Assembly (NCBI GenBank): GCA_002269645.1 | Contig: NIVC01001918.1 | Span: 1-64,000 of the forward strand | Direction of reading: 5' to 3' | Source: Macrostomum lignano | Lineage: Eukaryota | Length of the DNA: 64,000 bases | Shown: positions 1 through 64,000 of the stretch, piece by piece | Layout of the letters: each line of letters opens with the position of its first letter | Position numbering within the stretch: the stretch's first letter is position 1 | Notes under the pieces: generated by a model | The model's input: the letters and a program-made list of their open reading frames with translations, nothing else | Database searches by the model: none | Told to the model about the DNA's origin: nothing | Translations under genes and position numbers: made by a program

Positions 1-649
1 TTATGAACTGCCAACTGAAATGACCCTACATTGATTGTAAACTCTTTGTTTTAAGACTTTTACAATCCGCTGACTTCGAATGCCATTTTGCTGACCCCTG
101 AGCACGCATGCAAACGGTAAGTAGCGATATACAGGCCATAAACTCACATATGCATGCACGCACCCTGACTCTCGTACCAACCACTGAATAGCATACCACG
201 GGCAGAATAGTGCCATCAATAGTAGTATCTATCGTTTAATAACTATTGGTTGACAATAAATTTCCGAATCCATAGATTATTTTAGGAACAGCGGAAACCG
301 TTAACTCGGGGGGATGACCGACGGGGGTCGCATTATTTGGCCTCTCGCCACGGCCACAGAGCAAAGTTTATCGCGACAGTGAGTTCAGCAGCTCAGGAGG
401 CCGGATAAGCCTGCCTGTCATTAGTCAGCTGAAACCAGAAATCATTTTTCACTTCGATGCATCCTGACCCATCCTGATCCCCTCACTCACTCTCCGATCC
501 CGAGTATTTAATGATCCGCAAATGACGCTAACTTTCCCTGGCGCCAGTGTTCGCACAGTTTTTTTTGGTAATTTCATCGACAGATTCAGTCCCCGCTCTA
601 AGGCTGGTGCAGTCACAGCTAGCAAAAGGTGACGTTTCAAAGTCAAATC

Positions 650-1615
650 ATGGCTACTTTCTGTCTGCACTGCCACTTGTACAGCCCGAACGGCACCCTG
701 CTTGAGACCATCAAGACGGTCTCCGCTCCGGTCTCAGCCGATGCTACGGTCGCCACGAAAATGACAGCCGGCATGATCAGCCGACTTTCCCTGACTCTGA
801 CGGACGCGTATTTCTACAGCCTGCCACCGATGCTCAGCGCCACCTTCGTCTGGTCGATCTGGCAGCTGAGCAGCCTGCTGCTGCTTCCAGGTCGATATCT
901 GGCCGGCTGTAGGATTCCTCTGCTCGCGCTGAGCATCTACAATGTCACGACGGCGCTGTCTGCCGGAGTTCTGCACGCAGCTGCCTACGTAGAGGGTGGC
1001 GCGGGCGCCGGCTGCAGTCGCTTGCCGACCTCCGCCGCGCTGCACGACTGGGCCGCATGCGGCTACGCCTGGACTCTGCTGCTGTCTCTGCTGTTGGAGC
1101 CCTGGCGTCTTGGTGTCCACCGTCCAGCCGTTCTGATCATCGCTACCATCTCCGTCGGCTGCGCCGCGCTGGCCCTGACTCTGCCGCTGAGCTGGACAAC
1201 AACTTTGGTGACAACTTCTTCATCGGGAGCAGCCGGCTCGCCTGTTGTCACGATTGTCCAGCTGCCGTCATCGTCGGGCTATCGGATTGTCCGCGTCGCC
1301 GTTGGATTCGTTGGGCCGCTGCTTGTCCTGCTGCCGTTGATGCTGCTGCTGCTGCTGTGCCGACGCTCTGCAGAGTTCGACGATTCTCACGACGAGAAGG
1401 TGGCCGCTCAGCTGTTCGGCCTGCTTGCGATGAACTTCCTGACTCTGGCTGGACCGCTGATCTGCCTGAGGTGCTGCGCGGATCTGGTGCTGGCGGACCG
1501 GCGGCGACAGTTGGACACTCGGTGGCAGTTGACGGCTCTGGAGCGGCTTTTCGGCCTGCTCTACTATGCTCACTGCGCCGGTGTCGCAGCTGCTGATGGC
1601 ACTGCTAACTGGTAG
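650..1615 (+). CDS. Intronless, highly divergent class A (rhodopsin-like) 7TM orphan GPCR
   Basis: Seven hydrophobic segments with class A landmarks in degenerate form: Cys at top of TM3 (GCSRL), LEPW at the DRY position, TM4 ending LPLSW, TM5 FVGPLLVL, TM6 FLTLAGP, TM7 LLYYAHC. First in-frame ATG at 650; alternative ATG at 761. Confidence 0.7.
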   Translation: MATFCLHCHLYSPNGTLLETIKTVSAPVSADATVATKMTAGMISRLSLTLTDAYFYSLPPMLSATFVWSIWQLSSLLLLPGRYLAGCRIPLLALSIYNVTTALSAGVLHAAAYVEGGAGAGCSRLPTSAALHDWAACGYAWTLLLSLLLEPWRLGVHRPAVLIIATISVGCAALALTLPLSWTTTLVTTSSSGAAGSPVVTIVQLPSSSGYRIVRVAVGFVGPLLVLLPLMLLLLLCRRSAEFDDSHDEKVAAQLFGLLAMNFLTLAGPLICLRCCADLVLADRRRQLDTRWQLTALERLFGLLYYAHCAGVAAADGTANW

Positions 1616-1721
1616 AAGGCAGCGATCTGATGAACTTGACAATTAGTCAGGCAGCATACCAAATTATCATAGTTGTGAAGTAAAGTTTTCAAATAGCGGC
1701 AGTTGCAAATAGCATGTCAAT

Positions 1722-2028
1722 CAGGGGTCGGCAAACGCGTCCTATGATCGAAACGTCACAAAGCAATCTGGCTCGCTGAAGGCTTGTCTCTTCTCAGCTC
1801 TCTTTTCCTTAATATCCTCTCTCCTCTCCTCTCCTCTCCTCTATCTCTACTTTTTCCTTCTCTCTTCTTTCTCTCCTCACCCTCTCTCATTTCCTCTCCC
1901 AATTCTTCTATCTCCGATCTCTCTCATCTCTTCTCTATTCTCTCTCCTCTCCCCCTCCTCTGACCTGCAGACATGCACTATAGGTTCTCTATCTGGCCAT
2001 TGAGATAAAAACATATTTGCGACCCCTG
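1722..2028. mobile_element. hAT-like MITE (~307 bp) with CT-rich interior
   Basis: Left end CAGGGGTCGGCAAA (1722) and right end TTTGCGACCCCTG (ends 2028) are inverted repeats of the CAGGGGT type. Flanks ATGTCAAT and ATGTAAAC match at 6/8, consistent with a decayed 8-bp TSD. Confidence 0.65.
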
Positions 2029-2429
2029 ATGTAAACAGATGCTTGCATTGAGAAAAGCGTTCCACTTGTTAGCTCGTATTTGTTTTCTTTTATGCATCTT
2101 ACGTAATTCATCGAAGAAAAAAAGTTCTTTAAAACATGCAGCACGTTGGAGTACTGGATTAGAAATTCCAGCGGATCTCGAGCGGAGCGGTATCGCATTT
2201 TTTGACTCACTTCGAGCGTATTTAACTTCCTAATTTGTTTGGTCCTCACACATGTTTATGCAATTCGTTCTTATTTGTGCCCTCTCGTTAGGCAAATCGA
2301 CAGTTAAGGCGCAGAGTGAACACCGAATGAAACTCAGAAAGTCAGGCCAGGTGCACATCCTATTAGAGACAGAGGGCTGTGTGCACCCTTGGAGCAGATT
2401 GAGTGACATTGTCACACAACCGACGAGAG

Positions 2430-2660
2430 GCATTACTGTTCATTCCGCCGACTCCCTCTGAGCAGGCACACAAGCGCACGCAGTCATACGCACAGGCACA
2501 CCTCTCACAGGAGTGTACAGCGACCCTAACTTTATTCATCGTTAGGACTGTGTCTTGGGGGTTGGCCCTCAAGGGCGTTGATTGCACGAGCAGAGCCAAG
2601 CCGAGATTCCAATTTAGCCCCAAATTAATGTGACTGCACTTGGAATCGCGCTGGGCCACT
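2430..2660 (-). mobile_element. Dispersed SINE-like repeat, family A copy
   Basis: Reverse complement contains TAATTTGGGGCT..GAGGGCCAACCCCCAAGACACAG, a hairpin, and CTCAGAGGGAGTCGGCGGAATG, shared with copies at 3366, 10485/10690, 34295, 36370 and 39545. Confidence 0.6.
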
Positions 2661-2999
2661 GGGCTACAGACTCCTTACAAACAACTGTGATATTTAAATC
2701 TCCAAAAGTCCGTTTTCAACATTACTCGGTAAAATTGAAAGACTTCAGACACAACCTCAGATCGAACAGAACTTGTAAAACTGGTCCTTTTCTGATCATT
2801 AAATTCAGAAAATGAGAAATTAAACAACTCAGCAGTAATAAAAGTGCAAATTTCCAATCTAACTGAGGGATTCTGCAGCGTTTAAAAGAGCTACGAGTAT
2901 ATTGCTTCGCTTAAGCAGGGTTTTATCGCCGTACACCAGTCATTGTGCTGGAAACCAGATACCAGAAGTTCAGAGTCAATTCAGTTGCGGCGGCTAAAG

Positions 3000-5491
3000 C
3001 TAAATGGAGGTCCTCGGCGAGCCAAACCAGCGCCTGATGATGAAGGTTGACAAGCCGGTGCAGCAGAGCATCGCGATTGAGCCCAGTGCGCCGCGAGCGT
3101 TCACCCATTTGCGAATATTTAAAAGGCGATAAACATCTTGAGCAATGTTCGAGTAGGAACTTTCAATGTCCGAAATTACTTCAGCAAGACGTGCATTGAT
3201 GCGGGAAGCAGCTTCCTGAATTTGGAATAGCGAACTCAGTAAAGGACAATTGAAGTAAGAAAGACGGACCAATTATATGGCATGAGTTTTCCAACAGTAC
3301 TTAGCTATAAACGCGACTAACTCTCGCGCCATCGCGCAAGGCGTTGCCGTACGATTCACACCCATGCAGAGGGCCAACCCCCAAGGCACACAGAGTGTAC
3401 ATGCTGACGATTAGAGAGTCAGGGATGCTGTACAACCTGTGTGAGCGTGTCTACAAGAGCGTGCCTACGTGCAGTATGTGCTCAAGAGTCAGCGGGAATG
3501 GGAAGAATTGCCTCAACGCTGGTTGTGGGACGATGTCGCCGAAGACGTTGCGCCAGGGTGCCCACAACCGTCTTGCGAATTTTAATTTTTTACTGCTTGT
3601 ATTTCAAAACAGAGATGAGATAAAGAGTATGAATGAGTCTTAGGCATTTTTTGCAGCCCATGTGGGTTTACGCGCATTTAATTTAATTCGAGATACGTTT
3701 GCCAATGTAACGGAGGTTTTGTCGATGGTAGCAAGGCTGGCACAGTGGCATTTACGAGCGTAATTTGGTCCAACAAGCATCAATTTGGTCCATAGCTTCA
3801 TTTGCAACTGTTGCGGAGGATCAAGATCAGTCCCAGAATGGTGGACCATACGCTAGGTTGTCGAACGCATGCCACTGGCTTGTGGTTGAATCACTCGACA
3901 GAGGTGAACACCCAAATAAAGTTGCAAGGTTTGTTGAATATACTCGTAGAAGAAAGATGGTTTACAGCATCCATCAGCGCGTTGAAACCACTGCTGGCAT
4001 AGGTCGCCTGAGAAAAAGTGGCAATCGCCAAGGCAAGTTGCTAGAGCCTCAGGTCCAACTGCTACTCGATGCGATTGAGACGAAGCCTTTGTTGACGTTG
4101 CAGAAAATGCAGCCAGTTGACGGAACAGTTCCAGTTGGTTATCTGATTTCGATTATCAGCAGAGCTCTGGAAAAGCGACTGAAAACTGTTGGTACAGATA
4201 CTGACATTCCATTCACAACAACCCACAGGTTGCAAATGGCTCACAGGGGTTTTGGACCAAATTGATGCTTGTTGGACCAAATTAAATGCCGCTGTGACAG
4301 CCCTGCCACCATAGACAAAAGCTCCGTTACACTGGCAAACGTGCAACTTCAAAAAAGGCTTGTCTATCTCTACGAGAACATTCGCACGCCAACATTGCAT
4401 TAGTACTTGCCGTAGAAACGTTGTGAACTTTTCCAAGGTTGTCACGCACAATGCGGAAATCTTGTACCTTTTTAGGATCCATGAGAGCCACAATGATTCT
4501 AATCGTTTTTGCAGATCCATAATTTTTTATGCAAATTTGATAGATATCTGCAAATGACCATGAGATGCAATTAGTTATCCGCGAACTAAAAAAGGTTGTA
4601 ACTATGCTCAGAAACACTTGTAACTATATTTATAGCGACAATACATATACTCTTTATGGTTGCGACTTACACAGTTGTAATTTTAAGCGACTAAATGATT
4701 GTTATAAGTAAACTGAGACGCACAGAAGCTACAGGTATTTCTCAAGCGAGAAGCTATATTTTACCTGTTCTCGCAACATCTGTCACCGTTATCTTAGCCT
4801 TGCCTTGGTCTCCCAGCTTGCCAGTCCTAAGGACATCGCCTTCCGAATTGCTCACTTCAATTTCGGTATCGAGATCCCAATACTTCGTGGCCTGGAATTC
4901 AAAATCCATGAAAAGAGTCCATGAAAGAGTGTTTAACGGCGTGAGACAGCATCTCAAATCTGTAATAATCTGTAGAAATATAGCTGTAAACGCTACACAG
5001 AAAGACCTAAGAACTATGTGTAATTTTTAGAAGGGGCGTAGCATGTGTCCCGCCAGGCGAATTGATGCTTTCACTTGCATTACCCCACTTGCTTTTGGCT
5101 TTTCCACTTGCATTACCCCACTGATGTGCTCTATCAGTCTAAGATTTTCATTTGCAAAAACAAACAGCAGGCAGTCATTTGAACAGTAAAACAAAACACC
5201 AACAAAAGCATGGCAGGAGAAATTCCGCATCCCGAGAGCAACAGTGAAAAAGCAGAACTCTTCTTTGGCGGCAAAATCCTGGTGAAGTCTATAAAAGTAG
5301 CCGAACGTGTTCCTGATCCCGATCCTGCCGGAGAAAGTTGTCTCAGGTCGGCTGGATTCAACTGAGATGCTGAGCTCTTTGGTTTTTTCATCTTCGAACA
5401 CTTCAACAGTGCTTGAGAAGACGGCTCGAGGACCCGACAGTGATAGAAGCAATAAAAAGCAGGTTAATTGCTGAGTCCAGACGTACGTCAT
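3000..5491 (-). CDS. p24/emp24/TMED family GOLD-domain cargo receptor (divergent), 4 exons
   Basis: Exon 1 from ATG 5491: signal peptide, then AKEEFCFF; 3' end ~5200, uncertain. Exon 2 ~4891-4765: WDLDTEIEVSNSEGDVL. Exon 3 4547-~4400: joined in phase 1 (ACA G|AT ATC) to give TDIYQICIKNYGSAK, a GOLD motif; its donor is ambiguous. Exon 4 ~3215-3000: coiled coil EAASRINARL, TM helix and short tail IIRRWFGSPRTSI*. Confidence 0.75.
3366..3575 (+). mobile_element. Dispersed SINE-like repeat, family A copy
   Basis: GAGGGCCAACCCCCAAGGCACA..CTGACGATTAGAGAGTCAGG..TGTGTGAGCGTG..GAATTGCCTCAACGCTGGTTGTGGGACGATGTCGCCGAAG; 3' part closely matches 36540-36690. Confidence 0.65.
3755..4284 (+). mobile_element. 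Internally deleted Tc1/mariner(IS630)-type DNA transposon in a p24 intron
   Basis: Perfect 32-bp inverted repeats at 3761-3792 and 4253-4284, each containing two AATTTGGTCCA direct repeats. Interior translates to an HTH-like transposase N-terminus (VVESLDRGEHPNKVARF..VYSIHQR..G..KLLEPQVQLLLDAIETKPLLTL..SIISRAL). No DDE domain seen. Confidence 0.7.
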
Positions 5492-8340
5492 TCTAATCTT
5501 GGTGCCTCCGGAAGTTCTGCAGTTGAGTTATTGGGTTCACATTTTCAACGCATTTTCATTTTCAAGGGGACATGACCCTCCTTGACCTCTATTTGGATGG
5601 TCCCCAATGCAGTTAAGCAATCATTAGAAATATCAGGGAAGCAGCTACCCCCTCTGCTGCGCCCCCTCCTGTTCCGCGGTGTCTGAAGTGTGCGTGTAAA
5701 ATGTAGGCCTACACAAGTTAGTGAGGATATAGTCATGCTTACCGTAGTGTGTATTGGTTCCTTTACTTCTAAGCTGGTATTGCAGATTTTTGTGTGAAAG
5801 AAATCGCATGAAAATTTGAGACTACCCAGCAGAAAAGCAGTTTTTTATCAGTATCGAACCGACAGCAACTCTGTAAATCAATGCGAAGAGATTGAGAGGC
5901 TAAATGTACAATTTAACAGTGACTCTCGCTGCCCTTCCAACTCAGTGTTATTTATTTGCTGCTTGCTGAAGCCTGATCTGGGATAAATTGATCCATACAA
6001 CCCAAGAGCCCGCGTGCTGCTGGCGTACGGAAGCGTGGAAACAGACCGAAAATTTGGTTGACGTGTCAATTGAGAAAAAATGCTAGGGTAGAAAGATGAC
6101 GAAATAGCTGCATGGAGAGATAACGAGCTCATATATCTACATGTGAGTAGAGAAAACCAGTAACTCGAAGCTTATTTTCTTCCAAAAACGTATAAACTCT
6201 TGAATTGGCTGACTGTTGTTTATTGCTTTTTTTCATGGAATCTAAACCTTCTGGGCTGGGCTGCGCAGGATGACTTTTATAAAACGTCCTCAGATACTGT
6301 ATATGCACATGTAGATCACAAGGACTACTTAAGTAGTTCTTGGTAGATCAAAAAGGTGGCAGAGCACCTCAGCAGGAAACGCCGCGCGTCTGAGTCTCTC
6401 GCGCCAAACAAACTCTGGCTCGATTCTGTACTATAAAGGCCAGATTCATTTTGGCTTGTGCCAATCTGAACTGGACGCCCACCTCACCTCCAAAATCGGC
6501 TCAATTATTACGGCGCCATAGTGTGTTGGGAGTCCTCGCTGCTTTATTTAATGAATACATGTATGCATGTACACTATTCGATGCACGCACACTTGTGCCC
6601 GCGTGTTCGTAGCCTAAACACAGCGAACACCATATATTTTACGCAAACTTGATCTGTCACATTCGTTCATGTTTGGTGAGTACAACATAAATGAAAAAGA
6701 AGCTGTACAGCATGTATCATGCAGCGCAATTCTCCTCTCTAAACGGAAAGTTTATCTCAGTAACAGGGCAACTGGAGTACAATCTATAGTTTTACAGAAA
6801 TTCGAAGAAGTAACTCTGTAAATTAACAACCAAAGTCATCGAACTAAAATGATCCAGAGCTTAAAAATAAGGTGGCATTACTAATGTTTTGCATACATAA
6901 GCACGTTAGTAAATCATTAGCTTTGTACATGTAGCTTATAAACTTGAATTTTATTCGAAAATCTAACTATAAAGCTAAAGTTTGCAGGAAAAGAAGACAC
7001 ATCGAATTAAAATAGAGATTGGTGAGCAATTACTTCGCTCAAAAAGTACATGAACTTCGCAAAGTTGTTAATGTTAGCGAAGTCCTATCCAAAAAATGAA
7101 GTCCTATATCCTATATCCTAGTAATTCGCTTAAGTTATCAAAAGGAACCACTGAAGTTATAATCATATTCCAGTTGTCCTTGAGTTAACATCGGTTTTTG
7201 AGTCAACAAATTTGACCTACATGAATGCACAGTTTTCTGAAGCAGTTCACGCTATAACAAAATATAAACAAATATACCAGCTAAATATGCCTAAATTATG
7301 AGGAAAAATTGTCGCATAAAAATTGAATGATTTAAATAAGCAAATTTGACAGTTTTTTAAAATTTAATAAAAAATGTGCTAAGGCTGTTTTTAAAATTGT
7401 TTATCTGCCAATAATATTTAAGGACCCATTTTGGCCTTAAGTATTGAACCAGGTCTTAATTCTCTGTCATCTGTTTCTATGAGTATGTTTGAAAAAAATG
7501 CTTTCAGAGAATCTTGAACTTCAAGTATAAAAGTTCTTCTGATTTTATGAAACTTTTGTCAGAGACTTATCAGATTCCTAGTACAGTGTACATGAGAAAA
7601 TATTGAAAATTACATTCGTTGTTTGCACACTGTCACATTGTTCTTCCCAATCCCAAGTTCCCATGTTTTAAAGACGACTAGGGCCTATACTATACCCAGT
7701 GGTAGGCCTAGGTTATAACCTTAGTGGCTAGGTGGTCCCAAATTATCAAGAGTCAATAAACTGTAGTGTTTATAGGCCTAATAGAACTCTGACTAAGTGT
7801 CTATTGAAGTGCGTGCAGTGATTTCGTCTGCTGAACAAAGTTTTTCAGACAGAAAAATAGGACGCGCGTCACAGTTCCATTATCCTTGGTCCGAGGCATG
7901 GACTTAAGTGAATTAAAAGAAACATACAGAATTTACTTGTTTGAATAGAAGGAACTTCACATATTCAGTTAGATAAGAAATGTGACCAAATGAAAAAATG
8001 TGAAAAATGTATTTTTAGGCCTGGTTAAAAAATAACCTAAATAACTAAAAAAGAGAAATAAGTGGTATAAAAATAAGTATTCTATAGGAAAAAAACTTTA
8101 TAACAATATGTCACTTGAATTGATTAGGACTAGACCTAGTAAAACATTAGTTGAATAATTGTGGAGCTGTATTTATCTAACTAAACATACTTTTTACTAG
8201 AAACTAGAAATTGAGTCCAATTACTCAAAAAATAGGCCTAGTATTATCAAAAAGTCAAAATTTATATAGACAACAGAGTTAAACTTAAAATATTTTTTTA
8301 GAAATTATTTTATAATAAATTTATTATCTAAAACAATACA

Positions 8341-8730
8341 AAAGATAGCCATATACCAAGATGGCCACAACATTAAATATTTGTTATTAATATTATATCT
8401 AGTTTTTATTCACTAATGTCTAGACTAAATCAATAATGATAGGCCTAACCCTAGCTTAGGTCTTTAAATTTCAATTATTTCTTATTGATAGTAATTTATA
8501 TTAGGTATCAATCTTCAAGTCTTAAGGAGATAGATACTATAATAGATCTTTAAAGTTTTTGTATTATGGGTAATTATTTTTAAATCCATTATTGTTTCAA
8601 TATTTATAAATATGATTGATTAAACATGTTATATAAAAATAATATAACAATAGATTATATTTCTAATTAATATTAAAATTAAATAAATAGAAAAAAAATA
8701 TTGTGGCCATCTTGGTATGTGGCCATCTTA
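8341..8730. mobile_element. AT-rich MITE-like element with 30-bp inverted ends
   Basis: 8341-8370 and 8701-8730 are reverse complements at 27/30 positions (AAGATGGCCACAA / TTGTGGCCATCTT core). TSD not evident. Confidence 0.55.
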
Positions 8731-9223
8731 GGCTTGTACCAGACTGCTTGCATTATTTAGTAGATAAATATCTATAGGCCAGACTATAATTAAAGCTAAA
8801 GCCAAAGGGAATGTTTATTTATTGTATAATTATAATTCTATCTTATATCTAAAGCTGAGCGGACCAATCAATCAATTGACTAGTGATACATATCACTAGG
8901 GACTGGGTTTAACACATATCTCCTCCTAGATGGCTGGCAACTCAAATGTGGGACTAATATATATCAATGCAGAATTGTCCTATACAACAAATAGGCTATT
9001 TTAATTTTGAATTTTTCAAAATTAAGTCTGTTAAAAAAGCAGACAACTGTTTTCTTAACCTTCTTTGGCCACTTTTTCTGCTCTGAACTAAAAATTTTCA
9101 TCAATTTTGAGCAATTATGCTACAATTTTTTCCTATCTTGCCAGTATATTTTCTCCAGTGAGGGGATAGGGGCATTTTAAGTGGCTGTGTATATACATTT
9201 GGACCTTGCTAACTGGCGGACAG

Positions 9224-9531
9224 CCCTATTGCAGCCAATGGCCATTTTCGTGGACGGCATCCGGCGCGGATTGGCCTGGCGGCAGCGCGGTGCACTGCGG
9301 CGGCGCGACGCATGGCGGCGGCGCGTGGTGGCGTGGTGTGTGGCGGCGGCGCACGGCGGCGTGGCGCGGGGGCATGGGAGAGGGGTGCGGGGGCACACGT
9401 GGGGAGGGGCACAGAGGGGAGAATTGAACCAAATCACTGATCCTGGGGACTGGCCTTGGCGCAGTACGGGTAGATGTCTGGCGCGGGAAAGGGGGGCATC
9501 CGGCGCGGTTCAGACCTTGGCTGCAATAGGG
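9224..9531. mobile_element. GC-rich MITE, 308 bp, 15-bp perfect TIR and perfect 8-bp TSD
   Basis: TIR CCCTATTGCAGCCAA (9224-9238) / TTGGCTGCAATAGGG (9517-9531). TSD GCGGACAG at 9216-9223 and 9532-9539. Subterminal direct repeat GGCATCCGGCGCGG occurs twice. Confidence 0.9.
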
Positions 9532-10844
9532 GCGGACAGTGAAATTCAATGCATAAACTTGCAAGCCTCTCACTGTAGTAGGCAGTGAATGTACATTCAA
9601 AAATTCAATGCTTTAAACTAGGAAATTTCAAATGCAAACTGTTCCTTGAGTTTTGAACTTTGAAAGAAGAGACTTACATTGCTGGAACAATCTTTCAACA
9701 CTAAGTTTGGTGATGTAAGTTGTTTGCTTTAAATATAAAAAAGAAAAGTACAGAGCATTAGTTTGTTCATTAGTTTGATTCAAATTCTTGTTTCTGAAAC
9801 AATATATATAAAATTAGCATGCAAGCAACTCTATTCTTTGCATAAATTTCATTCTAATTTATAATGATATAGAATCAAAAAGCTCGGAATTTTGTTCCCA
9901 TAGATACCTGCCATGATCTAAACTATAGGTTACAAATTATTATATGTATGCCTAAATAAAAAATCTAAATGTATTCCTAAGTATTCTACTATTAGAATGC
10001 ATTAACAATGGCAATGGTTGTCTGCCAAAATGTGAATTTTTTGAAGACTAATAGTGATACTTTAACCTATGGTTTATCAATAGATCTCATTTATTATATC
10101 AAAATGATTAATATTGCATTTATCTTAATGTTAGCCCTTATTATCTTAATCATGCAATGTGTATACAACATTGAAAATCTCCATTCTTCAAGTCCTTGAC
10201 TAGTGACCACAGGCTTGAGGGTTCTTTTTGCATAGAAAATAAAAATGTATAGTATATACACAATAAAATAAATATATATTATATATTTCAAATCCATTAT
10301 TTGATCCATTATATCCATTATTTAAAGTATTTATAATACATAGTATAGTATGAGTACTATGCTATACAAAAATATTTTGTGACAATATTTTTCTTTAAAG
10401 ATAGAAAATTTTGTAAAAAAATTTTTTTGGGTTTAGGTTTAATGAAAACAGTGACTTTGACTTACTAATTGTTTGGGATGTGCACTTCTGTGTCTTGGGG
10501 GTTGGCCCTTATGATTGTGGATTGCATAGCCCCCTAGGTCATTTTTGTGCACACCCACCTTTGGGTAAATGGCAGGAGTAACTTTGACTGCATTATTAAG
10601 GCTAAATGAGTTGTCATCTAGTTAGTACTTTGTCTCTATTTTGGGTGGGCATTTTTGCGATTTACCTTGTCTGGACCCTTCGCCAGCCAGCGGCTGGCCG
10701 GGTGTTGCGCATGTATGCTCCTGATGATTAGAAAGTCAGGACTGCTCTAAAACATGTGTGAGTGTGTGTATTAGTGCATGATCAAGAGTACATTTGTGCT
10801 TTCTGAACGGTATTACAATATTGCTATCCAGCATAATTAAACAG

Positions 10845-13800
10845 AATATACACGTGCCAACTGGCATTGCTGGCCACAGCTGACTACCAACTGGTTCAGG
10901 CCTGCGGCGTGGACCAATCCGTGTGGTCCAGCCTGTCAGACGGGCAGCGCCAGAATCTATTCGAAGTCATCGACAGCCTGCAGGCCGCCCTCGCCAGCGC
11001 CAGAGAGCGTTGCGAAATGCAACGAGTGGACAGCGAGCAGCGAGTATTCGAGGCCACGGCCAAGTCCAAAGCTCTTGAAGCCGATGCCGCTAGCGACCGG
11101 GCTAAATTGCAATCAGTTCAAACTGAATTAGCGCGCCTGACGGACGAAATTAGCCGAGCAGAGAGTGCCAAATGTGAGCTGCGCGCCCAGCTAGACTCGG
11201 CTCACGATGCCAAAGAGCGCCTACGAGTTGAATGCGTCGAATTGCGCGCCGAGCGCGACAATTTAGCCGAATCGACGCGTCGACTTGCCGGCGAAGTTGA
11301 ACGACTTGGCGGCGAATGCGAACGGCTTAGGGAGCAGCTGCACAAGGCCGAGAGAGAGGTTGTTGAGAAGCAGGTGCGGCTGGATCAGGTGAGCGCTGAG
11401 TTGAAAGATACTTTATAGATTTATAGTACCAAGGGGAATTCAGGCATGGAATCTTGGTGGGAATTCAAATCATGCGCATGTTTTCTTGGTGAGGTTGGGG
11501 GAATTTAGTCATGTTATCTCAGTGTGGTTGGGGGAATTTAGTCATGTTATCTCAGTGGGCTTGGGGGAATTTAGTCATGTTATCTCAGTAGGGTTGGGGG
11601 AATTTAGTCATGTTATCTCAGTGTGCTTGGCGGAATTTAGTCATGTTATCTCAGTGTGCTTGGGGGAATTTAGTTATGTTATCTCAGGGGTTGGGGGAAT
11701 TTAGTCATGTTATCTCAGTGTGCTTGGGGGAATTTAATCATGTTATCTTGGTGAGGTTGGGGGGATTTAGTCATGTTATCTCAGTGGGGTTGGGGGAATT
11801 TAGTCATGTTATCTCAGTAGGGTTGGGGGAATTTAGTCATGTTATCTCAGTGGGGTTGGGGGAATTTAGTCATGTTATCTCAGTGTGGTTGGGGGAATTT
11901 AGTCATGTTATCTCAGTGGGGTTGGAGGGAATTTGTCGTTGTCTCTGTTGGATAAAATGAATTTGTCATGGGATTCGGAGGGGAATTCAGGCATGGGATT
12001 TCGTTGTGGTCCGGGAGAAATCGGACATTGAATACTGGTAAGAAAAAGGGGATCAAATTTAATAGTTTTAAAAAAGTACATTGAATTTAAGGTACAATTA
12101 TTTTAAACAGTCCGAATTACTCTACTCACAGTAGCATATTAAACATTACCCTCACAGGCCCGCATTAGTGAATCATCGGCCACTCTGCGCCTGACCTCGG
12201 CCGAGCAGTCGGACTCGGAGCGGTCGACTCACCTGGCCTGGCTGGAACGCCAGCTGGCCGCCAAGACAGACGAGATTCTCACCGCCCGACAGGCGGCTCG
12301 CGAGCGCGATCGCGAATACCAACTGGAGCTGGACCGTCGGACTGGCGAGCTGGAGTCTCTGACTGCTCAGCTAGAGTCGGCTCGCGAGTCTCAGTCGGCT
12401 ATGCGCGAGCAGCACGATCGACTGCTAGAACGGCTGCGCGAAGCTCGCGACGAGCGGACCAGGCTGGAGGAGGCGCTGGGCGGCGAACTGGAGTCGCAGC
12501 GCCGACTGGCTGCCGTGTACAGATCCGGCGCCGAGGAGCAAGAGCAGCGCTGCGCTCAACTACTCGAAGCTGTCGGCGAACTGCAGGACGACCTGCGACG
12601 TAGCGCCGAGGAGTTCAGTCGGTCAGAGGCTGAGCGTACCGCCGCTGCTGGCCGACTCGAGACTGAACTGGCCGAGCTGAGAGCGCTGCTAGAGAAAAAG
12701 GAGGCCGAATTGCAGGTGAGAGCGGTTCACTTAAATCAATTGATAGGTGAGTAGTGACTAAGTGAGTAGTCAGCTTAGTGAATAAGTAAGTAGTAAGTTT
12801 ATTAGTCAAAGTCGGTTAATGACTGAATGAGGGGACAGGTAATGACTAAATGAGAGGACAGGTAATGACTAAATGAGGGGACAGGTAATGACTAAATGAG
12901 GGGACAGGTAATGACTAAATGAGGGGACAGGTTAATGACTAAATGAGGGGACAAGTTAGTGACTAAATGATGGGACAGGTTAATGACTAAATGAGGGGAC
13001 AGGTTAATGACTAAATGAGGGGACAGGTTAATGACTAAATGAGGGGACAGGTAATGACTAAATGAGGGGACAGGTAATGACTAAATGAGGGGACAGGTAA
13101 TGACTAAATGAGGGGACAGGTTAGTGACTAAATGAGGGGACAGGTTAATGACTAAATGAGGGGACAGGTTAGTGACTAAATGAGGGGACAGGTTAGTGAC
13201 TAAATCAGGGGACAGGTTAGTGACTAAATCAGGGGACAGGTTAGTGACTAAATGAGGGGACAGGTTAATGACTAAATGAGGGGACAGGTTAGTGACTAAA
13301 TGAGGGGACAGGTTAATGACTAAATGAGGGGACAGGTTAATGACTAAATGAGCCACTAAATTTCTCACTCGGCCATTTTCGCCCAACTCCCCCAGCTGGC
13401 CAACTCTCAAATCGAGCTGTTGCGCGGCGAATCGGACACGGCCGAGCAGGTGGCCGAGATGACGCCTGCGGCGGCGGCTGTTCGCGACCTGCTGAAGCGG
13501 GGCAAGCCGCTAAGCGAACTGTGCGTCGAGTACGCGGATCTGCAGCGCCGGCTGCACCGGGAACGCGAGGAGGCCGCCGCGCTGCGTCAATCAATGCAGA
13601 CGGTGCTACGCGAAGTTGAAGCCGGCGCTCCGGGTGTTCGCCGATTGCGCGAGGACAACGCCAGACTGACGGCGGCCGCGGCTCAATTAAGCCGACAATT
13701 GGATTCGGCGTTAGCTGAACTGGCCGACCTCAAGGCCGACTGTCAGGACAGGCTCCGCGGACTGCGCCATCTGGAGCGTGAGAACCGGCGCCTCTCTGAC

Positions 13801-16800
13801 AGCCACTCTGATCAGAGCCGCCAGGTGGCCCGCCTGCTGTGGGAGCTTCACATGGCCAAGACTGGCGCCCCGCCGCCCAGCTCGCCCTATCGCCCGTTTG
13901 CCGGCGAGTCGCCGTCCTCGTCGCAGTCGGCTGTTCGGCGAGCCGGTGACGTCATCACTGAAAGGCTGCTTACATACGGCGATGTTGAAGAGCTTCAGGA
14001 GCAGAATAGGCGGCTGCTGCAGGTGGGCCTTCGGGCTGGATGCATCTTCTCTCCAGTGTCTTTAAATAGATAGTCCTCTGCCCCCACAGTGTCCATAAAT
14101 AGACAGCCCTCTGCCCCCCCCCCCACAGTGTCCTTAAATAGACAGTCCTCTGCCCCCACAGTGTCCTTAAATAGACAGTCCTCTGCCCCCCCCCCCACAG
14201 TGTCCTTAAATAGACAGTCCTTTGCTCCCCACAGTGTCCTTAAATAGACAGTCATCTGCCCCCCACAGTGTCCTTAAATAGACAGTCCTCTGCCCCCACA
14301 GTGTCCTTAAATAGACAGTCCTCTGCTTCCCCCACAGTGTCCTTAAATAGACAGTCCTCTGCCCCCCACAGTGTCCTTAAATAGACAGTCCTCTGCCCCC
14401 ACAGTGTCCTTAAATAGACAGTCCTCTGCTCCCCATAGTGTCCTTAAATAGACAGTCATCTGCCCCCCCCCCACAGTGTCCTTAAATAGACAGTCCTCTG
14501 CCCCCTCTGTTTATATTCTACAATTATTCACATTTTATGACCAACCTGTACCCCACCCTGTCCCCGACAGGTGAGCCGTGAGCTGGCCAACCGGCTAGAG
14601 GAGATGGAAGCAGCCGAAGCCGCCACTGACTCCGGGTCGGCTGCAGCCTCCGGCCAGCCAGCAGAGGCCGAACTGCGCTCCCAGCTGGCCAGCATGGCGG
14701 CCGAATTGGAGCGTCTGCAATCTGCTGAAGCTCAGCATCGAACGCTGCTAGGCGCCGCGGCCAGGCAGCGGGACGCTATGCGAGCCGTGTTGCTGTGCCA
14801 TGCCGGGCCGCAGGTGGCCGGCCTGTTTGGCCTTAGCGAAGCAGAGCAGGTAAATACTCACTCTAGCGACTCTGGGGCGATTTTTGTTTAACTCAAACGC
14901 GTCTAATGCGACGGAGAAGCGACTGTTGCGTCACGTGAGTTGTTAAATCGTAATAGAGTTGGCCAAGAGTCGTTGGCGCTGAACTTTCGATAGAGATGTG
15001 ACTCTAAAATTAATCCAGCGACGCTTTAAACACAACTCAGGTGACTTTATACAGTGACTCTCGGCCCTAAACGTCTTTTTTACTTAGACTCAGCCGCAGG
15101 GTGGTCCGTAGACACAGCGGGGAGGCGAGGGTCGCCCATTCCGCTAGCCCCTGAAGGCCCGCAGACAGGCAGAGGCGTGGGGCCAATCAGGGTGGTCCGC
15201 CGGTCCGTCCTGCAGCGGGATCTTCCATGGGGAAGAAACTGGCTCGTCTTGTCGCCCGAAGGAACCGGATGAGCCGTGGGATGCTGTCGGGCTGGCAGAC
15301 CTCGTCAATGGACGGGTTCGGCCAGAGGTAGCGTAGCCGGTCTCTGGTAAAGAAAGGGCAGTGACAAACAAAGTGCTGAGCATCTTCATTGTCGTACTCG
15401 CAAAAAGGGCAAAGTTCGCTCTCGACGTCGCCTCGGAGGAAGCAGTGCCTGGCGAGGTTGCCATGGCGCCGGCCGGTAAAGGTCATGACAAGGGCTCGAA
15501 TATCCTTCCGATTCTGGTTCAGAAGGACGTTTCTGAGCCTGCCGGAGGGGTACGGAACCGCGGCACGAGATTGCCGCCAGTTTTGGGTGCCCGCCCATCT
15601 GTCCCTGTGGAGGGAGTCAGCCAAGTCATCGATCTGACGATTGACGACTAATCAGGGGTTAGCGCCCAACTTTTGCTAGAGATGTGACTCTAATTAATCA
15701 AGCGACGCAAATGCGCTTTAAACACAACTCAGGTGACTTTATACAGCGACTCTCGGCCCTAAAAGTCCCAAGTTGACTCTTAGGCGACTCTCTGAAAACT
15801 TTTACAGTGACATCTCATCGTTTTAGAGTCGTCCAGAGTCACTTCTTGCCTATATTACCTAGCTGTGTTACCTGCAACTGCAACGACTCTGAGATGCTTC
15901 TTAGCCTAGGTACCGCTTTCATCGGGTAATCTGAGATCATCCTACTTTGCCTACTAATGAGTAGCAAGAAAATAATTTGAATCGATTATTGTGCACTGAT
16001 AAATGGTGCAGATTATTAGAAACCGGTCTATTGTCTGTGCATATCGCTATTCTTATCTATTAAACATCTCTATTTAATCCTGAATTTCCACCAGACCGCA
16101 CTAGCCGAAGCTTCATCACTAACCAAGCTGGCATCGCCGGACGGGGTTTCCCAGAAGCAGCAGCAGCATCGGCAGCCATCCGTATCGCCTGTTCGAGCAG
16201 CATCCGGTACTAGCGCGACAGATCAGCAGCCTCAGCAGGCCGGCGGTGCCGCTGCTAACTCCGTTGACGAGCTCAAGCAGTTGCTAAGCGAACTCGGCGA
16301 GCAGTTCTCAGCCTACAAAGCCGACAGGGCGCAGCGGGACGCCGCTAGGGACAAAGAATTGGAGACGGCTAAGAGCGAAATCGACAGGCTTAAACAGCTT
16401 AATGCTCGATTGTCTGCTCAGCTGGAGTCGCATCATGAGAAGGCCAGACTGCAGGTAGTTGAGTTATGGGTTGCTTAATAGAGATATGTCTAACACAGTC
16501 TCGCGAGTCCTGCTGTAACATCCTGTGTTTAACATGGCTGTCCACTGTAACATCCTGTGTCTAACATGGCTGTCCACTGTAACATCCTGTGTCTAACATG
16601 GCTCTTCACTGTATAACAGCTTTGTCCATTGTAACACCTGTGTCTAACAGGGTTGTCAATTTTAACACCTGTGTCTAACAGGGTTGTCCATTTTAACACC
16701 TGTGTCTAACAGGGTTGTCCATTGTAACACCTGTGTCTAACAGGGTTGTCCATTGTAACACCTGTGTCTAACAGGGTTGTCAATTTTAACACCTGTGTCT

Positions 16801-19800
16801 AACAGGGTTGTCCATTGTAACACCTGTGTCTAACAGGGTTGTCCATTGTAACACCTGTGTCTAACAGGGTTGTCCATTGTAACACCTGTGTCTAACAGGG
16901 TGGTCCATTTTAACACCTGTGTCTAACAGGGTTGTCCATTGTAACACCTGTGTCTAACAAGGTGGTCCATTTTAACACCTGTGTCTAACAGGGTTGTCCA
17001 TTTTAACACCTGTGTCTAACAGGGTTGTCCATTGTAACACCTGTGTCTAACAGGGTTGTCCATTGTAACACCTGTGTCTAACAGGGTTGTCCATTGTAAC
17101 ACCTGTGTCTAACAGGGTTGTCCATTGTAACACCTGTGTCTAACAGGGTTGTCCATTGTAACACCTGTGTCTAACAGGGTTGTCCATTGTAACACCTGTG
17201 TCTAACAGGGTTGTCCATTGTAACACCTGTGTCTAACAGGGTTGTCCATTGTAACACCTGTGTCTAACAGGGTTGTCCATTGTAACACCTGTGTCTAACA
17301 GGGTTGTCCATTGTAACACCTGTGTCTAACAGGGTTGTCCATTGTAACACCTGTGTCTAACAGGGTTGTCCATTGTAACACCTGTGTCTAACAGGGTTGT
17401 CCATTTTAACACCTGTGTCTAACAGGGTTGTCCATTGTAACACCTGTGTCTAACAGGGTTGTCCATTTTAACACCTGTGTCTAACAGGGTTGTCCATTGT
17501 AACACCTGTGTCTAACAGGGTTGTCCATTGTAACACCTGTGTCTAACAGGGTTGTCCATTGTAACACCTGTGTCTAACAGGGTTGTCCATTGTAACACCT
17601 GTGTCTAACAGGGTTGTCCATTTTAACACCTGTGTCTAACAGGGTGGTCCATTTTAACACCTGTATCTAACAAGGTTTTCCACTGTAACACCCGTCTAAC
17701 AAGATTTCAGGCTATAACACGTGTGTCACAATACCCAATGCATCCCAATGCCCCACCTGTCAATCACCGCAGGAGTCCAACGCCGCCGAGCTGCGCCGCG
17801 AAATCGCCGCCCTGCACCAGTCGGCCGAGCGGGCTATCGAAGCCCGGGCCCGCAGCGAGCAGGAGGCCAGCCAGGCGAAGTCTGCCGCCGCCTCCAGCGC
17901 CGATTGCGTTGCCCGGCTGGAGTCGCAGCTGGCCTCGGCTCGCTCCCAGCTGGACACGCTAAGGCCTAGCGAGGCGCGCCTTCGCGCCGAGAACGACCGG
18001 CTGCGCAGCGAAGCGGCCGGCCAGCAGCGCGCCCTATTCGCCAGCCTAGAAGAGATGCGGCGCAGTTTAGAACGGCGCGAAGTTGAATCGCGCGACGCCG
18101 CCGATTCGCGAGTAGAAACGCTGCAACGCGAGGCCGACTCGCTGCGCGCCCGGCTGGCCAGCGAGACCAGCCGCCTGGCCGAGGAGCGCGCCGATTTAGA
18201 GCGAAACGTGCGCCGCCTAAGCGAACAGCTTGCCGGCGTAGAGGCTGAACGAGCCCGCCTGGCCGAGTCGCTGGCCGCTCGCGACGCCGAGCTGGAACGA
18301 GTCCAGACTGAGCTGCGCAATGCTCCGTCTGCTCAGCAGCAGTCAACTACAGAGAAATCGCAGTCCGGCGCCGCTGACTCCGCTGAAGATGACGGCGCCG
18401 TCCGGTTGGCGCGCCTTCGCTGCGCCGAACTCGAAGCCGAATTGCAGTCGGCCAGACGCGAAGCCGATCGATTGCGCGCCGAGGCCGTCGAATATCGCGA
18501 CGTGTCGGCAAGGGTTGAAGAGAGCCTGGCCGAGCAGGCGGCTGTGCACGAGCAGCTGCTGACTGATGTCGAAGCCAGAGTGCGCCGGGAGCAGGAGGCA
18601 GCTGAGCAGTAAGCACTCTTTGTGTCTCTGGACAGTGCCGCCCGCTGCCCACTGTAACACCTGTGTCTCACAGATCGCTGCCCACTGTAACACCTGTGTC
18701 TCACAGACCGCAGCCCACTGTAACACCTGTCTCACAGACCGCAGCCCACTGTAACACCTGTGTCTCAGAGATCGCAGCCCACTGTAACACCTGTGCCTCA
18801 CAGACCGCAGCCCACTGTAACACCTGTGTCTTACAGACCGCAGCCCACTGTAACACCTGTGTCTCACAGACCGTTTCCCACTTTAACACCTGTGTCTCAG
18901 TGATCGCAGCCCACTGTAACACCTGTGTCTCAGAGATCGCAGCCCACTGTAACACCTGTGCCTCACAGACAGACTGCAGCCCACTGTAACACCTGTGTCT
19001 CACAGACTGCAGCCCACTGTAACACCTGTGTCTCACAGATCGCTGCCCACTGTAGCACCTCTCACCGGCCGCCCGATAGTATCAAATAAGATTGTTTAAT
19101 AACCAATGTTTCACCTCGCAGGTGCCGATCGGCAGCCGCAGACGCCGAACGCCAGGCCGCCGATTGGCGCGCCAAAGCGGAGCGCCTAGGCGCCGAAGCC
19201 GAGTCCGAACGGGCCGACGCTGCTAGCCGCCTCGCCGAACTCGAGCAGCGGGCGCGCAACGCCGAGGAGTCGCTCGAAGCCGCGTTAGCCGCCGAGAAAC
19301 GCGCCTCCGAGGATGGCCAAGCGGCTGCCAGCAGGGCAACGGAAGCGGAAGCCAAATACGAGCAGGAGCTGGTGCTGCACGCTGTCGATGTGCGCGCCCA
19401 CGCCGAGACAAAACAGTCTCTGGCCGATCTGCAATCGGAGCTGCACAGCCTGCGCGCCGAGCACGCTTCGGCTAAGGCGGAGTTCGAGGAGCGCCTGGCC
19501 GAACGGCAGGCTGCGTCCGACGCCCTGTCGGAGGAGAAGGCGGCATTGGAGGCTCGGCTAGCGGACGCCAGAGAGATGTGCGCCAAGCTGCAGGACCAGG
19601 TTGAGCTGACCGCCACGCAGATGCTGGCTATGAGGCGGCCGGAGGCAGAGGAGTCCTATGCGGCGGAGGCTCCTGCTGATGCCAGCGCGATCCCGGAGTC
19701 CAACAAGTCAGCCGAGCAGCTGCTGCAGTTGGTTCGCTATCTGCGCAAGGAGCGCAATTTGGCCGAGAGTCAGGCGGCTCAACTACGCGAAGAGACCGCC

Positions 19801-22581
19801 AGGCTGCGGCGGCTGGCCGAAGACAATCGAACGGCGGCCGAGCGGGCCAAGAACGAGTTAACCGCTGAACGGGAGCGCCAGCGAGCCTCGGTTGCTACGG
19901 ACGCGGCGCACGCTGGCCTATTGGAACGAGTCGAACAGCTAAGCCTGGTAACCGAGAGCAACCGACTGCTCAGACGTGAACAAGCCGAACTGCGCTCGCG
20001 TCTGGCTGAGCTTGAGAAGTCGGCCGCCGAATCAGATACTAAGCTTGAGCCGCTGCGCACCGAGCTCAATAACTTGCAAGAAGAGCGAAAAAAATTTGAA
20101 TCCGAACTGTCGCTAGTTCGCGAAGAATGCACCCGCTGGCGTCAGCGCGCCTCAGAATTGGCGCAACGCGTCGAGCGTCAAGAGCGCCAGTATCAGGAAC
20201 AGCAGCAGCAGCTGGTTGACCCAGAGGCGCTGCGTCAGGCCAATCAAGAGCGGGACCGCCTGCGGCGCGAACTGGAAGACGCCACGGCGGATAGGCAGCG
20301 CCTGGCCCAACGCTTGGCCGACACAGCCAGCCGGATATCCGGCCTCGAGGCTGCTCAGAAAGCTGCCGAATCGTCTCTGGCCACGGCCGGGCGGGAGGCC
20401 CAAGAAGGCACGGCCGAGCGGGACCGGCTGCAGCGAGGCCACGAGGAGTTGAAAGAGCGATTCAAAAAGATTCAAGAGGTTGCGCGCAAATATAAGCAAG
20501 AATCTACCGAGTTGAAAGCGCAATTGCAACAGCAGCAGCAGCAGCCTCAGCATCAGTCACAACAACAGCAGCAGCAGCAGCAAGAGCAGCAACAACGTCA
20601 GCAGCAACTGCAGCAAGAGGCTGAAGCGGCAAAACGTCGTGTTGAGGAGTTGCAAGCGGAGAACAGCCAACTACGCTTGGAAGTGTCCGAGGCTCGCAAG
20701 CGAGTCACCGCTATCGAGGGACACGCCAGAATGCTCGGCGCTGACAATGCCAGACTAAGAGGTCGGTTAAGCGAACTCGAGGCTCAGCTTCAGCAGCAGC
20801 AGAGGCCGCACTCGCAGCCCCAGGCTCAGCAGCCGCCTCAAACTCCACCGCCGCCGCCGACGCAGCAGCAGCAGCAGCAGCAGCAATTGCAGCCGCAGAC
20901 CTCGCAACAATCGGCGCCGTCCACAGTGATAAAGAGTAGTCCGGACACGGAGGCTTTGAAGCACACAATGACCGTCAAGCCGACGCCGCAGCAGCCGGCA
21001 GCTGCTAGGGAAGCCAAGCAGACGGCTGAGATAACTCCGCTACTGCGGCCTTCTCAGCCATCCTCTGTTATTGTTGTTGCCGTGCAACCGACGCCGCAGC
21101 ACGAGGCCACCGCAGCCATCAGTGGTCAGCAGCAGGCTCTGTCACCGCAGCAGCAGCCAGTTATTGCTCCACCGCCGCAACCAACATCCACACTTCCGTC
21201 ATCGTCGTCAGCTGCCCCGGTGTCGTCGGAGGAGACGCAAGCTGTGCTTCACCAGCCGCAGCTGCCGCCGCAGGCTATGGTGACGCCCATGCCATCGGCT
21301 GAGATCTCGGCGATGCCGTCCGCTTCGACAGCGACATCGACAGGTGCAGCCGCCTCTTCTAGCAGCGTCGGGGTCGTCGGCGGCGTCAGTCTGAAACGGC
21401 CCCGACAATTGCTGGAGGAATCCGACAGTGCCGCCTCCGCGTCGTCGTCCACCGTCAATCTGGATCGTCAGCGCGAGCCGTCGGCGTCAGCCTCCGCAGC
21501 CGGGTCGGCCGCCGATGACGAAGAAGCCGGCAGTCGAGGCTCGTTCGGTTTCCAAGATCAAGCCGCCGCCTCAGAGCCGAAGCGAGCCCGACTTCAGCAG
21601 CAGCCCGGATTCCAGTCGGCTCTGCTTTCCGAGGCGATGAGTTCCGACCAAGTTGAAGAGGCCGCCGCTGTCAGTGCCGAAGAAGAAGAAGAGGACCAAG
21701 AGGAAGATGACAATGATGACGTGCATATAGCGGAGGTTGAAGGCGAAAGAGACACGGAAGCTGAGGGCTCTCAGGAAGAGGAAGAAGATGAGGATGACCA
21801 GGCAGAAGAAGGCGAAGTAGAAGATGATGACGACGAGGAGGAGGTGGAAGAAGAGGACGACAGCGACGCGTACTTTGCCGCCGCTGCCGCGCCGTCGTTC
21901 GGGCATCGCGGCGGAGCTCAGATGTTCAGACAGTTGCTGCAGAAACCGCCGCCCATCGCTCCTGGGGAGACCATCACCCTGAGCAGCGACTCCGACGAGG
22001 ACCAGGAGGCCACAGAGGAGGCCGACGCCGAGGCTCAACAATCGATGGAAGACGAAGGCGAAGACCAAGACGATGGCGAAGGCGAGGCCGAGGAAGAAAG
22101 CGAAGACGAAGAAGGCGACGAAGAGGAGCAGGAAGAGGAAGAGGAGGAGGACAATGATGACGAGGCCGAGCCGGGTGAAGATGAAGCCGAAGCTGGCGAC
22201 GACGCGGCCACTTCAAAGCAATCGTCGATGTTTGCTGGCGCATCGGCCACTTCAGCTGCTTCGGCGCCGTTCAGCTTCCGCCAGGCGGCCGCCTCTGCGT
22301 CGTCTGTTGGCGGCATCTTCGGCAGCGGCGCGGGAACCAGCGGCCTCGGCGGTAGTGGCACCTCCAGCCTGTTTGGTGCAGCTTCATCAACTCAACAGCA
22401 GCAGCAGCCGGCGTGGCCAAGCATGCAACAACAGGGCGACGTTGGGCCATCGTCGTCTGTCAGACGGGCGACAACTACGACGCTCTCGGGTCACGCGGCT
22501 CGTCAGCAGCAACAGCAGCCAGGCGGTAGGCCGGCCCCATCGGGGGGAAAGTATACGATACAGCGCAGCGATTCGCCTTGA
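10845..22581 (+). CDS. TPR: Nucleoprotein TPR / Megator (nuclear basket coiled-coil protein), 5' end unresolved
   Basis: Phase-consistent GT-AG exons: <10845-11388, 12158-12715, 13396-14022, 14571-14849, 16095-16454, 17773-18608, 19122-22581 (~2200 aa). TPR motifs: RVDSEQRVFE, EELQEQNRRLL, AKYEQELVLHAVDV, KSAEQLLQLVRYLRKE, VTESNRLLRRE. Long coiled coil followed by Q-rich and acidic disordered C-terminus. Confidence 0.92.
11488..11932. repeat. 33-bp minisatellite in TPR intron 1 (~13 copies)
   Basis: Unit GGGGGAATTTAGTCATGTTATCTCAGTGTGGTT with variants; 11-aa periodicity in the ORF track. Confidence 0.95.
12818..13352. repeat. 24-25-bp minisatellite in TPR intron 2 (~21 copies)
   Basis: Unit TAATGACTAAATGAGGGGACAGGT(T). 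Confidence 0.95.
14053..14505. repeat. ~34-38-bp minisatellite in TPR intron 3 (~12 copies)
   Basis: Unit CCCCACAGTGTCCTTAAATAGACAGTCCTCTGC with variable C-run. Confidence 0.95.
14890..15930. repeat. Dispersed GACTC/GAGTC-rich repeat (family B), interrupted by a LINE fragment
   Basis: Shares CGACTGTTG.GTCACG..TCACGTGAGTTG, TAGCGC.CAACTTT, GTGACATCT..TCGTTTTAGAGTCG and CTGTGTTACCTGCAAC with 28220-28560. Confidence 0.65.
15072..15655 (-). mobile_element. 5'-truncated non-LTR retrotransposon 3' fragment (R1/LOA/I-group-like C-terminal zinc knuckle)
   Basis: ORF 15187-15624(-): RKDIRALVMTFTG..HGNLARH..CPFCEYDNEDAQHFVCHC, a C-X2-C-X8-H-X4-C motif typical of the C-terminus of LINE ORF2. Followed by ~115 nt 3' UTR with a short A-run. 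Confidence 0.8.
16524..17700. repeat. 31-bp minisatellite in TPR intron 5 (~37 copies)
   Basis: Highly homogeneous unit GTCCATTGTAACACCTGTGTCTAACAGGGTT. Confidence 0.97.
18645..19060. repeat. 33-bp minisatellite in TPR intron 6 (~12 copies)
   Basis: Unit GCAGCCCACTGTAACACCTGTGTCTCACAGACC; shares TGTAACACCTGTGTCT with the intron 5 array. Confidence 0.95.
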
Positions 22582-23073
22582 CTTTGTTATGAAGATCTTC
22601 TGTTGCCTATAGTTTTAATTTACATGAGAAAATCAAACTGATTGCCGCATTTTCAGCATTATTTTTTTCTGACTGCCGCTAAATCTGTCAGTTTTTCATT
22701 GGGCCACCCTGTCGTGTCTGTATTTCTTTGACTAAGTATATACGATAGGCAGTGCAATTTGGAAGTTTGCTTATTCCTCTTTTGGCTTATCGTTGTGGCC
22801 CCCGTCATTTGTTGAATTTGCACGCCCATTGACATCCTAGGTATTCGTTAACTTATTAATAGCAAAAGACTTGCTTGTCAACATATTCTGTATTAATACT
22901 AATAATAATAATAGCAGCCACATTCTCGGCCCGTGTTGGTTGCGTCTTTGACGCAGCAGACTTTGTGTTTCTGCTCTATTTTATTTAAACTTTTGCTTGT
23001 TCAGACCCGAGTGTATAGTGTCGGCATTCTGCATGTAGCCAAGTTTCTAGACTAGCATTGTCGCCTCTCATTC

Positions 23074-23990
23074 AGTGACTGTCCCTGTGTCTGCCTGTCC
23101 CTGTGTCTGCCTGTCCCTGTGTCTGTCTGTCCCTGTGTCTGCCTGCCCCTGTATCTGCCTGTCCCTGTGTCTGCCTGTCCCTGTGTCTGCCTACCCCTGT
23201 GTCTGCCTGTCTTTGTGTCTGCCTGTCCCTGTGTCTGCCTGTCCCTGTGTCTGCCTGTCCCTGTGTCTGTCTGTCCCTGTGTCTGACTGTCCCTGTGTCT
23301 GCCTGTCTGTGCGTCTGCCTGTCTTTGTGTCTGCCTGTCCCTGTGTCTGCCTGTCTTTGTGTCTGCCTGTCCCTGTGTCTGACTGTCCCTGTGTCTGCCT
23401 GTCTGTGTGTCTGCCTGTCTTTGTGTCTGCCTGTCCCTGTGTCTGCCTGTCTTTGTGTCTGCCTGTCCCTGTGTCTGACTGTCCCTGTGTCTGTCTGTCT
23501 GTGCGTCTGCCTGTCTTTGCGTCAGCCTGTTCCTGTGTCTGCCTGTCTGTGTGTCTGCCTTTGTGTCTGCCTGTCCCTGTGTCTGCCTGTCTCTATGTCT
23601 GCCTGTCCCTGTGTCTGCCTGTCCCTGTGTCTGCCTGTCCCTGTGTCTGCCTGTCCCTGTGTCTGCCTGTCCCTGTGTCTGCTTGTCTCTATGTCTGCCT
23701 GTCCCTGTGTCTGCCTGTCCCTGTGTCTGCCTGTCCCTGTGTCTGCCTGTCTTTGTGTCTGCTTGTCTCAATGTCTGCCTGTCCCTGTGTCTGCTTGTCT
23801 CTATGTCTGCCTGTCCCTGTGTCTGCCTGTCCCTGTGTCTGCTTGTCTCTATGTCTGCCTGTCCCTGTGTCTGTCTGTCTGTGTGTCTGCCTGTCTTTGT
23901 GTCTGCCTGTCTTTGTGTCAGCCTGTCCCTGTGTCTGCCTGTCCCTGTGTCTGCCTGTCCCTGTGTCTGCCTGTCCCTGTGTCTGCCTGT
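23074..23990. repeat. Cryptic minisatellite built on CTGTGTCTGCCTGTCC (16-bp core with shorter subunits)
   Basis: ~900 bp of reiterated GCCTGTCCCTGTGTCT variants between TPR and RNF217. Confidence 0.95.
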
Positions 23991-24182
23991 TTATTCTTAC
24001 TGTCTGCCTGTCCGTAGGTCTGTATCTAATTCTTCCCAGTTTGTCAGTGTTAGGTGGTAGAAATTTTTCATGCATGATTGACTCAGTATTAGCAGGCGGC
24101 TATAGAGCAGATCACATGAGAGTCACGTCTTCCTATCAAAAGACAATCAAAAAGTCCCATCCCCGACCCTGCTTTTGCCCTG

Positions 24183-27031
24183 ATGTTGGCCGAAGCCGCG
24201 GCCAGCCAGCCAGCTGAGGAGCTGCTGGATCCGCACGAGTTAACATCGGTGCCGCGCCAGAGTCTGCAACGCTGGCTAGCCAAATCGTTACGCGGCCAAG
24301 TTCGCTGCGGCCCTCCCAGCCTGTCAAATCTGGCTCAGTACCCGCTGCCTTATCGAGCTATCGCTGCTCATTTAGCCGCTACCGATGGCAAAGCCGAATG
24401 GCAAACTGATGCGCACAATGCTATTGTACCTCTGGGCGATCTGTGCATTGGCCTAGTCTGCGACATCTGCCTAGCTTGCGTTAGTACCTTTGCCCGACCC
24501 TGCTGCGCTAAAATCTACTGCGCCAGATGCTTAACAGCCTACGCATTGGAGACCATGCGGCAGGCTCAAACTACCGTTGGCTGTCCCAATCTGCTGTGCG
24601 ACAAGATCATGCCGCAGGCAGAGGTCATGTGCCGTCTGCCATCCGATGAGCGCTGGCGTTATCAAAGATTTCTAGATAACTCTAGGGCTAATGGCCCGTT
24701 GCGTAAGACTTGCCCAGGCTGCGCCTGCCCAACTGAACTGTCTGCTAAGGCCTGGCGCCGTCCGCTCCAGGTATGTCTCTTTGTGCCATGGTCTGTGCTT
24801 CTTCTCCCATGTGATGCGTCTTCTCTGCAGATGCCTTCCTGTCCCATATGATGTGTCTCCTCTGATGCCTGTCTGTCCCATATGATGTGTCTCCTCCGAT
24901 GCCTTCCTGTCCCATATGATGTGTCTCCTCCGATGCCTTCCTGTCCCATATGATGTGTCTCCTCCGATGCCTATCTGTCCCATATGATGTGTCTCCTCCG
25001 ATGCCTTCCTGTCCCATATGATGTCTCCTCCGATGCCTCCCTGTCCCATATGATGTGTCTCCTCCGATGCCTGTCTGTCCCATATGATGTGTCTCCTCTG
25101 CAGATGCCTCCCTGTCCCATATGATGTGTCTCCTCCGATGCCTTCCTGTCCCATATGATGTGTCTCCTCCGATGCCTGTCTGTCCCATATGATGTGTCTC
25201 CTCCGATGCCTGTCTGTCCCATATGATGTGTCTCCTCCGATGCCTTCCTGTCCCATATGATGTGTCTCCTCCGATGCCTGTCTGTCCCATATGATGTGTC
25301 TCCTCCGATGCCTTCCTGTCCCATATGATGTGTCTCCTCCGATGCCTTCCTGTCCCATATGATGTGTCTCCTCCGATGCCTTCCTGTCCCATATGATGTG
25401 TCTCCTCCGATGCCTTCCTGTCCTATATGATGTGTCTCCTCCGATGCCTTCCTGTCCCATATGATGTGTCTCCTCCGATGCCTTCCTGTCCCATATGATG
25501 TGTCTCCTCCGATGCCTTTCTGTCCCATATGATGTGTCTCCTCCGATGCCTTCCTGTCCCATATGATGTGTCTCCTCCGATGCCTTCCTGTCCCATATGA
25601 TGTGTCTCCTCCGATGCCTTTCTGTCCCATATGATGTGTCTCCTCCGATGCCTTCCTGTCCCATATGATGTGTCTCCTCCGATGCCTTCCTGTCCCATAT
25701 GATGTGTCTCCTCCGATGCCTTCCTGTCCCATATGATGTGTCTCCTCCGATGCCTGTCTGTCCCATATGATGTGTCTCCTCTGATGCCTGTCTGTCCCAT
25801 ATGATGTGTCTCCTCCGATGCCTTCCTGTCCCATATGATGTGTCTCCTCCGATGCCTGTCTGTCCCATATGATGTGTCTCCTCCGATGCCTTCCTGTCCC
25901 ATATGATGTGTCTCCTCCGATGCCTTTCTGTCCCATATGATGTGTCTCCTCTGATGCCTTCCTGTCCCATATGATGTGTCTCCTCTGCAGATGCCTGTCT
26001 GTCCCATATGATGTGTCTCCTCCGATGCCTGTCTGTCCCATATGATGTGTCTCCTCCAATGCCTCCCTGTCCCATATGATGTGTCTCCTCTGCAGATGCC
26101 TCCCTGTCCCATATGATGTGTCTCCTCTGCAGATGCCTCCCTGTCCCATATGATGTGTCTCCTCCAATGCCTCCCTGTCCTGTGTGGCTTCTAAAGTTGT
26201 GATCAAAAGTAAGAGCCTTTCAAACCAACCTCCCAGGTGGAATGCTCCTCCTGCGGCCTAGTCTGGTGCTTCCCCTGCCACGCGCCAATGCACCGAGGCG
26301 TCACCTGTCGGCAGTTTCGCGCCAGCGACCAAGAACTGCTGGCCTGGTCAAAGCGCTGCGACGCCGCTCAGGGTGCGCAGAGGAACGCGCGTCAGTGCCC
26401 CGGCTGCGGAGCCTACATACAGAAGAGCCAGGGCTGCGACTCCATGACATGTTCTCAGTGCGGCACCAGATTTTGCTACCTGTGCGGCCAGCGCTACGCC
26501 CGCTGCCCGCTGCTTGGCTCGCACAAATCCCGCATGTCGGTGATGGGCTGTCGCTACAACCTGCTGCCGGATCGGCCACATCTGCGCCGCTTTGTCCGCG
26601 GCTGCGTGCTGGCCGTCCAGCTGATCGCCGCACCGGCGCTGCTGGTCCTCGGCCTCGGCACCGCCCTGGTCGGCTCCGGCGTGCTTGCCGCCTACGCCGC
26701 TTTCACCGCTCTGTGTCGGCGACGGCTTCGTCGGGCACTTCGACGGAAGGCGCAACTGTCGCGCGATGCTTTCTGCGTACGCGCGGCCGCAGCTGCCGCA
26801 GCCGCTGATGCCTATTCCGTATCGACAACAACTGCCGAACGACGCGTCACCATCGTCTCCGGCAACTCGCCAGCAGCAGCAACTGACGGCTCCTCGTCGC
26901 CAGCAACAATGGCTCAGTACTATTGTTGCGTCACCACCGTGATGCTGCACGAGGATGACGATAGCGACTTTGACGATGGCACGATTGTGCCCGAGTGGCT
27001 CTTTGCCAAGAGCCCCGTGGCTGAGAGCTGA
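24183..27031 (+). CDS. RNF217: RBR (RING1-IBR-RING2) E3 ubiquitin ligase with C-terminal transmembrane anchor, RNF217-like
   Basis: Exons 24183-24770 and 26237-27031 (phase 0, CAG|GTATGT..CCAG|GTG). RING1 CDIC..CC..YCARC..CP..LC; IBR CPGC..CSSC..WCFPCHAPMH..C; RING2 CPGC..IQKSQGCDSMTCSQC..FCYLC, followed by GCRYNLLPDRPHLRRFVRG and a TM helix, matching the RNF217 C-terminal signature. Confidence 0.88.
24808..26180. repeat. 34-bp minisatellite filling the RNF217 intron (~40 copies)
   Basis: Unit CCATATGATGTGTCTCCTCCGATGCCTTCCTGTC; 34-aa (3-unit) periodicity in the ORF track. Confidence 0.97.
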
Positions 27032-27036
27032 GATTT

Positions 27037-27310
27037 TGGGGTTCGGGCTTGCGTGATAAGCGGCCAACCCCCCATTGGGGTTCGGGCTTGTGTGATAAGC
27101 GGCCAACCCCCCCATTGGGGTTCGGGCTTGTGTGATAAGCGGCCAACCCCCCCATTGGGGTTCGGGCTTGTGTGATAAGGGGCCAACCCCCCATTGTGGT
27201 TTCGGGCTTGTGTGATAAGAGGCCAACCCCCCCATTGGGGTTCGGGCTTGTGTGATAAGAGGCCAACCCCCCCCATTGGGGTTCGGGCTTGTGTGATAAG
27301 GGGCCAACCC
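27037..27310. repeat. ~40-bp self-complementary tandem repeat (7 copies) immediately after the RNF217 stop codon
   Basis: Unit GGGGTTCGGGCTTGTGTGATAAGCGGCCAACCCCCCATT starting about 5 nt after TGA (27029-27031). Confidence 0.95.
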
Positions 27311-28219
27311 ACTCCCTTCAGGCTTAAACTGTTCGCCCTGTGTGAACGGCTGCCTACGTACGTATCCGGTCTTTATAGCCTACGCCTTGAGTTTATTGCG
27401 GCGGTGCAAAACATGGTGTTAGTAACCTATTGTATTGTAGCAGTAGTCCTATTAGTAGCATTAGTTTAGCAGTATTGGTACTTTTTTGGCTGATGAATAT
27501 TTTAAATTGAAGGACGGTCTACAACTTATAGCATTCATTTGTCTAACTGATTATTTGTGCACTGGTTTTACACCTGTTTATTATCTAGTCTATAGTCCTA
27601 CTCAGTTGAGTAGCGTCTTATGCGCAATACTTCTATGTTTATAAGCATATATTTATGTCGTCTGTTCGTGTACGCGGGGGGCACCCCCGCGTTATTTTTT
27701 TCAAAGCATTTCATTGATAAAACTTCTACTATTTTTCTAATCTCGTTGATGCAGATATTCTACTGATCAGTTCTGCTATATTATTGAGTACTATATTATG
27801 CACATGCTTCCGGTTTGTTAAATTTTTGTGCACTAGCCGTGTGTAGTGTTGTCCTGTATAACTAGGCTCTGTTCGTCTTTCACGCTTTTAATAATAACGC
27901 GTGTTGCGAATGCTCAGCTGTTAGGGGTCGCTCGTGTCATTCTCTGATAGATTTTACATCCCCATTTTTCTCTATCCTATACTGGTCGACTAAAATTAAA
28001 ATTGTATTTCGCTATTTAAAAGATTTTCTGTTAGATTCTATCAGCGCTTTATAAGATCAAAAGGTTTTACGGATCTGTATCTGTGCAAACCTTATTGTTA
28101 AATTATTATCTATAAAATTGTTTGTTATAATCTGCTTTTATTGTCCAGCCTCTTTAGTTTTTTATATTTTCTTTATACGGCACAGCTAGATATAGCATTG
28201 GGGGTTTAGCGTTACCTTG

Positions 28220-28560
28220 AACACTAATGAACGACTCAAACGACTGTTGAGTCACGAGCGCATCACGTGAGTTGCAGAACCGTAGGAGTCGCCAAAAAGT
28301 CGTTCAAAAGTCGTTGTGTTAGCGCTCAACTTTCTACTGACTCAAGTAGACTAAATAGAGTTGTTAGTATAAATTCGAAATGCGATTCTAATTCATAAAG
28401 CGACTTGTGCCGTGACATCTTGTCGTTTTAGAGTCGCTTTCCTATTTTGTCTGTGTTACCTGCAACAACTCTGGGACGCTGCTTGGTCTGTGCACCGTTT
28501 TCATCGGGCCAGACTTCGAGCTCTGCTTTAAGTCTCCGTTAAGATCAGATAACGCGGTAC
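28220..28560. repeat. Dispersed GACTC/GAGTC-rich repeat (family B), uninterrupted copy
   Basis: Alignable by eye with 14890-15070 plus 15655-15930. Confidence 0.6.
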
Positions 28561-28649
28561 TAACCGCAGCTAGAACTCTGCTTAACTGGGCTACTGATAA
28601 GTAGCAATATAAGGAAGAATAGGGCTTAGGTTGTTTAGTTGGGAGTGGG

Positions 28650-28825
28650 GGTTGCCACAGGTCCTCAATTACCCCACCAGCTAATGCTGGCACCCATTTT
28701 ACAGCTGGGTGACCTGAAGCAACTGCAGAGTTAAGTGTCTTGCGCAAGGACACAAATTGTTCTGTGTGGGTAGAGAATCGAACTCCCGACCTTTCAGTCG
28801 TAAGTCCGACGCTCTGACCACAGTT
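28650..28825 (-). mobile_element. tRNA-derived SINE (family C, CORE-like central domain), 5'-truncated copy
   Basis: Reverse complement GTGGTCAGAGCGTCGGACTTACGACTGAAAGGTCGGGAGTTCGATTC (B box), then TGTGTCCTTGCGCAAGACACTTAACTCTGC..CACCCAGCTGTAAAATGGGTGCCAGCATTAGCTGG; matches 33839-34025. Confidence 0.85.
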
Positions 28826-28915
28826 AGTTAGTTTAAACTAACTGCTACAGTTAGTTTAAACACTCCTATATATTCTACACTATTGATCATTTCTGCCAGG
28901 TGTTCAATCTTGCAA

Positions 28916-29923
28916 ATGTGCGAACACGAAGACTTGGAATTTGCCCAGCCTGTCCCGGACAGGTTAAAGTGTCCGGTTTGTCTGGGCCATCTACGATCAG
29001 CTTTGCAGACCTGCTGCGGCCATCGGTTCTGTCACAGCTGCTTCTATTCGGCCACGGCTGGCGGCGGCCCCGGGCCCTACCGGCCAACCTGCCCGCTGTG
29101 CCGGTCGCCCATCGGCGAGGGCGCCCACGCCAACCCGGCCGCCGTCCAGGGAGCCGGCGTGTTCAGCGATTTGGCTACCGATCGCGAGGTCCAACAGCTG
29201 CTTGTGCACTGTCCGAGGTGTCGGACCCATTGCGAGCTGGGCACTCTGGCCGCTCACCTGGCCGCTCACCTGACCGCTTCGGACGACTCTTCGACTGACG
29301 GAGCCGCCGCCAACGCGGAGAAATCCGCCGCCGCCGCTGCTGCCGCCTGTCAGTGCGCCGAGGCTTCGGCCTCAGTCGCCTGTCCGTTCTGCCAGCACAG
29401 CACAGCCTATAGGCAGCTCAATTTTCATTTGCTATTTGGCTGTCCGGCTTTCCCTCTGCCCTGTCCGAACCGGTGCGGCCTAGTCCTGGCCGGGCCACAG
29501 CGCCTGCAGGACCACCTTGAGAAGGCCTGCCCGCTGTCTCTGCTGCTCTGCCCGTTCAATAAGTTCGGCTGCCCGGCCGCTAGCCGCCTTCGCCGCGAGC
29601 TCAGCCGCCACGTGGCCGAGGCGCATAATTATCACCTGCAGCTGCTGTGGCAGCAGATGTACCCGGTGCAGCTGGTGCAGCAGCCGGACAAACTGCTGGT
29701 CGGCCCGCTGCCTGCCGCCGCTGCTGGCGGCCAGCCAGCCCTGCTGGCCATGCCGTTCGCCACCGCTGCCGCCCTGCGCCCCATGTACCCGGCTGCCGCG
29801 GCCCCCGAGCAGCAGCAACACCACCAGCTGGGTCAGCAGCCGCAGCATCATCAGCACCAGCACCAGCCGCATCATCAGCTGGCTCAGCAGCAGCCGCAGC
29901 CGCAGCATCATCATCATCAGCTG

Positions 29924-29954
<31 letters not shown>

Positions 29955-30043
29955 AGCAGCATCAGCAACATCAGCAGCAGATGGCAGCCGCAGCTGCCGC
30001 CGCCGCCGCCGCAGCCGCCGCTTACCGAGTTCGTCGCCACTGA
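28916..30043 (+). CDS. TRAF-like RING + TRAF zinc-finger protein lacking MATH domain, with Q/H/A-rich tail (intronless CDS)
   Basis: RING CPVC..L..ALQTCCGHRFCHSC..CPLC, zinc fingers CPRCRTHC..H and CPNRCG..LQDHLEKACP..LCPFNKFGC..H..HLQLL, then polyQ/H and polyA to the stop. ATG at 28916 lies 16 nt after the splice acceptor TTTCTGCCAG. Confidence 0.85.
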
Positions 30044-31600
30044 AAGAAAAAATCGAAAAGGACAAAGAAAAATGGCACTAATAATCCGCGACATAGGAGA
30101 GTCGCTTCGCCTCTTCGGGATTGTCTTTTTTCGGGATAGGACTGGCCCCCTATTAATTTGTCTCCCTTAGCTGCTTACCTATGATCCAGCAATAGCGTAT
30201 ATTTATTTCTAAGCTTTCTTTTGTCTATATTAAGCTGTTTCTATAGCTGTCCCTTTATTAATACAGCATGTCCGTCTGTCTGTGCTTTAGTGTCTTCCGT
30301 GCCACCCCTTAATTATTTATTGTTTTCTCCCTCAATAAAATATTAATAAATATTCCCGCACGTCGCTTAGGACCTGTCAAGTTTAGTAGTTTAATGTATT
30401 ATTTATAACCGTTTTGTTATTGTCATTTTCTTAATTAATAATTACTATGTTAATTAGGTTCAGTTGGGATCGGGTTTGTCCTGTTTGATTGATTTTCTCC
30501 ACCTTAAAGTAACCATCTTATTAAAAATCAATTAATTTTAACTATCTTCTTTATCAGAAGCAACACACAGTACTGGTAATGCGTTCACTTAACACTTTAT
30601 GTAATCTAAGCTGTCCGTCTCTGCTGTATATTTTGTTGAGTAAACTGTGCGCTTCTTTTAGCCAGCCTGCGTTGCCTCGCCAGCAAAGTTTTTTCAATTA
30701 ATATTTATTTACTTTTTTGATTATTAATATTAAGTCCTAGCTTTGCTCGTACTGTGCGTTCAGTTCTTGTATAATCAGTTTAATATTTTCTTTTCGTTGT
30801 GGCCGATTCGTTTGTAATATGGGAATTATATATATGATGCTGAGTTAATCAATAGCCTACAGCACTAACTGTCAATAAGTAGTATAGCTCTAGCAGTAGT
30901 GTATGCGGTAGCTGCTTGTTATTAACAGAAAAAATTCTAAATAATTTCACTCTAGTTTGAGAAGTTTTCTTTCGATTTTTGTGCGCTTTTAATTTTGTTG
31001 TCAAATGTCGCAGTTGATTTTTTTTGTCTCGGTTTCCGTGTGTCAACTCTCTTTTATTATTTATAATCAGCTTTGTAATATTGATTGAATAATTATTTCT
31101 TTGTATTATCGGCAGTGTTTTACCTGTTTCTAATGGCAACCTTGTTTATCTATTGGCATCCACGCGAAAAACACAATTGGTTAAACCAGCAGTTAGTTGC
31201 ACATGAAATTATTAATGTAGCGTTAAGGTGGAATTCTTTAGTTCAGTGCTGCTTAACAACTCCATATTATCATTCTCCCTTCTGTTTGTCTGTCTATCTA
31301 TGTCTCGTTTTCTGTGCATTTATCATTTAATATTTTAGTAAACTCTTTTCGTGTATATTATTTGTAAATTTAATTGTTTCTTGGTACGCGTAGCTTTTTT
31401 ACTCTCACAATACTACTCGTATAATCTTAAGTAGTCCGTTCGTGTAGTTCGGTAACCTGGGGCCAATCTAATAGAGATCTCGAAGCGCGAATTGTAAGTT
31501 TAAAAAAATAGAGAACTAAACTATTGTTATAGTCCAGCGGCCTAGCAAGTAAGTGTCTGCCACATTTTTCTTACGAGCGTAAGTTAAGTAATTAACACTA

Positions 31601-32460
31601 CCCTCATGCCCCATTCCTCTTTCCTTCCCCGCATACTATTTTACCGTTTTTAACTAGCTTCCAAACCTCCTTTGGCGCTGGTGAGGGGTTGCGTTTTATC
31701 GATTTAATGGCCATCCCTCAGCCCCCATTCCTCTTCCTTCCCCATATACTAGTTAGTCGCTGTTCACTAGCTTCCAACCCTCCTTTGGCGCTGGGGCGTT
31801 GAGGTTTATCGATTTAATGGCCATCCCTCAGCCCCCATTCCTCTTTCCTTCCCCACGTACTAATTTATCGCTGTTGACTAGCTTCAAACCCTCCTTTGGC
31901 GCTGGTGGGGGGTAAGGGTTGAGGCTTTTCTATTTTATGGCCATCCCTCAGCCCCCATTCCGCTTTCCTTCCCCATGTACTAACTTATCGCTGTTGACTA
32001 GCTTCAAACCCTCCTTTGGCGCTGGTGGGGGGGGGTGAGGGTTGAGGTTTTTCTATTTTATGGCCATCCCTCAACCCCCATTCCTCTTTCGTTCCCCGCA
32101 TACTCGTTTATTGCTGTTGACTAGCTTCAAACCCTCCTTTGGCGCTGGTGGGGGGGGGGTTTGAGGGTTGAGGTTTCTCTATTTTATGGCCATCCCTCAA
32201 CCCCGATTCCTCTTTCGTTCCCGCGACTTGTTTATCGCTGTTGACTAGCGTCCAAACCTCCTTTGGCGCTGGTGAGGGGTTGAGGTTTATCGATTTTATG
32301 ACCATCCCTCAGCCCCCATTCCGCTTTCCTTCCCCGTATACTATTTTAACGCTGTTGACTAGCTTCCTTTGGCCTGGAGGGAGTTGAGGTTTATCGATTA
32401 TATGGCCATCCCTCAAGCTCTCAAACCCTTGGCCATTCCTCTTTCCTTTTCCCGCACACT
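31601..32460. repeat. Tandem array of ~105-125-bp units (7 full + 1 partial) with internal complementarity
   Basis: Units start at 31601, 31715, 31825, 31945, 32068, 32194, 32306 and 32410. Conserved blocks: CCCTCAGCCCCCATTCC, GACTAGCTT, CCTCCTTTGGCGCTGG, GGGTTGAGG, ATGGCCAT. Confidence 0.95.
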
Positions 32461-33838
32461 TTATAGCGCAGAGTGAGCCGCAATTCGCTTGCCAAAGGGG
32501 TCTGGTCTGTTTATTAGAAAGCGCACTCCATCACAGACTTGTAACTCGTCTTCTGATCGCTGCACAATATCGTATTTAGTCTACCTTTTGATCTCTTTAG
32601 AATAATTTACTGTTGTTTTTGTTAACTGTTTTTTCTCTTTCATTTACTTGTACGCGCAATTTGTGTAGCCTTCTCTGCCTCGGTTTTACCTTGCACTTTA
32701 TATGTTTAAATTGGCATCACAGTGCTTCTTTGTGGTCCTTAATTCGCTACGCAGTAGATTTGAAGAGAGATTAATGTGTGAAACCATTTTGTCAATACGC
32801 TTTTCTGGCCTAATTATGAATCAGTTTGGAATAAGTAACTTTTCCATATTGCTGTGTTAGTATTTTTCCGCTTTAATTTTTTTACATTATCTATTTTATA
32901 TCTTTTGTCCTCCAATTCCTGCTCTTCTATTGTTTCCTGGTTGTGTCCGCGCGCGTATTCGTCTCTGTAATTGCCTTAGCTTTGAGAAAGTTAATAGACA
33001 ACCAAAAATATGGAATATTTGTGTTCCTCATTTTCTAAGCTTATGAAAGCCTGTCTCCAATTAATAGTTTTTGTATATCCTCGTGTCTCACAATCCGCCA
33101 CGACCCGGAATCAATAATTAGTTAATATTTATAAACCAGATGACGCGGCCTGCACTATGTTATTATATTACTATTACTATTATTATCGTATTTGCTTTTG
33201 TATAAGTCTGTTTTTGCTTCAGGTACGCTTTTCTTCTGCTGTATTGCTATATATCAATATTTGTAGTACGTTCGTAGTGTTTGTGCAAACCTTATTTTGG
33301 TGTGAAGAAACGTTTTTTAAAAACATTTTTTTATAAATTGGACTTAGCAGACAAGGAAGAGGGAGTGCCGCGTTCTCTGCTCGGTTTCTGCAGTCTTCTA
33401 AGCCGGCTGTCGTTAACGGTTTTTATCTAGATAGTCGTGTACTGTCGCGCTATAGATTTACAATTATTAATATTTCGTTATTCGCGTGTGCTTTTTCTTT
33501 ATTTCTCTCTCGGGTAGACCTCTCTTTCCAAATCACTTTTAGTAAGGCACATTTGTTTCCTGCTCATCATACAGCTGCGCTATCCCGTCTCTTACCTTTT
33601 TTAAAAATAAATATATACGTTATTTAGTGCTTGAATATAAGTGTCACTAATACTAGAACGCTTTTGGTTTGTGTTACTATACGCATACACTTCTATATGT
33701 TATAAAAAAACTGCATCTGTGGGCCAAGTTTGTGTTTGTTTGCTTTTTTTTAAACTCGAGCTACACGAAGTTTAGGTTGCTTCAGTTGGTTGGCATTGGC
33801 ACAGAAGAGTAGCTTGTGCATTGCAGGGGACAGAGCTA

Positions 33839-34025
33839 GGGGGTTGTAGTCTAGTGGTTAGAGCGTCGAACTCACGACTTGAAGGTCGGGGTTCGATTTC
33901 CGATTCCACTGGAACTATTTGTGTCCTTGAGCAAGACATTTAACTCTGCATTGCTTCAGTTCACCCAGCTGTAAAATGGGTGCCAGCATTAGCTGGGATA
34001 ATTGAGTGTGTGTGGCGACCCCCCA
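33839..34025 (+). mobile_element. tRNA-derived SINE (family C, CORE-like central domain)
   Basis: Pol III A box TAGTCTAGTGG (33847) and B box GGTTCGATTTC (33890), no proper acceptor stem, then TGTGTCCTTGAGCAAGACATTTAACTC..CAGCTGTAAAATGGG resembling the MIR/CORE domain. Second copy at 28650-28825. Confidence 0.85.
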
Positions 34026-34476
34026 GTCCTTGGACTGAACAGCCGTACGCAGCCTTCAGATACGCCGCGCAATAGCTGCGGCTGAGCTGTCGGTTGCACA
34101 GCACATCTGGCCCAATCGTAATAATCCGTCCAACCTTCGCACACCGCCCCCCCCCCCATTTCATTCCTAAACTCAATAGTCTACCGCGGCGTAGCTAAGT
34201 TGCGTCACTCGCTAAGATTGAGAGACTTTACACCTGCACTCTCAAAAATGGCGACCACAGACGGAATCTTCCGTGATGGCGACTTTTCGATGTTGCTGAG
34301 TACATGTATTTGCTCAGGAGTCAGCGGAATGGGCAGAATTGCCTCAAAATTTGTCCGGTGGTCGTTTAAAACGTGGAAATTACATTGGATTTCTAATTAG
34401 GGATTATAATACCTGGATATCAGAGGATCTGATTTCTAATAATATTCTAGAATATTCTAATTAATATTCTAATTAT

Positions 34477-34529
34477 ATTATCTCTAATATCCAATTAAAG
34501 AGGATCTTTAATTGGATATTAGAGATAAT
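34477..34529. other. Perfect 25-bp inverted repeat (hairpin/cruciform) with GGA loop
   Basis: ATTATCTCTAATATCCAATTAAAGA-GGA-TCTTTAATTGGATATTAGAGATAAT. Confidence 0.95.
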
Positions 34530-35508
34530 GATGAATGAGTTTCCACAATGTAAAATTTCGTCGTTATGGCGTTACCGCTATTCGACGATGCGAAGTCCTA
34601 GAAGTTTTAAAAGCGACTGATCCCGGATAAATGCGCTCGTACCCTTGCTAAGCCAGTTATCTGTAGTTTCAGAATCGCACATGCCTGCGAAGAAAGTCTG
34701 CACTGTGAGACTACAAAATCCCCACTGCTAACCTCAGCAGCCCGCTGATCTTTTTGGGAACGCGCGTTGGCACAGAAGACTGAGTCTGCTCTAATTGGGA
34801 ATAGGTTTGTTGCGGAAGCCAGCCCAGTGAGCTTTCGCTTGACTGAACTGCTACTTTCTCCCCGCGTCGCTGCACTTGGCACGAAGCTCCTCGCGGCCCG
34901 CCTTCCGGCTGTGACATTTTTGCCTCCTCGCTGCGTCTCCCTCCCCATTGACTCTTGTCTGAGCTTCTCTTAATGGCAAGTTAGAACTCATCGATGCGAG
35001 AAAAATGTCGGCTGCGCACTTAAGCACGACCTAATGATGAAGAATTGCTGAAATGATTGGATCGGGAGGCAAGATCTAGAAGTCCCAATAAAGTGCCGAA
35101 TTAGGCAGCTCATCTGCCATGTCTCCGCTCAGCTGCCACCATAGAAAGTTTCTAAACTTTGCTAGTATGCAGGAGGCCTTGTACCTTTCCTATGTCTAGA
35201 ATCGAGCTGTGGTTTACAGCCATCGATCACCAGCGCGGTTTGTTGACCATTCAGCATTAGTCTATCCCCAAACAGAATAACCAATCGCTCAGTTTCTGTG
35301 CATGGGCCAGCAGGGAGAACTGGTGCTTTCCTTACTAGACCACCCGTGAGAATTTACTCTTTCCTCAAGGAACACCCGTTGGTCAATTCGTCCTATTGGT
35401 CCGCGAGTTCTTGACCTAGGTGATGAGGAATTTTATATCAAGGTTTAATTTCAACTGAAACTAGCAAACAGTATGCTGCATTCTGACTAGCTACTCTGAC
35501 GAGCTAAA

Positions 35509-38500
35509 ATGCGCATTTTGAGCTTGTCTATCTTGTCATTGCCAATTTGGCTGATTGTCTCGTTGACACCGGACGGCGCCAGCGGTCTTGGCAGTGAAGC
35601 AAAGAGTAGCGCCTCTTCCTGGCGACAGCAGTTGGTGAACTTCACTGGCAGAGACGGTCGCTGGCACCAGTGGCCAGTAAAAGAGCAGCGTGTGCTGGTC
35701 AGAGGTGACATTTACCTGGGAGGACTAATGATGGTTCACTCGCGGTCGGAAAGCCGTGTCTGCGGTTCAGTCATGCCGCAGGGCGGCGTTCAGGCCCTCG
35801 AAGCCATGCTATTTACACTGGACCAAGTCAACAGGCTTGGACTGGCTGGGCCCAACGTTACCCTCGGGGCCTTCATCAAGGACGACTGCGACCGCGACAC
35901 CTACGGCCTAGACCAAGCTGTTGAGTTCATTAAGGGTGAGAGCAACAGATTACAGATGCACATCAGACTGCAATCATACTGCACACCTAGTTCCTATGAT
36001 ATTGGTTTATCAAAGCTTTAATACCTTTCGAGTAACATTAGAGACCCATTCTGAAAGCTACGTCAACATAAAAAAAGCACCAAAAACTTGATGCATCCGA
36101 GCAAGCATCGCGTGCATGTAGACGAGAAAAGTACGCCAAACGTAAATCTTTTATGTGAGCAACGCGTACAGGCATTACTATTATGCATACTATTATGTTC
36201 AAACCTCGCCACAGAGATTCTGCATAGCTATCTCACTCGTTTCGGTAAATTTTTATCCCAACCCATACCGTACAGGGGCCGGGGTATATGAAGAGAATTT
36301 GTTGATTCCAAGTCCTCTGCTCCTGGAAAAAGATAAAGCACGAGAAAGTTGCACAATGGGTATATAGGCATATAGTGGGATGCATATGTGTCGCAGTCTG
36401 ACGCTCGCGCTATAGCCTCTGGTTCGATTCCGTTCGCAGTCACATCAACTCAGGGCCCGTGCCTTGTACACTAAAATCGGCTGGGAGTGGTCTTGTGATT
36501 CAATCCCTATGGTACATGTCTGAAGATTAGAAAATCAGGACCTCTTTGCACCCTGTGTGAGCGTGTGTATTAATGCGTGCCTGCACACAGCATTGGTGCA
36601 CTCGTATGCGCTCAGCAATGGGCAAAATTGCCTCATCGCTGGTTGTGGGATGATGTCGCCGAAGGCGTTGCTCTCCAGGATGCTCACACCGCTGCCCTGC
36701 ACTGAAACACTGCAGCCTCGCCGAAGATCAGCTCCGGCCAGGCCGCGTGCAGTCGCCGCCCAAGCTTCGACGCCGGAGTTGGAGGCGAAGGCGACGGGCC
36801 TCCATTGATCACTGGCGTTGTCGGAGCTCCTTCGTCCATCACGTCGAGCCACGTGGCGTCTCTGCTTAAGTTGTTTGATATTCCACAGGTTCTAACGGAT
36901 TTTGAGTTGTCTTTAACTCATAAATTTATTGCAAACTACGAGCTCTAAACTCGAGAGTTTCTCTATTTTAGATTAGCTTCTTTTCAACAGCGCCGCAGCT
37001 GTCGGACAAGAATCGATTTCCATTCTTCATGAGAACCATTCCCTCGGACGCCTACCAAGCTGTGGCGATAGTGGAGCTCGCCAAGCTGTTCAACTGGTCG
37101 TACGTGTCAGTCGTCTACGAGGACTCAAGTTATGGCAGAGGGGTGGGTTCGCATGATGGCTATGATTTAATTCACATTGGAAGACTTTCACTACACCCCT
37201 CTCTCTCTTAGTGTGGGGTAACCTGTTCAAAAATGCAGTGATTAAGCTCTAGCTCAACGGTTTGTAAATTGTTTAGTACGAAAACATAGCTAGGAAAGCA
37301 TTAAGCTGGTAAATTTATAAAGAACCTTAATTTTAAGTTTTTTATTTCTCAAGTTAAATAAGTTGTGGATTTCTAATTCTCTCCTGCCATCCAGGCTCTT
37401 GAGCAGATGGAGAGACTGTTTAGGGAAAGCGACATCTGCCTGGCCCGAGTAGAAACTCTGCCACGAGACTCGAAGCTGGCCAGAGTTGAGGACTACTATG
37501 ACAAGATCGAGCGTCTACTCAATCATCAGAGCCTATTTGACGGACTTGGCGCTAAAGGTACACGCTGAAAATCAAGGCAGAATACTGCTCCTGCTACTTT
37601 TAGTAGAGAAGTAGAGAAATATTAAATGAGGGTCTTCTCTCAACACTGTTACACAGGAGTAATTATATTCGGCTCCGACCAAGAAGTTGGCGACTTCATG
37701 TCGGCAGTCAGACGGCTCAACTGCTCGGACAAGTTCAGCTGGATCGGCTCCGACGGCTGGGGCGCCCGGCCGCTGGCTTACAGAGAAGGAAATGAGAAGA
37801 CAGTAGGTGGCTGATCCTCATAAACTTGTAACACCTTCTCCCGTAAATAAGCTGGTTAAATTGCAAATGATAAACTGTTTCTCATAACTCAGGTCGAGGG
37901 AGCAGTGACAGTGCAGCCTCTAGCAGAGCCCATCGTCGGCTTCAAGGAATACTTCCTCAGCCTGCGACCCGACACCAACAAGCGGAACCCGTGGTTCGCT
38001 GAGTTCTGGGAAGACTACTTCGACTGCTGGCTGCCCGACGGGCCGCAGACGCCGTACAACCAGAAGCACTCGGAGATGTGCCGACCGGAGCTCAGAATGT
38101 CGGAGTCGGACGCGAAGTTCGTGCTCGAGCCGCAGCTGCAGTTCGTCAGCGATGCGGTGATGGCGTTCGCGGTGGCGTTGCGGGTGAGGTGGGCTACGTT
38201 GAGCAAGAGAGGCTGGCTACAATCTCTAAGTGTAAGTGAAAATCATTCGCATGCAAAACTGCCCTGCAAAATCTTCCCTCAGAATCTCCGCATTCAGCTG
38301 TGCCGTCCGGGAGTTTCCCATCCAGCGTGTTTGCACCGGCTGGCCACTAGTGGCTCCGAGCTGCTAGTCGAGCTAAAGTCAGTCAATTTCACGGGCCTAT
38401 CCGGGATGGACGTGCACTTCACGCCGGGCAACGCGGATGGCCCGCCGCGCTATCGGATTCTGAACTTCCAGGCGGACAGTGAAAGCGGCTACAGCTGGCG

Positions 38501-41368
38501 CGAGGTCGGACGCTTCGATGGAGCCCGCGGCGGCGTCCAGCTCGAGTGGAGCAGCCTGCGCTTCCGCGGCGGGGCCAGCCAGCCACCAGTGTCCGCTTGT
38601 CGGCCAGAATGTTCGGACAGTTCAATCCGCCAGGTGTCACCCGGCGAGTGCAGCTGCTGGATGTGCGTCCACTGTCCGGATTATCACGTTGTCGACGAGG
38701 AACGACAGCATTGCATCCTGTGCAAGAAGGGCACTCGGCCCTCCTCAGACAGGACAACTTGCGAGCCCATCGATATGGTAAAGAATAGCTCTGGAACCTG
38801 AGACACAAAGACTAGTGCTCGATTGAGCGATGTGTCGAGTCTGCGACTCAAGATTTGTGCCTCGAAATAGAGGACAATCAATTAGTGATCATGACTAACT
38901 CCAAAGTCAAGTACTATACGAGCTACATGTAAAAGGACCAGTGAACTTGGGGACAGACGGATTTGAAGTCTAGTACCCATTCGATCTCAGCATATCCGAT
39001 GCGAGCAAATTTTTAGATTTGAGAAGCTTTGGGCCTGGCGAACGATGCGAGCTACTTCTAGAAGTAGAGAGCTGTTTTACATCCAAGGCTTTCATTTCTA
39101 CTTGTGGCTTGTAACGCCGGGAAACCACTCTTTCTCAGGAGTTCCTAAGCTTCGGCCACCCGGTGGCGGCTGTGGCAGCGACCCTTGCCTCCCTTGGCGT
39201 CGCGGCGTCGCTGTTTGTCCTCTTCGAATTTGCGCGCTATCGCGATAGCGCCGTAGTTCAAGCCTCCGGCCTGGAGCTGAGCCTGCTGCTGCTGCTGGGC
39301 CTCGTCGTGTGCTACTCGGCGACCTTCCTGCTGTGCGCCCGGCCCAGCAACTGGCTCTGCGGCGTCCAACGGTTCGTCGTCGGATTCGGCGTCGCCGTCA
39401 GCTCGTCGGCGCTGCTGGTCAAGACGGTGCGCCTCGAGCGACGCTTTAGAACAGGACGACCAGGTTTCGAGCCGTTGAAGCAGGTACATGAGCATTCGTC
39501 AAGGACGCCAAGATCATTAAAAACCAGACTTTAAGTCTCATCAACCGTGGGCAGAGTAGGTTAGCGGTAGCACGTCTGAATATCGCACCAAAGTACACTC
39601 GGGTTCAATTCAATAATTTGGGGCTCGGGCACGAAAGTCAGTCTGTGGCTTGTGGTTCAACTCGCGTCCAGGAGGGCCAAACCCCAAGGCACAGAGTGTG
39701 CATATGCCTGACAATGAGAACGGGGTCAGCAGAATGGGCATGATGGCTTGCCTACTCGCTGGTTGCGAGACTTATCAGTACAGTTAATTCACAGCCAGTG
39801 TCCAAAGACCCTGCAATCAAAATGACTGACCAACTGCTCCCCACGCATCCAAGGTGCTGCTGTTTCTGCTGCTTGTCGCTGTTCAACTGGCCGCTCTCAT
39901 CGGGTGGCTCCTGCTGCAGCCGCCGAAGTCGGTTAGCCACTTTCCGTCACGTGACCGACACCAGCTGGTCTGCTCGTCTCTGATTGGCCTGCTCTACCTG
40001 GTCGGCCTGGCTTACCCCATGCTGCTGGTGCTGCTCTGCACTGTCTGCGCCTTCTTCGCTCGGAACATCCCGGACGGGTTCAACGAGACTAAGCACATCG
40101 GATTCACCATGTACAGCTCGTGCGTCATCTGGCTTGGCTTCGTTCCCTGCTACGCCCTGACTGGCGCTTTTGTTCACATCCGGGTAGCAACGCTTTGCTT
40201 TGCCATTACCCTGTCTGCCACAGTCACATTGGCCTGCCTGTTTGGCCCGAAGTTGTACATCATCCTGCTGCGTCCCGAGCTGAACGTGCGCCAGGCTGAG
40301 CAGTGCGGCTGCCAGTATCCGCTGCAGGAGAGACAGCCTGAGCCCGAAGCTAAGAGGCTGCTGTCCAGTCAACTGCAGATAGACGATTGCTCTCAGACCG
40401 GATGTGAGTTCTTGCGTCTGGATATTAAAATTTTCGGTTGTTTTTTTCGTTAGACAGACCTGCATGGGCAGCTAAATCCTTGAGCCGGAACAAATGTCAC
40501 GAGTTGAAGGCCATTGGTGCTGCAAGCCTGTGACAAGCTGAAAAAGTGTAGATTCTAGAATAACTAAAAAGGCCACTCAGCACATTTGCGTGTAAGCTAC
40601 TTTCAGTTCAGTAGTAAGTTAAACTGAAGCATTTTTATGTATTTAGAAATACACGGCTTATTTATTGGCTCTTACCCTCAAGCTTAAACTCTCAACTCCT
40701 TAAACTCTCAATTTTTATTTCCTTCCTCGGTTGTTCCAGTCTAAATCTGCCATGTACATTTCAGTGGCGAATGTACATTAATTCTTAACCAATTATGGCA
40801 AGCTGTTTACGTCTGCAAGCTTGGCAGTCATCTATCTCAGTAAGTCATCTCATCTCATCTCATCTCATAAACAGTCATCTCAGCTGCCTTTATTTTTATA
40901 AAATAGCCTATGTATTCTTCATTGCTACTGAACTGAAAGTAGACAGCTATTTTACTAAGTATATACGCATGAGTGGCCCATCCAGTTATTCTGGTATCTG
41001 TGTGTACAACTGGGCTACTTACAATTTTAGAAAGAATTTCTTAACTACCCAAACATCAGTCTAACATCGAGTTCCTTCTAATTAACACATAAAGTCATCA
41101 AAACTGCCCCTTCCGGAACCGTGGCATCCGCATTCCTTTCCCCTTGCCGAGTCCCGCAGTTGAGCTCGCATCTCTCCATTCGCCAGTCAAGTCGCCAACT
41201 TCAATTCGGGCTGTTCAGACCGAGGTGACTCACGCCAGCTGGCACAGCGACCGAATGACCCAGACTGGATCGGGCGACTGCGGCAGCGTCTTGGTGCTGA
41301 CGGCGACCAGAAGATTTGCTGCTGCAGCTGTTGTTACTGCTGATGCGGATGCTGGGTTGGCTGATTGA
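35509..41368 (+). CDS. Class C GPCR of the metabotropic glutamate receptor family, most like Drosophila mXR/mangetout
   Basis: Phase-consistent exons: 35509-35935, 36716-36888, 36972-37142, 37395-37557, 37657-37802, 37893-38183, 38283-38777, 39139-39483, 39854-40403, 41160-41368 (last exon least certain). Signal peptide; Venus flytrap (GDIYLGGLMMVH, MPQGGVQALEAM, DDCDRDTYGL, RTIPSD, WIGSDGW, RNPWFAEFWE); 9-Cys CRD; 7TM (ASGLELS, PDGFNETKHIGFTMYSSC, FGPKLYIILLRPE). Confidence 0.92.
36370..36690 (+). mobile_element. SINE-like family A copy with B box, in GPCR intron 1
   Basis: GGTTCGATTCC B box at ~36421, hairpin CTGAAGATTAGAAAATCAG, and 3' part matching 3430-3575. Confidence 0.6.
39545..39760 (+). 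mobile_element. SINE-like family A copy with A/B-box-like head, in GPCR intron 8
   Basis: TAGGTTAGCGG..GGGTTCAATTC head, TAATTTGGGGCT, GAGGGCCAAACCCCAAGGCACAGAGTGT, hairpin CCTGAC..GTCAG. Confidence 0.6.
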
Positions 41369-41684
41369 GTCTCTGAAGAAGCTGACGGAGCTGAAGCGGC
41401 CCTACTACTGAAGCGCCCTAGCGGCCCTCTTTAGAAAGCCCTACTAGTAGATGAGTAGTGGTTAAACAGACTAATGCACCTCTTTGCGTTCTACCTGAGC
41501 CATTTAGCGTTCGATTTTGGTTGGCGCACTGTTTGTCGCAAAGTCATAATCACCTGACCTGAGGCAGTAGTTAAGTTTGGAGCTCATCTAGGGCTCATTC
41601 TTTTACAGAGAATACAGAATTTTAGCGTTATCAACTTAACGTTTTAGTCCAGCATCAGCCACCCCCCCCCAAGTTGGCGCAAAA

Positions 41685-42290
41685 CTCCCTCTCTCTCCTC
41701 TCCCACCCTCTCTCTCCTCTCTCACCCTCTCTCTCTCCTCTCCCACCCTCTCTCTCTCCTCTCCCACCCTCTCTCTCCTCTCTCACCCTCTCTCTCTCCT
41801 CTCCCACCCTCTCTCTCCTCTCTCACCCTCTCTCTCTCCTCTCCCACCCTCTCTCTCCTCTCTCACCCTCTCTCTCTCCTCTCCCACCCTCTCTCTCTCC
41901 TCTCCCACCCTCTCTCTCTCCTCTCCCACCCTCTCTCTCCTCTCTCACCCTCTCTCTCTCCTCTCCCACCCTCTCTCTCTCCTCTCCCACCCTCTCTCTC
42001 TCCTCTCCCACCCTCTCTCCTCTCCCACCCTCTCTCTCCTCTCCCACCCTCTCTCCTCTCCCACCCTCTCTCCTCTCCCACCCTCTCTCGCCTCTCCCAC
42101 CCTCTCTCCTCCCCCCCTCTCTCCTCTCTCACCCTTTCTCTCCTCTCCCACCCTCTCGGCTCTCCCAGCCTCTCTCTCGCCTCTCCCACCCTCTCTCTCT
42201 CTCCTCTCCCACCCTCTCTCTCTCCTCTCCCACTCTTTCTCTCCTCTCCCACCCTCTCTCTCCTCTCCCACCCTCTCTCTCCTCTTCCTC
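41685..42290. repeat. CT-rich 17-21-bp minisatellite
   Basis: Reiterated CTCTCCCACCCTCTCT(CT)C; almost purely pyrimidine on + strand. Confidence 0.95.
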
Positions 42291-42924
42291 CCCGCCAGAT
42301 TTGAGCACAAAAGAGCGCAATGTACATAGCACAGAAATTCCTCTAGGTAAATTCAGTGCATGAAACTACCTCATATTCAATACTGGGCGTTTATCTGCCG
42401 ACGAAATATTAGTGTTTGCTAGTTTTACTGGCGATCTTGAATATTAAGATTTATTGTTTTAACTATGTGCTTTGTTACTTTGTTTGTACCGATTGCCGCT
42501 ATGGAAGGATTGAAACGAAGTCAACACAGTCAGGCCATGGATAAAATGTATCCAATGCATGCTCAGGTCTGAGGGCTCAGGGCGTTGTTGTTTCACCATG
42601 CAACTTTTAACTCCAGTTGACCTTAAATGGCCCTCTGTCGGCTATACTGTTAATAGGTAATACGAGCGTAACGAGGGGGCGCTTACGCTTAATGATCGAT
42701 AATTTGAGTCTGAGCTCCTTGGATTAGGCAGGATTAGCTGTGTAATCAGACGCAAGCGTAGCACTCTGTACCTCATTGAGTCAGACTAGTCTCGGTTAGT
42801 CTGCATCGCAAAGTCAACGAGTGCGGCAGCCAAGTTCAACTTCAAGATCCATTACAAGGACACAACTAAAACTGCTCGATCGCTCGCAGCCAAAAGATCT
42901 GTTCCAATCGGTCGTGATCCGAAT

Positions 42925-43130
42925 CAAGACGAGACGAGAGCCGAGAATGTCGAGACGAGAGCCGAGAATGTCGAGACTAGAGCCGAGAATGTGGAGCCGA
43001 GAACCGAGAATGCCGAGACGAGAGCCGAGAATGTCGAGACGAGAGCCGAGAATGTCGAGACTAGAGCCGAGAATGTGGAGCCGAGAACCGAGAATGCCGA
43101 GACGAGAGCCGAGAATGTCGAGACGAGAGC
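42925..43130. repeat. 21-bp minisatellite with 84-bp higher-order period (~10 units)
   Basis: CGAGACGAGAGCCGAGAATGT; variants ACTAGAG and GGAGCCGAGAACC recur every 4 units. Confidence 0.95.
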
Positions 43131-44016
43131 TCGTAGTTGTGTTCCGCTTTTGATGGAGCTGGGGCTCAAGGTAGCTCTAGTTGCAGATGAATGACGCAAA
43201 TGACGCAGATGATGCGCAGATGAATGACGGAGATGACGAATTTGGAGTAAAGGCTGGAGTAAAAGTGAAGAGTCAGATCGAAAATCGTTTTCTACATCAT
43301 CAGAACTTTTTCTAGATCAAGTAGGTCTAACGCAAAAACTAATGCTTTGAATGTTATTCCGTTCAAGTAAGTTGTGTAAAATATTTTTGTTGTAAAATGG
43401 AACAGATAAGCAATTTTGGTTGAAGCACACTGAGTGAGAAGGCTCCAGAATCTTGGATACTCAAAAGTTGTGGCCCCATCCCGTACTTTACACCAATCAG
43501 GTGTGATAATTATCGGGAGTGTCCAGGGCGTCGGTGACCTGGTGAGCGCAGTCCAACGGCTCAACGGCTCGAATAGATTCAGCTGGATCGGCGACTCCGG
43601 CTGCTGGGGCATCCCGCCAAAGCCCTACGGCGACGCCAGAGATGAAGCTGTGGGTGCCCGAAACTAGGACTGATTTTTGCGCAGCTTACTATTGTCAGTA
43701 GCTATCTGAGTAATTCAACTTGAAAACTTCATCAACTATTCAGATTAAAGGCGCAGTGACAGTGCAGCCTCTAGCAAAGCATATCTTCGGCTTCAAGAAG
43801 TACTTCGTCGGCCTGCGACCCGACACCAAAACGCGGAACCCGTGGTTTGCCGAGTTCTGGGAGGACTACTTCGACTGCTGGCTGCCCGACGGGCTGCAGA
43901 CGCCGTACAACCAGAAGCACTCGGAGATGTGCCGACCGGAGCTCAGAATGTCGGAGCCGCAGCTGCAGTTCGTCAGCGATGCGGTGATGGCGTTCGCGGT
44001 GGCGTTGCGGGTGAGG

Positions 44017-44107
44017 CGGGCTGTGATTGCTGGGACTGTGCGGGAGGCTGTGATTGCTGGGACTGTGCGGGAGGCTGTGATTGCTGGGACTGTGCGGGAG
44101 GCTGTGA
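44017..44107. repeat. 27-bp intronic tandem repeat (~3.4 copies)
   Basis: GCTGTGATTGCTGGGACTGTGCGGGAG directly after the exon 6' donor. Confidence 0.9.
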
Positions 44108-45179
44108 TGCCACAAAAAGGCATTCGGGGTCGCAGTTCGAGCATTTTCGTGCCCCGTTCCATCAGGTGCTTTACAACCGCTTCTGCACTGCTGGCCTGCC
44201 CCGCCCGGACTGCCTGCGGCGGCTGTCGACAAGCGGCCCGGAGCTCTTAGCCGCGCTGCAGTCGATCACCTTCGAGAGCCATACCGGGGGCGACTTCAGC
44301 TTTACTCCTGACAGCCGCGACGGCCCTCCGCTCTATCGGATTCTGAACTTTCAGTATAATGGGGAGCAGCTGACAAGAAGCTACAGATGGCGCGAGGTCG
44401 CCCGCTTCCTCGCTCCAGGTTGCCAACTGCGCTTCTGCGACGGTGGCAGCACGCCACCGAAATCTGACTGCCAGCCCGAGTGTCCGCCGAGATCCCGGCA
44501 GGCAGCGAATCCCAGGGGAGTCGGCTGCGAATGCTGGCTTTGCGTCCGGTGCGCCGAGAACCAAGTTTTAAGCGAGGACAAGCAGCAGTGCAATACCTGC
44601 CCGGCCGGGACCAGGCTGTCCGAGATTCTAAACCGCTGCGAGCCAACTGAAGAGGTTCGCGGCATTCATGCATTTAGAGCAGCTTCTGGGGGGCAGAGCA
44701 GCCCAGAGGAAAACGCGCCCGACTCTCGCGTGACAGCCCCTGATTCGATTCCGTGTGCGGCGAAATTCGTTTGGGGCTTTACTTTAGTCGTCCTTGAGTC
44801 CTGACAACGGAAAACGCGAGTCGAGAAAGCACGCTTAAAAATTCTTTCAAATGAAAGGATCTTGTGATGACGGGGGAGATTCCGCTTTTCGTCTGGTGGT
44901 GAACGGACCCTCACTGCGGCCGCTGGCCCACTCGCGTACAACAGCTCGAGCGGCTCGACCGTCTCAAGCACTCGTAGGACGCAGTGCTAGTCGGGGGTTG
45001 GGACGGCTAACGACGCTCAAATCACGCCTATAGGCCCGACGCAGAAAAAAACCAAAAGAACAGTACAACAGGAAGCTTATGGTTATCCTGACACACGGAT
45101 GCAGCCGGCGTATTTCTCCGCGGGGCGGCGGGACGCAGCACAGGTGTGACGGGGAACGGAGGTAACGCAGACGAACAAC

Positions 45180-45495
45180 GTAAATGACGCAGATGAATGA
45201 CGCAAAGGACGCAGCTGAATGGCGCAAATGACGCAAATGACGCAGATGACGCAAATGACGCAGATGAATGACGCAAATGACGCAGATGAATGACGCAAAG
45301 GACGCAGCTGAATGGCGCAAATGACGCAAATGACGCAGATGACGCAAATGACGCAGATGAATGACGCAAATGACGCAGATGAATGACGCAAAGGATGCAG
45401 ATGAATGACGCAAATGACGCAGCTGAATGACGCAAAGGACGCAGATGAATGACGCAAATGACGCAGATGACGCAGATGACGCAAATGAATGACGC
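45180..45495. repeat. TGACGCA-based minisatellite (9-13-bp subunits); short related array at 43188-43240
   Basis: Reiterated ATGACGCAA / ATGACGCAGATGA. Confidence 0.92.
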
Positions 45496-46696
45496 GGAAT
45501 AACAATGCAACTAGTGGCCGGGGTTGCCAGAAACCTGGGAAGGGCAGCATCAAAACGGGCTTTCAGGGGGGTTCCAAGTAAATAGCTCGTAGATGGGCCA
45601 AAGTCTGCATGTAACGGGTATCCTAAGTTTTAGAATCTGAATATTTCATAGCCACTGCATCCGTGTCGTCACAGTTTCACCCGCCTCTCAGGAGCTCCTC
45701 ACCTTCAGCCACCCGGCAGCGATTGCCGCGGTGGCGCTCGCCTCTTTGGGCGTCGCGGCATCGCTGTTCGCCATCGGCGTGTTTGTCTGGCATCGCGACA
45801 GCGCCGTGGTTCGAGCCTCCGGCCTGGAACTGAGCCTGCTGCTGCTGCTGGGCCTCGTCCTGTGCTACTCGGCCACGTTCCTGCTGTGCGCCCGGCCCAG
45901 CAACTGGCTCTGCAGCATCCAACGGTTCGTCGTCGGATTCGGCGTCGCCGTCAGCTCGTCGGCGCTGCTGGTCAAGACGGTGCGAAGCGCCTTGTCGACT
46001 GGAGTGCAGGTTGGTTCGGACAGTGTTCGACGCGAGCCTTCAAAAAGTTTCTAAGAAACGAAGGTTGCTCCGTCCATTTATCATTTACTTCCAAAGTTTT
46101 ATTGAGATAAATTCCACCACCCAGATGGTCACTTTTGGGCTTCTCGTCAGCGTCCAACTGGCCGCGCTGACGGTGTGGCTCATGCTACAGCCGCCGCAGG
46201 TGGTGAGCTAATCTCCGTCACGTGACCGCCAACAGCTGGTCTGCGCCTCTCTGATTGGTCAGGCCTATCTAATCTGTTTGGCCTATCCAATGCTGCTAGC
46301 GCTCTTCTTTTTGATTGGCTCAGCCTCCTCCGCTCTCCGGAACGTCCCGGTTGCGAGCAACGAAAGCAGGCAGCTGTGCGTCACCGCCGTCTGCAACTTC
46401 ATCACCTGTCTGCTGCTCCTGCTCTGCTACTTACTGGCTAGCGAGTCTGCAGCCATCCGCATCTTGGCTCTGTGTTTTGGCACCTCAGTGTCAGCTTCGG
46501 CAACTCTGGTCAGCCTGTTCGCCTCTCAGCTGCGCTTCATCATGCTGAGTCCGGCCGCAGAGAGTCCGGCCCCACGTCAGGCTGACCAGCTGCAGGAAAT
46601 TCGATCTGGCGATGAAGCTGACCAGAGTCTGGTCAGGGCCTGAGAGCTTGAACTTTTAAAAATCAATGTGAAGGAGTCGTTTTGAAAAACAAACAC

Positions 46697-47586
46697 CTCA
46701 CCCCTACCCTGATCATCAGCGTTCTTCAGAGCAACCACCTCACTCCCCTAACCTGATCATCAGCGTTCTTCAGAGCAACCACCTCACTCCCCTACCCTGA
46801 TCATCAGTGTTCTTCAGAGCAACCACCTCACTCCCCTACCCTGATCATCAGCGTTCTTCAGAGTAACCACCTCACTCTCCTACCCTGATCATCAGTGTTC
46901 TTCAGAGCAACCACCTCACTCCCCTACCCTGATCATCAGCGTTCTTCAGAGCAACCACCTCACTCCCCTACCCTGATCATCAGTGTTCTTCAGAGCAACC
47001 ACCTCACTCCCCTACCCTGATCATCAGTGTTCTTCAGAGCAACCACCTCACTCCCCTACCCTGATCATCAGCGTTCTTCAGAGCAACCACCTCACTCCCC
47101 TACCCTGATCATCAGTGTTCTTCAGAGCAACCACCTCACTCCCCTACCCTGATCATCAGCGTTCTTCAGAGCAACCACCTCACTCCCCTACCCTGATTAT
47201 CAGTGTTCTTCAGAGCAACCACCTCACTCCCCTACCCTGATCATCAGCGTTCTTCAGAGCAACCACCTCACTCCCCTACCCTGATTATCAGTGTTCTTCA
47301 GAGCAACCACCTCACTCTCCTACCCTGATCATCAGCGTTCTTCAGAGCAACCACCTCACTCCCCTACCCTGATTATCAGTGTTCTTCAGAGCAACCACCT
47401 CACTCCCCTACCCTGATCATCAGCGTTCTTCAGAGCAACCACCTCACTCCCCTACCCTGATTATCAGTGTTCTTCAGAGCAACCACCTCACTCCCCTACC
47501 CTGATCATCAGCGTTCTTCAGAGCAACCACCTCACTCCCCTACCCTGATCATCAGCGTTCTTCAGAGCAACCACCTCACTCCCCTT
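46697..47586. repeat. 44-bp minisatellite (~20 copies)
   Basis: AACCACCTCACTCCCCTACCCTGATCATCAGCGTTCTTCAGAGC. Confidence 0.97.
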
Positions 47587-48486
47587 CTCTCCATAATGCT
47601 CTCTTCGCCTTAACCCTAAAACATTAACCATCACTGCAAACTTTTATATTTTATCGATGACACTGCAACTTTTCCACTTAGCTTTAAGTATCTACCATAT
47701 CGATTTAACTATTCATCGAAGTTATATTCAATATTATATTCTATCCTGCAATATCAAAACTACAAAGACTGCTCCTACCAGACTACTAACAAAGTCGAAT
47801 GAGTAGAAACTAAGGAAATAGCACTGTCGTAATTATCTACTACTGAGCAATAAAAGCACAATTGAAATTTTCTCCTCATCAAACTTTCGCTGGTGGAGTT
47901 TCTCAATTTTGTGCACTGAAATTTCACTTGAAGGGGAGCATTGCTGGATACACTTTTGCTACAAAGAATCCATCCCATTGTGCACGGCAGGGCCAGGATG
48001 CAGTTGAGCCAATCGTGATAAATTTCCGAAAGGCAAAAAATATTTCAAAGATTCTTTTGTGCGCGCCGCAGTTCACAATGGCGGGCGGCGATCGTAAAAA
48101 AAGGGCTGGACTGGCCGGTTTTGAATCAGCGACCAACTTATTCAGCAAGAAAATATGATCGCTATTGATAAAAAGAAAGTCAGGTAGGTAAGCTGCTTTT
48201 AGGAGGACTGCGCGGATGACCGCGAATATGGGCGACTGGCTGGGAAACTGATGATCAGGTGCTTGCTGAGAGAATCGGCTGTATATCAAAATTTTGCTTT
48301 AATGGGTTTCATATTATGGCGAACATTTGCGGTATTCAGAACGAGTATGTAGAGCGCAGATAAAAAAAATTATAGCCATTATAATTTTTACTATAGTAGA
48401 TTTATTAACTCATTTTAAAGGTATCTACCATTGAGCATTTAATGACTCAGAAAGAGACTGTGAGGGAAAAGAGGGGAAGTGGCAAT

Positions 48487-49222
48487 AGGGTGAGCAGAAG
48501 AGAGTGAGGGTGAGCAGAAGAGAGTGAGGGTGAGCAGAAGAGAGTGAGGGTGAGCAGGAGAGAGTGAGGGTGAGCAGGAGAGAGTGAGGGTGAGCAGGAG
48601 AGAGTGAGGGTGAGCAGGAGAGAGTGAGGGTGAGCAGGAGAGAGTGAGGGTGAGCAGGAGAGAGTGAGGGTGAGCAGAAGAGAGTGAGGGTGAGCAGGAG
48701 AGAGTGAGGGTGAGCAGGAGAGAGTGAGGGTGAGCAGGAGAGAGTGAGGGTGAGCAGGAGAGAGTGAGGGTGAGCAGAAGAGAGTGAGGGTGAGCAGGAG
48801 AGAGTGAGGGTGAGCAGGAGAGAGTGAGAGTGAGCAGGAGAGAGTGAGGGTGAGCAGAAGAGAGTGAGGGTGAGCAGGAGAGAGTGAGGGTGAGCAGAAG
48901 AGAGTGAGGGTGAGCAGAAGAGAGTGAGGGTGAGCAGAAGAGAGTGAGGGTGAGCAGAAGAGAGTGAGGGTGAGCAGAAGAGAGTGAGGGTGAGCAGAAG
49001 AGAGTGAGGGTGAGCAGAAGAGAGTGAGGGTGAGCAGGAAAGAGTGAGGGTGAGCAGGAGAGAGTGAGGGTGAGCAGAAGAGAGTGAGGGTGAGCAGGAG
49101 AGAGTGAGGGTGAGCAGGAAAGAGTGAGGGTGAGCAGGAGAGAGTGAGGGTGAGCAGAAGAGAGTGAGGGTGAGCAGAAGAGAGTGAGGGTGAGCAGAAG
49201 AGAGTGAGGGTGAGCAGGAGAG
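48487..49222. repeat. 20-bp minisatellite (~36 copies)
   Basis: GGGTGAGCAG(G/A)AGAGAGTGA. Confidence 0.97.
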
Positions 49223-49654
49223 AAGAGGTGAGGCATTTGACCAGCACTAACAATGTTCGCTGTGTTCGCGCGAGCCATCGGTAGATATAGGCAGTCAGCC
49301 AGACGACAGCGAGAAGAGCATCCTGACTCAGACTCGCCACCGGCCTGTCTGCTTATCAGATGAGATAAGAAGGTATCCCATTTCTGCTTTGGCGAATCGA
49401 ATGCTCACTAGTTAATTGGAAATTTTATACGAGTATGGCCAGGCAAAGAATTGAGGCCTCGATTTGATCGAATTTCTATTTGGTCTCCGGTGTCTGTTTT
49501 TTTATTCCCTAAGGTCAAGGCATCAAGAGATTAAAATCTTTCATTTTATAATTAGCTTTAATTGCTATTTGACTTAATAAACTATCAAACTTAAGTTTTT
49601 TACAAACTTGGTGTTTCTAAGGGACAGGCTGCGAGTGATAGGTGTGTACAGGCT

Positions 49655-51660
49655 GAGAGAGACAGGTGGACAGGCTGAGAGAGACAGGTGGACAGGCTGA
49701 GAGAGACAGGTGGACAGAATGAGAGAGACAGGTGGACAGGATGAGAGAGACAGGTGGACAGAATGAGAGAGACAGGTGGACAGGATGAGAGAGACAGGTG
49801 GACAGGATGAGAGAGACAGTGACAGGCTGAGAGAGACAGGGACAGGCTGGGAGAGACAGGGACAGGCTGAGAGAGACAGGGACAGGCTGGGAGAGACAGG
49901 GACAGGCTGAGAGAGACAGGGACAGGCTGAGAGAGACAGTGACAGGCTGAGAGAGACAGTGACAGGCTGAGAGAGACAGTGACAGGCTGAGAGAGACAGG
50001 TGGACAGGCTGTGAGAGACAGGTGGACAGGCTGAGAGAGACAGGTGGACAGGCTGTGAGAGACAGGTGGACAGGCTGAGAGAGACAGGTGGACAGGCTGA
50101 GAGAGACAGGTGGACAGGCTGAGAGAGACAGGTGGACAGGCTGAGAGAGACAGGGACAGGCTGAGAGAGACAGGTGGACAGAATGAGAGAGACAGGTGGA
50201 CAGGATGAGAGAGACAGGTGGACAGGATGAGAGAGACAGGTGGACAGGATGAGAGAGACAGGTGGACAGAATGAGAGAGACAGGTGGACAGGATGAGAGA
50301 GACAGGTGGTCATAATGAGAGAGACAGGTGGACAGGATGAGAGAGACAGGTGGACAGGATGAGAGAGACAGGTGGTCATAATGAGAGAGACAGGTGGACA
50401 GGATGAGAGAGACAGGTGGACAGGCTGAGAGAGACAGGTGGACAGGCTGAGAGAGACAGGTGGACAGGATGAGAGAGACAGGTGGACAGGCTGAGAGAGA
50501 CAGGTGGACAGGATGAGAGAGACAGGTGGACAGGCTGAGAGAGACAGGTGGACAGGCTGAGAGAGACAGGTGGACAGGCTGAGAGAGACAGGTGGACAGG
50601 CTGGGAGAGACAGGGACAGGCTGAGAGAGACAGGGACAGGCTGGGAGAGACAGGGACAGGCTGAGAGAGACAGGGACAGGCTGGGAGAGACAGTGACAGG
50701 CTGAGAGAGACAGGTGGACAGGCTGAGAGAGACAGGTGGACAGGCTGAGAGAGACAGGTGGACAGGCTGAGAGAGACAGGTGGACAGGCTGAGAGAGACA
50801 GGTGGACAGGCTGAGAGAGACAGGTGGACAGGCTGAGAGAGACAGGTGGACAGGCTGAGAGAGACAGGTGGACAGGCTGAGAGAGACAGGGACAGGCTGA
50901 GAGAGACAGGGACAGGCTGGGAGAGACAGGGACAGGCTGAGAGAGACAGGGACAGGCTGAGAGAGACAGGTGGACAGGCTGAGAGAGACAGGTGGACAGG
51001 CTGAGAGAGACAGGTGGACAGGCTGAGAGAGACAGGTGGACAGGCTGAGAGAGACAGGTGGACAGGCTGAGAGAGACAGGTGGACAGGCTGAGAGAGACA
51101 GGTGGACAGGCTGAGAGAGACAGGTGGACAGGCTGAGAGAGACAGGTGGACAGGCTGAGAGAGACAGGGACAGGCTGAGAGAGACAGGGACAGGCTGGGA
51201 GAGACAGGGACAGGCTGAGAGAGACAGGGACAGGCTGAGAGAGACAGGTGGACAGGCTGAGAGAGACAGGTGGACAGGCTGAGAGAGACAGGTGGACAGG
51301 CTGAGAGAGACAGGTGGACAGGCTGAGAGAGACAGGTGGACAGGCTGAGAGAGACAGGTGGACAGGCTGAGAGAGACAGGTGGACAGGCTGAGAGAGACA
51401 GGTGGACAGGCTGAGAGAGACAGGGACAGGCTGAGAGAGACAGGGACAGGCTGGGAGAGACAGGGACAGGCTGAGAGAGACAGGGACAGGCTGGGAGAGA
51501 CAGGGACAGGCTGAGAGAGACAGGGACAGGCTGAGAGAGACAGGGACAGGCTGAGAGAGACAGGGACAGGCTGGGAGAGACAGGGACAGGCTGAGAGAGA
51601 CAGGGACAGGCTGAGAGAGACAGGTGGACAGAATGAGAGAGACAGGTGGACAGGTTGAGA
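49655..51660. repeat. 19-21-bp minisatellite, ~2 kb
   Basis: GACAGGCTGAGAGAGACAGG(TG/G) with variant blocks. Confidence 0.97.
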
Positions 51661-52445
51661 GGAGATAAAGATAAAATAAGGACAGATAGAAATAGACAGG
51701 TAAAAGATAGAGATATAATTAGAAATATACTGAAAGGCAAATACAGGTGGGATAAGAGGGCCAGGCGGTGAGCACAGGCAGAGAATCAAAGGTTGTAAAA
51801 AGCGACAGTGTAAAACGCCTTGAATGGCCCACTTGAGCTGCACGTGTAAACTCAGTGCCCGGTCGGACTGAGTGTGAGCAGAGGGTGGACAAGAAGGATG
51901 GCGCCTCAGCTCAAAGAGAAGCTGCCGCCGCCACCGCCCTACTCTGAGCAGTGCTGAGCAGTAGATCTATCACAGGCTCATATTAAAGCAGCACGCTGGT
52001 TTTTTAGAGGATTGGGGATTGGGGTGGAGCAGGGGTCGCTGCTCACGACAGTTGCATCAGCCATGGAGAGTATCAACCAGAATCTGGCACGCACTCACAC
52101 ACACAGGGTGTACAGCAGCCCTGACTTTCTGATCGCCAGTCTTGACAGAAGTTTTGAGAACTTTAGTAAAAGAAAAGAAACTCGGTAATTTATGGTCTTG
52201 AAATTTCGGATTTGAACAAGAGTTGGGATACTCCAGATCCTTAGTCAACGGTCTCCATGCGTCAGCTCACATTCACAGCTTCACCGCCCCACCACCAACG
52301 CCTCCCGCCTCATTAAGGGCTGCTCAAGCACTGACTGAGCACTCCCTCTTCCCCAAACAGCTGCTGTGAGTTACAAGCTGCGATTGCCGCTGTCCGACAG
52401 CAAAACAGATTTCTTGCCATCTCTGGTTTAAATTTTTTAACCAAC

Positions 52446-52478
<33 letters not shown>

Positions 52479-52964
52479 TCAATCACGGCACTCCGGCAAA
52501 GAGTTTCTCTATCTGTCTGTCGTCGGTCTGTCTCAGCTAGTCCTCTCCTCGGCCCAGTCCTAATGAATAAAACATGAAGCTTGATCAAGCGCAGCGTAGA
52601 GTGAACAGCGCCGCTGCCGCTGTTAAAGCCGAGTGCAGCTACCGTTGGTTTTTCGTTTTATCAAACTGATTTATTTTCTTGGTTCTTCCTTCAGAGTCTG
52701 CACTGGGGCGTTCGGGTGTCTTGCTCTTCCAGCTCGGTTGCTTCTCGAGTTTAGTTTGGTCTGGTTTGAGCTCAGCTCGTTACGCAACTGAGGTCCGCCA
52801 CGCGGGGGTGGGGGGAAGCCACTTCTAGTGAATTGCTGGAGTGCCATCTTAATATCGATTCAGTGTAGGGTTCTATGGATAAGGGCTTTTAGCTTGAGTC
52901 TTCAAGACTGCAGTTGAATCATTAGAAAGTGCGAGTGGTAGTGTAAGAATAAAGACATAACGAT

Positions 52965-55900
52965 AGAGACTGGGGGACAGAGACTGGGAATAGAGACTGG
53001 GAATAGAGACTGGGGAATGGAGACTGGGAATAGAGACTGGGGAATGGAGACTGGGAATAGAGACTGGGAATAGAGACTGGGAATAGAGACTGGGAATAGA
53101 GACTGGGAATGGAGACTGGGAATAGAGACTGGGAATAGAGACTGGGGAATGGAGACTGGGAATAGAGACTGGGGAATGGAGACTGGGAATAGAGACTGGG
53201 AATAGAGACTGGGAATAGAGACTGGGGAATAGAGACTGGGAATAGAGACTGGGGAATAGAGACTGGGAATAGAGACTGGGGAATAGAGACTGGGAAGAGA
53301 GACTGGGGAAGAGAGACTGGGGAATAGAGACTGGGAATGGAGACTGGGGAAGAGAGACTGGGAATGGAGACTCGGGAATAGAGACTGGGAATGGAGACTG
53401 GGAATGGAGACTGGGGAATAGAGACTGGGAATGGAGACTCGGGAATAGAGACTGGGGAATAGAGACTGGGGAATAGAGACTGGGAATGGAGACTGGGAAT
53501 GGAGACTCGGGAATAGAGACTGGGAATGGAGACTGGGAATGGAGACTGGGAATAGAGACTGGGAATAGAGACTGGGAATAGAGACTGGGAATAGAGACTG
53601 GGAATAGAGACTGGGAATAGAGACTGGGGAATAGAGACTGGGAATAGAGACTGGGAATGGAGACTGGGAATGGAGACTGGGAATAGAGACTGGGAATAGA
53701 GACTGGGAATAGAGACTGGGAATGGAGACTGGGAATGGAGACTGGGGAATAGAGACTGGGAATGGAGACTGGGAATAGAGACTGGGAATAGAGACTGGGA
53801 ATAGAGACTGGGAATGGAGACTGGGGAATAGAGACTGGGAATAGAGACTGGGAATAGAGACTGGGAATGGAGACTGGGAATGGAGACTCGGGAATAGAGA
53901 CTGGGAATGGAGACTCGGGAATAGAGACTGGGGAATAGAGACTGGGGAATAGAGACTGGGGAATAGAGACTGGGGAATAGAGACTGGGGAATAGAGACTG
54001 GGGAATAGAGACTGGGGAATAGAGACTGGGGAATAGAGACTGGGGAATGGAGACTGGGGAATAGAGACTGGGAATGGAGACTGGGAATGGAGACTCGGGA
54101 ATAGAGACTGGGGAATGGAGACTGGGGAATAGAGACTGGGGAATAGAGACTGGGAATAGAGACTGGGGAATAGAGACTGGGAATGGAGACTGGGAATGGA
54201 GACTCGGGAATAGAGACTGGGGAATGGAGACTGGGGAATAGAGACTGGGGAATAGAGACTGGGAATAGAGACTGGGGAATAGAGACTGGGGAAGAGAGAC
54301 TGGGGAAGAGAGACTGGGGAAGAGAGACTGGGGAAGAGAGACTGGGGAAGAGAGACTGGGGAATAGAGACTGGGGAATAGAGACTGGGAAGAGAGACTGG
54401 GGAAGAGAGACTGGGGAAGGGAGACTGGGGAATAGAGACTGGGGAATGGAGACTGGGAATGGAGACTCGGGAATAGAGACTGGGAATGGAGACTCGGGAA
54501 TAGAGACTGGGGAATAGAGACTGGGGAATAGAGACTGGGGAATAGAGACTGGGGAATAGAGACTGGGGAATAGAGACTGGGGAATAGAGACTGGGGAATA
54601 GAGACTGGGGAATAGAGACTGGGGAATAGAGACTGGGGAATAGAGACTGGGGAATGGAGACTGGGGAATAGAGACTGGGAATGGAGACTGGGAATGGAGA
54701 CTCGGGAATAGAGACTGGGGAATGGAGACTGGGGAATAGAGACTGGGGAATAGAGACTGGGAATAGAGACTGGGGAATAGAGACTGGGAATGGAGACTGG
54801 GAATGGAGACTCGGGAATAGAGACTGGGGAATGGAGACTGGGAATAGAGACTGGGGAATAGAGACTGGGGAAGAGAGACTGGGGAAGAGAGACTGGGGAA
54901 GAGAGACTGGGGAATAGAGACTGGGGAAGAGAGACTGGGGAAGAGAGACTGGGGAATAGAGACTGGGAATAGAGACTGGGGAAGAGAGACTGGGGAAGAG
55001 AGACTGGGGAAGAGAGACTGGGGAATGGAGACTGGGGAATAGAGACTGGGGAATGGAGACTGGGAATGGAGACTCGGGAATAGAGACTGGGAATGGAGAC
55101 TCGGGAATAGAGACTGGGGAATAGAGACTGGGGAATAGAGACTGGGAATGGAGACTGGGAATGGAGACTGGGGAATAGAGACTGGGAATAGAGACTGGGA
55201 ATAGAGACTGGGAATGGAGACTGGGAATGGAGACTCGGGAATAGAGACTGGGAATGGAGACTCGGGAATAGAGACTGGGGAATAGAGACTGGGGAATAGA
55301 GACTGGGGAAGAGAGACTGGGGAAGAGAGACTGGGGAAGAGAGACTGGGGAATGGAGACTGGGGAATAGAGACTGGGGAATAGAGACTGGGAATAGAGAC
55401 TGGGGAATAGAGACTGGGGAAGAGAGACTGGGGAACGGAGACTGGGGAAGAGAGACTGGGGAATGGAGACTGGGGAATAGAGACTGGGGAATAGAGACTG
55501 GGGAATGGAGACTGGGGAAGAGAGACTGGGGAATGGAGACTGGGGAATAGAGACTAGGGAAGAGAGACTGGGGAATGGAGACTGGGGAAGAGAGACTGGG
55601 GAATGGAGACTGGGGAATAGAGACTGGGGAATAGAGACTGGGGAATAAAGACTAGGGAAGAGAGACTGTGGAATGGAGACTGGGGAAGAGAGACTGGGGA
55701 ATGGAGACTGGGGAAGAGAGACTGGGGAATGGAGACTGGGGAAGAGAGACTGGGGAATGGAGACTGGGGAATAGAGACTAGGGAAGAGAGACTGGGGAAT
55801 AGAGACTGGGGAAGAGAGACTGGGGAAGAGAGACTGGGGAATAGAGACTAGGGAAGAGAGACTGGGGAATGGAGACTGGGGAATGGAGACTGGGGAAGAG

Positions 55901-55975
55901 AGACTGGGGAATAGAGACTGGGGAAGAGAGACTGGGGAAGAGAGACTGGGGAATAGAGACTGGGGAATAGAGACA
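52965..55975. repeat. 14-15-bp G-rich minisatellite, ~3 kb
   Basis: GAGACTGGG(G)AA(TA/TG/GA); source of the spurious 1202-aa ORF. Confidence 0.97.
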
Positions 55976-56009
55976 GAATAGAGACAAAGGATAAATGGAA
56001 AGATAATTA

Positions 56010-56185
56010 ATACACACAGAGGGTGAATGGGGAGATAAGGGACACACACAGAGGGTGAATGGGGAGATAAGGGACACACACAGAGGGTGAATGGGGAGAT
56101 AAGGGACACACACAGAGGGTGAATGGGGTGATAAGGGACACACACAGAGGGTGAATGGGGAGATAATTGACGCATAGAGGGTAAA
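56010..56185. repeat. 32-bp minisatellite (~5 copies)
   Basis: ACACACAGAGGGTGAATGGGGAGATAAGGGAC. Confidence 0.9.
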
Positions 56186-57163
56186 TGGGGAGATAACGGA
56201 AACAGACTCAGACGGCAAGAAGGAGAAGAAAGTGAGACAGGGGAGGCACAGCGGGGAGAAGGGGGTGCGGGCAAGAAGCGCAGCTGCCAAACTAAATTGC
56301 CTTGGGTGAAGCCGAGCGTGAACTTTGCATGCGTTGCTAATTCTTCCCTCCTGCTATCGCCATGCATAGTGAGCTGGGTCTGGGCCAGCCGATCCAGCGA
56401 ATTTCGTGACATCAATGTCTGAGATGAAAATTTTACGACTCTTCCTCCGCGAGCTGCTCGCTTTAAACTGCTAACTGACAATCAGCCCCTGGGAGACACG
56501 GGGACTCAGGCGCTTGAGCTGACGGGAACTGGGGACTATGCAGCTACCACCGCCCTGGCTGAGTTAAAATTGAATGCTTGCAGTTGATTAATTTTCTTTG
56601 CTAGGCGCCAACTAAATCCCGGCTTAGCTTCACCTTGATGCAACAGCAGAGCACAGCAGGGAGCTTGCAGCCGGATTCCATAATACCCTGGAGGTCGGGA
56701 CCCCCAGCTGCCTGTCCTGTTGCTTCATGCATTATTTGGCAGCTCTTCGTGGCTTGAATGTGGACTCCTGTGTTCTGGCAGAGCAGAGAGTGGGGTAGGC
56801 AGTGGAATTTTGGATCATCTCGCCTCATCCCCCATACGTATCTTTTTCTCCCAAAGACGAGAGAAAGACGGAGGCAAGTGAACAGACTTCTTCTGCTTTG
56901 GTGGTGTTCTGAGATAAACTTCTCGGCTTCCAACTTCTGCCGCTTTTCCCCGAGTTTCCAAGAGAACTTTTGATAAGCGATATTTGATGCTGGTCATTGG
57001 GGTAGGAAAATTCTGTTTGAGAAAATATGCTAATGAGTGATGGAGAATTGCAATGGAATATTTGGAATGTTTGAAATAGTCAGAATGGGGATAGAAATGT
57101 GTGTGGGGCTAGAGAGGGGAGAGGGGAGAGAAGCGGAGAAGGGGAGAGAGAGGCAGAGATAGA

Positions 57164-57282
<119 letters not shown>

Positions 57283-58148
57283 GAAGATTGGAAAGGCAAG
57301 AAACGGTATGGAGTGATAGGGAGAGGGAAGATGATGAGGGAGTGAGGGGTAGAAAGCATCTGGCAAAATTGCCTTAAAGCGCCATCAATTCCGGGGCCGA
57401 CCAGAGCAAAGCGAAAATCATCCCGATATCGGCAGCGCCACTTGACTGTCATCGCGGCCGATTCCCACGATGCCGCTTTAATAGGATTAACATTTGGTAT
57501 CCGAGGGGCCGAGCGGCCGGGCAATATTCGCTTGGTTTATTGCCGTTATCAGCGCGATGGGAGAGAACTGTTGCGTAATCGCTTTTTGAGGCAGCCTTCA
57601 GATCCCGGATCTCCACGGGCGCGGCCAGTCATCCGGGCTTAGAAAATGACAGCGTCGTGCCGCGGCCTGTTTCATTGACAACAAAAAATTCGAAAAAAAC
57701 GTCGAGTCGAGTTTCCGCTTCCCGCAGCGAGAAGATGCAAACTGAGACTCGCAAGCGGCTGCTCGGACTGTGGATTCTGATACGGGCCTCTGCGTGCTGC
57801 GGCATCTGAGCATCTCTTGTCAGCGTCTCATCCGCCGCCTTCCCTCAGCCCGTGAGCAGCAGCTGGTCGGACTAGATGAAGGGCGAGAAGAGGGAGCTGG
57901 AGAGGAACGAGCAGGGGAAGGAAAGGAAATGCCACCTGCTGTCTTGGGGTTGGTGAGACCCAACTTGGGAGGAGACCAGCAGGTAAGAGCTGGGTGCTGG
58001 AGACTGGACCATCGCTTGATGAAGCAGATACAGAAAGAAACTGGGAGACAGAAAGCGAATCGCCCTCCTCACTTGGACGGAGTTGAAAGATAAGGGGAGA
58101 GAGATGGGACAGCGGAGCTTGCAGGCTTTCGTGACTAATCACTGCTGG

Positions 58149-59376
<1,228 letters not shown>

Positions 59377-60019
59377 CGCTAGGACACAAAGCCAGGTTTC
59401 TTTGACATTGCACTAGTATTCTGGCTTGAGAATATGCTTCAGTTTATATGCTGTAAAAACGAAATCAATATTTGGTACTTTTCGCCATGACAACAAGAGA
59501 CCCTATAAAAACGCTTCACTTTGAATTTGAACGCTCCGCCGACATAGTCTGTCAGGCTCAAGCTTGCAAAGACAACTAACAACATCTGGGACCCAGCCTA
59601 TCTTGCTGTGCCGTGCCCAGTCTAGCATGACCACAGGACAGTGTATTGCATCTTTCTTGTTTCTCATTTCAAGGCTTGTCATTTTCACCCTGACTGCGCC
59701 TTTGGCGTCCATTCTATTAGGCTACTCATTTGCGAGCTAATCTCCATCGTCTCAAAGAAGCAGCTTCCGCGCTGCATCAAAACCATGCGATTGGTCCGCC
59801 TGATCTGGGATCCAATGGGGAAGCTGCTCCCCTTCCAGCCCCCCTTTCTGCCGGATTAGCCATTCTAAAAGCCGCGGTGTCTCAGCTAGGAGAAAAAAGG
59901 GGAAAATTATCCCAATACAGACTGCGCAAGAATGTTGTCTCATGCCAACAGGAAGTCCCAAATCTGAGAGTCACCGTTTGTTGGGAATTTTAACCAAAGG
60001 TAAGAAATTGTTGACTTAC

Positions 60020-63000
60020 TGTTGTGTAGTTGGTTTGCAGATATGTACATATGCTATGTACATCTGTTTTCCGATATTGATCTGTCGCAGCTAAATGAAT
60101 ATATAAGTATAAATATACCAGTCGGTAGGCCAACTTGGGCTAAGTTCGTGTGTACCCCTAAATTCAGTCTGACTTTCTCAACACCAGATTGGCGTCGCAA
60201 GCTAGGCCAACCCCCCCACAATTTGGGGTTTTGACTTTTCACTAACAAGTTGAGTGCCAGCCCAGCCTAAAAGGCCGCCACTGCGAAGTAAACAAGCGAC
60301 AAACAAAGTACACAGTGCTCAGAATGTCCCAGTCAACGACAGCTCCTAGCACATCGGAGGTGCCAAGGATCAACATCTCGCCACCAGAGCAATTCCTGCC
60401 TCAACCGGGACCGCCAACGAGGCCGTGGAATGAGTGGAAGAGCCTGTTTGACAACTACTTAATGGCGGCGGGCTTCGACACTCTACCAGACGTGAGAAAG
60501 CGAGCCCTGCTTCTGCACTGCCTGGGTGCGGAAGGACAGCGGATCTTCGCAGCGATGCAGCCACCGCCATCTCAGAATTCGGATGGTGAACAGCCACCGC
60601 TGGGATTCGACGAGACCGTGAAGCTGCTGAAGGAGCAGTTTGGTGGCAAGACCAACGTGGTGGCGGAGCGCCACAGGTTTCGGCAGCGAGGGCAGCGACC
60701 CGGTGAGAAAATCGCTGACTTTGTGGCAGCGCTGTACACGCTGGCCGGCTCGTGCGAATTCGGCGGCATGATGGACGAGATGATTCGCGACCAGATCGTG
60801 GAGAAGGTCAGCGACAGGCGGATCAGAGAGCGCCTGCTCATCGAGGACGGCCTGACGCTCAAGACGGCGGTGACGCTGAGTCAGCAGTGGGAGACTAGCA
60901 TCGCGGAAGCCAGTGCGATCGAGACTGGCGGCGCAGTTGCCATGGCAAGCCGAGGCGAGGCGGAGGTGAACAAGGTGCAAAATCAGTTCGGAAAGTCCAG
61001 AGCTCAAGAACGGGCGGCTGCCGGGCGAGAGTCCTGTCTGAACTGCGGAGGCGGCCACAACAGGCGAGCGCGATGTCCTGCTGAAGGCAAGTCCTGTTAT
61101 GCCTGTGGCAAGCAGAACCATTTTGGCAGGATGTGCAGGTCGCAGGGCACTAAGGTGGCCGAGGTCGGAGACGAGAGCAGCCGCGAGGTGTTCACCGTGC
61201 GTGGCACGGCCAGTCCCGACATCAGGTGCCGGCTGAAGGTCCAGGGCAGCTGGCTGAGCCTGCTGGTCGACTCGGGCGCGAAAGTGTCCATTCTATCGGA
61301 GAGGACCTACCGGAGGCTCGGGTCCAAGGCGCCGCTGCAGCCATCCAACAGGAAGCTCATCGCGTACAACGGCAAGGCTATCGACGTGCTGGGACAGGCG
61401 GTGCTGTCGGTCAACTACCGCGGGCAGAGTGTGCCGTTCTTCTGCTTCACAGTAGTGCAGCAGGGATCCGACATCATGGGCACCGATCTGATGCAGCAGC
61501 TCAGCTTCCAAGTGGTGGACCGGGACGGCGACCTGGTGCGCACCGTGGACAAGACCAGGCAGCTGCCGGCTTGGCTGCCAGACCGCTTCGAGCAGCTGAC
61601 GCGAGGACTCGGCCGGATTCGAGGGTTCGAGCACAGGCCCCGAGTGAACCCCGCAGTGCCTCCAGTGGCGCAGCCTCTCCGCCGGACGCCGCTCAGCCTC
61701 AAGGAGAAGGTCCAAGCTGAGATCGATCAGCTTCTAGCGGACGGGATCGTCGAGGAGATTCAGGCATCCGAGTGGATTTCGAATCTGGTGGTCGTCCCAA
61801 AGCCTGACGGTAAGATCCGAATCTGCAATGACCTCAGGTGGCCCCAACAAGGCAATTGTGCCGGACAAGCAGCCTCTGCCGACATTCGAGGAGCTGACGA
61901 CGGAGTTTAAGGGCTCGACGGTTTTCTCAAAACTAGATCTGAACTCATCGTATCTGCAGCTCGAGCTCGCCGAGGACAGACGCGATATGACGGCCTTCAT
62001 CACGGAGAAGGGTCTCTATCGGTACAAGCGGGTTTGTTTCGGTCTCAACAGCGCTCCGGCAGCTTTCCAGAAGGTGCTGAGCAAGATTCTGCACGGCTGT
62101 TCAGGAACGGTGCACTACATCGACGACATAGTCGTGCACGCTGCCAGTGAGGCTGAGCATCACAAGCGACTCACTGCGGTGCTCGACAAGCTGCTGGCCC
62201 ACGGCGTCACTCTGAACGCAGGCAAGTGCCAGTGGGCTGCTGAGTCTGTGCAGTTCCTGGGCTACATCGTCTCTGGAAGCGGCCTGCGACCGATGCAGTC
62301 AAACGTGGACGCTATCGAGCAGGTGCCGGAGCCGAAGAGCGCTGAGGCGGTGGCGGCATTCCTTGGAATGGTGAAATTTTACGCGAACTTTCTTCAAAAC
62401 CTGTCGGATGTCGCCGAGCCGCTGCTGAGGCTGCTGAGGAAAGACGTGCCCTGGCACTGGTCCGCAGTCTGCCAGAAGGCCTTCACAACGCTCAAGAAGA
62501 TGGTGCTGGCGCCGACCTGTCTGAGGTTCTTCAGCCCGGATGAGAAGATCATCGTTGCCTGCGACAGCTCGGCGCACGCTCTGGGCGCCGTTCTGCTTCA
62601 AGAAGACGGCGCCGGCGTCCGGAGACCAGTCGCGTTTGCGTCCAGAACTCTGTCAGCGACTGAGCGCAAGTACTCCGCGTCTGAAAGAGAGGCATTGGCA
62701 TGCATCTTCGCCTGTGAGAGGTGGCACTATTTCCTGTTCGGCCGAAGATTCGAGCTGCACACGGACCATCAGGCGCTGACTACGTTGCTGACGGCTCAGG
62801 GCAGCGGCCACCGGCCATTGAGACTGCACCGGTGGGCCGACCGCCTGCTCGCGTATGACTTCCAGGTCTGCCACGTTCCGGGGAAAAAGAACACCGTTTC
62901 GGACTTTTTGTCGCGACACGGCGCCCGCAACGACAGCATCGAGGAGGACCCGGCGGAGCTCCAAGTGAACGCCGTCCTGCTGTCTGGCGCGCTGCAGATC

Positions 63001-64000
63001 GTGAGCCCAAGCGAACTGGCTGAGGCATCTCTACAGGACCCGGTGATCAGCCAGGCGATCGAGATGACGCTGGAGGGCTGGCCAAGTTCCATCAAGCAGT
63101 TGAGGCCGGAGCTGCAGCCGTTCTGGCGGATCAAGGAGCAGCTCACAGTCTGGAATGAAGGCAAGTGCCTGGCGAATGGGTTGCGCGCGGTGATCCCCGC
63201 GTCGTTGAGAGAGAAGACGCTGCAGCTGGCGCACTTTGGGCACCTCGGAGTGAGCAGAATGAAACAGCACTGCCGGGACTCGGTCTGGTGGCCGCAGATC
63301 GACAGCCAAATCGAGGAGTTCGTGCGGCACTGCGAGGCCTGCCTGCTCAGCGAGAAAAACTTCAAGCCATCCAAGACGGTGCTGACTCCGACGAAGTGGC
63401 CGACGCGACCTTGGGAGGAGCTTCAGCTCGACATCTTCGGGGAGCTGCATTCGGCGCCGAACTCATGTCGCTTCATTCTGGTGCTGTACGACCTGCATTC
63501 GAAGTGGCCAGAAGCAGCCTGCATGTCCACAGTGACCACAGCTGACGTGATCGACGCCCTGACGACGTGGTTCAGCCGCTGGGGACTCCCAAAGAGCATC
63601 AACACGGACGGCGGGCCGCAGTTCATGTCCGGTGACTTCAAAGACTTCCTCCAGCGCTGCGGCATCCAGCACCGCCAGTCGCCGCACTACCACCCGCAAG
63701 GCAACGCTGCAGTCGAGCGCTTCAACCGGTTTCTGAAAGACGGCCTGAAGACGCACCTGCAGGACGGTTACGGCTTCAAGGATGCGGTGAGGGCACTGCT
63801 GTGGTCATACCGGGCCACCCCGCACGCACTGACGGGGGTGTCACCGGCGGAGCTGATGACGAGCCGGAAAATCAGCACCCCGCTGACCGCACTGCAGCCA
63901 AGGACGCCATCGCAGCACAACCTGGCAGGCAGCATCAGGCAGAAGCAGCAGCGAGTCTTCAGCAAGCTCAACTCGGCCAGGAGGCCTCCGCCGGTGTTCA
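60020..64000 (+). mobile_element. Ty3/Gypsy LTR retrotransposon (Mag-like), 3' end beyond the window
   Basis: Candidate short 5' LTR TGTTG..CAACA (~60020-60183; start uncertain, alternatives at 59933 and 60009). PBS-like TGGCGTCGCAAGCTAGG at 60190. Gag-pol in PR-RT-RH-IN order. Confidence 0.93.
60324..64000 (+). CDS. Gag-Pol polyprotein (frameshifted at ~61841-61845)
   Basis: ATG 60324. Gag with knuckle CYACGKQNHFGRMC; protease LVDSGA. After removing one extra base near GGCCCCAAC the frame gives PNKAIVPDKQPLP..LDL..CFGL..YIDD (RT), CDSS..ERKYS..EREALA (RNase H), H-H-C-C zinc finger and LDIFG..TDGGPQF..VERFN (integrase), open to the window end. Confidence 0.9.

What the first reader, a model, noticed from the sequence alone, without database searches (positions are those of the whole stretch)
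43501..46643. Duplicated 3' half of the class C GPCR may be an alternative exon block of the same gene
The copy starts exactly at the exon 5 acceptor (phase 1) and retains five exons, their phases and the CRD cysteines despite only roughly half amino-acid identity in exons 5', 7' and 9'. That implies long purifying selection, yet no exons 1-4 are recognisable in the 2 kb upstream. Splicing the exon 4 donor (37557, phase 1) to 43501 would give a full-length receptor with a shared N-terminus and a different second half of the flytrap (SDGW becomes DSGCW), CRD, 7TM and tail: two receptors from one promoter by mutually exclusive half-gene use.
Basis: partly seen in the sequence, partly recalled or inferred. 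Interest (0 to 1): 0.75.

Follow-up and report, generated by a model that had tools for sequence, protein, structure and literature searches.

The report
Truncated, stop-broken copy of flatworm receptor gene
Downstream of a glutamate-receptor-like gene in the flatworm Macrostomum lignano lies an old copy of only its last five exons, which was clearly protein-coding for most of its history but carries a premature stop codon here, so it is more likely a recently dead gene remnant than a second receptor made from the same promoter.

Summary
The window is Macrostomum lignano. Gene A, a nine-exon mGluR-like class C GPCR at 35509-40453, is followed 3 kb downstream on the same strand by copy B of exons 5-9 (43501-46643). 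All AG/GT sites, all exon phases and the nine CRD cysteines are kept. No exons 1-4 of its own were found anywhere in the 64 kb, even with a profile search.

- **Stop codon.** An in-frame TAA at 46209-46211 lies in exon 9', so splicing 37557 to 43501 would give a protein ending after TM4, not a full-length receptor.
- **Degraded 7TM.** B has lost hallmark class C residues (SD of SDGW, the TM6 Trp and FxP, TM7 PKxY) and about 9 residues of ICL2. At family-conserved sites it changed 55 times against 9 for A.
- **Gene conversion.** Exons 6' and 8' look conserved because of recent conversion from A (153 columns with at most 1 mismatch).

B was nevertheless under coding selection for most of its history: one stop, at least 8 in-frame indels on its own lineage, and hydrophobic TM helices kept.

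Another M. lignano copy has Ile instead of the TAA, so inactivation is recent. My best reading (about 0.5) is a 5'-truncated old tandem paralogue, now decaying. The alternative 3' block idea (about 0.22) is neither excluded nor testable here, because no RNA data were available.

The parts
35509..40453 (+). Gene A: mGluR-like class C GPCR with nine exons: 35509-35935, 36716-36888, 36972-37142, 37395-37557, 37657-37802, 37893-38183, 38283-38777, 39139-39483 and 39854-40453. The product is 936 aa.
   Evidence: Model built from the sequence with canonical GT-AG sites throughout. Pfam finds ANF_receptor 217.6 bits and 7tm_3 206.4 bits above their cut-offs, and NCD3G 26.1 bits below its 38.9 cut-off. 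The 7TM scores 192 bits against human mGlu7. The UniProt M. lignano models P0060, P0061 and P0207 contain this protein with 1-2 substitutions outside the alternatively spliced C-terminal tail.
37557..37558 (+). Exon 4 donor of A (AAG|GTACAC), phase 1.
   Evidence: The phase matches the exon 5 and exon 5' acceptors.
43501..43649 (+). B exon 5' (flytrap segment). It starts in phase 1 after ...CAATCAG. SDGW has become DSGCW.
   Evidence: Amino-acid identity to A is 54%, dS 0.96, omega 0.40. At columns conserved in the outgroups, B changed 11 times and A never.
43744..44010 (+). B exon 6' (flytrap), with an in-frame 24-nt deletion relative to A and the outgroups.
   Evidence: Nucleotide identity is 92.9%, dS 0.15.
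43864..44016 (+). Most recent gene-conversion tract. It matches A 38013-38189 over 153 aligned columns with at most 1 mismatch, spans the 24-nt indel and runs 6 nt into intron 6'.
44166..44654 (+). B exon 7' (end of the flytrap plus the cysteine-rich domain). All nine CRD cysteines are kept.
   Evidence: Amino-acid identity is 47.5%, dS 1.43, omega 0.31. NCD3G scores 29.8 bits, below Pfam's 38.9 cut-off, as A's does too.
45692..46009 (+). B exon 8' (TM1-TM3 and ICL2). About 9 residues of ICL2 that every outgroup has are deleted. The TM2-TM3 part is 90-100% identical to A in 30-column windows, which marks an older conversion tract at about 45790-45989.
46125..46643 (+). B exon 9' (TM4-TM7 and tail), ending in TGA at 46641-46643. 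The TM6 Trp and FxP and the TM7 PKxY are lost, but the helices are still hydrophobic.
46209..46211 (+). In-frame TAA in exon 9', at the start of extracellular loop 2 (after the TM4 'QPP' motif), where A has CAC (His). The M. lignano model P0207, from another copy, has Ile at this position.
40454..43500 (+). Spacer between A and B. It runs from an AT-rich flank of A, through an exon-like GC block at 41101-41400, a minisatellite at 41687-42285, a minisatellite at 42930-43130, and then 370 nt of unique sequence. It holds no relic of exons 1-4 and no AATAAA.

Best explanation
B is what remains of an old tandem paralogue of the mGluR-like gene A in Macrostomum lignano.

**Shown**
- For most of the time since it diverged from A (dS about 1 at unconverted synonymous sites), B was translated as part of a membrane protein.
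- B evolved faster than A and lost the residues class C receptors use for agonist binding and activation.
- B repeatedly exchanged short tracts with its neighbour A by gene conversion, in exons 6 and 8.
- B has no 5' exons of its own in this window, and the copy sequenced here carries a nonsense codon in exon 9'.
- Its TM5-TM7 region differs between genomic copies much more than A does.

**Inferred**
- B once had its own exons 1-4, and one recent deletion in this repeat-rich, unstable spacer removed them.
- That deletion started the decay of B. What sits at 43501-46643 is therefore a young, unprocessed, 5'-truncated pseudogene that cannot make a full-length receptor.
For: **The duplication is real and exon-limited.**

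**Long coding constraint**
- P(<=1 stop in 372 codons) is <=0.016 at d>=0.2.
- At least 8 B-lineage indels are all in frame.
- The 18 splice-site bases are intact.
- Mean hydropathy of TM6 is 2.05, against 0.24+-0.57 under neutral drift (P=0.001).

**Faster evolution and loss of hallmarks in B**
- At outgroup-conserved columns B changed 55 times and A 9 (binomial P=3.5e-9). With plurality polarisation the counts are 74 and 27.
- 7tm_3 scores 126.8 bits in B and 206.4 in A. Against solved mGluR structures B scores 92-102 bits and A 192.

**Recent relaxation**
- Model P0207, from another copy, has Ile instead of the TAA plus 4 further replacements in 172 residues. Its A part differs at 1 of 876 (Fisher P=6e-4).
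- One of those replacements, S to I in the NE(S)K motif, is derived in the other copy, so both copies appear to be drifting.

**Gene conversion of several ages implies long adjacency to A.**

**No exons 1'-4'.**

**The genome is prone to such rearrangements.** It is 15% tandem repeats and has 180 Mb of duplicated blocks (PMC5730564), and minisatellite arrays lie in the spacer and in B's introns.
Against: - No trace or scar of exons 1'-4' is visible, so the deletion is inferred, not seen.
- It must be very recent. With one disabling change in about 580 codons plus 9 splice sites, B can have been unconstrained for only about 0.02-0.03 substitutions per site. This is my own estimate from the rates and an assumed indel rate.
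- A partial tandem duplication with one breakpoint in intron 4 would produce the present layout in a single step.
- The exon 5' acceptor is intact and phase-compatible with A's exon 4.
- No canonical AATAAA lies between A's stop and B.
- Read-through, polycistronic transcription is common in this species (PMC5730564, PMC8629364).
- Pairwise omega is 0.31-0.54, not 1.
Confidence: 0.5

Rival explanations
1. B arose by a partial tandem duplication (from intron 4 to the 3' flank) and is, or until very recently was, an alternative 3' exon block. Read-through transcripts would splice exon 4 (37557) to exon 5' (43501). That gives a second subunit with the same N-terminal half of the flytrap but a different second half, CRD and 7TM. 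The TAA would then be a recent null in one of several copies in this polyploid genome.
For: - B shows long coding constraint without any 5' exons of its own in 64 kb.
- Donor and acceptor are both phase 1 and the acceptor is intact.
- B lies on the same strand, 3 kb downstream. No AATAAA occurs before 47849.
- Another copy has Ile instead of the stop.
- About 7% of M. lignano transcripts are polycistronic precursors and 15% of genes lie in operons, so transcription past A's end is plausible.
- One duplication event suffices.
- The architecture exists elsewhere: the terminal exon pair 7-8 of GNAO and the 3' variable region of PGRP-LC.
Against: - This copy cannot give a 7TM protein because of the TAA.
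- B's 7TM lacks the activation hallmarks and part of ICL2.
- Exon 9' appears relaxed in both copies.
- The splice would have to skip five good exons and A's 3' end.
- No docking- or selector-like complementary elements were found between intron 4 and the region upstream of 43501.
- There is no transcript evidence. The UniProt models that join A and B do so through a minisatellite 'exon' and retain in-frame introns, which looks ab initio.
- This architecture is rare compared with tandem gene duplicates.
Confidence: 0.22
2. B is a recent, dead-on-arrival partial copy of a different, full-length and functional class C paralogue located elsewhere in the genome. The 'long purifying selection' would then have acted on that source gene, not on B.
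For: - It would explain an intact frame and intact splice sites alongside high divergence from A, with no 5' exons ever needed.
- The genome is highly duplicated.
- The 50%-identity clustering of the representative library could hide such a paralogue inside the clusters of P0060 or P0061.
Against: - B sits in tandem with A, in the same orientation, immediately downstream.
- Conversion tracts of several ages (dS about 0, 0.1, 0.3 and 0.4-0.6 in parts of exons 6 and 8) imply long physical proximity to A.
- The A-B adjacency predates the split of at least two genomic copies.
- phmmer found no third M. lignano relative between 38% and 60% identity.
Confidence: 0.1
3. B is still a working independent gene. 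Its 5' exons would lie outside the window or be too diverged to recognise. The TAA would be a sequencing error, be removed as a 36-nt intron (46200-46235, GT..AG, in frame), or be read through.
For: - The frame is open again for 143 codons after the TAA.
- GTGGTGAG follows CAG at 46199|46200, and model P0060 ends exactly there.
- Another copy has Ile at the stop position.
Against: - The profile search of all 64 kb on both strands found nothing.
- A 36-nt intron is far below the 83-1037 nt seen in this locus and would delete 12 conserved ECL2 residues.
- No in-frame ATG lies upstream of 43501.
- Joining the spliced leader (...TTGCATG) to 43501 gives ATG GTG TGA, which is out of frame.
Confidence: 0.06
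4. B was a partial duplicate of A that was never expressed and simply drifted, or it is an assembly artefact.
For: - Partial duplicates next to their parent gene are common.
- The region is rich in collapse-prone minisatellites.
Against: - Neutral drift to the observed divergence is rejected by the single stop (P<=0.016 at d>=0.2, P about 0.001 at d=0.35), the in-frame indels, the intact splice sites and the kept TM hydrophobicity.
- UniProt model P0060 comes from a non-identical sequence (E355D in A) and carries the same minisatellite-to-exon 5' junction and an identical B over 432 residues. The adjacency is therefore reproduced.
Confidence: 0.03

Closest known systems
Unprocessed (duplicated) pseudogenes: 5'-truncated tandem paralogues kept partly similar to their neighbour by gene conversion
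   Same: - The copy sits in tandem on the same strand and retains introns.
- Part of the gene is missing and there is a nonsense codon.
- Replacement is faster than in the parent.
- Identity is a mosaic, with near-identical short tracts that cross an exon-intron border.
   Different: - B is unusually well preserved for its age: dS is about 1, with a single disabling change.
- It must therefore have been functional until very recently.
- How it was expressed without visible 5' exons is not explained by sequence alone.
Vertebrate GNAO: a duplicated terminal exon pair (7.1-8.1 and 7.2-8.2) used mutually exclusively (PMC5896119)
   Same: A local duplication of the last exons of a gene lies downstream of the original set, is phase-compatible with the shared upstream exons, and would give two proteins with a common N-terminal part.
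   Different: - In GNAO both sets are intact, conserved across vertebrates and supported by transcripts.
- Here the block is five exons (580 codons, more than half the protein) and is broken by a stop in this copy.
- It shows relaxed evolution and has no transcript support.
Drosophila PGRP-LC 3' variable region: alternative 3' exon blocks chosen through competing RNA pairings (PMC6191721)
   Same: Shared 5' exons are combined with alternative multi-exon 3' blocks that encode alternative ligand-recognition domains of a receptor.
   Different: - PGRP-LC isoforms are experimentally established and controlled by docking and selector pairings.
- No such complementary elements were found here.
- The alternative part here would include the whole 7TM.
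Metabotropic glutamate receptors (human mGlu7, mGlu2, mGlu4, mGlu5 structures; insect mGluR and 'mGluR-like' proteins)
   Same: A has the full flytrap-CRD-7TM architecture and keeps the TM6 WL..F.P and TM7 PKxY motifs. B keeps the CRD cysteines and a recognisable 7tm_3 domain.
   Different: - Identity to the best outside relatives is only 36-38%.
- B lacks the first four exons and has lost the SD of SDGW, the TM6 Trp and FxP, PKxY and part of ICL2.

Membership tests
Class C GPCR (mGluR-like), for copy B | Complete Venus-flytrap (ANF_receptor) domain | tested here: not met
   Only profile positions 186-352 of 353 are present (33.9 bits). No N-terminal half exists anywhere in the window.
Class C GPCR (mGluR-like), for copy B | Nine-cysteine domain (NCD3G) | tested here: met
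   All nine cysteines are present in exon 7' (translation). The Pfam score of 29.8 bits is below the 38.9 cut-off, as A's 26.1 is too.
Class C GPCR (mGluR-like), for copy B | 7tm_3 domain above the curated cut-off | tested here: met
   126.8 bits against a cut-off of 33.5. A scores 206.4.
Class C GPCR (mGluR-like), for copy B | Conserved activation and coupling residues: TM6 W and FxP, TM7 PKxY, full-length ICL2 | tested here: not met
   W830C, F833L, P835L, P869S, K870Q and Y872R relative to A and to at least 80% of 37 outgroups. The alignment to mGlu5 shows the same losses. About 9 ICL2 residues present in all outgroups are deleted.
Class C GPCR (mGluR-like), for copy B | Uninterrupted reading frame through TM1-TM7 | tested here: not met
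   TAA at 46209-46211, between TM4 and TM5. Another genomic copy has Ile there.
Alternative 3' exon block (mutually exclusive duplicated terminal exons; GNAO or PGRP-LC type) | Duplicated block downstream on the same strand, phase-compatible with a shared upstream donor | tested here: met
   The exon 4 donor is phase 1 and the exon 5' acceptor is phase 1. B lies 3 kb downstream of A on the + strand.
Alternative 3' exon block (mutually exclusive duplicated terminal exons; GNAO or PGRP-LC type) | The block has no 5' exons or start codon of its own | tested here: met
   No in-frame ATG lies upstream of 43501. The spliced-leader AUG is out of frame. This applies to the 64-kb window only.
Alternative 3' exon block (mutually exclusive duplicated terminal exons; GNAO or PGRP-LC type) | Transcripts containing the shared-exon to alternative-block junction | not testable with these tools
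   - No RNA data are reachable.
- Exact look-up of the predicted chimera and of A's products found nothing.
- The UniProt models joining A and B look ab initio.
Alternative 3' exon block (mutually exclusive duplicated terminal exons; GNAO or PGRP-LC type) | Both blocks intact and under purifying selection | tested here: not met
   There is a stop in this copy. Between-copy replacement is 5/172 in exon 9' against 1/876 in A. Past constraint is shown, present constraint is not.
Unprocessed pseudogene (partial tandem duplicate) | Intron-containing homologue of a neighbouring gene that lacks part of the gene | tested here: met
Unprocessed pseudogene (partial tandem duplicate) | Disabling mutation | tested here: met
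   One nonsense codon. There are no frameshifts and no lost splice sites.
Unprocessed pseudogene (partial tandem duplicate) | Neutral evolution (omega about 1) at present | tested here: inconclusive
   - Pairwise omega against A is 0.31-0.54, which averages both lineages over a long time.
- Replacement between copies in exon 9' is raised (P=6e-4).
- No DNA of the other copy was available to measure dS.
Unprocessed pseudogene (partial tandem duplicate) | Lack of expression or translation | not testable with these tools
   No transcript or proteome data are reachable.

The most novel reading that the evidence does not exclude
A class C GPCR locus that makes two subunits from one promoter by choosing between two complete 3' halves (exons 5-9 or 5'-9'). 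They would share the first half of the flytrap and differ in the second half, the CRD and the 7TM. The B-type half has kept membrane insertion but lost the G-protein-activation hallmarks. It could therefore act as a non-signalling partner in the obligate dimer, a division of labour like GABA-B1 and GABA-B2 (my own comparison, not tested). It would be encoded as an alternative half-gene, and this particular genomic copy would have just acquired a null allele after polyploidisation.
Probability: 0.2. Interest if true: 0.7.

Novelty: new member of a known kind. Interest (0 to 1): 0.35.

Why it matters
If B is a remnant, it is an ordinary but instructive case. A 5'-truncated paralogue was caught very soon after inactivation, and gene conversion creates a misleading pattern of 'conserved' exons. 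It also shows that the public M. lignano gene models for this locus (A0A1I8IHE0, A0A1I8IL26, A0A1I8IP55) are chimeric fusions that should be split. If the alternative-block reading were right, it would be the first class C GPCR shown to swap more than half of the receptor, including the whole 7TM, by terminal exon-block choice. It would then be a compact way to encode heterodimer partners. Existing M. lignano RNA-seq can decide this in an afternoon, so the question is cheap to close.

Tried and rejected
- **Homologue searches.** The search for homologous proteins with B, and with an exon 4 plus exons 5'-7' chimera, returned only relatives at 42% identity or less and no M. lignano protein. A search with the neighbouring IBR-domain ORF, meant to identify the organism, found nothing. 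The organism came instead from the phmmer scan plus a cluster look-up.
- **Contig look-ups.** The look-up of encoding contigs on four contiguous ORFs of the window found no contigs.
- **Exact-sequence look-ups.** A with either C-terminal tail and with E or D at 355, the exon 4 to 5' chimera ending at the TAA, and a B-only Met ORF are all absent from the collection. This has low power, because any one-residue difference fails.
- **Docking/selector RNA pairings.** I searched for complementary elements between intron 4 and the region upstream of 43501. Nothing convincing appeared. One 14-nt perfect inverted match (37683-37696 and 41189-41202) is unexplained.
- **Non-coding homology to map the duplication breakpoints.** I compared A's 3' flank with B's 3' flank, and A's upstream region and introns 1-4 with the spacer. 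No matches were found, so the boundaries cannot be located.
- **Spliced-leader trans-splicing at 43501.** As a way to express B alone this is rejected, because the SL's terminal ATG is out of frame (ATG GTG TGA).
- **Removing the TAA as a 36-nt intron, or using the acceptor at 46235|46236.** Both are rejected as implausible. The intron would be far shorter than any in the locus, and the products would lose conserved ECL2 residues or TM4.
- **Direct splice from A's internal donor (40403, phase 1) to 43501.** It is in frame but would place a flytrap fragment and CRD in the cytoplasm after TM7, so it is rejected on topology.
- **Structure prediction of the chimera.** Not run. It would be driven by the alignment and would return no coordinates for a contact test, so it could not discriminate between the explanations.
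Full report
**What the window is.** The sequence is eukaryotic, with GT-AG introns of 83-1037 nt and many minisatellites. A phmmer scan with the translated copy found two near-identical proteins. A cluster look-up names them as UniProt models of Macrostomum lignano: A0A1I8IHE0 (P0060) and A0A1I8IL26 (P0061). A0A1I8IP55 (P0207) is a cluster mate. The next best relatives are insect mGluRs at 38% identity. M. lignano is a free-living flatworm. Its genome is 15% tandem repeats and has 180 Mb of duplicated blocks at 95% identity or more. [quoted passage not shown] 15% of genes are assigned to operons (PMC8629364).

**Gene A.** I built a nine-exon model on the + strand, giving 936 aa with a signal peptide. 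The exons are 35509-35935, 36716-36888, 36972-37142, 37395-37557, 37657-37802, 37893-38183, 38283-38777, 39139-39483 and 39854-40453. Pfam finds ANF_receptor (217.6 bits) and 7tm_3 (206.4 bits) above cut-off, plus a sub-threshold NCD3G match. The 7TM scores 192 bits against human mGlu7 and keeps the TM6 'IWLxFxP' and TM7 'PKxYII' motifs. The three UniProt models contain A with 1-2 substitutions outside the alternatively spliced C-terminal tail.

**Checking the observation.** blastn and tblastx of A against the downstream region give five collinear blocks that coincide with exons 5-9, and the introns do not align. The copy, B, has exons 43501-43649, 43744-44010, 44166-44654, 45692-46009 and 46125-46643. 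Each is preceded by AG and followed by GT, and the phases equal A's: phase 1 at the first acceptor, then 0. Amino-acid identity is 54% in exon 5', 88% in 6', 47.5% in 7', 77% in 8' and 45% in 9'. The nine CRD cysteines are all present, and SDGW has become DSGCW. tblastn at E<=10 found no second set of exons 1-4 on either strand. A profile HMM built from A plus 37 outgroup mGluRs hit only A's own exons 1-4 (E 1e-11 to 1e-41); the next best hit had E=13. The description is therefore correct.

- *A stop codon.* Exon 9' contains an in-frame TAA at 46209-46211, 28 codons into the exon, where A has CAC. Joining 37557 to 43501 would give a 747-residue product ending just after TM4, not a full-length receptor.
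- *Gene conversion.* The two 'well conserved' exons are conserved because of gene conversion. dS is 0.15 in exon 6 and 0.29 in exon 8, against 0.96, 1.43 and 0.80 in exons 5, 7 and 9. Within exons 6 and 8, identity rises stepwise to 97-100%. One tract, A 38013-38189 with B 43864-44016, has at most 1 mismatch in 153 columns and runs into the intron.
- *A degraded 7TM.* Pfam 7tm_3 scores 126.8 bits in B against 206.4 in A. Against solved mGluR structures B scores 92-102 bits and A 192.

**Was B selected as a coding sequence?** Yes, for most of its history.
- I mutated A's exons 5, 7 and 9 neutrally. The chance of one stop or fewer in 372 codons was 0.016 at 0.2 substitutions per site and 0.001 at 0.35.
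- With the outgroups as reference, at least 8 indels fall on B's lineage, and all are multiples of three. They include an 8-residue deletion in exon 6', a 5-residue deletion in exon 7' and about 9 residues lost from ICL2.
- All 18 splice-site bases are intact, which has probability 0.03 at d=0.2.
- B's TM6 is only 21% identical to A's, yet it is more hydrophobic (KD 2.05). Neutral drift to the same identity gives 0.24+-0.57 (P=0.001). TM7 gives P=0.04. The helices were therefore kept as membrane helices.
- Pairwise omega is 0.31-0.54. This averages the two lineages.

**Was the constraint the same as on A?** No.
- At columns where at least 80% of 37 outgroups agree, B has changed and A has not at 55 positions. 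The reverse holds at 9 (P=3.5e-9). By exon the counts are 11:0 in exon 5 and 27:3 in exon 9.
- With a looser polarisation the counts are 74 and 27.
- The losses include the SD of SDGW, the TM6 Trp and FxP, and the TM7 PKxY.
- B therefore encoded a membrane protein that had left the canonical class C activation mechanism.

**Is it constrained now?** Probably not.
- P0207 carries exon 9' from another genomic copy. It reads QVVSISPSRDR, with Ile where the window has TAA.
- It has four more replacements in 172 residues, while its A part differs from the window at 1 of 876 residues outside the alternatively spliced tail (Fisher P=6e-4).
- One replacement, S to I in the NE(S)K motif, is derived in that other copy. 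Both copies therefore seem to be drifting.
- Using the stop rate, 18 splice-site bases and an assumed indel rate of 0.05-0.1 per substitution, I estimate that one disabling change in 580 codons allows at most about 0.02-0.03 substitutions per site of unconstrained time. That is a few percent of B's age. This figure is my inference.

**How could B have been expressed?**
- No in-frame ATG lies upstream of 43501.
- The M. lignano spliced leader ends in ...TTGCATG. Joined to 43501 it reads ATG GTG TGA, so trans-splicing cannot start B's frame.
- Compatible cis donors are A's exon 1 and exon 4 (both phase 1) and an internal GTGAGT donor in exon 9 at 40403|40404. Only exon 4 gives a sensible protein.
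- The spacer (40454-43500) has no AATAAA. The first one after A's stop is at 47849, beyond B. With about 1.8 expected by chance, this is weak evidence.
- I found no complementary 'docking/selector' elements and no non-coding homology that would place the duplication breakpoints.
- The UniProt models that link A to B do so through an 'exon' inside the 21-nt minisatellite (P0060) or through a GC-rich ORF at 41.2 kb (P0207). They also keep in-frame introns and fuse the upstream RING and IBR genes. I treat them as ab initio artefacts, not transcript evidence.

**Weighing the explanations.** The data establish an old, long-translated block that has been relaxed recently and now lacks 5' exons. Two histories fit.
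- *(a) Deletion of the 5' half.* A whole-gene tandem duplicate evolved quickly and then lost exons 1'-4' in one recent deletion in this unstable, repeat-rich spacer. Both genomic copies began to decay afterwards.
- *(b) Alternative 3' block.* A partial tandem duplication, from intron 4 to the 3' flank, produced a block that has been used with A's exons 1-4.

History (a) needs a recent deletion that leaves no scar. It explains the absent exons and the onset of decay in both copies with one event, and it rests on a very common class of event. History (b) needs a single duplication and fits the phase match. It requires a rare architecture, the skipping of five exons and A's 3' end, and a separate reason for the recent relaxation. 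I put (a) at about 0.5 and (b) at about 0.22. A recent partial copy of another paralogue gets about 0.1; conversion tracts of several ages and the shared adjacency in two copies argue against it. A still-functional independent gene gets about 0.06. Never-functional drift or an assembly artefact gets about 0.03.

**Comparison with known systems.**
- As a sequence, B belongs to the mGluR-like class C GPCRs but fails several defining features: a complete flytrap, the activation motifs and an open frame.
Examples are vertebrate GNAO exons 7-8 (PMC5896119) and the 3' variable region of Drosophila PGRP-LC (PMC6191721).
- The positional and phase criteria for that class are met. The transcript criterion could not be tested. 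The 'both blocks intact and selected' criterion is not met in this copy.
- As a remnant, B is a typical unprocessed pseudogene, except for how recently it died.

**Verdict.** The most likely reading is a recently inactivated, 5'-truncated paralogue, partly overwritten by gene conversion. Interest is moderate to low (0.35). Public M. lignano RNA-seq and the genomes of sister Macrostomum species would settle the matter quickly.

Noticed in passing
window 40403-40404 and 41160-41368: A's last exon contains a consensus internal donor (GGAT|GTGAGT, phase 1). An acceptor at 41159|41160 opens a GC-rich (0.56-0.62) 69-codon ORF ending in TGA at 41366-41368. This may be a tenth exon giving A an alternative C-terminal tail, for a 989-aa product. 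The UniProt model A0A1I8IP55 uses it. If real, A's 3' end lies only about 2.1 kb from B.
   Followed up: partly
window 24120-46643 (+ strand): The public M. lignano gene models for this locus are chimeras. A0A1I8IP55 fuses the IBR/RBR gene, the TRAF-RING gene, A and B's exon 9'. A0A1I8IL26 fuses TRAF-RING with A and drops A's signal peptide. A0A1I8IHE0 fuses A with B through a minisatellite 'exon' and retains in-frame introns. All four genes lie on the same strand, so a polycistronic unit is conceivable but untested.
   Followed up: partly
window 40550-40617 and 40922-40999: Two nested inverted repeats in the AT-rich flank just after A's stop: 30 nt at 80% and 21 nt at 95% complementarity, 300-390 nt apart. 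This could be a MITE-like element or a long 3' UTR hairpin.
   Followed up: no
window 37683-37696 and 41189-41202: A perfect 14-nt inverted match between A's exon 5 (GAAGTTGGCGACTT) and the GC-rich block in the spacer. I estimate roughly 0.07 such matches expected by chance in the 6.3 kb searched. Its significance is unknown.
   Followed up: no
window 44019-44108 and 45165-45495: Minisatellites lie inside B's introns: three exact copies of a 27-nt unit directly after the exon 6' donor, and a 22/93-nt array in the 1037-nt intron 7', which is 361 nt in A. The repeat expansion is specific to the copy.
   Followed up: partly
window 60246-64000 (+): A Ty3/gypsy-type LTR retrotransposon, with a gag/protease-like ORF and a pol ORF carrying RVT_1, RNase H and integrase domains. 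It runs off the end of the window.
   Followed up: partly
window 23051-26257, 46690-47585 and 48428-59443: Very long CT/GA-rich and other minisatellite arrays, with periods of about 20-44 nt, fill about a quarter of the window. One (46690-47585) starts 47 nt after B's stop codon. In the arrays I translated, these repeats give long spurious ORFs, often in several frames.
   Followed up: no
window 10837-22578 (+): A large coiled-coil gene with a TPR/MLP1/MLP2 domain (nucleoporin TPR-like). It includes a 1163-codon open stretch at 19090-22578.
   Followed up: no
A residues 431-445 (window about 38103-38147): A itself has Pro where the outgroup P0062 has Lys ('EKQLQF' against A's 'EPQLQF'). By my own recollection that Lys corresponds to the mGluR1 glutamate-contacting Lys409. 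A may therefore not be a glutamate receptor in the strict sense, more like the insect 'mGluR-like/X' receptors. B has an in-frame 8-residue deletion (ESDAKFVL) immediately upstream of this EPQLQF motif, which B retains.
   Followed up: no
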